Shown: piece by piece, positions 1 through 64,000 of the stretch
Layout: each line of letters begins with the position of its first letter
Position numbering within the stretch: position 1 is the stretch's first letter
Assembly: GCA_959020415.1 (NCBI GenBank)
Contig: CAUERX010000004.1
Coordinates: 62-64,061, forward strand
DNA: 64,000 nt
Source: an uncultured bacterium
GTDB taxonomy: Bacteria; Bacillota_I; Bacilli_A; RF39; UBA660
Direction of reading: 5' to 3'
Position numbers and translations under genes: made by a program
Notes under the pieces: generated by a model
What the model was told of the DNA's origin: nothing
The model's database searches: none
What the model saw: only the letters and a program-made list of their open reading frames with translations

Positions 1-31
1 AAAGCAAATTTTCTTTATTTTTTAAAAACGT

Positions 32-59
32 TTGTAAAACAAGTGTTTTTTGCTATAAT
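32..59 (+). promoter_or_regulatory. Sigma-A-type promoter upstream of the ydbS-like gene
   Basis: TTGTAA (32-37), 16-nt spacer, TGcTATAAT extended -10 (TATAAT 54-59). Confidence 0.5.
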
Positions 60-109
60 ATAATTATAAAGCAATATTGTCTTTGCTTTTACAAGTAGGG
101 AGTGATAAA

Positions 110-595
110 ATGTATCAATCATTAGACAAAAAGGCCATTACCGTTATGCGTATTAACGCATTAATTTCAGGTGCAATTATTATTATAATAAGTGGTATTA
201 TAATATATTTCCTTTTAGCCGGAGATATTGGAACTTTAGGTAACGCAATAACTATAACCTTAGGGACACTTATTTTAATCAACGTTTTATTAAATATTTT
301 ACTTTATCCTAAAATTAGATATAGTCGTTATAAATATTTAGTGACTGATGAAAAAGTAGAAATAAAAAAAGGATTATTTCTAATAACTAGATCTATTATT
401 CAAATAAAAAGAATCCAAAAAATTGAGCTAAGTAGCGGACCTATCGACCGTCAGTTTAAGTTATCCAATGTTAATATATTCACTGCCGCAGGTGTTGTTG
501 ACATTAAATTTTTAAACGCCAAAGAAGCCGAAGATATAGTTACCAAAGTAAACACTTTATTAAAGCATAAATTGGAGAATACAAATGAAAACTAG
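110..595 (+). CDS. YdbS-like membrane protein with bacterial PH (bPH_2/DUF304) domain
   Basis: ORF 77..595. ATG at 110 follows a GGGAG RBS. Two N-terminal TM helices then a small soluble domain. Overlaps the larger YdbT-like partner, as in Bacillus ydbST. Confidence 0.6.
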   Translation: MYQSLDKKAITVMRINALISGAIIIIISGIIIYFLLAGDIGTLGNAITITLGTLILINVLLNILLYPKIRYSRYKYLVTDEKVEIKKGLFLITRSIIQIKRIQKIELSSGPIDRQFKLSNVNIFTAAGVVDIKFLNAKEAEDIVTKVNTLLKHKLENTNEN

Positions 596-2009
596 AATGC
601 ATCCATCTATCATCTTTGAAAGGCTTCTAAGTAGCCTAGGTGCGATTATTGTTATTGCTGGTTACTTTTTCATTCAAGTATTTCAAGACGAAGGAACAAA
701 AGGAATTGAAAAAACTTCATCATATATTACTAGCCTAGGTGGTAACATTATTCTAACTGCTATTATAGTTTTCATTCTAACATTAGCTGTTTTTGTAATA
801 TTTTTCTATTTTGGATGGCGAAATACTTACCTTTATTTTGAAAAAACAAATCTAATTATCGAAAAAGGGAAAATCTTCAAAAAAATAACAACTATTCATT
901 TATCAGATATTGCTGCTGTTAATATAAAACGTAACATTATCGAACAATTACTAGGAACTTCAAACTTAAAATTCGATTTAAACATGAGCGAGGCTAATTC
1001 CTTTAACAGTAAACTGGTTTTTAAAGAAGATGTTGCCATTAATTTAAAAAACGATATATTAAAACATATGGGGAAAAATATCGAGCTTGAAAACAAAGAA
1101 ATTGATAGCGTTGTTTCTTATAAGCCAGTAGACGTCTTTAGACATATGTGGCTTTCTGTTGATATCAGTGCCTTTATTGTTTTAATTGCAGTTTATGGTT
1201 TCATTATTATTGCCGGAATCAATGATTTATTAGCTCAAGGCTTAATCTTTATAATAATCATTGGAATTATTGCTATTATTCCATTAATTTGGAGTTTAGT
1301 AAAAAGCTATTTAAGCTATTATAATTTCAAAGTTTCGAGATCGGAAGATACCATAAAATTATCTTATGGCGCTTTCACAAACTATAAATATAGTTTACCA
1401 ATTAATCGCATAAATGCAGTAATTATTAAGCAAACTATTCAAGCTAGAATCGCCAATTACTATGAAATCGAAGTAGTAAATGCCGGACTTGGTGGTAATG
1501 AAAATGAAGATGAAAAAACTATCATTAGTCTTTATGTAAAAGAAAAAGAAAAAAATATTATCTTAAATGAAATAGTTCCTGAATATCAAAATCAAATTAA
1601 ATTAGAAAATCAAACCAAGCAAGCTCTAATACATTATTTGCTTGCCAAATTACCATTAATTACAGTATTTTTAGGCCTTTGCGCATTAAGTTTTTGGTTT
1701 ATAATCGGCGCTATTTTCCTAATTATCATTGCTTTTGCTCAATATAAAACTAAAAAAATAGGTTATGATAACAATATGATTGTTATTCAAAATGGAATAA
1801 TTAATAAAAAAACAACAATTGTTAAGTTTTCTAATATTGAATTAATTTCCATTCACAAAAAGTTTTTAACACCAATTTCAAAAATGTATAGTCTTCAAGC
1901 TAATATAATTGGCCCACTGCAAAATAGTAATTTCAATAGTGGGTTATTTCAAAAAAGTATTTTAGAAAATATCGTTAATCAGTACTTAGGTGAAACAAAT
2001 GAAAACTAA
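585..2009 (+). CDS. YdbT-like membrane protein with repeated bacterial PH domains
   Basis: 474 aa. Three repeats of TM hairpin plus soluble module (for example IEKGKIFKKITTIHLSDI, SYGAFTNYKYSLPINRINAV, IQNGIINKKTTIVKFSNI). GGAG RBS 7 nt before the ATG. 11-nt overlap with the upstream gene. Confidence 0.6.
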   Translation: MKTRMHPSIIFERLLSSLGAIIVIAGYFFIQVFQDEGTKGIEKTSSYITSLGGNIILTAIIVFILTLAVFVIFFYFGWRNTYLYFEKTNLIIEKGKIFKKITTIHLSDIAAVNIKRNIIEQLLGTSNLKFDLNMSEANSFNSKLVFKEDVAINLKNDILKHMGKNIELENKEIDSVVSYKPVDVFRHMWLSVDISAFIVLIAVYGFIIIAGINDLLAQGLIFIIIIGIIAIIPLIWSLVKSYLSYYNFKVSRSEDTIKLSYGAFTNYKYSLPINRINAVIIKQTIQARIANYYEIEVVNAGLGGNENEDEKTIISLYVKEKEKNIILNEIVPEYQNQIKLENQTKQALIHYLLAKLPLITVFLGLCALSFWFIIGAIFLIIIAFAQYKTKKIGYDNNMIVIQNGIINKKTTIVKFSNIELISIHKKFLTPISKMYSLQANIIGPLQNSNFNSGLFQKSILENIVNQYLGETNEN

Positions 2010-2619
2010 TTATCAAAAAGTATTGGATGAGATTTTGAAAAATATTGAAGGTAAGCCTAAATTATTATTACATGCCTGCTGCGGCGTATGTAGCAGCTAT
2101 GTCCTAGAATACCTTACCAATTATTTTGAAATAACTGTTTTGTATTATAATCCAAATATATTTCCTGAAGCCGAATATCAAAAAAGGCTAGAAACGCAAA
2201 AAGAAATTATTAGCAAGATGGTTCCAGAAGTAAAACTGTTAGAAATAGGTTATCACGAAGAAGATTTTAATAACATTGCTAAAGGTTTAGAAGACGAAAA
2301 AGAAGGCGGTAAAAGATGCTCAAAATGTTATTATTTTAGATTAGAACAAACCGCCAAATTAGCTAAAAAAAACAACTATGATTACTTTTGTACCACACTT
2401 TCTGTAAGTCCATATAAAGACTCAGAAAAACTAAACAAAATCGGAAAATTATTATCTGAAAAATATCAAATAAATTATTTATATTCTGATTTCAAAAAAA
2501 GAGAAGGTTATAAGCGTAGTACAGAATTAGCTAAAAAATACAATTTATATCGTCAAAATTATTGTGGTTGTAAATATTCCAAAATAGAAATGGAAGAAAA
2601 ACTTAAAATAACTAATTAA
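1999..2619 (+). CDS. queH: Epoxyqueuosine reductase QueH (DUF208)
   Basis: LLLHACCGVCS near the N-terminus, RCSKCYYFRL in the middle, C-terminal YRQNYCGCKYS. About 205 aa. AGGTGA RBS before the ATG at 1999. Confidence 0.75.
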   Translation: MKTNYQKVLDEILKNIEGKPKLLLHACCGVCSSYVLEYLTNYFEITVLYYNPNIFPEAEYQKRLETQKEIISKMVPEVKLLEIGYHEEDFNNIAKGLEDEKEGGKRCSKCYYFRLEQTAKLAKKNNYDYFCTTLSVSPYKDSEKLNKIGKLLSEKYQINYLYSDFKKREGYKRSTELAKKYNLYRQNYCGCKYSKIEMEEKLKITN

Positions 2620-2646
2620 AGTTCATTTATTATGAACTTTTTCTTT
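2618..2646 (+). terminator. Rho-independent terminator after queH
   Basis: aaaGTTCAT-ttatt-ATGAACttt hairpin followed by a T-run. Confidence 0.6.
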
Positions 2647-2699
2647 TAAAATAATTGTAAAAGCATTTAAACGCGGTATACTAAAAATGGTGGTATGCT

Positions 2700-4074
2700 A
2701 TGAAGTGGAAGTATGCAATAATTGCAGTAATTTCTTTATTAATAATCGGAACATTGATATATCTATTTATTCTACCAACATTTACTTTAAAAAAATCATG
2801 AAGTAAATATTGGAGAAAAATATAAAGAAAATTTAAAAGTAACAAGATTTAGTATTGACTATACCCCAAAAACTAAAGTTATTAGTAAAGTAAAAACTGA
2901 CAAATTGGGAAGTTATAACATTACATATAAAGTAAAAATTGGTTTTATAGAATTTACTAAAAACGAATCAGTAAAAGTAGTTGATAAACAAGCACCAGAA
3001 ATCACTTTAAACGGAAACGAAGTAACATTAGTCTGCTCTAATAAAACATATCAAGATGAAGGGGCTAAAGCAAATGATAATTATGATAGCAATCTTACTA
3101 ATAAAATAAAAGTCGATTTAAAAAAAGAAGTTATCTACACAATTAAAGATTCATCAGGTAATAAAACTAAAAAACTTAGAAAACTTATATACGACGATAA
3201 AACCGCTCCAACTTTAACGTTAAAAGGAAGCCAACATACTGAAATAGTAGTTGGCACTAATTATAAAGATCTTGGAATATCAGCCATTGATAACTGCGAT
3301 GGCGATATCAGTAATAAAATTGTAACAAGTGACCGCGTTAATACTTAAAAAATCGGAACCTATACTATAACTTATAGTGTCCTTGATAGTAAAAATAATC
3401 AAGCAACCATTACTAGAATCATTAAAATAATTGTCCGTACTGTCACAAATGGAACCGGAAAAGCAAGAAACGTTTATTTAACGTTTGATGATAGTCCAAA
3501 ACAAGGAACCACTATCTTATCATTGACATTTTAAAGGAGGAAAATGTTAAAGCCACATTTTTCATAACTAGTCACGCCCTGACAATTTAATTAAACACGA
3601 ATACAATGAAGGACATACCATTGCAATCCATACTTTTTCTCATAACTATCAAACGTGTTACTCATCAGTTGAAGATTTCTTTAATGATATTAAAAAAGCC
3701 GAAGACCGTGTTAAAAATATCACAGGCTATGATCCGAAAATAATTAGATTTGCCGGAGGATCTTCTAATACAGTTAGTCGCCCAAGGGGATCCCGACGAC
3801 ACTTTCCAAAGAAGTTATAAATAGGGGACATCAATATTATGATTGGAATGTTTCATCTGGTGATGTTGGTGAAACCAAAACCACCAGTGGTGTTTATAAT
3901 AATGTCATTCAAGGTATAAGTAAAAACAAAGCCAATATCATTCTTATGCACGACATCAACGCTTATACTAAAGATGCTTTAAAAAATATTATCAGAAATG
4001 GCAAACAAAATGACTATACATTTGATTGTATAACTTCAAGTACCACGCTTTATCATCACCACATCAACAATTAA
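2700..4074 (+). pseudogene. Decayed gene for a membrane-anchored Ig-like (DUF5011-type) plus NodB polysaccharide deacetylase protein
   Basis: ATG at 2700 with a GGTGG RBS and a signal-anchor. Frame is lost in the A7 run at 2789-2795. The frame then continues as ORF 2905..3348 (Ig-like repeats, DNCDGDISNKIV) up to an in-frame TAA at 3346-3348. Downstream pieces read VYLTFDDSP, NVKATFFITSH, EGHTIAIHTFSHNY, IRFAGGSSNTVS, YDWNVSSGD, ILMHD and HHHINN in shifting frames. Confidence 0.8.
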
Positions 4075-4076
4075 AG

Positions 4077-4094
4077 CCACAATCGTGGTTTTTT
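4077..4094 (+). terminator. Terminator retained after the decayed deacetylase gene
   Basis: CCAC-aatc-GTGG followed by TTTTTT (short stem). Confidence 0.4.
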
Positions 4095-4133
4095 CGAAGA
4101 AAAAATGATATAATAAATATAAGGTGAAGTACT

Positions 4134-4976
4134 ATGCATAAAGAGATAATCGCAAAATTTATAATTTTTACAACATTTCTAATTTTAATTTTTTTAAACA
4201 TCGTTTATCTTTCAAGTCCTAAAATAACCATTAAAAAAATAAATGAAGAAATCCCTAAAGCCTTCGTTAATCCCAGTACCGATCTTCCGATCAAAAAACA
4301 TCGCCCAAAAGAAGAAAGAAAAGAAATTATTCCTTCAATAGTATCTGATAAAACAATATATTTAACCTTTGACGATGGGCCAAGCTATTTAACAAACGAC
4401 ATATTAAATATTTTAAATAAAGAAAAGGTTCCAGCCACATTTTTTGTAATAGGCAGCCATATAGATGAATATTCAAATACTGTTAGCCGCGCTTATAATG
4501 AAGGCCATACTATTGGACTTCACACATTTACTCATAATTATAAATATGTCTATTCTAGTGATGACAATTATTTTAATGATCTGACACAAATAAACGATAA
4601 AGTTTATAATATTACTGGACACCACTCACGTATTATTCGTCTCCCCGGTGGCAGTTCTAATACCGTCAGTAAAAAATATAATAAAGGTATCGTAACTAGA
4701 ATAACTACAGCCTTGAATAATAACAACTACTATTATTTTGATTGGAATGTCGATTCAGGTGATGCCTCTGGCAAATTAACCAAAGATCAAATCGTTCATA
4801 ATATCAAACTGAACTTACATCATGGAACTAATATTATTCTTATGCATGATACAGCCACTAAAAAATCCACAGTTGAAGCACTACCAGAAATCATTAAATA
4901 CGCCAAAGAAAATGGTTATACGTTCGCTAAAATAACCAAAGATACAATGTCAATTAGACACCATATAAATAACTAA
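4134..4976 (+). CDS. Membrane-anchored polysaccharide deacetylase (NodB homology domain, peptidoglycan/chitooligosaccharide deacetylase type)
   Basis: N-terminal TM. Motifs TFDDGP, HTIGLHTFTHNY, RLPGGSSN, ILMHD. Paralogue of the pseudogene immediately upstream (same C-terminal HHINN). Confidence 0.8.
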   Translation: MHKEIIAKFIIFTTFLILIFLNIVYLSSPKITIKKINEEIPKAFVNPSTDLPIKKHRPKEERKEIIPSIVSDKTIYLTFDDGPSYLTNDILNILNKEKVPATFFVIGSHIDEYSNTVSRAYNEGHTIGLHTFTHNYKYVYSSDDNYFNDLTQINDKVYNITGHHSRIIRLPGGSSNTVSKKYNKGIVTRITTALNNNNYYYFDWNVDSGDASGKLTKDQIVHNIKLNLHHGTNIILMHDTATKKSTVEALPEIIKYAKENGYTFAKITKDTMSIRHHINN

Positions 4977-5010
4977 ATAACCAAAATTATCTAAAATTTT
5001 TTTATACTGG

Positions 5011-5039
5011 TTGACATATAATTTTAAATGGAATATACT
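5011..5039 (+). promoter_or_regulatory. Sigma-A promoter of the ABC exporter operon
   Basis: TTGACA (5011-5016), 17-nt spacer, TATACT (5034-5039). Confidence 0.5.
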
Positions 5040-5086
5040 TAAAAAGCCTATAATAAAGCTTTTTATTTTCTATAAAGGAGGAACCT

Positions 5087-7306
5087 ATGAAAAACCTGTT
5101 TAAATATCTCAAAAAATCTAAATTAGCAATCCTTTTCATTTTCATATTACTTGTAATCCAAGCTTACTGTGACCTATCACTGCCTGAATATACTTCAAAT
5201 ATGGTTAACGTTGGTATTCAGCAATCCGGAATTAAAAATTCAGTTCCAGACGTTATTCGTCAAAGTAAATTAGATAATTTGCTTATTTTTGCTGACGATA
5301 ATGAAAAGAAAAATGTCAAAGAAAATTATAAGAAATTAGATAAAAATAAAGGGAATATTGATAAATATCCAGCATTAGAAAAAGAAGATATTTATATTCT
5401 CAAAGATCAAAAAACTAGTGATAAAAACATCTTAAATGATTTTTTTGAGCGTACCTTAATGATTGACAGTTATTTAACTAACGAAAAAACTGTAGTTCAA
5501 ATAAAACAAAAACTTTTAGAAAATATGCCAAATGATGGTACTCTAGATAAAGTTGATATCTATACAATTTTAAAACAGATGCCAGAGGAAAACATCAATA
5601 AATTACTAAAGGAAGTAAATAAAGAATTAGAAAAAATAGAGCCATCTATTATATCACAAGCTTCTATTAACTTAGTTAAAGATGAATATGAAGCCATTGG
5701 TGTTGATACTGGCGATATCCAAACCGATTATGTTATCCAAACAGGGTTACTTATGCTTGGTATTGCCATGATAAGTATGATCTTAACAATCATCGTTGCC
5801 TTCTTATCATCAAAAGTTTCAGCTTCTTTAGGACAACGACTCCGCGATTCTGTATTTAATAAAGTTCTTAATTTTTCATCAAGTGAATTTAAACGTTATT
5901 CGACTGCATCACTAATAACAAGAAGCACCAATGACATTCAACAAATTCAAATGTTAACAGTTATGCTTTTACGTATTGTTTTCTATGCCCCAATCATGGC
6001 AATCGGTGGCGTAATAAAAGTTTTAAATACTAATACTTCAATGACTTGGATTATAGCTGTCGCTGTCGCTTTAATCTTCTTTGTTGTTATGATCCTATTT
6101 ATTGTCGCTATGCCTAAATTTAAATTAATTCAAAAATTAGTTGATAAAATTAACCTCGTATCTCGAGAAATACTATCCGGATTAAGTGTTATCAGAGCCT
6201 TCAGCCGCGAAAAACATGAAGAAAAAAGATTCGATAAAGCTAATGTTGATTTAATGAAAACAAACCTTTTTGTTAACCGTACAATGGCTCTAATGATGCC
6301 AGTTATGATGTTAATTATGAACCTAATTATGGTCGTTATCGTCTGGGTAGGTGCTGGTTATATCGATACCGGAAATATGCAAGTAGGGGACATGATGGCC
6401 TTCATGCAATATACCATGGAAATAGTTATGTCATTCTTAATGATTTCAATGGTCTCAGTAGTATTGCCAAGAGCCGTAGTATCATTAAACCGTGTTAACG
6501 AAGTTATTACAACTAAAAATGTTATCGTTGATCCAAAAGAGCCAAGAGAATTTATTAAAGACAAAAGGGGTTATGTTGAATTTAGAAATGTTAGTTTTCG
6601 CTATCCAGATGCCGATTACGACGTTATAACTGACATCAATTTCACTGCCAAACCTGGAGAAACAACTGCATTAATTGGTTCAACAGGAAGTGGCAAAAGT
6701 ACCGTAATTAATTTAATACCAAGATTTTTCGATACCACAGAAGGTGAAATATTCGTTGATGGAGTTAACATTAAAGATGTAACCATGCATAACCTTAGAT
6801 CAAAAATTGGTTTTGTTCCCCAAAAAGGTGTCTTATTTTCTGGAGATATTAAATCTAATATTGCTTATGGTAATGAAAATGCTAGTGATGAAGAAATTAA
6901 TAAAGCTTTAGAAATATCACAATCTAAAGAATTTGTTAGTAAATTGGATAAAGGTGTTGAATCACCAATCTCGCAAGGTGGTAAAAACGTATCTGGTGGT
7001 CAAAGGCAACGTCTTTCAATCGCAAGAGCTATCGCAATCAATCCTGAAATATTCATCTTCGATGATAGTTTCTCAGCCTTAGACTTTAAAACCGACTCTA
7101 AACTTCGCCATGATCTAAAAACTATAACCAAAGATAAAACTGTAATTATTGTCGCTCAACGCATCAGTACTATTATGAACGCTGAACAAATCATTGTTCT
7201 AGATGAAGGAAGAATAGTAGGTAAAGGTACTCACAAAGAATTAATGGAAAATTGTGAAATTTATAAGCAAATCGCTCTATCACAATTATCAAAGGAGGAG
7301 GTCTAA
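5087..7306 (+). CDS. ABC exporter half-transporter (TMD-NBD) with an enlarged first extracytoplasmic loop
   Basis: 739 aa. Six-TM exporter domain. Walker A GSTGSGKST, signature VSGGQRQR, Walker B IFIFDDSFSALD. About 165 aa of hydrophilic insert between TM1 and TM2. Confidence 0.85.
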   Translation: MKNLFKYLKKSKLAILFIFILLVIQAYCDLSLPEYTSNMVNVGIQQSGIKNSVPDVIRQSKLDNLLIFADDNEKKNVKENYKKLDKNKGNIDKYPALEKEDIYILKDQKTSDKNILNDFFERTLMIDSYLTNEKTVVQIKQKLLENMPNDGTLDKVDIYTILKQMPEENINKLLKEVNKELEKIEPSIISQASINLVKDEYEAIGVDTGDIQTDYVIQTGLLMLGIAMISMILTIIVAFLSSKVSASLGQRLRDSVFNKVLNFSSSEFKRYSTASLITRSTNDIQQIQMLTVMLLRIVFYAPIMAIGGVIKVLNTNTSMTWIIAVAVALIFFVVMILFIVAMPKFKLIQKLVDKINLVSREILSGLSVIRAFSREKHEEKRFDKANVDLMKTNLFVNRTMALMMPVMMLIMNLIMVVIVWVGAGYIDTGNMQVGDMMAFMQYTMEIVMSFLMISMVSVVLPRAVVSLNRVNEVITTKNVIVDPKEPREFIKDKRGYVEFRNVSFRYPDADYDVITDINFTAKPGETTALIGSTGSGKSTVINLIPRFFDTTEGEIFVDGVNIKDVTMHNLRSKIGFVPQKGVLFSGDIKSNIAYGNENASDEEINKALEISQSKEFVSKLDKGVESPISQGGKNVSGGQRQRLSIARAIAINPEIFIFDDSFSALDFKTDSKLRHDLKTITKDKTVIIVAQRISTIMNAEQIIVLDEGRIVGKGTHKELMENCEIYKQIALSQLSKEEV

Positions 7307-7307
7307 T

Positions 7308-9134
7308 ATGAATGGTAAATCTGCTCCAAAAGGACCTATGGGTGGTGGCCGTGCAATGACTACCGAAAAAGCTAAAGACTTTAAAGGAACATTTAAACGC
7401 TTAATAAAATCCTTAAGTAAATATAAAATTGGAATTTTCTTTGTTGTTATATTTGCCATAGGTAGTGTTATATTTAGTATATTTGGTCCTAAAATATTAG
7501 GAAATGCTACTACTGAAATTTTTAATGGACTAGTTTCAAAAGTATCTGGTGGTAGTGGTATTGATTTTACTAAACTTGGAAATATAATTTTGCTTTTAGT
7601 TGGATTATATATTTTAAGTGCGATTTTTAATTTTATACAAGGATTCATCATGAGTGGTGTATCTCAAAAATTTTCTTATGATTTAAGACAAAAAATCGCC
7701 ATAAAAATAAACAAATTACCAATGAAATATTTTGATAAAAAACAATCCGGAGATATCTTATCTAGAATTACTAATGATATTGATACCATCAGCATGAATT
7801 TAAATCAATCTTTAACTCAGCTAATTTCTTCAATAACCATGATGATTGGTGTCTTAATAATGATGCTTTCTATTAGTGGCATTATGACTTTAGCTGCTTT
7901 AGCGATTATTCCAATTGTCGTTTTGATCATGTTTATCATTGTCAGTAAATCGCAAAAATACTTTATAACACAACAAAACTATTTAGGAAAAGTAAATGGT
8001 CATATTGAAGAAATCTACGGTGCTCATAATATTGTAAAAGCATTTAATGGTGAAGAAAAAGCCTCAAAACAGTTTAAAAAATTAAATGATACTTTATATG
8101 AATCTGGTTGGAAAAGTCAATTCCTATCAGGTATGATGCAACCAATGATGAAATTCATCGGTAATCTAGGTTACGTTGTAGTCGTTATTCTGGGAGGATT
8201 CTTAGTAATTAAAAATAAACTTGAAGTCGGTTCAATTGTTTCGTTTACTCAATATATCAGAAACTTTACCCAACCAATATCCCAAGTATCACAAATTGCT
8301 AATTTAATCCAAGCTTTAATGGCTGCAAGTGAAAGAGTATTCGAATTTTTAGATGAAAAAGAGGAACCAGAAGATATTAAAAACGCTTTAGATGGTTCAC
8401 AAATAAAAGGTAATATTGAATTCAACCACGTATCTTTTGGATACAACGAAGACAAAATCATTATCAAAGATTTTAGTGCCAATATTAAAGCCGGAACTAA
8501 AGTCGCTATTGTTGGTCCAACCGGGGCTGGGAAAACGACTTTGGTTAAACTATTAATGCGTTTTTATGACGTTAATAAAGGCGAAATTTCTATTGATGGA
8601 CACAATATTAAAGATTATCAGCGTAGTAAATTAAGAAGCAATTTTGGTATGGTATTACAAGACACTTGGTTATTTAGCGGTAGTATAGAAGACAATATTA
8701 AATATGGCAAACTAGATGCTACCCATAACGAAGTTATTGAAGCATCCAAAGCTGCTCACATCGATCATTACATCAAAACATTACCAGATGGTTATAAAAT
8801 GGAAATTAACGAAGAATCAAGTAACATTTCCTCAGGACAAAAGCAATTACTAACAATTGCTAGAGTAATCCTTGCTGATCCAAAAATTTTGATATTAGAT
8901 GAAGCTACCAGTAGCGTCGATACTAGAACAGAAGTTTTAATTCAAAAAGCCATGGATAATTTAATGCAAGGAAGAACAAGCTTTATAATTGCTCACCGTT
9001 TATCGACAATAAAAAATGCTGATCTTATCTTAGTGTTAAATGAAGGAGATATTGTTGAACAAGGGAATCATGAAGAACTACTTAAAAAAGGCGGTTTTTA
9101 CTCTAAACTATATAATTCACAATTTGAAGAATAG
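7308..9134 (+). CDS. ABC exporter half-transporter, probable heterodimer partner
   Basis: ATG at 7308 lies 1 nt after the upstream stop and behind an AGGAGGAGG RBS (track ORF 7254 is an over-extension). Walker A GPTGAGKTT, signature SSGQKQL, Walker B ILILDEATSSVD. Confidence 0.85.
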   Translation: MNGKSAPKGPMGGGRAMTTEKAKDFKGTFKRLIKSLSKYKIGIFFVVIFAIGSVIFSIFGPKILGNATTEIFNGLVSKVSGGSGIDFTKLGNIILLLVGLYILSAIFNFIQGFIMSGVSQKFSYDLRQKIAIKINKLPMKYFDKKQSGDILSRITNDIDTISMNLNQSLTQLISSITMMIGVLIMMLSISGIMTLAALAIIPIVVLIMFIIVSKSQKYFITQQNYLGKVNGHIEEIYGAHNIVKAFNGEEKASKQFKKLNDTLYESGWKSQFLSGMMQPMMKFIGNLGYVVVVILGGFLVIKNKLEVGSIVSFTQYIRNFTQPISQVSQIANLIQALMAASERVFEFLDEKEEPEDIKNALDGSQIKGNIEFNHVSFGYNEDKIIIKDFSANIKAGTKVAIVGPTGAGKTTLVKLLMRFYDVNKGEISIDGHNIKDYQRSKLRSNFGMVLQDTWLFSGSIEDNIKYGKLDATHNEVIEASKAAHIDHYIKTLPDGYKMEINEESSNISSGQKQLLTIARVILADPKILILDEATSSVDTRTEVLIQKAMDNLMQGRTSFIIAHRLSTIKNADLILVLNEGDIVEQGNHEELLKKGGFYSKLYNSQFEE

Positions 9135-9209
9135 TTTACTATTCTTTTCTTGTTACCAAAAAATAAAAAATCAAGAGCAATGGCAAAATAAATAATAATT
9201 GTACATCAT

Positions 9210-9238
9210 TTGACATGTCTTTAAAAAGAGTGTATAAT
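9210..9238 (+). promoter_or_regulatory. Sigma-A promoter
   Basis: TTGACA (9210-9215), 17-nt spacer, TATAAT (9233-9238). Confidence 0.5.
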
Positions 9239-9265
9239 CTAAAAGTATGAATTGGAGGAATGAAC

Positions 9266-9643
9266 ATGCCAAATTTAATTGATATGATGGACAGAAATAC
9301 TTTAGAAGCATTTAAAGAAGAATTGACTAACTCAAACTCAATAGAAGAAGTTCTAGCTCGTTTTCTAAACGAATGGAAAAGTATTGATGAACCTATTGAA
9401 AAACAAACTGAAACCGTTATCTATAGTGTTAGCTTTGGTTTAAATAGAACTCAGGCAACATTCCAAAAAGATATCAATAATATGGCTCCTTATAGTAAAG
9501 TCCAAAATTTTGAGGGAATTAAAGACGCCCAAGGAGAGTGGAAAAATATTTACAACATTGCCTATCCAACAGGGGAAGCAACAACTATAAGTGTCGAAAT
9601 AGATACTCCTAGTCATCAAAAAGTATTTGACAAAGCCGCTTAA
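9266..9643 (+). CDS. Hypothetical small acidic cytoplasmic protein
   Basis: ORF with a GGAGG RBS 7 nt upstream of the ATG at 9266. No family recognised. Confidence 0.45.
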   Translation: MPNLIDMMDRNTLEAFKEELTNSNSIEEVLARFLNEWKSIDEPIEKQTETVIYSVSFGLNRTQATFQKDINNMAPYSKVQNFEGIKDAQGEWKNIYNIAYPTGEATTISVEIDTPSHQKVFDKAA

Positions 9644-9670
9644 GGCTTTTTTCTTATAGAAAGGGACAAT

Positions 9671-9769
9671 ACGATAATAATTGACTCCGATGCTTGTCCA
9701 AGTATAAAATTAATCGAGAATACCTCTAAAAAACATCAGATTAAAACTTTAATCTGTCTCATCATATGA
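9671..9769 (+). pseudogene. Relic of a YaiI/YqxD (UPF0178/DUF188) gene
   Basis: Reads T-IIIDSDACPSIKLIENTSKKHQIKTLICLII-stop. An AAGGGA RBS is followed by ACG where an ATG is expected. The family N-terminus is typically M-x-I-x-(V/I)-D-A-D-A-C-P. Only about 32 codons of an expected 150 or so remain. Confidence 0.4.
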
Positions 9770-9938
9770 ATACAAAATTAAGACGTCATAGTTTTAAAAT
9801 AAAAGGTTCCCAAAAAAGAACTGAAGTAGATGATATAAAATTAATAACTAATTTAGAACTTTTAATTGTGAAAGTCAAAAATAAATGATATAATTAACTA
9901 GTATTTATTATATACTTAATTATAGTGGAGGATGATTT

Positions 9939-10739
9939 ATGTTACTTATATATTTAATTCTAGGAATAATTCAAGGATTTACTGAGCCAATACCTGTTTC
10001 ATCTAGTGGACATTTAGTAATATTTAAAAACATTTTTAATGTTGAAGCATTAAATGATTTGAATTTTGAAATTATATCTAATTTTGGCAGTTTTATTGCA
10101 ATTGTTATTATTTTTAGAAAAGACATTGCTAAATTAATTAAAGACTTCTTTATGTACATCAAAACAAAAAAAGTTGAATATCAAAGTGGTTTTAAATATT
10201 GCTTACTAATAATTGTTGGAACAATTCCGGCAGGCATTGTTGGAATATTAACCAAAGATTTCATTAGTGAACATTTAAGCGATGTAAGATTTGTTGGAAT
10301 TGCTTTACTAATAACCGCTTTATTCCTATTCTTAATTAGAAAACTAAAGGGACGTAAAAACGATGAACAAATTACCTTTAAAGACGCCTTACAAATAGGT
10401 TTATTTCAAGTAGTTGCATTATTTCCAGGAATTAGCCGCAGTGGTGCTACTTTAGTAGGTGGTATGTTCTCAGGTTTAAAAAGAGAAACCGCTTTCAAAT
10501 TCTCATTCATGTTATATATTCCAATTACCTTAGCCACTATGGCCTTAGGCGTTAAGGATATCGCCGAAACAGGAATTGAGACTAACTTATTAATGTGCTA
10601 TATTGTAGGAGCAATAGCTGCTTGTATAGTTACATTTTTCGCAACAAAATGGTTTAGAAATATAATGCTTAAAGGCAAACTTATATATTTCGTTTACTAC
10701 TGTATTATTGCAGGCGTATTAGTTATATTATTTTTATAG
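9939..10739 (+). CDS. uppP: Undecaprenyl-diphosphate phosphatase
   Basis: 266-aa polytopic protein. N-terminal GFTEPIPVSSSGH and PGISRSGAT motifs typical of BacA/UppP. TGaTATAAT extended -10 at 9886-9894. Confidence 0.85.
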   Translation: MLLIYLILGIIQGFTEPIPVSSSGHLVIFKNIFNVEALNDLNFEIISNFGSFIAIVIIFRKDIAKLIKDFFMYIKTKKVEYQSGFKYCLLIIVGTIPAGIVGILTKDFISEHLSDVRFVGIALLITALFLFLIRKLKGRKNDEQITFKDALQIGLFQVVALFPGISRSGATLVGGMFSGLKRETAFKFSFMLYIPITLATMALGVKDIAETGIETNLLMCYIVGAIAACIVTFFATKWFRNIMLKGKLIYFVYYCIIAGVLVILFL

Positions 10740-10741
10740 GA

Positions 10742-10769
10742 GAAATGGAAAACAAACCATTTCTTTTTA
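10742..10769 (+). terminator. Terminator after uppP
   Basis: AGAAATGG-aaaacaaa-CCATTTCT followed by a T-run. Confidence 0.6.
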
Positions 10770-10778
10770 TTTGTATAT

Positions 10779-10807
10779 TGACAAAGTTACAGTAAGGAAT
10801 TACAATT
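10779..10807 (+). promoter_or_regulatory. Sigma-A promoter
   Basis: TTGACA (10779-10784), 17-nt spacer, TACAAT (10802-10807). Confidence 0.5.
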
Positions 10808-10834
10808 TAATTAAGCAGTATAGGGGGAAACAAC

Positions 10835-11776
10835 ATGGAACAACTATCACAAATAAATAAACAACTTATCGATTTATTAATTAAAGGAACACCAAATGAA
10901 TTAATATGTAAAAAATTAGGTATAAACAAAGAAAGTTTTAAACGTAGATTAGAAACGCTAAAAAGATATGGTTATAACATTAATAGGCAAATATATTATA
11001 ATGGTACGCAAAAATTTGTAGTTTCTAAACAACTACCAAAAGCATTCACGACACTTTATGGCATTCCTGGTAATCAGGTTAGTTTTCTATTTGCCGCTGA
11101 TCAACACATTGGAAGTAAAAAGGAAAACTTAGATTATGCAAAAATTTTATATCAATTTGCAGTGGACAACGGATATTCTATAATTATAAATTTAGGGGAC
11201 ATCGTAGAAGGCCTGCTAAACCCCCACATGCACAAAACCCATTTAGAACAACTATATTATTTTTTAGAAAATTATCCAAAGGATGAAAGAATTCTTAATA
11301 TAAATGTATTAGGAAATCATGAAGGAGATTTTACAAGAAGCCTTGGTATAGACCTCCATACACTTTTAAATAAAACCACTGAAAGAGATGACATAATATC
11401 TCTAGGTTTTGGCGTCCAACGCTTAAGAATTGGCAGTGACGAAATAACAATGGCTCATCAAGCAAGAGATTTAAAATCAGTTGATGGTACATGTAAAGTT
11501 TCTGCCCATGGTCACCGTTATCAATTTAAAGTAGATAATTATACACCAACTATGTTTTGTATGACATTGAGTGATGAAACAAAAGACGGATTTCCTCCAG
11601 GTTTTGTCAGTGGTGATTTTCTATTAGATAGCACCGGAAGATTCCATAAGGTCACTTTTACACAGTACCTTATTTTAAACAATCAAATAATAAAAGCTGG
11701 CCATAACCATTTTAATTTCAGTACAAGTAGTAATCCAGACACTGAAAAAACTTATAAAAAAAGTACTTTTCACTAA
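10835..11776 (+). CDS. HTH domain fused to a calcineurin-like metallophosphoesterase
   Basis: N-terminal about 60 aa is HTH-like (ELICKKLGINKESFKRRLETLKRYGY). Phosphoesterase motifs follow: AADQHIGS, GDIVEG, GNHEGD, GHRY. Confidence 0.55.
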   Translation: MEQLSQINKQLIDLLIKGTPNELICKKLGINKESFKRRLETLKRYGYNINRQIYYNGTQKFVVSKQLPKAFTTLYGIPGNQVSFLFAADQHIGSKKENLDYAKILYQFAVDNGYSIIINLGDIVEGLLNPHMHKTHLEQLYYFLENYPKDERILNINVLGNHEGDFTRSLGIDLHTLLNKTTERDDIISLGFGVQRLRIGSDEITMAHQARDLKSVDGTCKVSAHGHRYQFKVDNYTPTMFCMTLSDETKDGFPPGFVSGDFLLDSTGRFHKVTFTQYLILNNQIIKAGHNHFNFSTSSNPDTEKTYKKSTFH

Positions 11777-11819
11777 AAAATCACAGTATTAATATATAAT
11801 TATATTAGGAGGTAAGATT

Positions 11820-12488
11820 ATGAAACTGCTTATTGTTGATGACGAAAAACTAATTAGAGATGTTATTACTGAATACGCTAAAAACGAAAAGTTTGAAACC
11901 TTAGAAGCCGAAGATGGTAAAGAAGCTCTAGAAATAGTAAAAAACAATGAAATAGATTTAGTTGTCCTAGATATTATGATGCCCAAAATGGACGGTTTAA
12001 CATTTTTAAAAGAAATGAAAAAAATTAATAATATTCCCGTCATTATTCTTTCTGCAAGAACTGAAGAATATGACAAACTAACTGGCTTTGATTTAGGCAC
12101 CGATGATTATTTAACAAAGCCATTTAGTCCAAAGGAACTAATTGCTCGTATAAAAGCCATTTTAAAGCGCTGTGGAACCAATTTAGACAACATGTATGTG
12201 TATAAGGATCTAACCATTAATTACGACGCCCATAGTGTCTATATTGACAATAAAGAATTAAAACTTACACCAAAAGAATATGAAATGCTCTGTCATTTTG
12301 TTAAAAACAAAAACATTGCTTTATCAAGAGAACAACTTTTAAGTAATCTTTGGGGCTATGATTTTTTCGGAGATGATCGTACTGTCGATACCCATATTAA
12401 AATGCTTCGTAATAATTTAGGAAAATACCGTGATTTAATTATCACCGTTAGAGGAGTAGGTTATAAATTTGTCACAGATAAAAACTAA
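11820..12488 (+). CDS. OmpR-family response regulator
   Basis: Receiver domain (LIVDDE, DLVVLDIMMPKMDG, KP) plus winged-helix output (TVRGVGYKF). Confidence 0.9.
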   Translation: MKLLIVDDEKLIRDVITEYAKNEKFETLEAEDGKEALEIVKNNEIDLVVLDIMMPKMDGLTFLKEMKKINNIPVIILSARTEEYDKLTGFDLGTDDYLTKPFSPKELIARIKAILKRCGTNLDNMYVYKDLTINYDAHSVYIDNKELKLTPKEYEMLCHFVKNKNIALSREQLLSNLWGYDFFGDDRTVDTHIKMLRNNLGKYRDLIITVRGVGYKFVTDKN

Positions 12489-13899
12489 CTTAAAAAAATT
12501 TAAAAGCCTTATTAGTCAAAAAATAAAGAAAAACAGTATGGCCACTAATATCTGGCTTTTTCTCATTATTTTTTCTGTACTAATTTTAGGTTTTCTATGG
12601 TTTTTCCAAATAGTATTCCTAGATAGTTATTATGAACATTATAAGACCAAAGAATTAAACAACGCTGCAGAGGAATTAAAAAAAGATTATGAAAAAAATA
12701 ACCTCGATTCATTAGAAAGCATTGCTATGAAAAATGGCATTTGTATAGAAATATATAACGAAAACACCAATAATTACAACGGAACATATTTCAATCAAGG
12801 CTGTATGGAATTTGGTAATCGAAATTTTGATGTTAAAAAAGATTTTATTAGAAGCGGAGAAAACCAAAAAAAGTACAATCTAATTAACAACAAGTTTCAA
12901 AACGAAACGTTAATATACGCTTTAAAATTAGACAATAGTACTTACGCTTTTGTTAATGCATCACTAGTTCCAATGGATAGTACAATTACAATCCTTCAAA
13001 GTCAATTAATATATGTTACTTTAGTTGTTTTAATTCTCTCATTTGTTATTGGCTACTTCATTTCCAAAAAACTTTCAAAACCAATTACTAAAATTAGTAA
13101 AGATGCCAAAAAATTAGCAGAAGGCGACTACAATGTAATTTTCTCATCAAATGAAGATATATATGAGATAAATGAATTAGTTGATACTTTAAACTACACC
13201 AGACAAGAATTATCAAAAACAGAAGAACTAAAACGTGACTTGATGGCCAATGTCTCTCATGATTTAAAAACACCATTAACCATGATTAAAGCCTATGCCG
13301 AAATGGTTCGTGATTTAACTTATAAAAATAAGAAAAAACGCGAAGAAAATCTTAATACCATTATTAATGAAGCCGATAGATTAAATCTATTAGTTAATGA
13401 TATTCTAGACTTATCAGCTTTGCAAAACAGTGAATCAGGATTAACATATGAAGAATTTAATCTCGTAGAATTAACTAATCAAATAATCAAAAGATTTGCG
13501 ATTTCAACCGAAAAAGAAAACTATAAATTTGTTTTCAAGCATCCAAAAGAAGCGAATGTTCTAGCTGATAAAAAAAGAATATATCAAGTTATTTACAATT
13601 TAATAAATAATGCCATCAATTATACTGGAAAAGATAAAAAAGTTACTGTCAGTATTACCGAAAAAGAAAATACATATCTAATCGAAATTACGGACTCTGG
13701 GGCTGGCATTAAAGAAGAAGATTTAAAATATATTTGGGATAAATATTATCATAGCGATAAAAAACATAAGCGCAATGAGTATGGAACTGGACTTGGTCTA
13801 TCCATCGTTAAAAACATTCTCCAAAATCATAAATGCAAATATGGTGTTAGTAGTTCATCAAAAGGAAGCACATTCTATTTTGAAATTGATAAATCATAA
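12469..13899 (+). CDS. Sensor histidine kinase (two TM, about 130-aa extracytoplasmic loop, HAMP, HisKA, HATPase_c)
   Basis: H-box SHDLKTPLT, N-box NLINNAINYT, G-boxes DSGAGI and GTGLGLSIV. Start is uncertain (TTG 12469 or ATG 12538). Confidence 0.85.
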   Translation: MSQIKTNLKKFKSLISQKIKKNSMATNIWLFLIIFSVLILGFLWFFQIVFLDSYYEHYKTKELNNAAEELKKDYEKNNLDSLESIAMKNGICIEIYNENTNNYNGTYFNQGCMEFGNRNFDVKKDFIRSGENQKKYNLINNKFQNETLIYALKLDNSTYAFVNASLVPMDSTITILQSQLIYVTLVVLILSFVIGYFISKKLSKPITKISKDAKKLAEGDYNVIFSSNEDIYEINELVDTLNYTRQELSKTEELKRDLMANVSHDLKTPLTMIKAYAEMVRDLTYKNKKKREENLNTIINEADRLNLLVNDILDLSALQNSESGLTYEEFNLVELTNQIIKRFAISTEKENYKFVFKHPKEANVLADKKRIYQVIYNLINNAINYTGKDKKVTVSITEKENTYLIEITDSGAGIKEEDLKYIWDKYYHSDKKHKRNEYGTGLGLSIVKNILQNHKCKYGVSSSSKGSTFYFEIDKS

Positions 13900-13921
13900 A
13901 GTCACTTTCTAGTGACTTTTT
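13900..13921 (+). terminator. Terminator after the two-component operon
   Basis: AGTCAC-tttcta-GTGACT followed by TTTTT. Confidence 0.6.
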
Positions 13922-13989
13922 AACATACCCTAGACCAAGTATATAAAAATTTGGTATAATAAATTAAATAGAAAATTTAGGTGATTACA

Positions 13990-14913
13990 ATGTTGTATTT
14001 ATTTTACGGAACTAAACAATTTTTAATAAAAAAAGAGATAGAAACAATTCAAAAAACATTCAACCCAATTAATATCAGTTACTATGATTTAGATAATAAT
14101 TCTATTAAAGATGTTATAGATGATTGTCAAACAATTTCTTTATTTGATGAAAAAAAACTAGTAATATGTGAAAACGCTAATATGTTTACTGGTAGTACAA
14201 GTAAAGATGCCGAGATAATTGAGGAATATCTAAAAAATTCCAATCCTAACACCACCTTAATTTTCACCGTCAACAACGAAAAAATTGATGAGCGCAAAAA
14301 AATAACTAAAACTATCAAAAAAGAGGGGACCGTTAAAAGTTTTAATGACAATATTAATGCCATAGATCTTGTTAAAAGAAATTTCAAAGATTATAACATA
14401 TCGCCAGCAACAATCAATTTATTGATCGATAGAGTAAGTTCTAATCCCTTAATTCTCGAAAATGAAATAAATAAAATTAAAATATATAAAGACGACGATA
14501 TAAATATTACAAACAATGACATTATAAATCTAACTACTAAAACTATCGATATTGATATTTTTAAACTAATTGATTATATTATCAAAGATAACAAAGATAA
14601 AGCCTTAGAAATATATTATGAAATGCTAAAAGTTAATGAGGAACCAATAAAAATTATTATTATGCTTTCTAACCAATTTCGTATCATGTATCAATCAAAA
14701 CAATTATTAAAAAAAGGATTGTCAGAAAAAGATATTGCTAGTATTTTAAAAATACATCCTTACCGTGTTAAATTAGCAATTCAAAATAGCCGAAGTTACG
14801 ATAGTAAAACCTTACTAACTTATTTGTCAGAATTAGCCAATATTGATATCGATATCAAAACTGGCAAAACCGATAAAGATCTAGCCTTAGAATTATTCAT
14901 ACTAAAAAGATAG
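13990..14913 (+). CDS. holA: DNA polymerase III delta subunit
   Basis: About 307 aa. N-terminal YLFYGTKQFLIKKEIE and the overall delta-subunit layout. AGGTGA RBS before the ATG at 13990. TGgTATAAT extended -10 at 13951-13959. Confidence 0.6.
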   Translation: MLYLFYGTKQFLIKKEIETIQKTFNPINISYYDLDNNSIKDVIDDCQTISLFDEKKLVICENANMFTGSTSKDAEIIEEYLKNSNPNTTLIFTVNNEKIDERKKITKTIKKEGTVKSFNDNINAIDLVKRNFKDYNISPATINLLIDRVSSNPLILENEINKIKIYKDDDINITNNDIINLTTKTIDIDIFKLIDYIIKDNKDKALEIYYEMLKVNEEPIKIIIMLSNQFRIMYQSKQLLKKGLSEKDIASILKIHPYRVKLAIQNSRSYDSKTLLTYLSELANIDIDIKTGKTDKDLALELFILKR

Positions 14914-14928
14914 AGATTTCTATCTTTT
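14905..14928. terminator. Bidirectional terminator between convergent holA and rarA
   Basis: AAAAGATAGA-gatt-TCTATCTTTT overlapping both stop codons. Confidence 0.6.
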
Positions 14929-16136
14929 TAATTTTCTTTTACTCTTTCAAGTTTATCATAAATTTCTTTAATACTACATTCATATTTACTAGTATTTTTA
15001 GGAATATAATATTTCCTTCCAACTAACTCATTCGGTAAATATTGTTGTTTAACAAAACTCCCTTTATAATTATGCGGATATTTATAATCCTTAGAATTAG
15101 TTTTTATATGTGATGGAACTTTACCAACATTGCCCTTACGAATGTCGTTTAATGCTGCATCAATTGCCATATAAGCACTATTACTTTTAGGCGATAATGC
15201 CATTTCAACAACTATTTCACCTAAAGGAATACGCGCTTCTGGAAGACCTAAACGTTCGCACGCCATAATACAAGCATTTAATCTTGGACCAATACTTGGG
15301 TTCGCTAAACCAATATCTTCATAAGCAATAACACTCAAACGTCTAAATATAATATCTAAATCATCAGCTTCGATTAATCTTGCTAAATAATGAAGAGCTG
15401 CATCAACATCACTACCACGAATGGATTTTTGCAAAGCACTAATTACATCATAATAACCATCATCATTCTTATCAATATAGAGGTTAGGTTTATTATTTAT
15501 CTTTTTAAGTAACTCTAAATCAATTTTAAAATCCGAAGAAGAGTAATATGCCACCTCAAGCAAATTATATGCAAATCTAAGGTCGCCACCAGCCAAAGAA
15601 GCAATATAATCTAAAGCATCTTCATCAATTGATAATTTATCCAAATGCTCAAATCCCTTTTTAAGTCCTTCTTTAATATCAGAAATTTCTAAAGGTTTAA
15701 GTTCAAATAGTTGACATCTACTTCTTATTGCTGGATTAATAGAATGATATGGATTAGCCGTTGTCATTCCAATTAAAGTAATAATTCCATTTTCAAGATA
15801 GGGGAGAAGTAAATCTTGCTTGTCTTTATTTAAACGATGAATTTCATCCATAACTAAAACAAAGCCGTCTATTCTCTTCGCTTTAGTTACCATTTCGTCA
15901 AAATCCTTTTTACTATTTATAACCGCATTTAAAAAACCATATTCCAAATTTAATTCATTAATAATTGTATAAGCCAAAGTTGTCTTTCCAGTTCCACAAG
16001 GGCCATATAAAATCATTGAAAATATTTTTTTATTATTAACTAAATTTCTTAAAACTTTGTTTTTCCCAATAAGATGTCTTTGTCCAACAATATCATTTAA
16101 AGTATTTGGACGAAGCATATCCGCTAAAGGTTTCAT
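14928..16136 (-). CDS. rarA: Replication-associated recombination protein A (MgsA/RarA AAA+ ATPase)
   Basis: Walker A GPCGTGKTT, Walker B VLVMDEIHR, C-terminal ISALQKSIRGSDVDAALHYLARLIEADD. AAGGTG RBS before the ATG at 16136. Confidence 0.9.
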   Translation of the reverse strand: MKPLADMLRPNTLNDIVGQRHLIGKNKVLRNLVNNKKIFSMILYGPCGTGKTTLAYTIINELNLEYGFLNAVINSKKDFDEMVTKAKRIDGFVLVMDEIHRLNKDKQDLLLPYLENGIITLIGMTTANPYHSINPAIRSRCQLFELKPLEISDIKEGLKKGFEHLDKLSIDEDALDYIASLAGGDLRFAYNLLEVAYYSSSDFKIDLELLKKINNKPNLYIDKNDDGYYDVISALQKSIRGSDVDAALHYLARLIEADDLDIIFRRLSVIAYEDIGLANPSIGPRLNACIMACERLGLPEARIPLGEIVVEMALSPKSNSAYMAIDAALNDIRKGNVGKVPSHIKTNSKDYKYPHNYKGSFVKQQYLPNELVGRKYYIPKNTSKYECSIKEIYDKLERVKEN

Positions 16137-16275
16137 AAACATCACCTTTATAAATTATAACATTTATAACATAATAAGTAAATTAAGCAAATATTCTTTA
16201 AACGTAATAACCATAAAATTTACCCAACATAAAAGCATAGTAAACTAAAACTATGCTTTTTATATATTTTAAAAG

Positions 16276-16908
16276 CTAAAAATATAAATATTTGAAACCC
16301 AAAGCTTTATAAATAACTGATGCTCTAGGTAATGAGAACAAATTAGCAAACACTAAATTATAAAGCTCATCTAGTAAAAAGATTGTACACAAAGTATAAC
16401 TAAACGCTAAAAAAACTTTTTTATCGATATGTTTTGCTAAATAAAAGCAAAAGGGAGCAATCAAATACATTAATAGCAAACTAGAAAAACCAAATACTAA
16501 AACACTTCGTAAACAAACATAACCATTAATACTTCCAAAACTTAAAATTTCTGAATCATAGTCCCAGCACCTAACACTATTAAAGTGTTCCATGCCCCAG
16601 CCGCCAATATATTCTAATATACCACTAGAAACAACACTGATTAAAAAAATCAGCCATGGTTTTTTCCTAAATCTATAAGTTAACAAAAATATCATAACTG
16701 CACCAATCGCATATATATTAATCCAAGGTAAAAAATTACCGCCTCGCCAATAAAATTCCTTCATACCGCTATTAAAAAAGTAAAAAATAAATTCATATAA
16801 AAATCCAAACACTCCCGCAATAACAATGATTAAACAAATTATTCCAACCATTGTACTACTATCAAAAGTATGATCTTTATTCAAATAATCTTTAAATTTT
16901 TCTCTCAT
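16276..16908 (-). CDS. Polytopic membrane protein (possibly the DUF1113/PF06541 family)
   Basis: Six predicted TM segments. GGWGMEHF...CWDY block. Start is uncertain (16941, 16923 or 16908). Confidence 0.4.
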   Translation of the reverse strand: MREKFKDYLNKDHTFDSSTMVGIICLIIVIAGVFGFLYEFIFYFFNSGMKEFYWRGGNFLPWINIYAIGAVMIFLLTYRFRKKPWLIFLISVVSSGILEYIGGWGMEHFNSVRCWDYDSEILSFGSINGYVCLRSVLVFGFSSLLLMYLIAPFCFYLAKHIDKKVFLAFSYTLCTIFLLDELYNLVFANLFSLPRASVIYKALGFKYLYF

Positions 16909-16991
16909 ATAACTTACTTCCATTTCTACTTTAAGTCCCAAAATATAATATATCTAATTAAAACAGTACTTAAAAAACGAATATATTCGCT

Positions 16992-17666
16992 TTATAAATT
17001 CATATTTTCAAGCTTAATATACTTACTCAAATCGTCTTTTGATAAACTTTCAATTCCAAGAACAATAGTCGCGTAATAATCATCATTAATAGGATAGAAA
17101 ACATAAGTAACTCTATATGTAAAGCCATCCTCTTTATAATCAATATAAAATGCCATTGTATCTTTTCCATTAATTTTCGTACTATACTCATTTAAAGTAT
17201 TTTTGTTAGGATACTTCGTATCATATATCTTTTTAATGTATATTTTCTCATTTTTATAATAATCATCATAAGCATAATCTAAATAATAAATAAGGTAATC
17301 GCCAAATACATTTTCATATTCCTTATAATCTTCCGTATTGCCATCAGACTCATGATATCCATTAGGAAGTTCAAAAGATAACTTTGTATTATCCAAAGTT
17401 AAATTGACGTATCCTTTATCGATTGTTTCCTCTGTTTCAATTTCATTGTCTACATAAGCCGTTAACCCAACCGTCCAAAATATAAAACTCATTGCTATAA
17501 TAAAAACAAATACTCCGCCGATAACCAATCCCACAATAGCGCCTGTACTCATTCCCTGACGTCTAGGTGGCATTGGAATCTTATTAATTGGCTCTAATAA
17601 ATGACCGCAATTTTGACAAAATCTTGAACCTTCTTGAATTTTTGAACCACATTTTTCACAAAACAT
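16992..17666 (-). CDS. Zinc-ribbon membrane protein with an extracytoplasmic domain
   Basis: N-terminal CEKCG...CQNCG double CxxC, one TM, then about 150 aa of Tyr/Asp-rich exterior domain. Confidence 0.6.
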   Translation of the reverse strand: MFCEKCGSKIQEGSRFCQNCGHLLEPINKIPMPPRRQGMSTGAIVGLVIGGVFVFIIAMSFIFWTVGLTAYVDNEIETEETIDKGYVNLTLDNTKLSFELPNGYHESDGNTEDYKEYENVFGDYLIYYLDYAYDDYYKNEKIYIKKIYDTKYPNKNTLNEYSTKINGKDTMAFYIDYKEDGFTYRVTYVFYPINDDYYATIVLGIESLSKDDLSKYIKLENMNL

Positions 17667-17794
17667 ACTCTCACCAAGCCTTCATCTAAATTATTAATGA
17701 AATTATATCACAAACATAGCAAAAAACATAACAATAAAGTAATTAAGTTGAATTTTAAAAATTATTCTGTTAAAATTTAATATAGGGTGGTAAT

Positions 17795-18688
17795 GTGGAA
17801 ACAGAGTATGAAAAAAAAATAGAAGACTTTGAAAGTTATTTACTGTTAGAAAAAAAATACAGCAAAAATACCATTGTCTCATATCAAAATGACCTTTCAA
17901 AATTTAAAGAACATTTCATCAAAGAAAAAAAAACATTAAAATCACTTGATAATAATGATTTAAAAGCTTATGTTCAAAGCATTAACAAAAGTATGAGCGC
18001 AAAAAGTGTATCAAGAAATATCAGTACTTTAAAAAGTTTTTATAACTTTTTAATGATCGAAAAATATGTTAATAAAAGTCCATTAACAAATGTTATTAAT
18101 CCAAAGGTTAAAAAAGAATTGCCAAAAGTTCTTTCAGAAGAAGAAGTAATCAAACTTTTAGATTTTCAAATAACCGATAATTATGGTTATCGCAACAAAG
18201 CCATGCTAGAGCTCATGTATAGTAGTGGTCTTCGTGTAAGTGAATTAATTAATCTTAAAATAACCGATATCGATTTAGAACTAGAAGCAGTTAGAATTTT
18301 TGGTAAAGGTTCAAAAGAAAGAATCATTCCTTTAGGAGCTTATGCTAGTTTAGCCTTAAAAGATTATATAACATATTACAGAGGTAGCCTTTTAAAAAAG
18401 AAAAACAGTGACTATCTTTTTCTAAGCAGTCGCGGTGACAAAATGACAAGACAAGCTTTTTTTAAAATATTAAAGAAAATAGCTAAAGAACAAGGTATTA
18501 AAACTGAATTTTCACCACACACTTTAAGGCATTCATTCGCAACACATCTTTTAAAACATGGTGCTGATCTTAGAAGCATTCAAGAATTATTAGGTCATAG
18601 CGATGTTTCATCAACTCAAATATATACCCACATAAGCAATGAAAAATTAAAAGAAAATTATAAAGAAGCGCACCCTCATGGAAAGTAG
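17795..18688 (+). CDS. xerD: Tyrosine recombinase XerD/XerC type
   Basis: 297 aa. SAM-like N-domain. Catalytic region GLRVSELINL, HTLRHSFATHLL, LGHSDVSSTQIYTH. GTG start. No flanking phage or mobile-element genes. Confidence 0.8.
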   Translation: METEYEKKIEDFESYLLLEKKYSKNTIVSYQNDLSKFKEHFIKEKKTLKSLDNNDLKAYVQSINKSMSAKSVSRNISTLKSFYNFLMIEKYVNKSPLTNVINPKVKKELPKVLSEEEVIKLLDFQITDNYGYRNKAMLELMYSSGLRVSELINLKITDIDLELEAVRIFGKGSKERIIPLGAYASLALKDYITYYRGSLLKKKNSDYLFLSSRGDKMTRQAFFKILKKIAKEQGIKTEFSPHTLRHSFATHLLKHGADLRSIQELLGHSDVSSTQIYTHISNEKLKENYKEAHPHGK

Positions 18689-18697
18689 GAATTAATA

Positions 18698-19156
18698 ATG
18701 AATAAATATATGCAAATAGCTCATGAGGAAGCTAAAAAGAATGCCAAGGAAAATTTTATAAATGGTGGCCCATTTGGTGCCGTTATTGTTAAAGAAGAAC
18801 AAATTATTGCTCAAGATCATAACAGTGTTTTTAAAGACACTGATCCAACCGCTCACGCCGAAATAAACGTTATAAGAAAGGCCTGTAAAACTTTAAACAC
18901 CAACGACTTATCAGGATGCACTTTATATACAAGTTGCTATCCTTGTCCAATGTGTTTTGCAGCTATCGTTTGGGCTAACATTAAAACTATCTATTATGGA
19001 AACACTAAAAAAGATGCTGATGAAATAGGATTTCGCGATAACTATCTTTACGAATTACTAAAAAATCCAGAAAAAGATTTAAAATTAATACAAATAGATC
19101 ATGAAGAGACAATTAAAACATTTGATGAATTTAAAGAAAAACCCAATCTATACTAA
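18698..19156 (+). CDS. Nucleoside/guanine deaminase (CDA zinc-binding fold)
   Basis: HAE and PCPMC zinc ligand motifs. 152 aa, similar in size to Bacillus GuaD/TadA-like deaminases. Confidence 0.7.
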   Translation: MNKYMQIAHEEAKKNAKENFINGGPFGAVIVKEEQIIAQDHNSVFKDTDPTAHAEINVIRKACKTLNTNDLSGCTLYTSCYPCPMCFAAIVWANIKTIYYGNTKKDADEIGFRDNYLYELLKNPEKDLKLIQIDHEETIKTFDEFKEKPNLY

Positions 19157-19166
19157 GGAGTAAACT

Positions 19167-19859
19167 ATGAAATGGAATAAACAAACGTATACAGAGTTTA
19201 TAGAGTACTTATACAGTAATGCTGATGAGATATACCGTGATTTCACTATAAAGCTATTAAATGACAATAAAACTACAGTCATTGGTATAAGAATACCCCA
19301 ACTTCGAAAAATTGCCAAATACATCGTTAAAAACGATTGTAAAGGTTTCATTAAGCATAATAGTCATACCACTCATGAAGAGAAACTTTTGCACGGTCTT
19401 ATTTTAGGATACTTAAAAATAGATAAAAAAGAAGTTTTAAAATTAATTGATGAATTTATGCCTCATAATAACAACTGGGCTATAAATGATACTACAACCA
19501 ATAATTTAAAAATATTTAAAAATATATCTATAGATTATCTTGACAAATACTTGAAATCAAATAATCCTTGGGAAACAAGATTTGGTTTAACATTATTAAT
19601 AAGTCATTATGTAAACGAAGATAATATTGATAAAATTTTAAAAATATGCGATAATGTAAAACATGATGACTACTATGTCAAAATGGCTAATGCCTGGCTA
19701 CTATCAATTTGCTATATTAAATTTTCAAAACAAACACTAAAATATTTAAAACACAATAACCTTGATAATTTTACTTTTAATAAAACAATTAGTAAAATTT
19801 GTGATTCTTATCAAGTCAGTAAAGAAGATAAAAGTTATTTAAAGGCCTTAAGAAGATAG
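19167..19859 (+). CDS. DNA alkylation repair protein (AlkD/HEAT-like repeat family)
   Basis: 230 aa. N-terminus YTEFIEYLYSNADEIYRDFTIKLL...IGIRIPQLRKIAK is typical of PF08713-type proteins. Confidence 0.6.
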   Translation: MKWNKQTYTEFIEYLYSNADEIYRDFTIKLLNDNKTTVIGIRIPQLRKIAKYIVKNDCKGFIKHNSHTTHEEKLLHGLILGYLKIDKKEVLKLIDEFMPHNNNWAINDTTTNNLKIFKNISIDYLDKYLKSNNPWETRFGLTLLISHYVNEDNIDKILKICDNVKHDDYYVKMANAWLLSICYIKFSKQTLKYLKHNNLDNFTFNKTISKICDSYQVSKEDKSYLKALRR

Positions 19860-19869
19860 GAGAGAGAGA

Positions 19870-20697
19870 ATGAAAGATGTTATATTAGATACAATTGTTG
19901 ATGGTATAAAACTATTACCATTTTTATTCATCGCATTTTTAATAATTGAACTAATTGAACATAAACTATCAAGCGAAAGTAAAAAAACAATCGAAAAATC
20001 CGGAAAATTTGGACCAATTATTGGTAGCATACTAGGAATCTTCCCCCAATGTGGTTTCTCAGTTGTAGCTACAAATCTATATGTCACAAGAATTATTAGT
20101 TTAGGTACTTTAATTGCTGTCTATCTTTCAACAAGTGACGAAATGTTACCAATTTTAATTGCCGAACATGCAAGTATTAATGTTATTTTACAAATATTAT
20201 TAATAAAATTAATTATTGGCATAATATTTGGTTTTATAATTGATTTAGTTATTAAGAAGAAAGATAAAGTCAATTATCACATTTGTGAACACGACCACTG
20301 CGATTGTGAACATAGTCTTATAAAATCAAGTTTAAAGCATACTTTAAAAACGTTTATATTTATATTTATTATAACCTTTATCTTAAACACTGCTTTTTAT
20401 TATATTGGTGAAGATACTTTAAAAAATCTTTTCACTCAAAATAGTTGGTTTACTCCTTTTGTAACCAGTTTAATTGGCTTAATTCCTAACTGTGCAGCTA
20501 GTGTGGTCATCACCGAATTATATATCAATGGTATATTAACCTTAGGACCAACTATTGCAGGCTTATTAACAGGAAGCGGAGTAGCATTACTAGTTTTATT
20601 TAAAGCCAATAAAAACATAAAGGAAAATCTACAAATTATAAGTCTATTATATCTAATAGGCACTATAGTTGGATTAGTGATTGAAATATTTGTATGA
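19870..20697 (+). CDS. Putative 10-TM metal exporter (ArsP_2-like)
   Basis: Two homologous halves with PQCGFS and PNCAAS motifs, separated by a His/Cys-rich loop HICEHDHCDCEH. Confidence 0.5.
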   Translation: MKDVILDTIVDGIKLLPFLFIAFLIIELIEHKLSSESKKTIEKSGKFGPIIGSILGIFPQCGFSVVATNLYVTRIISLGTLIAVYLSTSDEMLPILIAEHASINVILQILLIKLIIGIIFGFIIDLVIKKKDKVNYHICEHDHCDCEHSLIKSSLKHTLKTFIFIFIITFILNTAFYYIGEDTLKNLFTQNSWFTPFVTSLIGLIPNCAASVVITELYINGILTLGPTIAGLLTGSGVALLVLFKANKNIKENLQIISLLYLIGTIVGLVIEIFV

Positions 20698-20749
20698 CAA
20701 TGTCATACTTTTTTGTGACAAAATTCATATGTTTATATAGGTGAAACTT

Positions 20750-21511
20750 ATGATTGATACAATAATCCCATTTATCCTAACATTTATTGCTGGATTATCG
20801 ACATTAATTGGCTCTATTTTTATTTTCTTAAAAATAGATATAAATAAATTGACAAAATATGCTTTAGCTTTTGCTGCCGGTGTTATGATAAGCGTTTCTT
20901 TTACGGATCTTCTTCCAGAAGGTTTAAAATTACTACTTAAAAGTAATGATAAAACAAACGCTTTTACCCTTACACTTAGTTTTGTGGTTATTGGGTTAAT
21001 AATCTCATCATTAATTGATAAATTAGTTCCTGAAAGTAACGGAAACGTCTATGACAAAAAGCTTTACAAAGTAGGTATATTTTCCATGATTGCAATTATT
21101 GTTCATAACATACCCGAAGGGATTGCCACCTTTCTATCCTCAAGTGCTAATTTAACCCTTGGCGTATCATTAACTATCGCTATTGCATTACATAACATTC
21201 CCGAAGGGATAAGTATCTCTATTCCTGTTTTTAAAGCTACAGGAAGCCGAAAAAAAGCCATAGGATATACTTTGATATCTGGAATGGCTGAACCACTTGG
21301 CGCCTTTCTAGCTTTTCTATTTTTAAAACCAATTATCACTGATAGCATCATGGGATGTATATTATCTATAATTACTGGAATAATGATTCATATTGGCTCA
21401 CTACAACTTCTACCTACCGCCTTAAAATATAAAGAGAAGGGGAGAACCGTTCTATTTTTCATTATAGGCTTTATTTTTATGTTATTTAGTCATTTACTAA
21501 TGAACAATTAA
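20750..21511 (+). CDS. zupT: ZIP-family zinc transporter
   Basis: Duplicated HNIPEGIA/HNIPEGIS motif, 8 TM. AGGTGA RBS before the ATG at 20750. Confidence 0.8.
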   Translation: MIDTIIPFILTFIAGLSTLIGSIFIFLKIDINKLTKYALAFAAGVMISVSFTDLLPEGLKLLLKSNDKTNAFTLTLSFVVIGLIISSLIDKLVPESNGNVYDKKLYKVGIFSMIAIIVHNIPEGIATFLSSSANLTLGVSLTIAIALHNIPEGISISIPVFKATGSRKKAIGYTLISGMAEPLGAFLAFLFLKPIITDSIMGCILSIITGIMIHIGSLQLLPTALKYKEKGRTVLFFIIGFIFMLFSHLLMNN

Positions 21512-21523
21512 AAAGAGATAAAA

Positions 21524-21721
21524 TTATCTCTCTCGTTTCTTAAATGTTGTAAATATATTATACATCAGAATATTTGTGCCCAAAACAAATACTAAAATTG
21601 ACGAAATTTTCACAATAGGTTCTATATCTGACAAACCAATGCACAAGACTACAGCCAAACTCGAAAACACTAAAGCAATAACCGAAAAAAGATAACACTT
21701 AAGTAAAATTTCTTTTTTCAT
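21524..21721 (-). CDS. Hypothetical 65-aa two-TM protein
   Basis: ORF only. Hairpin AGAGATA-aaat-TATCTCT (21514-21531) overlaps its stop. Confidence 0.35.
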   Translation of the reverse strand: MKKEILLKCYLFSVIALVFSSLAVVLCIGLSDIEPIVKISSILVFVLGTNILMYNIFTTFKKRER

Positions 21722-21810
21722 TCTATATACTCCTTTAACACTATATTAACTAATAGTGTTACTCTATTATATTACAAAATAGAGGAGACAAATAATTCCA
21801 AAGTACATTG

Positions 21811-22278
21811 TTATTTAATTTTAAATAAGTAATAAACAAAAATAATAATTACAATCACCGCACCATAGCACAATACAAAAGAGGATACAATATCTTTAAA
21901 AATAGCTAAATATGCAAGAATCATAGCGCATACAGATGTAATATAAGGTGCAAGCTGAAAATTAAAACTTTTATAATTATTTACGATTTCTTCTAATCGT
22001 AAATAATCAGAGTATGTTAAATGCACTTTATAAAACATTCTATTTTTTCCTAGCATGTTAAGTAATCTTAAAAGTATTTTTTTGTTTTCAGTGTAATCAC
22101 CATCCATATCATTCAAAACTTCTTTCAAATCAATACATTGATTCGCAGATTTAAAATAGTAATACATAAGCATATTGCAACAATATAAATAATTAGAATT
22201 TTCTTTTTTAATAAATTTTGCTTTTTCTTCATCTAATTTTGACAAATAAACAAACCTCCCTTTAAAACCCTTAAACAA
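21811..22278 (-). CDS. Hypothetical protein with a C-terminal double TM anchor
   Basis: ORF only. Cys/Tyr-rich soluble N-domain. No family recognised. Confidence 0.4.
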   Translation of the reverse strand: MFKGFKGRFVYLSKLDEEKAKFIKKENSNYLYCCNMLMYYYFKSANQCIDLKEVLNDMDGDYTENKKILLRLLNMLGKNRMFYKVHLTYSDYLRLEEIVNNYKSFNFQLAPYITSVCAMILAYLAIFKDIVSSFVLCYGAVIVIIIFVYYLFKIK

Positions 22279-22311
22279 ATTATATCACAAAAAAAGAGTA
22301 ATAGAGTTAAT

Positions 22312-22339
22312 AAAAAAGCACTTCATTAGTTAGAAGTGC
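22312..22339 (-). terminator. Terminator after the XRE-family gene
   Basis: Minus strand GCACTTC-taactaat-GAAGTGC followed by TTTTTT. Confidence 0.6.
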
Positions 22340-22388
22340 ATATTATTATAATTCATTAGTTAACATAATATATATTATAGGAAAAAGA

Positions 22389-23171
22389 TTAATTATTAAC
22401 TTTTCTAGATTGTATCTCAACGATTTTAGCTAATACTTCTGATGCATTATTAGTTGTAATTTCAGTATAACCTAATTCTTTTAAAGCTTGGACCTTTGCT
22501 GCATTGATCTCTAATGTACGGCTCATTTTATCTTCCATTTTTTGTTCAATCTTTTCTACAAAACGCTTATGTGTAGCTGCTATTTTAGATTTACTAGCGC
22601 CACCACTATGATAAAGTGTCATAGCTGAGAATAAAATACTCTCAAAGATAAACTGTTCATTTTCATCATATACAAATTCATAAGGTTTAGTATAACCTGC
22701 AGCTTTTGACATATAAGCTAATATATAATTAAGCTCACGTGAGTTTTCCATCGTCTGTAAATAATGATATAAATATAATGTAGAATTATAAGCAACATCG
22801 TCTTTGTCATCACTTAAACGTTCTTTTAATTCATCGACAATATTATGTAAAAGTTCCTTTTGTTTTTGACCCAATCCATCAAATATTACATTAGAATCGC
22901 CAACATCACTTTTAGATGTATTTTCAAATAAACTGTTAATGCGAGTTTCAACATCCATTATATAATCAGTATCAACTTTAATTTTATCTAATTCCTCAGC
23001 TGATTTAATTCCTAATATATTTAATAAAATAACCTTTTTATCTTTTGGCCATTTATTTATATCATCTAATTCTAAATAATTATAAATCATCTGTCTAGAA
23101 ACGCCTAAACATTTAGCTAATTTTACTTTTGATATACCTAATTCTCTTAATATTTCGTTCAATCTTTCCAT
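22389..23171 (-). CDS. XRE-family HTH protein with an uncharacterised 190-aa C-terminal domain
   Basis: N-terminus LRELGISKVKLAKCLGVSRQMIYNYLE is a Cro/C1-type HTH. Confidence 0.65.
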   Translation of the reverse strand: MERLNEILRELGISKVKLAKCLGVSRQMIYNYLELDDINKWPKDKKVILLNILGIKSAEELDKIKVDTDYIMDVETRINSLFENTSKSDVGDSNVIFDGLGQKQKELLHNIVDELKERLSDDKDDVAYNSTLYLYHYLQTMENSRELNYILAYMSKAAGYTKPYEFVYDENEQFIFESILFSAMTLYHSGGASKSKIAATHKRFVEKIEQKMEDKMSRTLEINAAKVQALKELGYTEITTNNASEVLAKIVEIQSRKVNN

Positions 23172-23264
23172 GATTAAAACCTCCTACTATAATTTTATCA
23201 TACAGTCGTAAAATGTCAAGTAAAATGTAAATAAAAAGTATATAATAAAATTTATAATTGCTTA

Positions 23265-25410
<2,146 letters not shown>

Positions 25411-25438
25411 TTATACAAAAAAAATGATAGAAAATCCA

Positions 25439-26068
25439 TCATTTCAACAGCGACAATGCGATATTTAATATTTTAGGCATTAAATACACCTCATAAACAC
25501 TAGTTATAACTAATATTACTAAAGAAAAAATCAAAACGGTTACATATCTATTCATAACACCTTTAAAATCTAAAGTCTTTTTAGCAGACATACATTTCAT
25601 TATTTTAAAAGAAACAATTAAAGCAAAGGCACTTAAAAGCATAAATATCAATATATTAATAATTTGATGAGGAAACGCATATACAGCTCCCACTAAAATT
25701 CCCTTAAGTTTAAAGTTAATTATTATACTCCCGATAGAAAATCCTAAAACAAACGCTTTCATAAAAAGCATAAATATAACTATAAAAAAGCCTATAACCG
25801 AAACTCCTAATAACCAAATAATAACAGCAAAACCAACTGTAAAAAATAATGTATTAATTATTGAAGTATCATAATTCAATTTCCCACTTTTCACATTATT
25901 AAAAAAATCATTCAAATAGCTTACAACTAATTTTTTATCATTTGCATCAACTATTGCTGAAAAAATTGATCCCGATACTATTCCTACTATTACAATAACC
26001 AATAGAAAAACAAAAAGATTCTTATTGATGTGTATACTGTTTTTTAACTTGTCCATATATTTTTTCAT
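25439..26068 (-). CDS. spoIIM: Stage II sporulation protein M-like membrane protein
   Basis: 209 aa. N-terminus (KNLFVFLLVIVIVGIVSGSIFS...YLNDFF) followed by four TM matches the SpoIIM/DUF95 layout. Confidence 0.6.
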   Translation of the reverse strand: MKKYMDKLKNSIHINKNLFVFLLVIVIVGIVSGSIFSAIVDANDKKLVVSYLNDFFNNVKSGKLNYDTSIINTLFFTVGFAVIIWLLGVSVIGFFIVIFMLFMKAFVLGFSIGSIIINFKLKGILVGAVYAFPHQIINILIFMLLSAFALIVSFKIMKCMSAKKTLDFKGVMNRYVTVLIFSLVILVITSVYEVYLMPKILNIALSLLK

Positions 26069-26158
26069 AATTTATCTCCTCAATAAATTATATTGTTTTG
26101 GAAAAATAATATTCCAAAAAACGAAGAAATATATTATAATTAATAAAGAGGTGAAACC

Positions 26159-26251
26159 ATGAATAAAAAAGTACAAAAGATTACTGTCTGGGTAATGCTT
26201 TTAGTTATAGTTGCGTTTTTTATCACTACTATTGTATGGGGGATGAATTAA
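26159..26251 (+). CDS. 30-aa hydrophobic peptide (MNKKVQKITVWVMLLVIVAFFITTIVWGMN)
   Basis: Not in the ORF track. AAAGAGGTGA RBS 5 nt before the ATG, TATAAT at 26135-26140, and a strong hairpin terminator starting at the stop codon. Confidence 0.45.
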   Translation: MNKKVQKITVWVMLLVIVAFFITTIVWGMN

Positions 26252-26281
26252 AAAGCTTGTGTTTATTACACAAGCTTTTTA
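26251..26281. terminator. Bidirectional terminator
   Basis: AAAAAGCTTGTG-tttatta-CACAAGCTTTTT. Shared by the small plus-strand ORF and the convergent SGNH gene. Confidence 0.75.
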
Positions 26282-27175
26282 ATATTCAAGACAATCATTT
26301 GAAATATAATCTATAACATTTTGATTTGTCTTGTTTGTATAATGAATGCCATCCACTGTTCTAAAATAAATTTCATGATACGAATCACAGTATTTAATAT
26401 TTTTTAATTTATTTGTCTTTACATTATAATCTAATCGCCTATTAAAATACTCGACCATTTCGGTAGTACGAACGTTATACGGTTGACTAATATTAAGTTT
26501 TTTATCGTTAATTGGATTAATAGATAGCAAATAGAACTGTACGTCAGGATATTGTCTTGATAATTTATTATATTCTTCTAAATACCAATTTATTTCTTTA
26601 TCAACATTTTTAGAATATTGAATATCATTAACTCCCATATTAATCACTACATGATATTTATATTCATTGTTTTTAGAGTCTAATTTTTTTAACAATTTGG
26701 GCAATGCTTCTTTATTAAACCAATCTTTCCCCGCACCAATTTGAGCTATAAAACTAAAATTTACTGGAATATTTATTTCATCTTTAGATTTTTCAATCAG
26801 TTGCATCCTAGAATCACCCACAATTATTACCTTATTTTTGGTTATATCTTTTAATTTAATATCTTCACTGACTTCATATTTTCTATTTTGAAGTTGTAGA
26901 TACTCAGGTATACTGCATTGACAACCTTCATATTTTTTATCATTTATAATCGTAAAAAATATGAACACTACGAAAATCAGAAACACAAATGAAGATAAAA
27001 AAACTAAATACTTTTTAATTCCTACATAAATATTATTTAATTCATTAGTTGTTTTTTTCTGAATTACATAGGTCAAAATAAGACACAAAAAAATCACAAA
27101 GTAGCAAAAAATATCTATATACTTTGTATGACTAATAAGAAATAAAAAGTTTTCATCACAAACCCTCAATAACAT
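26279..27175 (-). CDS. Membrane-anchored SGNH/GDSL hydrolase
   Basis: Two N-terminal TM. Block I VIIVGDSRM, block III NMGVNDI, block V DGIHY. Confidence 0.65.
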   Translation of the reverse strand: MLLRVCDENFLFLISHTKYIDIFCYFVIFLCLILTYVIQKKTTNELNNIYVGIKKYLVFLSSFVFLIFVVFIFFTIINDKKYEGCQCSIPEYLQLQNRKYEVSEDIKLKDITKNKVIIVGDSRMQLIEKSKDEINIPVNFSFIAQIGAGKDWFNKEALPKLLKKLDSKNNEYKYHVVINMGVNDIQYSKNVDKEINWYLEEYNKLSRQYPDVQFYLLSINPINDKKLNISQPYNVRTTEMVEYFNRRLDYNVKTNKLKNIKYCDSYHEIYFRTVDGIHYTNKTNQNVIDYISNDCLEY

Positions 27176-27254
27176 ATCTTTTAATCACCGCCTAATATAT
27201 TATCACATTTTAGTAAAAATTCCAAATAAAAACATGTTTAAGTAAAACATATTT

Positions 27255-28196
27255 TTATTTACTGCCTCGCTTATCCTTCTCTGTCTCTTGAATAATATAA
27301 AGCGGTCTTTGTTTAACTTCCAGATAAGTTTTTGCTAAATACTGTCCAATAATTCCAGTACACAGCAATTGACTACCTCCAATTAAAAACATTATACAAG
27401 CCATGCTGGGCCATCCACTAGTTGGATCACCTAAAATTAAAGTTTTTACAATAATAAGAATAATAATTAAAAACGCGATGATACAAAATAAAATACCCAT
27501 TACTGAAGCAATTGCTAATGGAACTGTGGAAAATGCCACTATGCTCTCGAGAGAATATAAAAACAATTTAAAAAACGACCATTTTGTTGTTCCTGCAGCT
27601 CTTTCTATATTTTCATATTCAAGCCATTTTGTACGATATCCTACCCATGAAAATATTCCTTTGGAAAAACGATTATACTCTGTTAACTCTAAAACAGAAT
27701 TAACCATTTGTCGTGACATAAGCCTAAAGTCACGAGCTCCATCAACAATTTCTGTTTTTGAAATTTTATTAATAATTTTATAATAAGTTCTAGCAAAAAA
27801 ACTACGAATGACCGGTTCCCCTTTTCTGGAAACCCTTCTAGTTGCTACACTATCATAATCACCTGTTTGCAAGATTTCATACATTTCCTTTAATAATGAT
27901 GGAGGATCTTGTAAATCAGCATCCATAATAGCCACATAGTCACCAGTGGCCTCTTTTAATCCAGCATACATCGCTGACTCTTTACCAAAATTACGTGAAA
28001 AAGAAATGTAACGAACATTCTTATTGCTTGATAATTCCCTCATTAAATCTAATGTGTGGTCAACACTACCATCATTAACAAAAATTATTTCAAAAGAAAC
28101 TTTTGGCATAGTTTTTTCAACTTTTGATACTTCCTTGTAAAATAATTTAATAACCTCTTCTTCATTATAACAAGGAACCACTAATGAAATTTTCAT
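27255..28196 (-). CDS. GtrB/DPM1-like GT2 polyprenyl-phosphate hexosyltransferase
   Basis: ISLVVPCYNEEE, FVNDGSVDHT, MDADLQDPP, plus two C-terminal TM helices. Start taken at MKISL (28196). Confidence 0.75.
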   Translation of the reverse strand: MKISLVVPCYNEEEVIKLFYKEVSKVEKTMPKVSFEIIFVNDGSVDHTLDLMRELSSNKNVRYISFSRNFGKESAMYAGLKEATGDYVAIMDADLQDPPSLLKEMYEILQTGDYDSVATRRVSRKGEPVIRSFFARTYYKIINKISKTEIVDGARDFRLMSRQMVNSVLELTEYNRFSKGIFSWVGYRTKWLEYENIERAAGTTKWSFFKLFLYSLESIVAFSTVPLAIASVMGILFCIIAFLIIILIIVKTLILGDPTSGWPSMACIMFLIGGSQLLCTGIIGQYLAKTYLEVKQRPLYIIQETEKDKRGSK

Positions 28197-28286
28197 AAAA
28201 ACACCTCTCAAAACTAACACTAGTATAACATTTTAATACTTTAGGTACAAGACAAACTAGAAAAAAGCTATATTAAAATAACTTTT

Positions 28287-30818
28287 TTATTCAAAAATAT
28301 TATATCCCAAATCCATATCAACCTTAGTAAAAATACCATTAATGTTTCCGTCTGAAGCAAACTGCCAATACTTATATGGGGTTAGATTATAAGTAGGACG
28401 TGTATTTATCGCTTGCGCAAATGTATTCACCCCGTTAGGCCACTCCGCTAACCATATTTCATATTTTTTAGATAAAGCCACAGAGTCTAATTTATCAGTA
28501 AGCCACATCTTGTTAGCATAGATCCCACAACTATATCCGTTATTTTCAATCGTTGAACAAAATTTATCTGCTACTAAAGTCAGTTTTTCTTTACCCACAT
28601 TAGCCACGCTCTTATCTTCAATATCAAGAAAAACTTTCGTTCCTAAATTAGGATGATAATTATTAGCTTTAATTAAATTAATAAGTCTAAGCATATGTTT
28701 AGCTTCTGATACTGCACCAGTACCACTAGCATTGTCAATATCACCAGCATAAGAATAAAGATAAAGTCCGTATGGAATATTATATTTTTCACAAGCTGCT
28801 ACATTAGTGGCAAACATCAAATCATCTTGATAGCTCCAATCACCCCCATAGCCAGCTCTTATTATTACAAAGCCCAAATCACTTTTAGCGATTTTTTCCC
28901 AGTCAATATTACCTTGGTGATAGGAAACATCGATACCAGTATATACTTTGTTATTTGTATTTTTTGAAAGCTTAAATTTTTGACCATTGCCACCGTTAGA
29001 ATTAGCAACTTGAATATTTGCGCCACTAACTAATTTACCATTAGCAACGTCTAAGGTCAGACCATTTACTTTAGAAACCAAAGAAACATTACCATCTCCA
29101 AGATCTTTAATCATCCACTGCTGACTAGCGCTATTATTAGATCTATACATTTGAACATTTGTCCCACTAATCATTCCACCACTAGCAACATCTAAAACAA
29201 GATCAGGATTAATTGCACTGGCAATTGAATAAAAACCATTATTCAAATATTTTAAATACCATATTTGTGCATTAGAATTATTTGATTTATAAAGTTGAAC
29301 ATTTACTCCATTATATTTAGCACCCGATGAAACATCAAGAACCATTGAAGTATTAATTGTCGAAGAAATTGTATAATAACCATCCTCATAAGAACGACCT
29401 TGCTCATTTTTTACCGCAGGTGTAAAAGTAAATTTCTGAGCATTAGTCCCATTACTAGAATATAATTGAATATTAGTCCCTTCGGATGTGTGACCACTTT
29501 TAACATCAACATGACGACCATCTAAAGCTGTGATAATAGAATACTGATTACCACCTAGATATTTTATTATCCATTTCTGAGCTTTCGAGCCATTTGACGC
29601 ATAAAGCTGAACATTAGCACCATCATATGTTTTAGCCCCTGGTACATCTATAGCTTTACTATCATCCAAAGCAGTTTGTATAGTATAATAACCACTTCCA
29701 ATATATTTTATCCACCATTTTTGTGAATTTAAATTAGCATTTTTTTCTAATTGTACATTTGCATTATTTACCGAAATATCTTTATCTAAACCAACAACCA
29801 TGTTTGAATCTAAAACACTATTAATTGTATATAAACCATCGCTCAACATATTAAATTCTACTTTATTAAATTTAAATTTTTGGGCATTAGTCCCGTTAGC
29901 ATGATATAATTGAACATTCGTACCATTAGAGTCTTTTGCCCCACTTATATCTAAAAATAGATTATCCAACTTGGATACGATATTATAATAACCATTACCT
30001 AAATCCCTTAATATCCATTTTTGAGCGTCAGTTCCATTGTTTTGATATAACTGTACATTTGCATTATTCATAGCTTTTGCGCCTGAAACATCAAGAGATT
30101 TTCCAGGATCCAAATGACTGGTTATTGAATAATAACCATTATTCAAATATTTAACATCCCAAATTTGTGCCCAACTATCGTTAGAACTATATAATTGCAC
30201 ATTAGTACTATTTGCAGTTCTCCCACTCGTTAAATCTAACACAGAATTATTATTCAAAGCTGTAGATATAATATAAGAACCATCTGCTAATGATTGTTTA
30301 GAATCAACTATCGGAATAAATTTAAATTTCTGAGCATTAGTCCCATTACCTTGATACATCTGAAGATTGACTCCATTATAATTTTTAGCACTATCTACAT
30401 CTAAATATAAATTATTACAATTTGAAATTACATAATAATATCCATTTCCCGCATACCTAACAAGCCATTTTTGAGCACTAGTATTATTATAACTATAAAT
30501 TTGAACATTTGTTTTATTAACTTTCCCAGCACTTTTAACATCTAAAACAGCATAAGATGCCGCCGAACTAGAAATAACATAATAATCATTGCCAAGATGT
30601 TTTACATTCCATCTTTGCGTCTTTAAATTATTATCATTTTCTAAATTAACATTAGAAGGTTTAGTAAAATCTCCACCTTCAATAGTCATTACCATATTAT
30701 CAGATACCGCACTTTTAATTTTATATTCGCCATCTTCCAGTGCGGGAGCAGCATCAACACTGCCCATACAAATAAAAAACATACATAAAAAGGGCAATAA
30801 ACAAATTAATTTCTTCAT
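28287..30818 (-). CDS. Secreted GH25 muramidase with four ricin-type beta-trefoil lectin domains
   Basis: Signal peptide. 12 subrepeats of about 45 aa, each ending in a Q-x-W/F motif (QRW, QKW, QKF, QIW...). C-terminal GIDVSYHQGNIDWEKI...GFVIIRAGYG GH25 domain. Confidence 0.8.
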   Translation of the reverse strand: MKKLICLLPFLCMFFICMGSVDAAPALEDGEYKIKSAVSDNMVMTIEGGDFTKPSNVNLENDNNLKTQRWNVKHLGNDYYVISSSAASYAVLDVKSAGKVNKTNVQIYSYNNTSAQKWLVRYAGNGYYYVISNCNNLYLDVDSAKNYNGVNLQMYQGNGTNAQKFKFIPIVDSKQSLADGSYIISTALNNNSVLDLTSGRTANSTNVQLYSSNDSWAQIWDVKYLNNGYYSITSHLDPGKSLDVSGAKAMNNANVQLYQNNGTDAQKWILRDLGNGYYNIVSKLDNLFLDISGAKDSNGTNVQLYHANGTNAQKFKFNKVEFNMLSDGLYTINSVLDSNMVVGLDKDISVNNANVQLEKNANLNSQKWWIKYIGSGYYTIQTALDDSKAIDVPGAKTYDGANVQLYASNGSKAQKWIIKYLGGNQYSIITALDGRHVDVKSGHTSEGTNIQLYSSNGTNAQKFTFTPAVKNEQGRSYEDGYYTISSTINTSMVLDVSSGAKYNGVNVQLYKSNNSNAQIWYLKYLNNGFYSIASAINPDLVLDVASGGMISGTNVQMYRSNNSASQQWMIKDLGDGNVSLVSKVNGLTLDVANGKLVSGANIQVANSNGGNGQKFKLSKNTNNKVYTGIDVSYHQGNIDWEKIAKSDLGFVIIRAGYGGDWSYQDDLMFATNVAACEKYNIPYGLYLYSYAGDIDNASGTGAVSEAKHMLRLINLIKANNYHPNLGTKVFLDIEDKSVANVGKEKLTLVADKFCSTIENNGYSCGIYANKMWLTDKLDSVALSKKYEIWLAEWPNGVNTFAQAINTRPTYNLTPYKYWQFASDGNINGIFTKVDMDLGYNIFE
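28975..30750 (-). repeat. Coding tandem repeat: 12 ricin (QxW) subrepeats forming 4 beta-trefoils
   Basis: Recurring N(V/I)QLY-x-(S/N)NG(T/S)-x-AQKW/F blocks in the translated ORF. Confidence 0.75.
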
Positions 30819-30827
30819 TTTTTTCTC

Positions 30828-32495
30828 CTATCTCTTAGAATAAAATACAAAATTCCCATATAACGGAATCATATCATCAGATTTTTCAGAAACGATTTTA
30901 TAATCAATATCCTTATCTCTCAAATTAGCCAGCAAGCCAGTAGAACGCTCATACGCTATATATACATCTATTTTCTCGCCTCGAACCTTATTTAACTCCA
31001 TTCTAGAATAACCGCTTGATTTTAAATCATTATAACAAAAGCTAGAAAAACAAAGAACGGCATTCCTAAATACAATAAACGAAAAACATAATAAAACAAG
31101 TTTATAAAATATTTTATCCTTTGAAGCAAGTAAAATCATAGCAATTATAATAAATAAATATAATTGCGGCGCATATCTAGCCCACCAACTATCTGACAAG
31201 AAAAACATTAATAATACAGTAATAATTATTGGAATAACATAAAACCACGCATTTTTATTTTTTGTATAAATATCGTATCCAATCATATATATTATGACAA
31301 TTAATGAAATTATAAATATACCACTAAATAAAACTCCATATCCACCTATTCTCGTATCATAGCCAATGTTTTTTACTTCATTATAACTATATTCGAAAGG
31401 AGTTTTAAGCTTAGGCTCTCCTCCATTATATGCTCCAATATTTTCGCTCCAAGAAAATATTGAATAAAAATTTTTTTCAATAGGACTTTTATCCGCAAAA
31501 GATTTTGGCTGTAAATAAGTAATAATATCTACCTTATCTTTACCCATTAGTGGGTAAAGTGGATTACCATTAGTAACTGTATTTTTAATATAAGAATTGC
31601 TGCCTACCAGCCCAATAGATACTATTGCTACAATAACAAAAAATATTGTATTCTTTTTTAAATTGTCATATTCTTTATTTTTAATTTTAAAAATAATATA
31701 ATAAATAAAATATCCTAAGCAAAACAAGCCACTATAAGCAAGTCCTGTAAATTTCACATTAACTATCAAAATTATTAAAGAAGTTAAAATGCTTTTAATC
31801 TTCCAATCATCATCTTTTCTTATAAACAAATACATAAACAAAATAATTAAATATAAAAGCAAACCTAAGAAGCCGTCAACATAATAAGAAAAGACCTGTG
31901 ACATTGTAATTGGATTAATAGATACCAATAATCCAACAATAATATTCAAAATTTTCTTATTAAGCAAAAGGTGAAGAATGTATGAAAAAATTGTAAAAGC
32001 AATATAAATTAATAATAAATTATAAAATTTACCAGTCTCAATATCGCCAGTAATTTTATATATATCGCTTGCAAGAATCCAGGTTGTTTTTGGATAATGT
32101 TCAGCCCACAATTGATGTTTATCAGTTAAATCATGAGCTTCGGCAAAGTCTTTGTAATCATCATATATTGGGTTCCAACCAGTAGTCAAAGCCGCTACAG
32201 TTTCTTTATGATACGAATTCCCATCATCAGATTGATCATATACATGACCAGAAGCTAAAATCGAAACAATTAAAACAACTATTGATATAAAAAACGTCAA
32301 AATAAGACTTTTTATATTTTTTTCAAAAATAAAATAAAAAATTACACCACTAATAATACAACTAAGTGGTAGATGAAAACAAGAAACAGGTATATTAAAT
32401 AACCACAAAAGCGACGTTAATAAAACCAAAACTCCTAAAGTAATTATAAGATAAACACCACTATTGTACAAAGTTTTCATTACATTTTTATACAT
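30828..32495 (-). CDS. GT-C-like polytopic membrane protein, paralogue A
   Basis: About 12 TM. Acidic first outer loop HVYDQSDDGNSYHK. Shares blocks with ORF 50120..51826 (WAEHYPKTTW, NPLYPLMGKDKVDIITYLQPKSF, SPIEKNFYSIFS, DTRIGGYG, SWWARYAPQ). Confidence 0.55.
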   Translation of the reverse strand: MYKNVMKTLYNSGVYLIITLGVLVLLTSLLWLFNIPVSCFHLPLSCIISGVIFYFIFEKNIKSLILTFFISIVVLIVSILASGHVYDQSDDGNSYHKETVAALTTGWNPIYDDYKDFAEAHDLTDKHQLWAEHYPKTTWILASDIYKITGDIETGKFYNLLLIYIAFTIFSYILHLLLNKKILNIIVGLLVSINPITMSQVFSYYVDGFLGLLLYLIILFMYLFIRKDDDWKIKSILTSLIILIVNVKFTGLAYSGLFCLGYFIYYIIFKIKNKEYDNLKKNTIFFVIVAIVSIGLVGSNSYIKNTVTNGNPLYPLMGKDKVDIITYLQPKSFADKSPIEKNFYSIFSWSENIGAYNGGEPKLKTPFEYSYNEVKNIGYDTRIGGYGVLFSGIFIISLIVIIYMIGYDIYTKNKNAWFYVIPIIITVLLMFFLSDSWWARYAPQLYLFIIIAMILLASKDKIFYKLVLLCFSFIVFRNAVLCFSSFCYNDLKSSGYSRMELNKVRGEKIDVYIAYERSTGLLANLRDKDIDYKIVSEKSDDMIPLYGNFVFYSKR

Positions 32496-32513
32496 AAACT
32501 ATTGTCCCCTATT

Positions 32514-33362
32514 CTATAGAAAATAAATAAGTGTCATTAATATTATAGCATATCCTAATATTAATGCCAATAAAGTTTTATCATTATAAACAACCTCAAT
32601 AGGGTCGCCATCTCCACCTATTTCAACATCCATACTGTACTTCATTAAAATAATAATAATCAACGGCACAGTCCAGACAAGTAAAGGTAAAATTGTATAA
32701 GACATAGTCCAAAGCGAATAAAAAACTATTCCGATTGCTAAACACATATACATATTTTTATCTAAAAAATCTTTTGAATAATATTTTAAAACTTCCCTGG
32801 TTTCATTATTAGTCATATTAATTTCATTACGTCTCTTCCCTAAAGAAAAGTAAAAAGCAAAAGACACAACAGTTAAATAAAGCCAATTAGAAACTTCAAC
32901 ATCAATTACTGAGCCACCAAATAATACTCTTATCAAAAATCCAGCTGTTAAAATAGAAATATCAATAATCGGAATATTCTTAAGGCCTAAACTATATAAA
33001 ACATTAATAATTATATATATCAAAATATATATTAAATTATAAATTTCACATCCAGAAAAATAGAAGAATAAAATAGACAAAATTCCTAAAACAACGATTA
33101 CAAAATAAGCATTCCTAATCGAAATCCGCCCAGCGGCAAGTGGCCTATTTTTCTTTGTCGGATGTTTTTGATCTTTTTCTACATCTCTTATATCATTTAT
33201 TACATAAATGATACTAGCCGCAAAGCAAAAAGAACAAAACGCGAAAAATGCTTTAAAAAATAATTCATTATCAAAAAAATTACAACTAAAAACTAATGGT
33301 AAAAATATAAGCAAATTCTTCAAATAATGTTTTACCCTAATTAACTTAAAATACTCTCTCAT
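32514..33362 (-). CDS. UbiA-family prenyl-phosphate phosphoribosyltransferase-like enzyme (DPPR synthase type)
   Basis: 8-9 TM. First Asp-rich motif NDIRDVEKD (NDxxDxxxD) followed by KKNRPLAAG. About 280 aa. AGGAG RBS before the ATG at 33362. Confidence 0.6.
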   Translation of the reverse strand: MREYFKLIRVKHYLKNLLIFLPLVFSCNFFDNELFFKAFFAFCSFCFAASIIYVINDIRDVEKDQKHPTKKNRPLAAGRISIRNAYFVIVVLGILSILFFYFSGCEIYNLIYILIYIIINVLYSLGLKNIPIIDISILTAGFLIRVLFGGSVIDVEVSNWLYLTVVSFAFYFSLGKRRNEINMTNNETREVLKYYSKDFLDKNMYMCLAIGIVFYSLWTMSYTILPLLVWTVPLIIIILMKYSMDVEIGGDGDPIEVVYNDKTLLALILGYAIILMTLIYFL

Positions 33363-33377
33363 ACACACACTCCTATT

Positions 33378-34892
33378 TTATTTCAAAATATACTTAAAAA
33401 TAATATTTTCCTCATCATACTTTGTAGAAAAATTTGATGCAAAAAGTCTCGCCCCATTACCTTCTAATTCACCATAAGTTTTCCAAGCATCACTTCGATT
33501 TTTATTGATATCATAATTACCATTGTTAAAAGTATACTGTATAGACCTATTAATTTCGTGAATCCCTGTTACCGATGACAAAAGAAGATAAACAACAATA
33601 AGATAACAAGACATTTTTTTAATATCAAAATTATTTAGTCTTTCAATTACAAATATTGCTAAAACCATCAACGCTGGCAACGATACTCGATTTACAAAAT
33701 CACTACCACCGCCAATATAAAAAAATGGAATAATAGATAATATTAGTAATAAACCAATTATATGTTTATAATTTTTCTTATTGATAATTAAAAAAGCAAT
33801 AATTCCAAATTCTAATAGCCAGAATAAAATATATTTTCTTAAAATATCGCCAAATACACCATATTTTGAAAATATAAGTCCTTTAGGCTGACCACTTGGA
33901 TTTATTAAAAAGAATAAAGCCACAAATAAAACTACAATCAACACCAGTAAATTCTGTTTTGAAAATAATTCCTTGAAATTGTCAAACACCTTAGTCTTTA
34001 AATTTTCACCATTAAAATTATAAAATCCAAAAACAAGAAAAACTAATAATATTAAAAATAGTCCAACCGCTGGAAAAGGCGCAAACAATAAAATAAACAA
34101 CATATATATTCCAACATTAGCAAAACCTTTTTCATTTAAAAGCATGGAGACAATAATCCAAGTAGATACTCCTTGATTAAAAACCCAAAACAATTGAGTT
34201 ATAGTAGAAGAGGTACAAAAATATTTAGACCATGTATCAATATGTGTAATAAAATCAAGTTTAGTTGAATCAGTTAAAAATTGTCCGATTACATCTAAAC
34301 CACTAAAAGCCATGAAAATAAATAAGTAGTTAATTCTAATTTTAGAAAATAAACGGCATAAAAAGTAATAAAATATAATAAGGCCAACTAATTGATATAT
34401 AAACAAAAATAAATTAGCAGCATCAAATCCAAAAACTTTACCAACCATAGCTGAAGGTAACCAATATGAAAAATAATAACTTAGATATCCTTCGTCACCG
34501 ATAGTCTCTATCCCAGTTTTATCATCATAATCATATTTAACTGGAAAATCATAATCTATTAAATCATGTAACACTGCATTTCTAGCATTATGATCCCAAT
34601 TTTGGAAAAAATAGCCACCTATACCAGATAAAAGATTAAAACCAATAAGTAACAAAGCAACAATAATCCATTTTTTAAAATTAAAAATTTCTTTATACTG
34701 TTCCTCTGTTTTATAATTAATCTTTTTTAAGAAAATAATTAAAATAATAATTAACAATATACAAAGAGGAATTGATATATATAGTTTATACCAGCCAAGT
34801 AAAAATATAAAAAGAGGTATAGCAAAAAAGGAAAAACCTAAAATATACATTAACCTATCTATTTTCTTATATTTTTCTAAATTCACATCCAT
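33378..34892 (-). CDS. Polytopic membrane protein (putative GT-C glycosyltransferase or polymerase)
   Basis: 504 aa, 12 or more TM. Outer loop NWDHNARNAVLHDLIDYDFPVKYDYDDK. Start overlaps the upstream GT2 stop (TAATG). Confidence 0.45.
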   Translation of the reverse strand: MDVNLEKYKKIDRLMYILGFSFFAIPLFIFLLGWYKLYISIPLCILLIIILIIFLKKINYKTEEQYKEIFNFKKWIIVALLLIGFNLLSGIGGYFFQNWDHNARNAVLHDLIDYDFPVKYDYDDKTGIETIGDEGYLSYYFSYWLPSAMVGKVFGFDAANLFLFIYQLVGLIIFYYFLCRLFSKIRINYLFIFMAFSGLDVIGQFLTDSTKLDFITHIDTWSKYFCTSSTITQLFWVFNQGVSTWIIVSMLLNEKGFANVGIYMLFILLFAPFPAVGLFLILLVFLVFGFYNFNGENLKTKVFDNFKELFSKQNLLVLIVVLFVALFFLINPSGQPKGLIFSKYGVFGDILRKYILFWLLEFGIIAFLIINKKNYKHIIGLLLILSIIPFFYIGGGSDFVNRVSLPALMVLAIFVIERLNNFDIKKMSCYLIVVYLLLSSVTGIHEINRSIQYTFNNGNYDINKNRSDAWKTYGELEGNGARLFASNFSTKYDEENIIFKYILK

Positions 34893-35851
34893 TACCTCTC
34901 TTTATGAAAAAACAAATATAAAACTTTACCCCAAAATTTATTAAATAATAATAAATATAAACCTTTAACATTTCTATAGAAATATCTATTTCTTCTATAT
35001 TTGGGAAAATTAGTATGAACTCTTTGAATAACTAAATTTAAAGCATTTAAATATTCGCTTCTATCAAAATTTATAGCTCGTATTATAAAAGTTGCATACA
35101 AATATCTAACATAACAAAATTCGATTTCTTCCTTATACTGTTCGAAATAATCGTTATCTTTATAGTATTTAATTAAACCATCGAAATTAGAAATATAATC
35201 ATATATTCGTTTATCATAGTTTCTAGATTCAGAATTATCCCTTTGATAATAATAATATTCCTGTTTATCTATATAGCCAATAGTCTCGATTTTTGGTAAA
35301 ACACGATATAAAAACTCTACATCTTCAGCGAAAATTTTCTCTTTAAAAAATATATTGGCAATTTTTTCACGCTTATAAATTTTGTTCCATAAAACAGGGA
35401 ACATTCTAACCATATACCTTTTTTTAGCCAAATCTGAAATAATATCCTCATTTAAATCAATTTTACCATTCCAATTTTTGCTTTCATTAGTATACCAAAA
35501 ATTGCATTCTACAATGTCAAAATTACCAGAACATGCTTTATTATATAAATCGGCATACATACTTTCTAAAATAACATCATCACTGTCAACAAATCCAATA
35601 TAATCACCAACTGCTGCACAAAGGCCTTTATTTCTTGCTGCTGCAGGTCCTCCATTTTCCTGTTTTATCAATTTAATAACCTCAGGATTATTATTCGCAT
35701 ACCCTTTTAATATTGAATATGTATTATCAGTAGACCCATCATCAACTAAAATTATTTCCAGTTCTTTAAGACTCTGATTCAATAACGAAGTAAGAGTCTT
35801 TTCAATATACTTTTCTGCATTATATACAGGTACAACCACACTAACTTTCAT
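34892..35851 (-). CDS. GT2 glycosyltransferase
   Basis: VSVVVPVYNAEKYI, VDDGSTDNT, VDSDD. Start taken at MKVSV (35851). Confidence 0.8.
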   Translation of the reverse strand: MKVSVVVPVYNAEKYIEKTLTSLLNQSLKELEIILVDDGSTDNTYSILKGYANNNPEVIKLIKQENGGPAAARNKGLCAAVGDYIGFVDSDDVILESMYADLYNKACSGNFDIVECNFWYTNESKNWNGKIDLNEDIISDLAKKRYMVRMFPVLWNKIYKREKIANIFFKEKIFAEDVEFLYRVLPKIETIGYIDKQEYYYYQRDNSESRNYDKRIYDYISNFDGLIKYYKDNDYFEQYKEEIEFCYVRYLYATFIIRAINFDRSEYLNALNLVIQRVHTNFPKYRRNRYFYRNVKGLYLLLFNKFWGKVLYLFFHKER

Positions 35852-37307
35852 TTTCGTCTTCCCCATTCTTAGCAAAGCTAAGAACAAAACCTGCAATACA
35901 TCCTAAATATAAAGTAATTATTAACTCATCAATAATGTGCCCACTAAAATAAGAAACACCAAGTGGCAATAAAAGCATCGCCAAAGTAGTCACTGTAAAC
36001 AAATTAAATTTTCTAGTCTTAATAGATTTATAGAATCCATAAATTGCAATCAATATATATGGAAGTAAAAATAAAATTATGCCTACTGCTCCAATAGTAT
36101 AAAAATGCACAACAAAATCTTTCTCTAAATACAATTTAGCATTAATAAAGCGACTATATCCTAAACCAAAAAGCGAACGTGATGCGTTTTCATAAGTATC
36201 CGCTACATCATCAGTAACCAATTGTTGGGAGTTCCTATTTCCAACTCTATCAGTAGGTGACACATCATCTAAAACATATTGCCAAAATTCCTTATGATCT
36301 TCATATGGGTAAATTTCATTAAAATATATTTCATTCATACCAATATACTCAAGCATTTTTTTAGTAGGAACATTATTATCCTTCATAGTTTTTAACTCTT
36401 GAGGTGTTTTTTCATTATGAACACCATTAGAATTTACAATTGGAGCATGCGACATAATAAGCAAGCCAAAAATCATAATTAAAATAACTACTCCGAATTT
36501 CTTAAAATCAAATTTTATATTTTTAATAATAAAAACAAAAAATAAATATAAAATTAACATCATAACAAATATTAAAGCCCATCCATAAGAAGCCACTCTA
36601 GTTCCTAGAATAATCATAGCAACAGCCATTAAAACAGTTATTATAATTCTAGATTTAGTAATTTTATCAAAAATAGAATATATACAAATCGGTAACAATA
36701 TAAAGGTCAGACCACTAATTTGATTTGCCGAATTAAACCAACCTTTCCCTGCTAAATCCTGGGGTGGATATTTATTGTTCAAAAACCAATCAAAAATATT
36801 TCCTTTAATAACTCCACCACCATAAGAAGCTAGTGAAAATACAATAACGTTAGAACCTACAATAATTATAGACACTATTGCACTAACAATTAAAAATAAT
36901 TTTAGAAATTCTTGTTTTTTCAATTTTAAGCTATATGTTATATAAATAATAGCTAAAGGTAATAGCATCCTAATAATATAAAATAATTCTGTTACAACAC
37001 TATAGCTAAATGTCTTATATCCTGTATTATCAATTCCGGAACTAACAAAATGATGAAATACTACATACAAGACAATAATAAGTCCATAAATAATAACATT
37101 TTTCCGATTTTCTCGCTGATTTTTATTAAAAAACAATAATAAAAACAAAAAGGCAATTATTATCATTCTAATAATCGTTGTTGGCGAAAAATGAAAAAAG
37201 TTAATAACTTCATCCGTATATAAAAGGAAACAATCTAAAAACGGTTGAATTATTAAAAATATTAATAAAATTTTCTTTAAAATTTTCTCATCGGTTAATC
37301 TATTCAC
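35841..37307 (-). CDS. O-antigen polymerase/ligase (Wzy_C) family membrane protein
   Basis: 488 aa, about 11 TM, with a large outer loop (res ~285-385) and a SLFGLGYSRF motif. Confidence 0.55.
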   Translation of the reverse strand: MNRLTDEKILKKILLIFLIIQPFLDCFLLYTDEVINFFHFSPTTIIRMIIIAFLFLLLFFNKNQRENRKNVIIYGLIIVLYVVFHHFVSSGIDNTGYKTFSYSVVTELFYIIRMLLPLAIIYITYSLKLKKQEFLKLFLIVSAIVSIIIVGSNVIVFSLASYGGGVIKGNIFDWFLNNKYPPQDLAGKGWFNSANQISGLTFILLPICIYSIFDKITKSRIIITVLMAVAMIILGTRVASYGWALIFVMMLILYLFFVFIIKNIKFDFKKFGVVILIMIFGLLIMSHAPIVNSNGVHNEKTPQELKTMKDNNVPTKKMLEYIGMNEIYFNEIYPYEDHKEFWQYVLDDVSPTDRVGNRNSQQLVTDDVADTYENASRSLFGLGYSRFINAKLYLEKDFVVHFYTIGAVGIILFLLPYILIAIYGFYKSIKTRKFNLFTVTTLAMLLLPLGVSYFSGHIIDELIITLYLGCIAGFVLSFAKNGEDENES

Positions 37308-37308
37308 A

Positions 37309-38469
37309 TTAGTTCTCCTTTAACACTTGTTTTATTTTTACAATTATATTTTCAATATCATATTCATAGTTATCTAAATTCTTTTTTAAATCAACTAGTT
37401 TCTCCGGATGTATAATTAAATTTTTAAGTCCATCAAATAAACCTTCTGCACTATTTTCAACAATGATTCCATTAACATCATTTTTAATTATGCTTTCAGT
37501 TGCAGCAGTTTTAGTTGCCAATGCTGGAACATGCAAAATCATTGATTCCAAAACTACAAGCCCAAACGCTTCGTATTTTGAAGGTAAAACAAGCAAATCC
37601 GAATTTTTAATTTCCTTATAAGGATTATCCATCTTACCCCAAAACTTAACACCTAACTCATATCTTTCATTTAATTCCAAAACATTATTCATATCAGGGC
37701 CATCTCCAATAACATTAATTACTAATTTATTAGAAAGCCCCTCTTTTTTTAATAAAGAAACTACTTCCAAAAACCTAGTATAAGCTTTAACCTGATGAAT
37801 TCGCCCAACTAATACAACATTAATCTTATCTTCAGAATACACTATCTGTGGTTTTTCCTTTGCTTTAGTAATAATTTTATTAGCGTTCACTATATTTGGG
37901 ATAACTGTTATATTATTGACTGTATAAAATTCAGTAAAAGCTTGTTTTACTCCCTCTGACACAGCAACAAAATTATCAAATTTTGGTATTACCTCTTTAA
38001 ATAATTTATTATATTTATTATTTGGATTATTTTCACCATATTCGTAATGAAGCCAATGAATTTTTTTATTGCTATCACCAAAAGCAGTAAATATAGCAGT
38101 AAAGCCATCCTTAAAAGCTAATTCGATATCATAATGTTTAGTTAATGTTTTTTTACGTTCTTTTTTTATTCTTTTTTTAATTAAACCTGTTTTCATTTCA
38201 AAAACTAATAAACACTTACGAAAAATTAAACTAATTTTTTTTGATTTGAAAGCTTCCTTAATAGTAATATCTACACCATCAAAATATTTAGACCCATATA
38301 TAATATTAACTTTATCCTCGAGCTGTTCCAATCTAGTTCCATTATTGTGAAGAACTAAAATATCAGTATTATAATCTGAGAAAATATTAAGTTCTATCAT
38401 ATCTTCAAGCAAAATCGATACCCCACCCATTTTTCTTTCATCAACAACTATTAACAAATTAGGTTTCAC
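37309..38469 (-). CDS. GT4 glycosyltransferase
   Basis: GT-B fold. C-terminal PSKYEAFGLVVLESM (E-x7-E) motif. Confidence 0.8.
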   Translation of the reverse strand: MKPNLLIVVDERKMGGVSILLEDMIELNIFSDYNTDILVLHNNGTRLEQLEDKVNIIYGSKYFDGVDITIKEAFKSKKISLIFRKCLLVFEMKTGLIKKRIKKERKKTLTKHYDIELAFKDGFTAIFTAFGDSNKKIHWLHYEYGENNPNNKYNKLFKEVIPKFDNFVAVSEGVKQAFTEFYTVNNITVIPNIVNANKIITKAKEKPQIVYSEDKINVVLVGRIHQVKAYTRFLEVVSLLKKEGLSNKLVINVIGDGPDMNNVLELNERYELGVKFWGKMDNPYKEIKNSDLLVLPSKYEAFGLVVLESMILHVPALATKTAATESIIKNDVNGIIVENSAEGLFDGLKNLIIHPEKLVDLKKNLDNYEYDIENIIVKIKQVLKEN

Positions 38470-38482
38470 TTAACATCACCGC

Positions 38483-39436
38483 CTAAACATTTAATATTTT
38501 TTTTAACAATTTATATTTGCCTTTATATAATAAATAACAAACAATTTTATATTTCAAAGATTGCTTTTTATAATATTTATTTTTTTGCCAACTAGGGAAA
38601 ATACCCATCATCGTTTTATTAATCTTAACAAGACTATCAGAAGCTTCCGAAAAAGGTAAAAATCTCAAAGAGGCATCGTGAAGTAAATGGGTAATATATA
38701 AATATTCAATCTCATTATGAAAATAATTAAACCTATCATTGGTCTCAAAGATTGAAATTAAGTGATTTAAAGAAGAAAAAATATCTTCCATCTTACCAGA
38801 ATATTTTAGTTGATTCATTAATGAGTTTGTTCTTTGATAATAAATATATAACGGTTTATCAACATAACCAATTTTTTTAGCAAAAAGTCCATATGCTGGA
38901 ACAACAGCAACATCTTCATAAAAATCATTTTCATAAAAATATAAATTATTATCAACAATTAATTTACGTTTAATGAATTTGCCCCAAGGTGCCGGAAAAG
39001 AAAGAATAGACTCTTCAACTAAATCACTCGACAAATTTGGTTTTGCAGAATAATATTTTTTTTCATTGCCTTGCTCATAATAATAATCACAAATGCACAA
39101 ATCAAGCTCCTCTTCTGTCACCTTATCATATAAAATTGTAAACATCTTTTTATCTATATAATCATCGCTATCAACAAAAGTAACATAATCACCACTAGCT
39201 TTTTGCAAAGCAGTATTTCGAGCTTTAGCCGCTCCACCATTAGTTTGATTAATAACAACAACTCTAGAATCTTTTGAAGCATATGAGTTTAATATTTCCA
39301 GAGTATTATCTGTTGAGCCATCGTTAACAACTAAAATTTCATAATCATTAAAAGTTTGGTTCAATATGCTATCTAAAGTTTTTTCGATAAGCGATTCTGC
39401 ATTATATGCAGGAACAATAACAGTAAGTTTTGGCAT
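38483..39436 (-). CDS. GT2 glycosyltransferase
   Basis: LTVIVPAYNAESLI, VNDGSTDNT, VDSDD. Confidence 0.8.
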   Translation of the reverse strand: MPKLTVIVPAYNAESLIEKTLDSILNQTFNDYEILVVNDGSTDNTLEILNSYASKDSRVVVINQTNGGAAKARNTALQKASGDYVTFVDSDDYIDKKMFTILYDKVTEEELDLCICDYYYEQGNEKKYYSAKPNLSSDLVEESILSFPAPWGKFIKRKLIVDNNLYFYENDFYEDVAVVPAYGLFAKKIGYVDKPLYIYYQRTNSLMNQLKYSGKMEDIFSSLNHLISIFETNDRFNYFHNEIEYLYITHLLHDASLRFLPFSEASDSLVKINKTMMGIFPSWQKNKYYKKQSLKYKIVCYLLYKGKYKLLKKILNV

Positions 39437-39447
39437 ATTTTAATTTC

Positions 39448-40452
39448 CTACCTTTCGAAAGAAGATTTTTGTGGTAAAATTTTTTCAAAATGCTCTGCTA
39501 ATTCTTTTTTTGCTTTTTCATAGTCGATACTTGTATCACTATCATTTATACAAATTTGTTCAACTTCTTGATTTTCAATGCATCTAAATAATTCTTCATT
39601 ATGATCAGACAAATTATAAAATCTACCAAATTTTTTATATGATTTTGGTTCGAAATTTCCAGAATAAATTTGCCACAATTGAAATGCGTACTGATTTACA
39701 TCCGTATCGCTTCTAAATTTAGATAAACAAGTTGTATCTAATGTTTCTTTTTCAACTTTCCATAATTCCTCAAATGTACTTTTTAAAAATGGCGCGGCCG
39801 TATGCGAATTATCAAAACCGGCCATATAAGGCCATTTATTTAAAAGCAAAAAACGTAAATTTCTCTTTCCATATTTCAAGTTAAAACATTTGTTTCTTTG
39901 CTTTTTAATCACATTACGTTTATTAAAATGTCTGCAAATAAGCATTTTATCATTAAGCAATATACGTTCAAAATTAGGATCAGTATTTTCATCGCAATAC
40001 GGAATATTATCACGCCAAATATCGCAAGGAAGTCCGTTTTTGAAGAAATATTCAGGATCAATTTTGTCTATTAAAAACATATCATCATTGAAATAAACAA
40101 ACTTGTCACTTAAATTTTTAATTCTAAATAAATTAAGTTCAATTGGATGAGAACTAAATACAGGCAAATATTTAGAAGGTATAAAATCTTCATGTTTTAC
40201 AATATTTAATTTAGGATTTGAAATATCAAGCCATTCAGGTACATGACCCCATGTAACAAAATGAATTTGATTTACCCATGGAGAAAATTTTTCAACTGCC
40301 CTGAACCAATATTTTAAAACACCCATATCACGATATCTGTTAATTGCATTAGTAACATCCTCCTTCTTAGGAGAATACTTATTTTTTTCTTCTAACCAAG
40401 CAGGGTCACTACCATCAACCCATGCTATTACAAAATCAATTTTATCATGCAT
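39448..40452 (-). CDS. Stealth-family hexose-1-phosphate transferase
   Basis: CR1-like IDFVIAWVDGSDPAW, CR2-like RYRDMGVLKYWFRAVEKFSPWVNQIHFVT, CR3-like FVYFNDDMFL. AAGGAAG RBS before the ATG at 40452. Confidence 0.7.
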   Translation of the reverse strand: MHDKIDFVIAWVDGSDPAWLEEKNKYSPKKEDVTNAINRYRDMGVLKYWFRAVEKFSPWVNQIHFVTWGHVPEWLDISNPKLNIVKHEDFIPSKYLPVFSSHPIELNLFRIKNLSDKFVYFNDDMFLIDKIDPEYFFKNGLPCDIWRDNIPYCDENTDPNFERILLNDKMLICRHFNKRNVIKKQRNKCFNLKYGKRNLRFLLLNKWPYMAGFDNSHTAAPFLKSTFEELWKVEKETLDTTCLSKFRSDTDVNQYAFQLWQIYSGNFEPKSYKKFGRFYNLSDHNEELFRCIENQEVEQICINDSDTSIDYEKAKKELAEHFEKILPQKSSFER

Positions 40453-40456
40453 AATA

Positions 40457-41971
40457 TCAACTTCCTTGTATTCCAACGGCTTTATATATCGCCGATGTTA
40501 TCTTATGGTTAATAGTTTTTAGTTCTATATCCTGATCAATATTATAATATGTCTTGAAAACTTTGCTATGGTATTCACCCCAAGGTCCTCTTGTCCAAAT
40601 ATATGAAATAATTTGATCATAAACTTCGACTTGCTTTACATTTTCATTTTGTAGTTGTTTTTCTATATAATCTTCACGATCCTTATTCATCGAAAAAATC
40701 AGGCTAAACATAAATATAAAATAAATAAGTAAAATTACTAAAAATGCATATATTAATTTATTAAATTTTGGGTTAAAACTATCTTTTAAAATTCTAAGCG
40801 AAACAATTAAGAAAATTATTTCCGTAAATATTGCTACCCTTTCACCCCAAACTGGCACCACAAGCATTGAACCTAAAGCACACCCAGCTATTAATACAAG
40901 AAAAACCAAAAAATTTCTTTCTTTTTCATTTTTCACCAAGTAAATAATCGAATAAAAGAATAACCCAACAAAGAACACCCAGTAAAAAATAAAATACCAT
41001 CTATCAACATTGAATGCTCCCCAAAGTTCTACATATTTATTAAAATAACTATTAAAATCAAAAGGTATCATCATATAAATATTTTGAATTACTCCTAAAA
41101 TAGGAATTATCAAAAATAATATAATCTTATACAGTTTTACCTGCTTTAATTTTAAAACATACACTATCGCTAAACTCATCATTATTAAAACTATAATGTT
41201 TCTAGTAATTGCATAGCCTATAAGGTTAGGAATATTATGAAAAATTCTTCCTATTAAACTTAAACTATAAAACTCTGCCTCGGTTGTTGTCCTTGAAGCT
41301 GTTCCGGGTGACAACAACATTATTGCTAATGAAACAATAGAGAATATTATTAAAATCGAAAATTTTACTAGTTCTCGCTTATCGGCTTTTCTATTCATTA
41401 TTAACCATAAAATATTTCCAAAAACAAAAGCTAGTCCAATATTTTCAACAAACATCGGTGTAATTATATTAACTACTAACAAAATAAAATATTCTATCTT
41501 ACTAAACTTAAATTCTTTTTTTTGATATAAGTAGTAAAAATAAACTAAAACAATAACTGCTGGATATAAGTAAGTCACACTTCCAGCCACCCATGTATAT
41601 GTCTGCGAAAAACTAGACGTATTTAATAGTAAAAGCAATATTAATGGAATAAAATATACGACTTTATTTTTTACATTTCCAAGAATTTTGTTGGCAATAT
41701 AAACTACTAAAGTAAGTAAACCAGATGTCGCGATTACAAAAAGAATATGGTGATAAGTCAATATGTAAATAAAAATTCGACTTATAAACCTTCCTTCCCA
41801 AGAAAAATACATCCCTTTAGCTGCCGATAAAACCATATGAAGTCCTTGTTGTCCAACAGGATAATTTCCCCAATCATCACCACTTATTGGCGCCAACGAT
41901 AAAATAATTACAAAAAATGCAAAAGTTAATATATATATATATATATAATTATTTCTAATTTTTTCTTTCAT
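40457..41971 (-). CDS. GT-C-like polytopic membrane protein (SGDDW-loop type, DUF6056-like)
   Basis: 504 aa, about 13 TM. First loop APISGDDWGNY...WEGRFISR. Contains a (TA)9 tract in codons 9-15. Confidence 0.5.
   Translation of the reverse strand: MKEKIRNNYIYIYILTFAFFVIILSLAPISGDDWGNYPVGQQGLHMVLSAAKGMYFSWEGRFISRIFIYILTYHHILFVIATSGLLTLVVYIANKILGNVKNKVVYFIPLILLLLLNTSSFSQTYTWVAGSVTYLYPAVIVLVYFYYLYQKKEFKFSKIEYFILLVVNIITPMFVENIGLAFVFGNILWLIMNRKADKRELVKFSILIIFSIVSLAIMLLSPGTASRTTTEAEFYSLSLIGRIFHNIPNLIGYAITRNIIVLIMMSLAIVYVLKLKQVKLYKIILFLIIPILGVIQNIYMMIPFDFNSYFNKYVELWGAFNVDRWYFIFYWVFFVGLFFYSIIYLVKNEKERNFLVFLVLIAGCALGSMLVVPVWGERVAIFTEIIFLIVSLRILKDSFNPKFNKLIYAFLVILLIYFIFMFSLIFSMNKDREDYIEKQLQNENVKQVEVYDQIISYIWTRGPWGEYHSKVFKTYYNIDQDIELKTINHKITSAIYKAVGIQGS
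41928..41946. repeat. (AT/TA)9 dinucleotide microsatellite inside a coding region
   Basis: atatatatatatatatata at 41928-41946, encoding YIYIYI near the N-terminus of ORF 40457..41971. Confidence 0.95.
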
Positions 41972-41991
41972 GTTTTTCCCTCTCTACTATA

Positions 41992-42471
41992 CTAATTATT
42001 ATCGATATAATCTTTAAGATTTTTTATTAGCATCTCATTATTCTTTTGCCATTTTTTTGGTTCAAATCTTTCTGCTTGTTTTAAAACTTCACCAAGATCA
42101 TCATTTTCCATCAATCTCAATATATAACCATTTTTATAAAAATTATTAACTATCTGTAACTGGTGATCATTAGTGTGCTCTTTAAATTTTGCGAGTCTTG
42201 GAACTGCAATTATTTTTTTGTCTTTTCTTAATCCCGACAAAATATTTCCTACACCCCCATGTGTAATAATTAAATCACACTCATCTATAATCTCATTGAA
42301 TCTATCAGTATTAATATAATCAAAAACAGTCATATTTTTAGTTTTGTAATCAGTACAACCTGCTTGTACCACTACTTTATCTTTAATATTACCTAATTGA
42401 ATCTGTTCGTCAATTTTTTTTAACAATCGTCCAAAACTTTTATCCTGTGTACCTAACGTAACAAATATCAT
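41992..42471 (-). CDS. Alg13-like glycosyltransferase subunit (PssE/Cps14G type, Glyco_tran_28_C)
   Basis: 159 aa. MIFVTLGTQ N-terminus and ITHGGVG motif. Directly follows the Alg14-like partner. Confidence 0.75.
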   Translation of the reverse strand: MIFVTLGTQDKSFGRLLKKIDEQIQLGNIKDKVVVQAGCTDYKTKNMTVFDYINTDRFNEIIDECDLIITHGGVGNILSGLRKDKKIIAVPRLAKFKEHTNDHQLQIVNNFYKNGYILRLMENDDLGEVLKQAERFEPKKWQKNNEMLIKNLKDYIDNN

Positions 42472-42480
42472 ATTAACCTC

Positions 42481-42966
42481 CTAAAAAACACTACCCCAAT
42501 ATTTAGCTTTAGGATACAACTTAAGCATGTCTTCCCATTGAACCAAAAATAAATCGGCAAATTTATATACTAATTTTCCAGTAATTGTTTTCGATGACAT
42601 ATTAGCAAAAGTTTCAATAAAAATAATCTTAGAACCAAAAATTTTACCAATACAACACATAGGGCCAGCAATATGAGCCCCTGTAGTAACAATATATCTC
42701 GGTCTTATTTTTAAATATAAAAACAATTCAATAAAACAATTAAACAGAAGTTTAAATAAATATGTAAATTTATGATCCTTCGTTCCATAAATTACATAGT
42801 TAATTTTTTTATCATATTTCTTTTTTAAAGCAATGTTTACAGGAGTTTTCTCCGTAATAATATGATAATCATAATATTTAAACAAAGGTTGTAATTGTAA
42901 AAGTTCTGTTAAATGTCCTCCTGTACTTGAAATAAATAAAACTTTCTTTTTATTTGGATTTTTCAT
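42481..42966 (-). CDS. Alg14-like membrane-associated glycosyltransferase subunit (PssD/Cps14F type)
   Basis: 161 aa. VLFISSTGGHLTELLQL motif. 10-nt gap to the Alg13-like gene. Confidence 0.75.
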   Translation of the reverse strand: MKNPNKKKVLFISSTGGHLTELLQLQPLFKYYDYHIITEKTPVNIALKKKYDKKINYVIYGTKDHKFTYLFKLLFNCFIELFLYLKIRPRYIVTTGAHIAGPMCCIGKIFGSKIIFIETFANMSSKTITGKLVYKFADLFLVQWEDMLKLYPKAKYWGSVF

Positions 42967-43066
42967 TAGACAACTCCTTATTATACATTACAATTATAAC
43001 GTATTTTTAATATAAAGTATAGCCAAAAAACAAATTATATTTATATATTATATAATAAAACACTTT

Positions 43067-44062
43067 TTATTTAGCTATAGTCTTATAAAGTTTAATATAA
43101 TAATAAAACAATAAACCATGATTGTTTTTTAATAACTTAATAAATATTTTCCATTTTATCGAAAATGTAGACTTTAAAAATTCACTATAATAAGCATAAT
43201 TACTTCTAGAGATTGCGGAAATAAATTCACAAAATTTCTTTTTAGAAACTAAACTTTGATAATTTAAAAAATAACTTAATTGTAAATTTAAAAATTTTTG
43301 ATCTAAAATTGTGTAATATTCAGTTTTCATGCTTTTAGCTAAAATACTACGCATATATTTTCTTATCAAACTAATTGATGAAAGATTTTTAACAGATTTT
43401 TCTAAATCATTAGTTGCGCTATTTTCATTTTTTACATAATTATAAAAAGGTAGTGAAATGATTTTACCGGTATTTATTTTTAAAAAATATTCCAGTAAAA
43501 AGATTACATCTTCCTGATAAAATACGTCTTCCTTAAAATTAAGGTGATTATTTTTAATAATATCCACCTTTAACAAATAGTTCCATAAATGTCCTTCGGT
43601 TTGATTAGATAGCAAATATTTAAGAATTTCCTTATTATCTTCATAAACCAAATCCACTCCAGCCAATACATCATCACAATTTTCTTTTCTAATTACTATA
43701 CCATCAACTATCACATTATGGCCAAATCTAAGAAAATCATAATCTTTAATTTCCCTAATCGCCACTTCAAATGTTGCGGGTTCAATCCAATCATCAGCAT
43801 CGAGGAAATATATATAAGTGCCTGTAGCCCTTTCAACACCTATATTTCTAGCTTTAGAAACTCCTTCGTTTTCTTTTTCTACAATAACCACATTAGGAAC
43901 ATTTTGGTACTTTGAAAGTACTGTCATAGTGTCATCCTGTGAACCATCATTAATTACAATGACTTCAATATTTTTATATGTTTGATTTAAAACCGAATTA
44001 ATACAACGTTCAATATATTCTTCTCCATTATATACCGGAACTATAACTGAAATTTTTTTCAT
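43067..44062 (-). CDS. GT2 glycosyltransferase
   Basis: ISVIVPVYNGEEYI, INDGSQDDT, LDADD. Confidence 0.8.
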   Translation of the reverse strand: MKKISVIVPVYNGEEYIERCINSVLNQTYKNIEVIVINDGSQDDTMTVLSKYQNVPNVVIVEKENEGVSKARNIGVERATGTYIYFLDADDWIEPATFEVAIREIKDYDFLRFGHNVIVDGIVIRKENCDDVLAGVDLVYEDNKEILKYLLSNQTEGHLWNYLLKVDIIKNNHLNFKEDVFYQEDVIFLLEYFLKINTGKIISLPFYNYVKNENSATNDLEKSVKNLSSISLIRKYMRSILAKSMKTEYYTILDQKFLNLQLSYFLNYQSLVSKKKFCEFISAISRSNYAYYSEFLKSTFSIKWKIFIKLLKNNHGLLFYYYIKLYKTIAK

Positions 44063-44075
44063 AAAACCACCTCTT

Positions 44076-45608
44076 TTAATTTTTCTTTAATTTCATTTTC
44101 TTTATTAAACTGCCAAAAAGTGTTTTAAAATAATTAAACTCCGGTTTTCTTTTAAACATAATATAAAAGATTAAATTTACAACAACTAATGCAATTACAC
44201 CATTAATAACAAACTGCAATAAAGAATTATTAACTGAAATAACAGAAATTAATAAATAAGTTACTCCAAGCATTAGTAACATTAAAATTAACAACTTAAA
44301 TTGTTCAAATAAGAAAGAACAATACTTACGCTTAAAAATTACAGTATATACATATTTCGGATAACTATACAAAAATAATAATAACGAACTAACAATCCCA
44401 GCTATAAATACTCCTGCAATGCCAAAATATTTAACAAATATAATTGAACAAACTAAATTAATTACTGCCTCTAACACTGGTATTCTTCGATCCTCATAGA
44501 AAATCCCTGCTGCTTCCTTAAATAAATTAATAGTTTTTCGCATACCTTGAAGATAAAAATATATTGCAAACCAAGTAATAGCATACATCGGCAATAAATA
44601 TTGACTCCCAATCCACCAACTAATAAATGGTTGTAACACCGCGAATAAAGCTACCGAACAAAGAGTATATATCCAAAAATTAAACAAAGTTAATTTTTTA
44701 TATACCTCATAGCACTTTTCTGTATTATCAGTAACCAATAAATTACCAACACTTGAAACAATAGAGAAAAATATTTGTGATATTAATATAGATACAGAGT
44801 TAAAAATCAAATAATAATTGTTATAAATTCCCGCCTGTTTTAAACCTAAAACCATAGAAATTACTATGTATGCCGTTCCACCAACCACAAAAGCTCCAAT
44901 TTTATGAAAAAATAAACCACGAACCTTTGTAAAAATATCGCTTTGAAGTTCTTTAGTAATTTTAGTGTAATTCTTATTATTTATATAAGGATATTTTTTA
45001 TTAGCGATTAAAGAAATGACTATATTTTCAATAACCCTAAAAGCAATTCTAGATACCAAATATAATATATAATTTTGGAAAATGAAAAGTAATGCAATTT
45101 CCACAACATTCATAAGAATTAAATATCCCAAATGGACTATATTAATAAGATAATTTTCTTGATTAGCAATCAAAATTGATCTTTTATAAGAAATTAAATA
45201 TGAAAAAACAATATCTACTAAAGCTAAAAAATATAATAATATAATACTCTCAGGAATTGTCGTTTCTCCTACAAAAATCGGTACTAAAGGAATAATTATT
45301 ATTCCAAGCAAAAAGATAACTGCTGCCAAAATTCGATAACATTTTTGATAAAAATACATAAGCGTCGTAATTTTTTCTTTATCATTATCAGCAATAGGTT
45401 TATAAAGATTATATATTATTGCACTACCAATACCCATCTCTACAATTGAAAGCATTGACATTATATTAGTAAAAAGACCGTTAGCGCCAGAATATTCCAA
45501 ACCTAAACAATCTAAAAAAACTTTTTGGGTAATAAAGCCTAAAATCATACCAATACCGCTAGCCAAAGTAGCAGCTATTGCATTATATATAGATTTCTTT
45601 GTTCTCAT
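44076..45608 (-). CDS. wzx: Wzx-type oligosaccharide flippase (MOP superfamily)
   Basis: About 510 aa, 14 TM. First gene behind its own promoter. GAGGTG RBS before the ATG at 45608. Confidence 0.7.
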   Translation of the reverse strand: MRTKKSIYNAIAATLASGIGMILGFITQKVFLDCLGLEYSGANGLFTNIMSMLSIVEMGIGSAIIYNLYKPIADNDKEKITTLMYFYQKCYRILAAVIFLLGIIIIPLVPIFVGETTIPESIILLYFLALVDIVFSYLISYKRSILIANQENYLINIVHLGYLILMNVVEIALLFIFQNYILYLVSRIAFRVIENIVISLIANKKYPYINNKNYTKITKELQSDIFTKVRGLFFHKIGAFVVGGTAYIVISMVLGLKQAGIYNNYYLIFNSVSILISQIFFSIVSSVGNLLVTDNTEKCYEVYKKLTLFNFWIYTLCSVALFAVLQPFISWWIGSQYLLPMYAITWFAIYFYLQGMRKTINLFKEAAGIFYEDRRIPVLEAVINLVCSIIFVKYFGIAGVFIAGIVSSLLLFLYSYPKYVYTVIFKRKYCSFLFEQFKLLILMLLMLGVTYLLISVISVNNSLLQFVINGVIALVVVNLIFYIMFKRKPEFNYFKTLFGSLIKKMKLKKN

Positions 45609-45650
45609 TAAAATAGTCACCTCAAGTTTCTACTTTTAACCAATAAAAAC

Positions 45651-45659
45651 ATTATATCA
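45651..45659 (-). promoter_or_regulatory. Extended -10 promoter of the glycan operon
   Basis: Minus strand TGaTATAAT about 40 nt upstream of the wzx start and downstream of the spoIVB terminator. Confidence 0.45.
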
Positions 45660-45702
45660 GAAAAAGAAATTTATGTCACTAACTATATATTAACCGATAA
45701 AC

Positions 45703-45731
45703 AAAAAGAAAAACTAGTTTCCTAGTTTTTC
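45703..45731 (-). terminator. Terminator after spoIVB
   Basis: Minus strand GAAAAACTAG-gaaa-CTAGTTTTTC followed by TTTTT. Overlaps the stop codon. Confidence 0.7.
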
Positions 45732-46717
45732 TCTGCTTCTTCTAACATGTTAGTAATAAAAATACCATAGCCTTTATGCGGATTATCAACAACGACATGA
45801 GTAACCGCACCTATTACATATTCTCCCTGAATAATTGGTGAACCACTCATACCTTGAATAATACCATTCGTTTTATCAAGTAACTCTTTATCTGTTATTT
45901 CAAATACGAAATTTTTATTTTTTTGTTTTCCTTCATTGATCTTTGTTATATTAATTTCATATTCCTTAATTTCCGAGCCATTTAAAACAGTTAATATCTT
46001 TGCTTTACCAGTTTTAATTTGTGATGGTTTAGCTACCTTATAAGTATCTTTATTAGGTAATTCACTAGTATAAGTACCAAAAATACCTTGAGTTGTATTT
46101 GTAGCTACATCACCAACTGTTTTATTCGCATCATATTTAGCTTTCTTCTCTCCAGGAGTACCATCAGAGCTTGGAACAACATCAGTTACTGTTGAATCAA
46201 AAATCTTACCATCTTTGATTTCTAAAAGTTTACCTGTAGTTTGCTCTTGAATTTCATGCCCTAAAGCACCAAAAAGTTTTGTTTCTGGATCGATAAAGGT
46301 TAAAGTTCCTATCCCAGTAACACTGTCTTTTACATAAAGACCAGTTTTATAAACATTATTTTCATCTTTATATAATTTCAAAGTAGTAGTTTCTTTTTTA
46401 CCGTCACGTAAATAGCCTACAGAAACACTATTCTTACTGGAATCATTAATCTTTTGAGCCATTTCTTCAATATTATTAACTTTTTCCTTGTTAACAGTCG
46501 TTATCATATCTCCAGATTTTAATCCAGCATCAGATGCAGGAGAACTATTATTAACGTCATAAACACCAACAATTAAAATCCCGGTAGAATTAAGTGTTAT
46601 TCCAATGTTTTCGCCACCAACGATTATTTGTTCTGAATAAGCCAAAGCATTTATTGGTATAATAAAAAATGAAAGAAGAAGTGTGATGCATGTTTTTTTT
46701 AAATTTTCAAAAAACAC
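45722..46717 (-). CDS. spoIVB: SpoIVB peptidase (S55) with PDZ domain
   Basis: GTLTFIDPETKLFGALGHEI (catalytic His region) and GMSGSPIIQGEYVIGAVTHVVVDNPHKGYGIFI (catalytic Ser). PDZ block GLKSGDMITTVN. Confidence 0.85.
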   Translation of the reverse strand: MFFENLKKTCITLLLSFFIIPINALAYSEQIIVGGENIGITLNSTGILIVGVYDVNNSSPASDAGLKSGDMITTVNKEKVNNIEEMAQKINDSSKNSVSVGYLRDGKKETTTLKLYKDENNVYKTGLYVKDSVTGIGTLTFIDPETKLFGALGHEIQEQTTGKLLEIKDGKIFDSTVTDVVPSSDGTPGEKKAKYDANKTVGDVATNTTQGIFGTYTSELPNKDTYKVAKPSQIKTGKAKILTVLNGSEIKEYEINITKINEGKQKNKNFVFEITDKELLDKTNGIIQGMSGSPIIQGEYVIGAVTHVVVDNPHKGYGIFITNMLEEAEKN

Positions 46718-46809
46718 TAAATCATCTCCTATATAAAATGCAGACTACATTATTATTATAGATAATTTTTTTAAAATTAAAGATAGAATAATATACCAAA
46801 AAAGCAAGT

Positions 46810-47814
46810 TTAACTTGCTCCCCTATTTTTAATTATAAAATTGTAACTATCTCGGCACATATCTTCAATAGTTTTTGAAGCATACCAATTAAGTTCACTA
46901 TTAGCTTTACTAACGTTCGCATAACTTGCTGCAATATCTCCTGGACGACGCTTATCAATCACATAAGGAATATCTACACCGTTAACTTTTGAAACAGTCT
47001 TAATTAATTCAAGAACACTATATCCATTTCCTGTTCCTAAATTAAATACATTAAGTCCATAATGATTATTTAAATATTCAAGAGCTTTAGTATGACCATT
47101 TGCCAAATCAACCACATGAATGTAATCACGAACTCCAGTTCCATCTTTGGTATCATAATCATTGCCAAACACATGGACCTTTTCAAGTTCACCAACTGCC
47201 ACTTTCATAATATATGGCATTATATTATTAGGAATTCCATTAGGATCCTCGCCAATAAATCCGCTTTCATGCGCTCCAATGGGATTAAAATACCTGAGTA
47301 ATACAACATTCCATTTATCCGATGAAGTGCACATATCCTTTAATATTTGTTCATTCATTAATTTAGTATAGCCATAAGGATTAGTTGCCGATAAAGGAAA
47401 CTCTTCTGTTATAGGCAGTTTCTTTGGTGCACCATAAACTGTAGCTGATGATGAAAAAACAAAATTATATACTCCAAAATTTTCCATTATTTTTAATAAA
47501 ATCAAAGTTGAATCAATATTATTACAATAATATTTTAAAGGTTCTGCTGCCGATTCACCAACTGCCTTATATCCTGCAAAGTGAATAACCGCGTCAATTT
47601 TTTCTTTTTCAAAGACTGAATTTAAAAATTCATAATCACAAACATCACCTTCATAAAAAACATAATTTTTATTAGCAATTTTTGTAATATTTTTTAACAC
47701 TTCCGGCTTAGAATTAGAAAAATTATCGACAATAACAACCTCGTAATTATTATTTAATAGCTCAACCACTGTGTGACTTCCAATAAATCCCGCGCCGCCA
47801 GTTACCAATATTTT
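46810..47814 (-). CDS. galE: UDP-glucose 4-epimerase
   Basis: MKILVTGGAGFIGSH Rossmann start, SSSATVYG, YGYTK (YxxxK), RYFNPIGAH. Confidence 0.85.
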   Translation of the reverse strand, partial: KILVTGGAGFIGSHTVVELLNNNYEVVIVDNFSNSKPEVLKNITKIANKNYVFYEGDVCDYEFLNSVFEKEKIDAVIHFAGYKAVGESAAEPLKYYCNNIDSTLILLKIMENFGVYNFVFSSSATVYGAPKKLPITEEFPLSATNPYGYTKLMNEQILKDMCTSSDKWNVVLLRYFNPIGAHESGFIGEDPNGIPNNIMPYIMKVAVGELEKVHVFGNDYDTKDGTGVRDYIHVVDLANGHTKALEYLNNHYGLNVFNLGTGNGYSVLELIKTVSKVNGVDIPYVIDKRRPGDIAASYANVSKANSELNWYASKTIEDMCRDSYNFIIKNRGAS

Positions 47815-47967
47815 CATATAACCATCTCCTATTATCACCATTATAGCAAATAACAAAAAATATACAATAATTAGAATATGTCAAATATAGTAAACCATGA
47901 AAATTTAAACACTGAAATAATAGGACAAGAACAAGAAATAAGGTATAATTATTATAGGTGAAGTATT

Positions 47968-50028
47968 ATGAATAATGAAAAAAATAATGGCTACACAAGC
48001 CGAACTGAAAGAAGAAAAATTGAAGAAGAATTAGAAAAACGCAACGCTGCTAAAGAAAAAGAACTAGAGGCAAAAAGGCAAGAGCTAAAATCAATCATTT
48101 TTGATGATAGTCCATCTAAAAAACAAAAAAAAGAAAATGTTTACAAACGAGAACTTCCTAAAAATAATCAAACTAATTTTGATGAAGAAACACCAAAGAA
48201 AAAACCAACTATTGTAAACATTATTTTATCTCTTACTATGGTAATCACCTTAGCCTTTTCTAGTTACTTAATATATGATTCTTTTAATCAAGTTGATCAA
48301 GTATACCAAATTATTAATGCAATCTTTATTTTCATAACAATTTTGGTTTTTCTAATTGCTTTCAAAAGAACATATCACTATAAAAAAACTAAAGCAATTA
48401 TCTTAACTGCTATATGTCTTATTGCTTTAATGGGACTTAATGGATTAGTGCTAGCTAATATTATCTCACTTCCAAAACAAAGTTCAATTCCCGATTTCAG
48501 TAATAAAACACTAACTGAAGCAATTGAGTGGGCTGAAACTAACAACATTAAATATGAACAAAATTTTGAATATAGTGATAATATCTCAAAATATAATATT
48601 ATAAACCAAGATGTAAAACCCAAAACCTTAACTAAAAATATTGATAAAATAAATTTTGAAGTTTCAAATGGACCAGATTACAATAAAGAAGTTCTAATTA
48701 GTAATATGGAAGGTTGGAACATCGATGAAGCAGTTAAAGTTATTGATGAAAACTTTCTAAACAATGTTACTGTTAATTTTGAAGAAAATAAAGAAATAGC
48801 GCGAGATACTATTATGGAACAAAGTAAAAGCGGAAATATGAAAAGAAATGATGCAATAACATTCAAAGTATCACTTGGCGATAAAGAAGCTTTAAAACCA
48901 ATAACTCTAAAAGAATTAAAAAACATGACATTATTTAAAGCAACATTATATTTAAATAGAAATGCCATTGACTATGAATTAAAATATGAATTTTCTGATA
49001 AAATTGCTAAAGGAAAAGTTATAAGTAGTTCTATTAAAAAAGGAACTAAAGTATCACCCGGTGATAAAATAACTTTAACAATTTCTAAAGGTAAAAAAAT
49101 AATAGTTCCCGAATTAAAAAATATGAAAATGAGCAAGGTTACTAAATGGATGATTGAAAACAACTTAAAAATAAACTACTCAGATAAATATGATAATGAA
49201 ATAAAAAGCGGCCATGTAATTGAAGCAACCTACAAAAAAGGCGATATTATCGAAGAAGAAACGACTGTCGGTATCGTTGTATCAAAAGGAAAATTAAAAA
49301 TGCCGAAATTCAACAATATAACCGATTTTAAAGCATGGGCCGATAAATACAAAATTAAATATGAAATAAAAGAGGAATTTAACAATGATATCAAAAAAGG
49401 TGATATTATTAAATTCTCAGTAGAAACAAATAAAACAATAAATCCTGATGAAGGTGTTATTGTTTATGTATCAAAAGGCAAAGCCATAGAAGTTCCTAAT
49501 TTTATTGGTAAAACTAAATCTGAAATTCAAAAAACATGTAACCAATTAGGAATTAATTGTACATTTGTAAATGAATACTCAAATACTGTTAAAGAAGGAA
49601 ATGCTATTAGTCAAAGTATTAAATCAGGCGAAAAAATTTCTAAAGGTGATAGTATCCAAATAAGCATAGCGACTAAAAACAAAAATAACGTAAGTAAACC
49701 ATCAACCAATAATTCAAATAATAAACCAAGTGGCGGTAGTTCAAATGGATCATCAAACAATAGTTCTGGTAATAATAGCACGCCAAAATGCAAGCAAAGT
49801 TCATATACTATCGGACGTGATTTAAATAATATTTTTAATGCTGGCGGAAACTTTTCTTCTACTAAAAGTGCTTTAGAAAGCTATTTTGCAAACAAGTTAC
49901 CAGGTGTTACTTTAATTGTGAAAGAAGATTCATCTAGTAATGCTAGCTCAGGATCATATATTAGCGGTGTTAGGCCTGGATCAACAATATCATGTCCAAG
50001 CACTGTAACAATAGTTTTAGCAAAATAA
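47968..50028 (+). CDS. Membrane protein with six to seven PASTA domains and no kinase or transpeptidase domain
   Basis: Lys/Glu-rich 85-aa cytoplasmic head, three TM, then repeated ~65-aa units ending (V/I)S(K/N/L)G (for example VPELKNMKMSKVTKWMIENNL...VGIVVSKG), a Ser/Asn-rich linker and a Cys-containing terminal unit. Confidence 0.7.
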   Translation: MNNEKNNGYTSRTERRKIEEELEKRNAAKEKELEAKRQELKSIIFDDSPSKKQKKENVYKRELPKNNQTNFDEETPKKKPTIVNIILSLTMVITLAFSSYLIYDSFNQVDQVYQIINAIFIFITILVFLIAFKRTYHYKKTKAIILTAICLIALMGLNGLVLANIISLPKQSSIPDFSNKTLTEAIEWAETNNIKYEQNFEYSDNISKYNIINQDVKPKTLTKNIDKINFEVSNGPDYNKEVLISNMEGWNIDEAVKVIDENFLNNVTVNFEENKEIARDTIMEQSKSGNMKRNDAITFKVSLGDKEALKPITLKELKNMTLFKATLYLNRNAIDYELKYEFSDKIAKGKVISSSIKKGTKVSPGDKITLTISKGKKIIVPELKNMKMSKVTKWMIENNLKINYSDKYDNEIKSGHVIEATYKKGDIIEEETTVGIVVSKGKLKMPKFNNITDFKAWADKYKIKYEIKEEFNNDIKKGDIIKFSVETNKTINPDEGVIVYVSKGKAIEVPNFIGKTKSEIQKTCNQLGINCTFVNEYSNTVKEGNAISQSIKSGEKISKGDSIQISIATKNKNNVSKPSTNNSNNKPSGGSSNGSSNNSSGNNSTPKCKQSSYTIGRDLNNIFNAGGNFSSTKSALESYFANKLPGVTLIVKEDSSSNASSGSYISGVRPGSTISCPSTVTIVLAK

Positions 50029-50055
50029 ATCTTTAAATATAACATTTGATACAAA

Positions 50056-50093
50056 ATAAAAAATGTGCGAGTTATTTTACTTGCACATTTTTC
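50056..50093. terminator. Bidirectional terminator
   Basis: AAAAAATGTGC-14 nt loop-GCACATTTTT between convergent genes. Confidence 0.6.
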
Positions 50094-50119
50094 TTAATCT
50101 CTAATTTTCAAAAATACAT

Positions 50120-51826
50120 TTATTTAGTTTTTTCGTAATAATTTTTCCCAATGTATAAGGGCTGTTTATTCTTAACTTTTTCCTTAATTGTATATTTTAT
50201 ATGATGATCTTTTAAATTAAATAAAGTCCCGGGAAACCCTATCATTTCTAAATTTATTGACTTACCTTCAAGATTTTCTAAATTCATCCTTATTTGCCCG
50301 CTAATGGGAAGCTTTACATTAGCCATATGTTTAGCAATAAACGCCGAATTATAACAACAAACTAATAATAAAACAATGCCACAAATATAAAACTTACGTT
50401 TATTTGAAGTCAACAATATAAATATCGCCATAACAATAACAAAATATGTTTGTGGTGCATACCTAGCCCACCAACTTTCATCAAAGAAAAACATCAAAAG
50501 TAAAGTTATTACAAAAGGAACGCCGATAAATACCAACTTAACATAATTTTTTTTCACAACAAACATAACTAAAGATATTAATATTACAATAACTGAAATA
50601 ATAAAAATACCACTAAAATAAATTCCAAAACCTCCTATACGAGTATCTTCGGCCATTCTATTTAGTTCCACATCCTTACTAGACGTAAATGGAATTTTAA
50701 GCTCAGGTTCTCCAACATTAAAGCTTGTAGCATAATTAGCCGTATAACTGAAAATAGAATAAAAGTTTTTCTCAATTGGCGATTTTTCATTAAATGATTT
50801 AGGCTGTTGATTTGTAATAATATCTATTTTATCTTCTCCCATAATTGGATATAACGGATTATGCTTAACTACAATATTTTTAACATAAGAATTACTACCA
50901 ACAATTAGTAGTGCAATTAAAACAACAAATGCAAACGCAACAGTCGTTTTAACTAAAGAGTTATAATTTTTACTTCTTATTTTTGTAATCAAATAATAAA
51001 TGTAATATCCTCCACAAAATATTCCTGCATAAAATAAGCCAGTAAATTTAATATTAATAATTATTATCATCAAAGCTGCTGAAATAAAAAAATACTCCTT
51101 ATTATTATCATTGTTAATAAATAAATAAAAATAAATAACAAGTAAAAATAAAATTAATCCCATAAATCCATCGATATATAAGCAAAAAATTTGTTGCCAT
51201 ATTATTGGAAATAAACATGCAGATAATGCAATTAATAATGAAGAAATCTTTTTCTCATAAAATTTGTTTATTAAATAAGCAATTATAAAGAACACTATAA
51301 ATAAAATAAGTACATTATAAGTTTTAGCAGTTTCTATGTTATTAGTAATTTTGTAAACACTAGCTCCGTAAATCCACGTAGCTTTAGGATAATGCTCCAC
51401 CCAAACATTTTCATCACTATTCAAATCCAATTTTTTTATAACACTTTCTTGTGAATCATATATTGGATTCCAACCATTCTTTAACAATCCAACTGCGAAT
51501 TTATGATAACCGTTTCCATCTGCAGAATCATCGTATATATGCCCACAAATTAAGCAAGCAGAAAAAAATACAAAAATAAAAGTTAATACAGAAGCAATAA
51601 TTGTTTTAAAATTATCTCTTTTAATAAAATATAATTCAATTATAGCTAATATTAAACTTATTGGTAAATGAAAAACTGTTATAGATATTTTACATAAAAA
51701 CAAAATTGAAGTTAAAATAAGCAAATTTACAAACGCTAAAATAAACAACAAAGATGCATTATAAAATATGCCTAATCCTTTTTTAAACACAACAAATACC
51801 ACCTTCCCTACTATGAATATTATCAT
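50120..51826 (-). CDS. GT-C-like polytopic membrane protein, paralogue B
   Basis: 568 aa. HIYDDSADGNGYHK, WVEHYPKATW, NPLYPIMGEDKIDIITNQQPKSF, SPIEKNFYSIFS, DTRIGGFG, SWWARYAPQ. Same block order as ORF 30828..32495. Confidence 0.55.
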   Translation of the reverse strand: MIIFIVGKVVFVVFKKGLGIFYNASLLFILAFVNLLILTSILFLCKISITVFHLPISLILAIIELYFIKRDNFKTIIASVLTFIFVFFSACLICGHIYDDSADGNGYHKFAVGLLKNGWNPIYDSQESVIKKLDLNSDENVWVEHYPKATWIYGASVYKITNNIETAKTYNVLILFIVFFIIAYLINKFYEKKISSLLIALSACLFPIIWQQIFCLYIDGFMGLILFLLVIYFYLFINNDNNKEYFFISAALMIIIINIKFTGLFYAGIFCGGYYIYYLITKIRSKNYNSLVKTTVAFAFVVLIALLIVGSNSYVKNIVVKHNPLYPIMGEDKIDIITNQQPKSFNEKSPIEKNFYSIFSYTANYATSFNVGEPELKIPFTSSKDVELNRMAEDTRIGGFGIYFSGIFIISVIVILISLVMFVVKKNYVKLVFIGVPFVITLLLMFFFDESWWARYAPQTYFVIVMAIFILLTSNKRKFYICGIVLLLVCCYNSAFIAKHMANVKLPISGQIRMNLENLEGKSINLEMIGFPGTLFNLKDHHIKYTIKEKVKNKQPLYIGKNYYEKTK

Positions 51827-51869
51827 TATATCAATTATAATTTAAAAAGTAAATTCTTTCCTATTGACA

Positions 51870-51900
51870 AAAATAGAAAACGTTTTATGTTTTCTATTTT
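51870..51900 (-). terminator. Terminator after the GH73 autolysin gene
   Basis: Minus strand AAATAGAAAAC-ataaaac-GTTTTCTATTT followed by a T-run. Confidence 0.6.
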
Positions 51901-54900
51901 AACTTACAATTAATTCAATTCTATTATTTTTAGAAGTATTTACTTTTACTTCATAAGTTTTATTTCCAATCGTTGTCTTAGCTGGATTAATAGCATTAAA
52001 TATATCAATCATGTTACCATAATCCCCAATATCTCCAGAAATTGTATAAACAATAATTGAATATTTTCCTTTTGATAAATTACTAATGTCAATACTACTA
52101 TCAAACCAAGCGTAAGTTTTTGATAAATTATCTAAAGACGAAACTGAATAACTGCCTTTTGAAGTACTTCCAACATCATATGAATACCTTTCAAAAGTCT
52201 CGTTATTTTCTAATATAACTTGCCTTTTTACAGAAACATTATTTGAATAATCAAGACCATAATTATATGATACACCTTTTATATGCATTTTACCATTCTC
52301 AAAAGAAATATCATCATAATCATTTATCATATTTCGATAAGTTGGTGATTCGCTTGTTGTAATTAATCCGCCATCACGAACACTTATCGTAATTGGTTTT
52401 CTTTTATCAGTCAAATCAACAAGTAAACTATACCCTTTTTTATTGTCCTCACCACGTCTATCAATACTAGAATTTAATATATTTGAAAATAAAGCTTCAG
52501 TATAATAATCACTAGTATAACTACGCATATAAACTTGATAATCGCCTTGAGGAACATCCGATAAATCAACATTACCATTAAACCAAGCTCCACTATAATC
52601 GTAACCATTTTCCTTCCCTAAATCAAATGGAACATCGCTTGTCCATCTTGAAACAGGAACTGTATAAACGTCACCTGTAGTTTCATTTTTTAAAACCAAT
52701 TCAAATGACAAATCATCATCCAAAGACTGATTAACACTTAATTGAATTAGATAGCCACTTATATTATATTGACTATTAGTGTTATCCCATTTTATTTCAT
52801 TTAAATAAAATTCATTACTAGCTTCCTTAAGTACCTTTTCGACAACATTAACTTTTATTTTCTTTGTTACCTTTTGATTAGCGCTATCCGTAACTGCATA
52901 CTCTACTTCATATTCACCAATAACATTTGTATCAACATTATTCTTAGTAACCTCTATTTTCTTAGTAAGATCTCCATCTTCCTTATCGGTTGCTGTTACC
53001 CCATCCATTGGATCAAACTCACTATTTAAATAAACGGTTTTATCACTAGCATTAATAACAGGTTTATTATTATCCACAACAGTAACTTTTATCGTCTTTG
53101 TAGTTGTTTTATTATTACTATTAGTTACTGAATAAGTAACATTGTAAGTTCCCTTCGTATTAGTATCAACAGTCTTATCATAGGTCACTTTATTAGTTAT
53201 ATTCCCATCAGTATCGTCAATAGCTGTTACCCCATCCATATAATCAAATGTAGTATATTGAGAAACTTCTTTATCAGTTGCATTTATAATTGGCTCAGAT
53301 GCTCCTTTAACCGTAATCTTAATAGTTTTACTAGCACTAAAATTACTATTATCCGTTACCGTATAAGTGATATTATAAGTTCCCACCTTGGACGTATTAA
53401 CAGACCCTGTATAAGTAATACGATTTGTTAAATTTCCATTTTCAGCATCAGTAGCTGTAACTCCGGCCATTGGATCAAATGATGAATTCAAAGCAATCGT
53501 TTTGTCTGTTGCATTTATCACTGGCTGGTTATTTGAGACATTTAAATCGCTCGTTTTAATATAACCATATTGATATGATGAACTATCGGCATATATTTTA
53601 TAAAAATCTCCTACTTTATCAATTACCGTTACTGGCACATTATAAACTTTAAACGAAGAATTACTGTTTCTAATATTGTAAATCACATTATTCGTATTAG
53701 CTTCTTTATAGACTGGCACATTATATTTACCATATTTAGTAACCCCAATTGTATTGGCTTGATAATCACGTAAATTTTGATTTTTATCAGTCATAAATGC
53801 ATTCCAAGCTTGTTTTTCACCCCATAACGGGTCAGAAGCATATTTAACATTTCGACCACTGCCTTTAGTTCCAGCATGAGTTCCGAAATAATAAGAAGCA
53901 CCCGCTGTCATATAACTATTTAAACCATTTTTTGCATAATCCATAATTGAATCACGCACACTAGCATAACTACGTGCGCAGTCATATGGACAACTGTCAG
54001 AAGCTCCATATCCAAAAACATTATTTTTATCTTTAGCAATTTTACTAGTACCATTTGAACTCTCATTTTTAGCCGTTGCAAATGCCGATAAAGCATTCAT
54101 TCCATATAAACTTTCAGCTTCTTTAAAATATTTACCTTGTCCATATAATTTAGAACTAGTATCTTCAATCTGACTATCTAATTCAGCAGCTGTAACCTTT
54201 GAAACCGATTTATTAGGTAAGAATAAATAATAAGCATAATTAGGATTATTCGCATTCAAACTATGTGTATAAGTATCGTTACGATAATCATCTAACATTG
54301 AAGTAAGCGAATTATATAAATAAATACCACCATCAAAACTATAATAACGAGATCCTATCGTTAAATAAGTAGGTGTTGGTCCTAAGTTTGTATAATCATC
54401 AGTATAAGAAGTTCCATTATGCTTCCCATAACGATGTAATAAATTCCCTGTATCATAGCGATAATAATAAGTGTTAAGCGAAGTTCCAGTTGTTTCAGTA
54501 AGCCAATTGCCATTAGCTACCCATCCTGTAGTTCCATTGTAATTTATTTTATACCATGTATATCCGCCCGCACTTTTTTTCTCTGTATAAGTAAATAAGG
54601 CATTTGTACAAGTAATAACCCCAATTGATTTAGATGAAGTCGATGCACTTTCGCGTAAATTTAACCCACTAGCTGTAATATTAACGGCATTGGCTCCTAA
54701 TAATGAAATTGGTATAATATTTCCAGCATTAATATCAACCCAGCCTTTAAATCCACTATACATCACTTGCACACGTGATTCATTAGAATCAATGAAAGCC
54801 GCATCAGTCATATAAGAAGGGCTTGTATAAGTATAAGCTGTACTATCCCCTGCATTTTGATATAGATTAACCAAAGATGAACTTGGTTTTAACTGGAAAA

Positions 54901-55168
54901 TTGCATATCTCGAATTAATAATTTTTCCGTTTTTATAAATAGATGCCACGCTAGTACTAGTCGAATTCTGAGCATTCATCACTTTTACTGCTTCACTATA
55001 TGTCGCATACGTTCCAACTGTTCTATTATTACTACTATTTGATACCATAACAACAGAATAAGGATTAGCTGCTGAAACAGTAAATGCCGGAATAAAACTT
55101 GGTAAAATGATCGCAAACACACACAAAATGCTAATAAGTTTTTTACAAATACATTTCATATAGCTCAC
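51899..55168 (-). CDS. Secreted multidomain cell-wall hydrolase (SH3b, GH73 N-acetylglucosaminidase, 3 Ig-like DUF5011 repeats, 2 uncharacterised C-terminal repeats)
   Basis: Signal peptide. SH3b-like GLNLRESAST...YTWYKINYNGTTGWV. GH73 core FATAKNESSNGTSKIAKDKNNVFGYGA. Three ~80-aa repeats INATDK...TATD.ENGNLT...GTYNITYTVTD. Confidence 0.8.
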   Translation of the reverse strand: MSYMKCICKKLISILCVFAIILPSFIPAFTVSAANPYSVVMVSNSSNNRTVGTYATYSEAVKVMNAQNSTSTSVASIYKNGKIINSRYAIFQLKPSSSLVNLYQNAGDSTAYTYTSPSYMTDAAFIDSNESRVQVMYSGFKGWVDINAGNIIPISLLGANAVNITASGLNLRESASTSSKSIGVITCTNALFTYTEKKSAGGYTWYKINYNGTTGWVANGNWLTETTGTSLNTYYYRYDTGNLLHRYGKHNGTSYTDDYTNLGPTPTYLTIGSRYYSFDGGIYLYNSLTSMLDDYRNDTYTHSLNANNPNYAYYLFLPNKSVSKVTAAELDSQIEDTSSKLYGQGKYFKEAESLYGMNALSAFATAKNESSNGTSKIAKDKNNVFGYGASDSCPYDCARSYASVRDSIMDYAKNGLNSYMTAGASYYFGTHAGTKGSGRNVKYASDPLWGEKQAWNAFMTDKNQNLRDYQANTIGVTKYGKYNVPVYKEANTNNVIYNIRNSNSSFKVYNVPVTVIDKVGDFYKIYADSSSYQYGYIKTSDLNVSNNQPVINATDKTIALNSSFDPMAGVTATDAENGNLTNRITYTGSVNTSKVGTYNITYTVTDNSNFSASKTIKITVKGASEPIINATDKEVSQYTTFDYMDGVTAIDDTDGNITNKVTYDKTVDTNTKGTYNVTYSVTNSNNKTTTKTIKVTVVDNNKPVINASDKTVYLNSEFDPMDGVTATDKEDGDLTKKIEVTKNNVDTNVIGEYEVEYAVTDSANQKVTKKIKVNVVEKVLKEASNEFYLNEIKWDNTNSQYNISGYLIQLSVNQSLDDDLSFELVLKNETTGDVYTVPVSRWTSDVPFDLGKENGYDYSGAWFNGNVDLSDVPQGDYQVYMRSYTSDYYTEALFSNILNSSIDRRGEDNKKGYSLLVDLTDKRKPITISVRDGGLITTSESPTYRNMINDYDDISFENGKMHIKGVSYNYGLDYSNNVSVKRQVILENNETFERYSYDVGSTSKGSYSVSSLDNLSKTYAWFDSSIDISNLSKGKYSIIVYTISGDIGDYGNMIDIFNAINPAKTTIGNKTYEVKVNTSKNNRIELIVS
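52845..53525 (-). repeat. Three tandem Ig-like (DUF5011-type) coding repeats
   Basis: PVINATDKTIALNSSFDPMAGVTATD, PIINATDKEVSQYTTFDYMDGVTAID and PVINASDKTVYLNSEFDPMDGVTATD units in the translation. Confidence 0.7.
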
Positions 55169-55273
55169 CTCTTTACTCTATACATTATAATTATAACAAA
55201 ATTCTACATTAAAGTACAAGAATTAGCCGTATCAACATCTCCGATTTTGCAAACAAATGACAAGTAAATTTCT

Positions 55274-55301
55274 TTACTTAAAAAGTAATGAGTGTTACAA
55301 T
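55274..55301 (+). promoter_or_regulatory. Sigma-A promoter of the CDP-alcohol transferase gene
   Basis: TTACTT (55274-55279), 16-nt spacer, TGtTACAAT extended -10 (TACAAT 55296-55301). Confidence 0.4.
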
Positions 55302-55328
55302 ATAAAGTAAAAGAAAAAGGTGACATTA

Positions 55329-56039
55329 ATGGACAAAAATACTTTAATAAATGATTTAAAAAATAAAAAAGCATGGATTCCCAATAGCATTACTGCATTA
55401 AGACTGTTTGGACCAGTAATAATACCCAAAATGGCCTTTTCTAAAAACGTCGCAGGAACCCTTGGAGTCACAGCTCTACTAGCCTTGACTGATTTTGCTG
55501 ATGGAAAAGTCGCCAGAAAATTAAATGCTGAAACAGAATTAGGTGCTAAACTAGATCCAATTATCGATAAAATATTTGCTATAGGACTATTAGGACAAGC
55601 CATACCAGCAAACCCTGTCATGCTTATTCCATTAATTGGCGAAACAACAATAGGTGTTATTAATGCTACCTCTTTAATGAATGGCGGTAATCCTCGTAGC
55701 AAACAATCTGGCAGACTAAAAATGTGGCCTCTTTCTACGGCTCTTATATCTGAGTATTTAACTATTGCTACTGACAACCCAAAATTTAAAACTGCTGCCA
55801 ATCTTTGTATAGCAGTAACGGCAATTCTAGAAGGCGTAAATATTTACGAATATTATAACTCATCACGAAAAGACCGCCAAACTATAGTAGAAAATAATGT
55901 TTCAGAAGAAACGTTCACAAAAGAAACAACACCAGACAAACAAACCAAAGAAAACGAAAGTCTAAAACCCGAAAATATCATTCCAACCCAAGTGACTTAT
56001 CAAAAAAGAAAATATATTAAATACAACATAAAAAAGTGA
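55329..56039 (+). CDS. CDP-alcohol phosphatidyltransferase family protein with a hydrophilic C-terminal tail
   Basis: Signature DFADGKVARKLNAETELGAKLDPIIDK (D-G-x2-A-R-x8-G-x3-D-x3-D). About 60 aa Lys/Glu/Thr-rich tail. Confidence 0.7.
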   Translation: MDKNTLINDLKNKKAWIPNSITALRLFGPVIIPKMAFSKNVAGTLGVTALLALTDFADGKVARKLNAETELGAKLDPIIDKIFAIGLLGQAIPANPVMLIPLIGETTIGVINATSLMNGGNPRSKQSGRLKMWPLSTALISEYLTIATDNPKFKTAANLCIAVTAILEGVNIYEYYNSSRKDRQTIVENNVSEETFTKETTPDKQTKENESLKPENIIPTQVTYQKRKYIKYNIKK

Positions 56040-56064
56040 TAATTAATAAAGTTGTCAATAAAAA

Positions 56065-56087
56065 GTAGACACTTTTTTTATGTCTAC
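56065..56087. terminator. Terminator between convergent genes
   Basis: GTAGACA-cttttttta-TGTCTAC. T-run on the minus-strand side. Confidence 0.5.
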
Positions 56088-56121
56088 ATTTATCTTACAA
56101 CTTCAAATTAAATCACTTTTT

Positions 56122-57261
56122 TTATCCAAATAATCCTCTTTGAAAAGTCATGAATAAAATTACTCCAATATAGATAGTATATAAAATTACTCCATTTATC
56201 ATTTCGAATTTCGTTGACTTATATTTTATACCAACAGCCATAGTAGCCAAAATACCACCAATTAAACCGCCAACATGAGCCCAGTTATCAATACCCGGCA
56301 TTAAACCAATCAATAAATTGACAATTATCAGTGGAATAATTTGTGATTTTACTACAGTTTCTAAATAAAGACGATAATGATATCCAAAATATAATAATGA
56401 TCCTAGTAAACCAAAGATAGCACCTGAGGCTCCTACGCTATAACCAGTACTAAAGAATATTGAAAGCACACTGCCGGCAAGACCACTTAATAAATAAACT
56501 GCCAAGTATTTTCCTTTTCCAAGAAAACTTTCAAGTTGCATGCCAATTATATATAATGCATAACAGTTAAATACTAAATGAACTATATTAGCATGTAGAA
56601 ATACACCTGTAATTAATCTAAAATACTCTCCATTCAAAATAGAAAATCTATTGACTGCTAAATCATCAGTCAATCCAAACATTGTTGTTAATAAAAACAT
56701 AATAATATTAATACCAATTAAAACATAAGTAACAATTGGTTTTTTCATTGTAAAAACTTCTTCGTTCATTTTCGCCTCTCCTTCGTTCTTTGCCGCAATA
56801 TCACCAGTTATTTTCATAAATAACTCCATCCCCTTTTCCTTAAAAGACATTTTTTTCATTATGTCCGGAAATGAATCAATAATGAAATGGTATTTTTCCA
56901 GATCATTAGTTTGTGCCACTGCTGCCACATCTATTTTAGGAATATCTTCATATTTCTCAATATTAACATTATCACCTAAATTTACAAAAATACTTAAAGT
57001 ATTCATTTTAAAAGACATCGTTTTCTTTTTAATAGCTTTAGTTAATTGTTTCGTCTTGGCTAAGTCAAATTCAAACTGTTCATTATTATGAATATAATGT
57101 GACACAATTCTAATAATTTTATAATCCTCTTCTAAATTTTCAAGCCAAATTTCTTCCTCAAGCCCTCTAATAATAACCGGACTATACTTCTTTTCTGAGA
57201 TAAAATAACGAAGTAATTTCATAACTAGCTCTTCATTCTTAGGATCTATAGCCTCGTTCAT
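56122..57261 (-). CDS. Rhomboid intramembrane serine protease with an N-terminal cytoplasmic domain (GluP/YqgP-like)
   Basis: HANIVHLVFN, GASGAIFGLLG (catalytic Ser), AHVGGLIGG (catalytic His). AGGAGG RBS before the ATG at 57261. Confidence 0.8.
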   Translation of the reverse strand: MNEAIDPKNEELVMKLLRYFISEKKYSPVIIRGLEEEIWLENLEEDYKIIRIVSHYIHNNEQFEFDLAKTKQLTKAIKKKTMSFKMNTLSIFVNLGDNVNIEKYEDIPKIDVAAVAQTNDLEKYHFIIDSFPDIMKKMSFKEKGMELFMKITGDIAAKNEGEAKMNEEVFTMKKPIVTYVLIGINIIMFLLTTMFGLTDDLAVNRFSILNGEYFRLITGVFLHANIVHLVFNCYALYIIGMQLESFLGKGKYLAVYLLSGLAGSVLSIFFSTGYSVGASGAIFGLLGSLLYFGYHYRLYLETVVKSQIIPLIIVNLLIGLMPGIDNWAHVGGLIGGILATMAVGIKYKSTKFEMINGVILYTIYIGVILFMTFQRGLFG

Positions 57262-57271
57262 ATATAACCTC

Positions 57272-58150
57272 CTACTCAAAATAACTCATAATATTTAAAA
57301 ACTTTTCTGGAAGTTCACTATCAAACTCCATATATTCACCTGTAGTTGGATGAATAAAACCAAGTTCTTTAGCATGTAAACATTGCCCAGAATCATCAAT
57401 TAATTTACGTTTACCATAAACTGGATCATTAACAATTGGGTGCCCAATATAATCCATATGAACTCTTATTTGATGAGTTCTACCTGTTTCCAATTTTAAT
57501 TCAATCAAGGTTACCTCATCAAATCTTTTTAAGACTTTAAAGTGAGTAATTGCTTCTTTACCATCTGGATTTATAGCCATTTTTTTACGATCAGCACCTG
57601 ATCTTCCAATTGGTGCATCAATTAAACCAGTGTCATTAGGAATAACACCCCAAACTAAGGCCACATATTTTCGATAAGTTGTCTTAGCAGCTAGTTGTTC
57701 TGCTAAAGCCTCATGAGCTTTATTATTTTTAGCAACCATTAATAGTCCAGTTGTATTAGCATCAATTCGATGAACAATTCCTGGACGGAATTCACCATTT
57801 TTATCACTAAGTTTACTATGATATAAAAGTCCATTAACTAACGTTCCATGATAATTACCAGGAGCTGGATGAACAACCACTCCATTTGCTTTATTGACAA
57901 TAATAACATCTTCGTCTTCGTATACAATATCTAAATCCATTTTTTCAGGCAAAACGTCCATTGCCTCTTCAACATGATTAACTTCAATCACATCACCTTC
58001 TTTAACAATGTATCCACCTTTTGTTTCCATACCATTTACTAAAACTTCAGAAGCCTTAATTATTTTACTAACATTGCTTCGGCTTATATCCATGGCCTCT
58101 GCTAAAAAATTATCTAATCTAATTCCTGGATTATTTACCTGATACTTCAT
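57272..58150 (-). CDS. rluD: RluA-family 23S rRNA pseudouridine synthase (RluD type)
   Basis: N-terminal S4 domain. HRIDANTTGLLMVAKN catalytic motif, GRTHQIRVH. Confidence 0.85.
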   Translation of the reverse strand: MKYQVNNPGIRLDNFLAEAMDISRSNVSKIIKASEVLVNGMETKGGYIVKEGDVIEVNHVEEAMDVLPEKMDLDIVYEDEDVIIVNKANGVVVHPAPGNYHGTLVNGLLYHSKLSDKNGEFRPGIVHRIDANTTGLLMVAKNNKAHEALAEQLAAKTTYRKYVALVWGVIPNDTGLIDAPIGRSGADRKKMAINPDGKEAITHFKVLKRFDEVTLIELKLETGRTHQIRVHMDYIGHPIVNDPVYGKRKLIDDSGQCLHAKELGFIHPTTGEYMEFDSELPEKFLNIMSYFE

Positions 58151-58598
58151 TTTTTTCTCCTTTTACTAGATGAATAACAATTAATACAATCGATACCATT
58201 ATACACACATCGGCTAAATTAAATACCGGAAAATTATATCCGAAAACATTAAAGTCTAAATAATCAATAACATAACCTCGTACAATTCTATCTATTAAAT
58301 TGCCTAAAATACCACCAATTAAAATGCCATACAAATACTCTTCTACTTTAACTAAATCTCTATCCTTAATAAAAAAATAATAAATTAAGCATAAAGAAAT
58401 AATCGAAACAACAATTAAAAATAAAGTATTTGAACTTAAAATACTAAAAGCCGCCCCTGTATTTTGAATCATTGTTAGCGAAAAAAAGTTAGAAATCACT
58501 TCAACACTACTACCAAATGATAATAACCAAAATAAAACATTTTTAATAACTTGGTCAATAAGTGTACATATTACCGCAATTACTATAACCTTTTTCAT
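58131..58598 (-). CDS. lspA: Lipoprotein signal peptidase II
   Basis: NTGAAFS, GGILGNLIDR and FNLAD motifs, 4 TM. ATG at 58598. Confidence 0.85.
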   Translation of the reverse strand: MKKVIVIAVICTLIDQVIKNVLFWLLSFGSSVEVISNFFSLTMIQNTGAAFSILSSNTLFLIVVSIISLCLIYYFFIKDRDLVKVEEYLYGILIGGILGNLIDRIVRGYVIDYLDFNVFGYNFPVFNLADVCIMVSIVLIVIHLVKGEKNEVSGK

Positions 58599-58657
58599 TT
58601 TCTTCACCAATGTTTATTATATCAAAAATTAAAAAAAAAAGATAGGCTATATTAAAC

Positions 58658-59593
58658 CTAACTAATTGTTCTACTAGCAGTCACCTCTGACGCTACTGGA
58701 AGTTCTTGATATTTTTCTAATTGATGAGCCTGTGCAAAAACTAAAACACGATTTTCAGGGTTACTATGATCTGAAGAATTAGTATAAGGACAAGTCCAAA
58801 AACACACTATTGGCTCATCCATATTCGGTACTATTCCTGTATCAATATCTGAACTGCCAACTATATATTCCATTTTATTATTGAAATCTTCCTCGTCAGC
58901 ATAATTACCAACCCAATTCAAAACTCTAGACGCATCGTATACCCCAGACGCAAAAATCTCCAAATTATAGTGACCATATTCATCTTTATAATCAATGCTT
59001 GGATTTTGTTCGTACATTTCAATTGCTGTTTTCTTAGCTGAACTACTATCAGTATCAGCAAAGTCCGCCAGTTTTCCAAACATTAAATCATCGGTCCCCG
59101 GAATTTCTCCAATATTATGGCCATAAATAATAATAAAATCATCACTTAAACCTTCACGATTACGCCAATCTTTATAAATAGAACCAACAAGCGAAGGATT
59201 TCCATTAACATCGTGCTTAAGACCATATTCGTTATCACTATACTGCTGAACCGAAAGAGTTCCATCAGCAGTAGTGAAAATTCCAGGTGCATTTATATAA
59301 GCTTTGGTATCCCCTTCATATATCCAAGGTGACTCTGCCCAAGGTATTTCGTCCGAAACACCAAAAATTTGATTGGTATCTAAAGCCACTTGTTCATTTC
59401 GATGATCATTTACATACTCACTAGCCAAACTATCACTATATGCATAATGTCCAAACAATGCTCCAATCGCTAATACACTAAAAACGGCAACAGATACCCC
59501 TGCTTTTTGGACTAGTTTCCATCTTCTTTGTTTTTGAATTTCCTTATAAAATTGCATATTGCAAGCATCTGTATTAAATTCATATTTCGACAT
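58658..59593 (-). CDS. Class B (SrtB-like) sortase
   Basis: N-terminal TM. GSIYKDWRN, IIIYGHNIG...MFGKL, YNLEIFASGVY, TC in CFWTCPY, and NRVLVFAQ. These align by eye with S. aureus SrtB blocks GSIFMDFRN, ILYGHHVGDNTMF, LSTC and RIVVVAK. Confidence 0.6.
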   Translation of the reverse strand: MSKYEFNTDACNMQFYKEIQKQRRWKLVQKAGVSVAVFSVLAIGALFGHYAYSDSLASEYVNDHRNEQVALDTNQIFGVSDEIPWAESPWIYEGDTKAYINAPGIFTTADGTLSVQQYSDNEYGLKHDVNGNPSLVGSIYKDWRNREGLSDDFIIIYGHNIGEIPGTDDLMFGKLADFADTDSSSAKKTAIEMYEQNPSIDYKDEYGHYNLEIFASGVYDASRVLNWVGNYADEEDFNNKMEYIVGSSDIDTGIVPNMDEPIVCFWTCPYTNSSDHSNPENRVLVFAQAHQLEKYQELPVASEVTASRTIS

Positions 59594-59622
59594 CACTAAT
59601 TACCTCATCTTAAATCTAAATA

Positions 59623-59919
59623 CTATTTCCCTATCCACTCTAAAATTACTTCTTTTGGCATATAACCAACTTTAGTATCATAAGTTCCATCTTCTTTAAA
59701 ATAAATTAAAGTAGGAACACTCATAACTCCATAACGTTTACAAAGTTCAAGATTTTCGTCAATATTAACCTTAACAATTTGAATTTTATCACTCATACTT
59801 TCAAGTTCAGACCCAAGCATTTTACAAGGTCCACACCAAGTAGCAAAGAAATCAACTAAAACATCACCATTAGCTACCAAAGTATCAAAATTTTCCTCAT
59901 TTCCTATAATTATATCCAT
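59623..59919 (-). CDS. trxA: Thioredoxin
   Basis: WCGPCK active site. About 98 aa. GAGGAGG RBS before the ATG at 59919. Confidence 0.9.
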   Translation of the reverse strand: MDIIIGNEENFDTLVANGDVLVDFFATWCGPCKMLGSELESMSDKIQIVKVNIDENLELCKRYGVMSVPTLIYFKEDGTYDTKVGYMPKEVILEWIGK

Positions 59920-59920
59920 T

Positions 59921-60640
59921 CTATTCCTCCTCATATTTTTCTAATAATTTATCTGCTCCATCAATATGAAGCTTTCCTTTATCAATCAACTTCTGCACTG
60001 TTGTCGCTTTTACTATATCATATTTCAAAAATAAATCAAGCGCCTCCAAATTAAATTCGTTACTACTATCAGTATTTTTGTATTTTTCACTTAAATCAAC
60101 AAATTCATCAAATACGGTTAAAGACTTACTAGCAAAAGATGATAAAATCGGTGTATTTTCTAAAATTGGTTTTTGCCATCCTGAAGATTTTACAAAATCA
60201 CTACCCGCAAAATTCGGAAGAGCCAAAACATATAAAACTACAAAAACCACAATATAATTCTTTATCAACCCCACTACTGCCCCTAGTATTTTAGAAGGAA
60301 TTCCTAAAATAATTGTTAAAGTCAAAATCTTTTCAAAAATTGTCGTCGCTAATAACAATATCTTTAAAATAATAAGTAATATTCCAAACACTAACGCAAA
60401 AGCAATAATTTCATATACCGCAATATTCAAAACTGAAACACCTTTGATTAAACCATAAAAATCAAAAAAAGGTAAATAATTCATCATAAATTCACTAATT
60501 GGATTTTTTAAAACAAAAGCAATTACAACTATTAATATATAGCCAACACAATTAACCAGGCTTTTCGTAAATCCCTGCTTAAATCCAATTAAAGCACCTA
60601 ATAATAGAAATATTATAATACATAAATCGATTATACTCAT
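59921..60640 (-). CDS. cvpA: CvpA-family membrane protein
   Basis: N-terminus IIDLCIIIFLLLGALIGFKQGF, four TM plus a soluble tail. Diverges from rnhC as in Bacillus. Confidence 0.65.
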   Translation of the reverse strand: MSIIDLCIIIFLLLGALIGFKQGFTKSLVNCVGYILIVVIAFVLKNPISEFMMNYLPFFDFYGLIKGVSVLNIAVYEIIAFALVFGILLIILKILLLATTIFEKILTLTIILGIPSKILGAVVGLIKNYIVVFVVLYVLALPNFAGSDFVKSSGWQKPILENTPILSSFASKSLTVFDEFVDLSEKYKNTDSSNEFNLEALDLFLKYDIVKATTVQKLIDKGKLHIDGADKLLEKYEEE

Positions 60641-60752
60641 ATTATGACCTCCTATACAAATTATATTACATTCATCCTAAAAAAGAAAGCAATTACAATG
60701 GATAGTATTGTGAATCTCGATTTTTTATGTTAAAATGTGTATAGGTGATAAC

Positions 60753-61724
60753 ATGGCAAAAAACGAAGTTCGTACCGTTACAGTAAAATTAAGTGACAAC
60801 ACGATGAGAAAAATGAATGAATACTTTGAAGATAAAAAAAGAGACGTTACGCCTCCATATGCTGTCTTTCAAGCAAAAGAAGCTGATACAATGGTTACTT
60901 TATACCAATCAGGAAAAGCTGTTTTCCAAGGTATAAGTGCAGATATAGATGCTAATATTTGGATTGAGACTGAAAAAAACTTAAACCCAAATAAAAAAGT
61001 AGAATATAAAATGGTTGATAATAATCCTAAGTCAAAACCAACTCCTGAAGTAAAACATACTGACGGAAAACTTTATAAATGCACTTCAATTGGTTCTGAT
61101 GAAGTTGGAACTGGTGATTATTTTGGGCCAATCGTAGTTACAGCAACTTATGTTACTAAAGAAGATATTCCTTTTTTAGAGTCATTAGGAGTTCGTGATT
61201 CTAAAAAAATAACCGATGAACACATTTTAAAAGTAGTTCCTGAAATTATTAAAAAAATACCATATTCTTGTATGATCTTATCAAATAAAGAATATAACGA
61301 TAAATATAATGAAAAAATGAATTTAAATGCTATTAAAGCTAACCTTCATAATAAAGTTTTATTAGACATGAATAAACAATTTAAAAAACATGATTATATT
61401 GTTGTCGATCAATTTACCGATCCATTTATTTATTATAAATATATTAATAATTTACCAGAAGTTCAAAGGAAAATTACTTTTGTAACAAAAGCTGAAGATA
61501 AATGTCTATCTGTAGCTTGTGGATCTTTAATCAGTCGCTATGTTTTAATTAAAGAATTTGAAAAGCTTTCCAAACAAATGGGAGTTAGACTTCCAAAAGG
61601 AGCTGGTCAAAAAGTTGATGAAGTTGGAGCCGAATTAATTAAAACTCATGGTATCGAGATATTGAAAGAAATTGCTAAATACAATTTTAAAAATACTGAC
61701 AAAATAAAAGAATTAGCTAAATAG
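60753..61724 (+). CDS. rnhC: Ribonuclease HIII
   Basis: N-terminal TBP-like domain, catalytic GSDEVGTGDYFGP, SVACGSLISR. AGGTGA RBS before the ATG at 60753. Confidence 0.85.
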   Translation: MAKNEVRTVTVKLSDNTMRKMNEYFEDKKRDVTPPYAVFQAKEADTMVTLYQSGKAVFQGISADIDANIWIETEKNLNPNKKVEYKMVDNNPKSKPTPEVKHTDGKLYKCTSIGSDEVGTGDYFGPIVVTATYVTKEDIPFLESLGVRDSKKITDEHILKVVPEIIKKIPYSCMILSNKEYNDKYNEKMNLNAIKANLHNKVLLDMNKQFKKHDYIVVDQFTDPFIYYKYINNLPEVQRKITFVTKAEDKCLSVACGSLISRYVLIKEFEKLSKQMGVRLPKGAGQKVDEVGAELIKTHGIEILKEIAKYNFKNTDKIKELAK

Positions 61725-61735
61725 CTAATTTTTTT
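61713..61735 (+). terminator. Terminator of rnhC
   Basis: TTAGCT-aaat-AGCTAA hairpin spanning the stop codon, followed by T7. Confidence 0.55.
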
Positions 61736-61741
61736 GCAAAT

Positions 61742-61898
61742 AAAAAGCCCAGAAGCGGACGTTTAACGATTAAAACCCTATCTTCTAGGTGGGCATCACA
61801 TTACAAGCATTAGGAGCCTTGTGTAAACACAAGTATTCAACACCGCAAGCAAATTAGATTCCCAATCGTTAACGCGTAGGTTTTTGATAATTGTCCAA
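61742..61898 (-). ncRNA. Candidate structured sRNA, possibly 6S (ssrS)-like
   Basis: About 157 nt between an extended -10 promoter and a hairpin plus U5. Visibly more G+C than the flanks and has no ORF. The ends pair (TCTAGAAG with CTTCTGGG, GGAC with GTCC, TTAACGATT with AATCGTTAA). Apical hairpin CTTGTG-ttta-CACAAG. 3' internal hairpin CCTA-gaaga-TAGG after CCCA. Confidence 0.4.
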
Positions 61899-61904
61899 TC
61901 TTCT

Positions 61905-61913
61905 AGACAACTA
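61905..61913 (-). promoter_or_regulatory. Extended -10 promoter of the candidate sRNA
   Basis: Minus strand TGcTATAAT. Predicted start about 7 nt downstream (near 61898). Confidence 0.5.
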
Positions 61914-61964
61914 TATTATAGCACAAAAAAAGAAAAAAAGCATCCCTTTTCATTTAGATTGACA

Positions 61965-62826
61965 CTATTTACCATTTTTAGATGAAAAATACTTTTTTTC
62001 TAATTTGGGATATATAACTTCACTAATCACAGCGGCTGCACTATGAAGTCCTACACCACGATTGATAACTCCATTAGCGATTTCATCAATTTCCAAAGAA
62101 AATGTCTCTAAACCGTCACATATTTCATTTAAAGTAGAAAGGTCAGATTCAATCAGAAAATCCCTTACAAAATCTGAAGAAAGTGGATTCATTTCGATAA
62201 TTCTTGTAAACTGCGAAGAAATATGTTCTGCATTACCATCACTAATTTTCTCGCCAATACTCTCATCTTTAACGCCAGCAAAGCTGATTGGATCATTAGA
62301 ATCAAATTTACGTTTTGGCATTTCCGTACATTGTCCTTCGGCTATAAAAGTTACCCCAGAAATATCATAATAATCATGAACTCCAAGTTCCCCACTAACA
62401 GTATAAAACTCTGAAATCTTGGCCATGGATAAAAAAATATTGTCAGTCCCATTAACAAACATTCCGTCGGCATCCTCAATCAAAACAATACCCTTAGCTC
62501 TTGAACCTTTTTCATCATTATTATCAGATAACTTAACTATTGCCTCAGTCATTTGAAATCTTTTAAAACTACCATCAGCAAATGCTCCATTAATTCGGTA
62601 AAAAGGTAATCCCATTGCTTCCGCACATTTTCCGCAAAGCAAAGTTTTTCCTACTCCTACAGAACCTAATAATAAAATATTTTTTTATTATAAAGACCAT
62701 ATTTTAAATTATGATTGACCGTTAATATCATTTTTTTAATTGCCTCATTTTGATGCACAACTGACCTTTTAACTTTTGCATAAACCTTTTCTAATTTCGT
62801 AAAACCACCCTTAATAAGTATCTATT
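61965..62826 (-). pseudogene. Degenerate ClpX-like AAA+ ATPase gene, frameshifted and without a canonical start
   Basis: The upstream frame reads IKGGFTKLEKVYAKVKRSVVHQNEAIKKMILTVNHNLKYGLYNKK and runs into the A7 run (plus-strand T7 at 62680-62686). The second frame continues NILLLGSVGVGKTLLCGKCAEAMGLPF... (Walker A) to the stop at 61965. Walker B is altered (IVLIEDADGM). There is no zinc-finger N-domain and no ATG at the 5' end. Confidence 0.6.
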
Positions 62827-62848
62827 ATATCACTTCAATAAAACTAAA

Positions 62849-63640
62849 TCAATCATATTTACTATGGAAATCACTATCACAATGATATCCAATTACTGTA
62901 TTTAAATTAACGTTATTCGCAGATGTAAATAAACTTTTTTTAACATCTTTATTATAACGTTCCAAATAAGTAAGCAAGGTCTTCATCTCAGCTCTTTTCC
63001 CACTACTTTTAGCCGTAACTGTACATGCACAATCAATAAAACTTAAATGATTAAAATTCTTCCAAGCAATTATATTTTTTTCTTCAATTAAATAAAGTGG
63101 TCTAATTAATTCCATTCCTTCAAAATTATCACTTTCAAGCTTAGGTAACATTGATGAATAAGAACCATTATATATTAAATTAAGAAGGATTGTTTCAACA
63201 ACATCATCCATATGATGACCTAACGCAATTTTATTACAGCCCATTTTCTTCGCATAATCATATAAATAGCCTCTACGCATTTTCGCACAAAAATAACAAG
63301 GATTGTCAAACCGTTCAGAAATTTTAAAAATTGGTGCTTCAAATATCTCTGCTTCAATATTTAAAAGATTCAAATTATCTTTGATTTTACTTAATACCTC
63401 CTCGGTGTAACCTGGATTCATTACGATAAATTTCAATTCGAAACTAACCATTCCATGTCTCTGCAATTCCTGCATACATTTAGCCAGTAAAAAAGAATCT
63501 TTCCCGCCGCTCATGCATACTGCAACTTTATCATTTTCTTCAACCAAATGATAATTTTTAATCGCTTTAATAAATTTACTCCAAATTTCTTTACGATATT
63601 TTTTAATTATACTTTTCTCAATTATACGATATTTTTCCAT
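62849..63640 (-). CDS. ttcA: TtcA-family PP-loop ATPase (tRNA 2-thiocytidine synthetase-like)
   Basis: CMSGGKDS PP-loop, PCYFCAKMRRG, LGHHMDDVVETILLN. Start taken at MEKYRII (63640). Confidence 0.65.
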   Translation of the reverse strand: MEKYRIIEKSIIKKYRKEIWSKFIKAIKNYHLVEENDKVAVCMSGGKDSFLLAKCMQELQRHGMVSFELKFIVMNPGYTEEVLSKIKDNLNLLNIEAEIFEAPIFKISERFDNPCYFCAKMRRGYLYDYAKKMGCNKIALGHHMDDVVETILLNLIYNGSYSSMLPKLESDNFEGMELIRPLYLIEEKNIIAWKNFNHLSFIDCACTVTAKSSGKRAEMKTLLTYLERYNKDVKKSLFTSANNVNLNTVIGYHCDSDFHSKYD

Positions 63641-63851
63641 CAAATCGCCTCTCATCAAGTATATAATATTTACTCAGCTAAAGCAAGAAAAAGATGAAAT
63701 ATAACATTTTAAAACAAAAAAATACATTTAATCTTAAAAATGCATTTTCGTTCTATAAATTAAAATATTATTTTTTTAATATCCTATTTAAAGTCTCCAC
63801 ACTTAATAAATTAGCTATTTGAAACTTTCCTTTACCTCATTTCAACTTCAA

Positions 63852-64000
63852 TCATTTTAAACTGATATGTAGTTCATCTAATTGTCTTTCTGAAACTTCA
63901 TTAGGTGCCTCACTCATTAAATCAGAAGCACTAGTTGTTTTTGGAAAAGCAATAACATCACGAATGTTCTCAGTATCACATAATATCATTGTAAGTCTTT
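63852..64000 (-). CDS. aspS: Aspartyl-tRNA synthetase, 3' end only (gene continues beyond the window)
   Basis: Translation ...[39 protein letters not shown]-stop matches the conserved bacterial AspRS C-terminus ([10 protein letters not shown]...LM.EAP). Confidence 0.75.

Follow-up and report, generated by a model that had tools for sequence, protein, structure and literature searches.

Several described systems attach a pentofuranose from a lipid-linked donor. In the Citrobacter youngae O1/O2 system, a PRP-PPPRS (ORF15), a small transporter (ORF14), and a GT-C enzyme of family GT136 (ORF12) were shown biochemically to add alpha-Ribf to the O antigen (Kelly et al. 2024, PNAS, PMC11127046). The choice among Ribf, Xylf, and Araf is set by epimerases, and a Gram-positive (Bacillus) candidate of the three-component pathway has already been listed (PMC11127046). 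The decaprenyl-phospho-arabinose pathway of Mycobacterium tuberculosis comprises Rv3806c (DPPRS), Rv3807c (a PAP2 phosphatase), DprE1/DprE2, Rv3789, and the Emb/Aft GT-C enzymes, and pilin arabinosylation in Pseudomonas aeruginosa PA7 involves TfpW, a PPPRS, and DprE1/E2 homologues. An uncharacterised module on the EPS plasmid pF27D of Lactococcus cremoris F.2.7 (NZ_CP068515.2) encodes a 462-aa polytopic protein, a 'decaprenyl-phosphate phosphoribosyltransferase', a HAD-IB phosphatase, and GtrA. Here we describe three adjacent genes of a Wzx/Wzy-type wall-polysaccharide operon; in our view, with a probability of roughly 0.7, they are the core of a three-component module for extracytoplasmic pentofuranose glycosylation.

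The three genes and their operon

The genes lie in a 64-kb window, which is the whole stretch of DNA analysed and comes from a gut spore-former that is uncultured. Features of the locus, assigned with Pfam and NCBIfam unless stated otherwise, are as follows:

26279..47856 (approximate, ~21 kb), minus strand: wall-glycan operon hosting the module, from GalE to a GDSL esterase
27255..28220, minus strand: GtrB/CsbB/PgfS-like GT2, polyprenyl-phosphate hexose synthase (PF00535, 119 bits)
30828..32495, minus strand: 555-aa polytopic GT-C-fold protein (by predicted structure), candidate extracytoplasmic ribofuranosyltransferase using a lipid-linked donor
32514..33362, minus strand: UbiA-type PPPRS (polyprenyl-phosphate 5-phosphoribosyltransferase, Rv3806c-type), 283 aa from ATG 33362
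33378..34892, minus strand: 504-aa polytopic orphan-family protein, probably acting in the same pathway as a second GT-C-like transferase (by predicted structure)
35841..37307, minus strand: O-antigen-ligase/Wzy-like polymerase of the backbone glycan (PF13425, 188 bits)
40457..41971, minus strand: DUF6056 polytopic protein, the third large polytopic protein in the operon (PF19528, 116.9 bits; weak EpsG match)
44076..45620, minus strand: Wzx-like (MOP-superfamily) flippase (PF01943 match weak at E = 5e-4, under the gathering score; no NCBIfam match)

The first-pass annotation had reported three minus-strand ORFs (504 aa, UbiA 283 aa, and 555 aa), and all are present where it placed them. The UbiA ORF is open to GTG 33368 (32514..33368, 284 aa), but ATG 33362 is the more probable start because an AGGAG ribosome-binding site lies upstream of it. 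The reported gap of 18 nt between the UbiA and 555-aa genes is correct; that of 9 nt between the 504-aa and UbiA genes holds only with the GTG start and becomes 15 nt with ATG 33362. No terminators above chance were found between the three genes, and GC skew is uniformly negative across the operon. Pfam and NCBIfam matches also bear out the claim that the trio shares one minus-strand operon with GT2, GT4, Wzx-like, and Wzy-like genes. The gene order is GalE, SpoIVB, Wzx-like, GT2, Alg14/Alg13, DUF6056, Stealth, GT2, GT4, Wzy-like, GT2, the trio, lectin-GH25, GT2, and GDSL; it includes four GT2 genes and one GT4 gene besides the Alg13/14 pair.

The GT2 at 27255..28220 scores 320 bits on the PgfS model NF047588 (under its cutoff of 500) and 159 bits on the ArnC-like model NF007986, and may supply a second, independent lipid-linked sugar donor. 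As a guess, the DUF6056 protein could be its GT-C partner; copies of DUF6056 (68 per cent identical) lie upstream of UbiA in two surveyed loci (L044 and L079). A single SDR is encoded in the window, and it is a genuine GalE (TIGR01179; 447 bits versus a cutoff of 262), located 12 kb away. As the first-pass annotation had noted, no DprE1/DprE2-like epimerase and no HAD or PAP2 phosphoribose phosphatase occur among the real ORFs of the 64-kb window. Likewise, no GtrA/SMR-type flippase is encoded in the window, where the Wzx-like protein appears to be the sole candidate lipid-sugar translocase.

The UbiA-type protein and its polytopic partners

The UbiA-type protein contains the previously noted motifs NDIRDVEKD and KKNRPLAAG and matches PF01040 (78.6 bits, E = 6e-22). 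On the NCBIfam decaprenyl-phosphate phosphoribosyltransferase models NF008978 and NF008977 it scores 205.4 and 191.5 bits, the former slightly below the trusted cutoff of 207 for the DPPR synthase model; a further DPPR synthase model gives 162 bits, and a HAD-UbiA fusion model 166 bits. Scores are at most 36 bits on the named haem O synthase, 4-hydroxybenzoate (UbiA-type), menaquinone (MenA), and chlorophyll synthase models and 60.5 bits on the generic 'prenyltransferase' model NF009523. The protein thus classifies best as a decaprenyl/polyprenyl-phosphate phosphoribosyltransferase, as had been proposed, by ~170 bits over the quinone, haem, and chlorophyll models.

It also aligns full-length (residues 7–274) with the solved M. 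tuberculosis Rv3806c (PDB 8j8j; E = 1.3e-36). We scored 14 Rv3806c residues, namely ligands of Mg2+, pyrophosphate, or ribose-5'-phosphate and members of the pocket or of the neighbouring Asp motif (PMC10994848), with D74 and D81 added from ORF15 mutants (PMC11127046). Eleven of these catalytic, PRPP-contact, or pocket residues are identical (R22, K28, Y70, N73, D74, D77, D81, K87, R90, Y138, and K143 in Rv3806c numbering). Specifically, K28 and Y70, two ligands of the 5'-phosphate, are kept, and the third is changed from Tyr to Phe; in ordinary UbiA enzymes, the phosphoribose-binding sites are not conserved (PMC10994848). Judging from sequence, the protein is very probably a PPPRS that makes a lipid-linked ribose donor.

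As claimed, the proteins on either side are polytopic, with at least 10–11 hydrophobic spans in a crude hydropathy scan and all-helical bundles in AF2 models. Pfam, NCBIfam, and PDB sequence searches returned no match for the 555-aa protein. Its AF2 model (pLDDT 95.0, pTM 0.95), however, folds as a GT-C enzyme, in line with the first-pass annotation: the best 11 Foldseek matches in the PDB are all GT-C (ArnT, PglB, DPY19, ALG9, STT3, EmbA/B, and ALG12), led by ArnT 5ezm/5f15 (E ~2e-3, prob 1.00, TM 0.45–0.48). The acidic loop ascribed to this protein is real (HVYDQSDDGNSYHK; net acidic, 14 D/E versus 5 K/R), although it is the first large loop after the third predicted helix and not literally the first. 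Within it, D87, D91, H96, and K97 are invariant, D87 and D91 across 89 homologues. In 10 of 12 loci, a member of the family is found no more than ~120 nt from UbiA. The family has some members with an N-terminal HAD domain and is related to another UbiA-adjacent family (c3; hhalign 96.6 per cent). From its modelled fold, the 555-aa protein is likely a GT-C enzyme that attaches a lipid-linked sugar outside the cell.

For the 504-aa protein, the same three sequence searches also returned no match. Its AF2 model (pLDDT 94.2) has no significant structural match, and there is no significant profile match either (hhalign to the 555-aa family, 9 per cent). The claim that both flanking proteins are GT-C enzymes therefore stands for the fold of the 555-aa protein; for the 504-aa protein it meets weak Foldseek matches to AftA (8if8; E = 0.13, prob 0.82, TM 0.37) and ArnT (5f15; prob 0.63), with all transporters far lower (prob at most 0.12), and its transferase role is putative. 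The protein has a conserved QNWDHxxRN motif within an acidic loop after helix 3, and the invariant polar or charged residues of its family (Q97, D100, R104, Y139/Y140, K152, R402, E446, and R449) fall in putatively extracytoplasmic loops. Approximately one-third of 120 homologues, among the matches listed, carry an N-terminal HAD (PF12710) domain, and family members adjoin UbiA and HAD genes in five loci (L081, L082, L084, L086, and L090). By these fusions and this adjacency, the family is genetically tied to the predicted pathway, in which we regard the 504-aa protein as a probable second GT-C-like transferase and a candidate for a glycosyltransferase role.

Similar gene sets recur in other genomes. 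We surveyed 80 loci of GTDB genomes in which close homologues of the UbiA-type protein are encoded. In 46 of them, UbiA has a neighbouring HAD (PF12710) gene, whether stand-alone, fused to GtrA (16 loci, in addition to a HAD-GtrA protein in L084), or N-terminal on a polytopic protein, a fusion known from both flanking families. A protein of at least 430 aa with at least eight TM helices lies within 200 nt of UbiA in 52 loci and within 3 kb in 70. L081 and L082 repeat the set of 555-family, UbiA, HAD, and 504-family genes, and in L090 the order UbiA-HAD-504-family is followed by a 552-aa protein without family assignment. The contigs on which the set recurs are those of other gut Firmicutes. 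Relatives of the locus use GtrA as flippase and sometimes a GtrII-family (PF14264) transferase.

Predicted pathway and alternative readings

The earlier proposal that an undecaprenyl-phosphate-linked pentofuranose is attached to the wall polysaccharide outside the membrane is supported by the scores and residues of the UbiA-type protein, the fold of the 555-aa protein, and gene linkage. At the cytoplasmic face, the UbiA-type enzyme would move ribose-5-phosphate from PRPP to undecaprenyl phosphate, giving Und-P-beta-D-ribofuranose-5-phosphate. The 5'-phosphate would then be removed by an enzyme encoded outside the window or by a general phosphatase, and the resulting Und-P-Ribf would be flipped across the membrane, for which the window has no dedicated small flippase. 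Two steps are thus without an assigned gene, since HAD/PAP2 phosphatases and GtrA/SMR flippases are both absent from the window. In most relatives, the dephosphorylating enzyme appears to be a HAD-type phosphoribose phosphatase, adjacent, GtrA-fused, or fused to GT-C proteins. Finally, the 555-aa GT-C protein, and probably also the 504-aa protein, would transfer Ribf onto exported wall polysaccharide, either sequentially or at two different positions; the linkage would be alpha if the enzymes invert. The sugar is predicted to be D-ribofuranose because the window has neither a DprE1/E2 pair nor an extra SDR epimerase.

It is extremely improbable that the UbiA-type protein works like the usual aromatic, quinone, or haem prenyltransferases of its superfamily and sits in a glycan operon by chance. 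Although PF01040 membership and the NDxxDxxxD motif are common to prenyltransferases, the 205 bits on the DPPR synthase model, the conserved K28 and Y70, and the co-occurrence of this UbiA family with HAD, GtrA, and GT-C genes across genomes all argue for the phosphoribosyltransferase. An accessory role for the 504-aa protein (as Und-P-Ribf translocase, acceptor-presenting, or polymerase-like protein), with the 555-aa protein alone transferring sugar, is unlikely but carries some weight. Its GT-C matches are weak (TM 0.32–0.37), it has no profile relationship to any other UbiA-adjacent family, the window offers no GtrA/SMR flippase, and HAD is fused to the flippase GtrA often enough that such a fusion alone does not indicate a transferase. 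Moreover, a second large polytopic protein adjoins the 504-family gene in most loci checked (L081, L082, L084, L086, L090, L049, and L075). Against this, the only structural matches of appreciable probability are GT-C, the invariant residues cluster in loops as in GT-C active sites, and L084 holds a 504-family gene alongside a HAD-GtrA fusion, so that the family is no simple replacement for GtrA.

We consider it improbable that the sugar is arabinofuranose or xylofuranose, made from Und-P-Ribf by epimerases from another part of the genome, either a DprE1/E2-like pair or an SDR resembling ORF13. The visible part of the genome is 64 kb, and in known systems epimerases alone set sugar identity, the tested GT-C enzyme being donor-promiscuous (PMC11127046); yet the window contains no FAD-oxidase/SDR pair, its one SDR is the distant GalE, and in surveyed candidate Xylf and Araf systems the epimerase genes belong to the modification system itself (PMC11127046). 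Use of the Und-P-hexose of the PgfS/GtrB-like GT2 by one or both flanking proteins, with UbiA adjacency a coincidence of operon packing, seems quite improbable. It would fit the presence of that GT2 in the same operon and of three polytopic candidates for two donors. However, both flanking families are fused elsewhere to the pathway-specific HAD phosphatase and are immediate neighbours of UbiA in unrelated genomes, certain of these loci lack a PgfS-like GT2 match (in stretches of up to ±10 kb), and DUF6056 is free to partner the GT2.

Comparison with known systems

As in Citrobacter, an Rv3806c-homologous UbiA-type PPPRS adjoins a GT-C-fold enzyme within a polysaccharide locus, the predicted route runs from PRPP through polyprenyl-P-Ribf-5-P and polyprenyl-P-Ribf to flipping and post-polymerisation transfer outside the membrane, and Ribf would be the default sugar without an epimerase. 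In contrast, the host here is a spore-forming Gram-positive, its PPPRS lacks a fused HAD/PRP domain (nor is there a HAD gene in the 64 kb), and no small 4-TM transporter is present. Two polytopic partners, whose families have no model in Pfam or NCBIfam, replace the single one, and the C-terminal carbohydrate-binding module of ORF12 has no comparable counterpart in either.

With M. tuberculosis, the locus shares a full-length homologue of the first enzyme (E = 1e-36) with conserved PRPP, Mg2+, and 5'-phosphate ligands, and downstream users that are predicted GT-C-fold membrane enzymes, AftA being the best (weak) fold match of the 504-aa protein. It differs in the absence of DprE1/E2 from the window, so that arabinose is not predicted, and of a PAP2 phosphatase; its lipid is presumably undecaprenyl, not decaprenyl, and its sugar would be added to a Wzx/Wzy-type wall polysaccharide instead of forming an arabinan polymer. 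The PA7 system likewise combines a PPPRS with a GT-C module outside Actinobacteria, but its acceptor is pilin and its sugar is D-Araf, which needs epimerases, whereas the present operon is a polysaccharide operon without them.

Gtr systems (GtrA/GtrB/GtrC of Shigella and Salmonella phages; CsbB/PgfS-type in Firmicutes) similarly rely on a polyprenyl-P-monosaccharide donor, a flippase, and a polytopic extracytoplasmic GT-C, and the window also has a GtrB/PgfS-like GT2. Here, however, the donor synthase would be a UbiA-fold phosphoribosyltransferase acting on PRPP, not a GT2 acting on a UDP-sugar, and an extra dephosphorylation step would be required. The pF27D module encodes a PPPRS 49.6 per cent identical to ours in a Firmicute polysaccharide cluster with Wzx and Wzy genes. 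It is complete, with the HAD and GtrA that the window lacks, and its polytopic partner belongs to a different, DUF6080-like family (c1; hhalign 100 per cent to c1 and <2 per cent to the 504 and 555 families).

The novelty for low-GC Gram-positives suggested by the first-pass annotation was overstated, given the pathway shown in Citrobacter and the listed Bacillus candidate (PMC11127046): this type of pathway, published in 2024 and in Gram-negatives first, now has a precedent beyond Actinobacteria and Pseudomonas. If our reading is correct, a gut Firmicute wall-sugar operon carries a lipid-linked ribofuranose module of the type first shown in those Gram-negatives.

The glycan operon and its source organism

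The UbiA gene and its two polytopic neighbours (together, the trio) lie in a minus-strand operon of ~21 kb, for which Pfam and NCBIfam annotation gives the order GalE, SpoIVB, Wzx-like protein, GT2, Alg14/Alg13, DUF6056 protein, Stealth protein, GT2, GT4, O-antigen-ligase/Wzy-like protein, GT2, the trio, a lectin-GH25 protein, a PgfS/GtrB-like GT2, and a GDSL esterase. ORF calling and domain models agree with the first-pass annotation, which had placed three consecutive minus-strand genes in a glycan operon with GT2, GT4, Wzx, and Wzy genes. The genes discussed first are as follows:

33378-34892, minus strand: the 504-aa polytopic protein (ORF calling)
32514-33368, minus strand: the UbiA protein, 284 aa if read from a GTG; the likelier start is the ATG at 33362, which is preceded by an AGGAG site
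30828-32495, minus strand: the 555-aa polytopic protein (ORF calling)
45722-46717, minus strand: a bona fide SpoIVB (332 bits on TIGR02860, which exceeds the cutoff), flanked by GalE and the Wzx-like gene
25439-26068, minus strand: a bona fide SpoIIM, directly downstream of the glycan operon

Of the spacings reported in the first pass, the 18 nt between the UbiA and 555-aa genes stand, whereas the 9 nt between the 504-aa and UbiA genes hold only from the GTG and become 15 nt from the likelier ATG. A promoter and terminator scan returned counts equal to the shuffled expectation, and hence we draw no conclusion about sub-operon structure.

The GC content of the window is ~28 per cent. The UbiA and 555-aa proteins match their counterparts on URBG01000001.1, a contig of the human-gut genome bin 'uncultured Tenericutes bacterium UMGS841', at 100 per cent identity; for the 504-aa protein and the DUF6056 protein the figure is 97-98 per cent. 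With bona fide SpoIVB and SpoIIM genes in the window, the source organism is, judging by its genes, a spore-forming Bacillota and not a mollicute, despite the 'Tenericutes' label of the bin.

Several other genes within or near the operon encode surface-associated or polymer-modifying proteins:

28287-30818, minus strand: a secreted protein of 843 aa that combines ~10 lectin repeats of the ricin beta-trefoil type with a GH25 muramidase at its C-terminus, between the 555-aa gene and the PgfS-like GT2 gene
39448-40476, minus strand: a hexose-1-phosphate transferase of the Stealth family, in which the conserved regions CR1 to CR4 are present
47968-50028, plus strand: a PASTA-repeat protein of 686 aa without a kinase domain, whose match to the Stk1/PknB kinase model is confined to the extracellular half (positions 330-563)
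51899-55168, minus strand: a surface protein of 1089 aa with SH3, glucosaminidase, and Ig-like domains, upstream of the operon
58658-59596, minus strand: a class-B sortase-like protein (a weak match), upstream of the operon

The lectin-GH25 protein may be a glycan-targeted autolysin, and the presence of a Stealth-family hexose-1-phosphate transferase in the operon suggests phosphodiester linkages in the backbone polymer. A related glycan locus (L082) is also bordered by a PASTA protein (661 aa, L082 1-851).

The UbiA protein and its membrane partners

The UbiA protein has the UbiA-superfamily membrane fold (PF01040, 78.6 bits against a cutoff of 34.2) and contains both motifs named in the first pass, NDIRDVEKD and KKNRPLAAG. 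It aligns over its whole length (residues 7-274, E = 1.3e-36) with the cryo-EM structure 8j8j of Rv3806c, the decaprenyl-phosphate 5-phosphoribosyltransferase (DPPR synthase) of Mycobacterium tuberculosis. The comparison of models favours the same function: the three NCBIfam DPPR synthase models score 205.4 bits (NF008978, 1.6 bits below its curated cutoff of 207), 191.5 bits (NF008977), and 162 bits, and the HAD-UbiA fusion model 166 bits, versus 60.5 bits for the generic 'prenyltransferase' model NF009523 and 16-36 bits for the haem O synthase, 4-hydroxybenzoate (UbiA), MenA, and ChlG models.

We mapped 14 residues of Rv3806c onto the protein: the ligands of Mg2+, pyrophosphate, ribose, and 5'-phosphate (PMC10994848), two residues of the Asp motif (D74 and D81), and K208 in the pocket. 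Of these, 11 are identical (R22, K28, Y70, N73, D74, D77, D81, K87, R90, Y138, and K143), including K28 and Y70, which hold the 5'-phosphate in Rv3806c (PMC10994848), and D74 and D81, whose equivalents were mutated in ORF15 of Citrobacter youngae (PMC11127046). At the remaining three positions, Q135 (like K28 and Y70, a phosphoribose-specific ligand) is replaced by N, Y157 by F (a Phe that some mycobacteria also have at this position), and K208, near an alignment gap, by E. Ordinary UbiA prenyltransferases do not conserve the phosphoribose-binding sites (PMC10994848). Because of the model scores, the alignment with Rv3806c, and the 11 identical residues, we accept the UbiA protein as a polyprenyl-phosphate 5-phosphoribosyltransferase (PPPRS), an activity that we infer from its sequence.

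The two flanking proteins have no matches in Pfam, NCBIfam, or PDB sequences in either single-sequence or profile searches. Their assignment as GT-C-like proteins in the first pass was compared with structural models. It is well borne out for the 555-aa protein, which belongs to a family of 416 homologues (E <= 1e-3) from gut metagenomes and metagenome-assembled genomes (MAGs). In a Foldseek search of the PDB with its AlphaFold2 model (pLDDT 95.0; alignment of 89 sequences), the best 11 matches are GT-C glycosyltransferases throughout, led by ArnT (probability 1.00, TM 0.45-0.48) and followed by PglB, DPY19, ALG9, STT3, EmbA/EmbB, and ALG12. D87, D91, H96, and K97, all invariant in the family, lie in a net-acidic loop that follows the third helix. 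The 555 family also matches another UbiA-adjacent family, c3, at 96.6 per cent in hhalign. The modelled fold thus points to a GT-C glycosyltransferase encoded together with the PPPRS.

The 504-aa protein, a member of a family of 489 homologues (E <= 1e-3; gut metagenomes and MAGs), is less clear-cut: its AlphaFold2 model (pLDDT 94.2, alignment of 90 sequences) finds AftA with a probability of 0.82 but E = 0.13 (TM 0.37/0.32) and ArnT with a probability of 0.63, and no match reaches E <= 0.001. Transporters in the same list have probabilities of at most 0.12, and a Foldseek search against viral structures returned nothing informative. By profile comparison, the 504 and 555 families show no detectable kinship (hhalign 9 per cent, below significance, although the overlay of both acidic loops in the aligned stretch is suggestive). 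Comparisons with the DUF6056 protein of the window and a PMT_2-type neighbour in locus L084 give <1 per cent, and nine further families found next to UbiA reach at most 24 per cent with the 504 family.

The family of the 504-aa protein includes a HAD fusion that parallels the fusion of HAD to GtrA, and its members rarely stand near UbiA without a second large polytopic protein (locus L077 is an apparent exception). The 504-aa protein may therefore have an accessory or translocase role in place of a transferase role; the structural matches to AftA and ArnT, and the low probabilities of transporters, stand beside these points. Distant tandem paralogues of 501 and 525 aa occur in an Anaerolineae MAG of the Chloroflexi (L083 6460-9578, JABFGC010000001.1), where neither UbiA nor HAD nor any glycan gene lies within 8 kb, and thus the family is not always tied to a PPPRS.

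Related loci and the missing phosphatase, flippase, and epimerase

With each GTDB species represented by a single genome, a scan yielded 182 stretches with relatives of the UbiA protein, and we analysed the best 80 loci. Nearly all are from gut or rumen Clostridia and Bacilli, with Clostridium puniceum and Solibacillus in addition. In 52 of the 80 loci, UbiA has a large polytopic protein (at least 430 aa and at least eight transmembrane helices) no more than 200 nt away; within 3 kb the count is 70, and 26 loci have two or more. The partners include DUF6080-like, GtrII (PF14264), PMT_2-like, 555-family, 504-family, and other proteins. A HAD gene (PF12710) adjoins UbiA in 46 loci, as a stand-alone protein of ~188 aa, a HAD-GtrA fusion of ~325 aa (16/80), or a domain at the N-terminus of a polytopic protein. 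Many of the loci have GtrA. Gene sets that resemble that of the window are listed below.

Gene sets of related loci
L081: 555-family, UbiA, HAD, 504-family
L082: 555-family, UbiA, HAD::504-family fusion
L090: PMT_2, UbiA, HAD, 504-family, and a 552-aa protein without family assignment
L084 and L086: 504-family, PMT_2-like, UbiA, HAD (fused to GtrA in L084)
L085: UbiA, HAD, 555-family, with GtrA close by
L087, 10596-13715 (Lactococcus cremoris F.2.7 EPS plasmid pF27D, NZ_CP068515.2): full module next to Wzx and Wzy genes, consisting of a 462-aa polytopic protein (c1 family), a PPPRS (49.6 per cent identical), a HAD-IB phosphatase, and GtrA

N-terminal HAD fusions are known in at least three polytopic families (504, 555, and c3). 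In the related loci, the pathway phosphatase is thus welded either to a flippase or to a transferase; examples of HAD-GtrA or HAD-polytopic fusions are L018 10890-11858, L034 3452-4543, L082 8001-10091, and L009 7720-9981. The fusions of the 504 and 555 families place their N-termini in the cytoplasm and tie both families to the phosphoribose pathway.

The window itself lacks several of these parts, as the first pass had noted for the phosphatase and for a DprE1/DprE2-like epimerase. Pfam finds no HAD or PAP2 phosphatase domain in any of its real ORFs, and the HAD domains of the relatives, searched by tblastn and HMM against all six-frame ORFs, give only E >= 0.04. No GtrA- or SMR-like transporter was detected in the window with Pfam or with tblastn queries from the GtrA domains of relatives and from stand-alone GtrA proteins (family c12); the only candidate of transporter type is the 514-aa Wzx-like protein. 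A weak tblastn match from the phosphatase and flippase searches (59845-59901) falls inside a thioredoxin gene. The DprE1 (FAD_binding_4/ALO-type) and DprE2 pair is absent among the window ORFs, in which the sole SDR is GalE (46810-47856). With 447 bits on TIGR01179, 185 above the equivalog cutoff, and a location 12 kb from the trio, GalE is unlikely to be a pentose epimerase like ORF13 of C. youngae.

The HAD-less state is common among the related loci, since 34 of the 80 lack HAD within the fetched flanks, ~26 of them with >4 kb of flank on each side; L079, on the Bacilli MAG OZ007038.1, is likewise without HAD. Unlike the window, the relatives that share its gene set (L081, L082, and L090) carry HAD. 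Given HAD in 46 of the 80 loci, the phosphatase may be encoded elsewhere in the genome, as may the genes for dephosphorylation and flipping in general. Moreover, a PRP-dead mutant (PRP being the HAD-type phosphoribose phosphatase) kept some activity in Citrobacter (PMC11127046), which suggests by analogy that other phosphatases can stand in for PRP.

Proposed pathway and comparison with known systems

The locus is best read, by analogy, as a Gram-positive member of the PPPRS/GT-C type of pentofuranose pathway. The PPPRS would make undecaprenyl-phosphate (Und-P)-Ribf-5-P from PRPP, and transfer of the sugar onto the exported wall polysaccharide would fall to the 555-aa GT-C enzyme and, probably, to the 504-aa protein as well. 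Because the window has no DprE1/E2 and its sole SDR is a true GalE, the predicted sugar is ribofuranose. The first-pass proposal of a lipid-linked pentofuranose attached to the wall polysaccharide outside the membrane gains support from the PPPRS scores, the GT-C fold of the 555-aa model, and the linkage across genomes.

One of the polytopic proteins might instead serve an Und-P-hexose donor made by the PgfS-like GT2, but the HAD fusions of the 504 and 555 families, and the adjacency of both families to UbiA across genomes, argue against such a role. The operon may hold a second three-component system, formed by the GtrB/PgfS-like GT2 (an Und-P-hexose synthase; 27255-28220, minus strand) and the DUF6056 polytopic protein (40457-41971, minus strand), which is likewise without a GtrA flippase in the window. 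A different departure from the proposed pathway is conceivable because the window and ~40 per cent of the related Firmicute loci have neither a phosphoribose phosphatase nor a small flippase: the donor could keep its 5'-phosphate, and an orphan polytopic protein, for example of the 504 family, could move or transfer Und-P-ribofuranose-5-phosphate, placing anionic ribose-5-phosphate on the wall polysaccharide. We regard this as improbable, and as less likely than a phosphatase encoded elsewhere or substitute phosphatases; if true, such substituents would be a teichoic-acid-like charge modification that has not yet been described. On a milder reading, the 504 and 555 families might be two new CAZy families of GT-C ribofuranosyltransferases, widespread in the human gut microbiome.

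If the ribofuranose prediction holds, a spore-forming Firmicute of the human gut adds ribofuranose to its wall polysaccharide, using a lipid donor derived from PRPP and GT-C enzymes that act outside the cytoplasm. The module is common in genomes of gut Clostridia and Bacilli (Clostridium, Roseburia, Lachnospiraceae, Oscillospiraceae, Christensenellaceae, and Solibacillus) and occurs on the L. cremoris EPS plasmid, which makes strain F.2.7 a cultivable test system. The pathway has so far been demonstrated in Gram-negatives only, and the survey widens its range to a large share of the gut microbiota. Several polytopic families that lack a classification emerge as candidates for new families of glycosyltransferases. 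To our knowledge, human glycans contain no pentofuranoses, and pentofuranose decorations are therefore likely to be relevant as antigens and phage-receptor determinants.

In C. youngae, the O antigen, once polymerised, receives alpha-Ribf through three components (Kelly et al., PNAS 2024, PMC11127046): a PRP(HAD)-PPPRS fusion (ORF15) that converts PRPP to undecaprenyl-P-Ribf, a small transporter (ORF14), and a GT-C enzyme (ORF12), the founder of GT136. The donor becomes Xylf through the action of an SDR epimerase, and Araf-containing glycans are accompanied by DprE1/E2 homologues (PMC11127046). The same study already listed Gram-positive candidate systems, naming one Bacillus strain, and a phage candidate (PMC11127046); the only other publication found on the topic is a commentary (PMC11194591). 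Ribf and Araf are rare but on record in Firmicute glycans, e.g. in Streptococcus thermophilus 8S and CS6 (PMC12413058). In a phage collection, tblastn with the UbiA protein found a single match, a 30 per cent identical homologue (4928-5746) on MT837543.1, a human-faecal contig of 6.6 kb that is recorded as 'Bacteriophage sp.' and carries no annotation; the match fits the phage-borne system of Kelly et al.

The window differs from the C. youngae system in having no phosphoribose phosphatase, fused as a PRP domain or separate, and no dedicated small transporter of the ORF14/ArnE or GtrA kind, whereas the L. cremoris pF27D module has both HAD and GtrA. It also departs from the mycobacterial DPA (arabinofuranose) pathway, which has the DprE1/DprE2 pair. 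Unlike ORF12, which ends in a carbohydrate-binding module (CBM), the 555-aa protein ends, in its AlphaFold2 model, in a small alpha/beta domain of ~50 residues. As this type of pathway was already published in 2024, the locus adds a case and not a mechanism; it stands out for having two polytopic partners from families without a classification, for encoding neither phosphatase nor flippase in cis, and for a broad, previously unreported distribution among gut Firmicutes. Like the three-component system of Kelly et al., the window has its PPPRS gene in a glycan biosynthesis cluster and encodes with it a protein of predicted GT-C fold.
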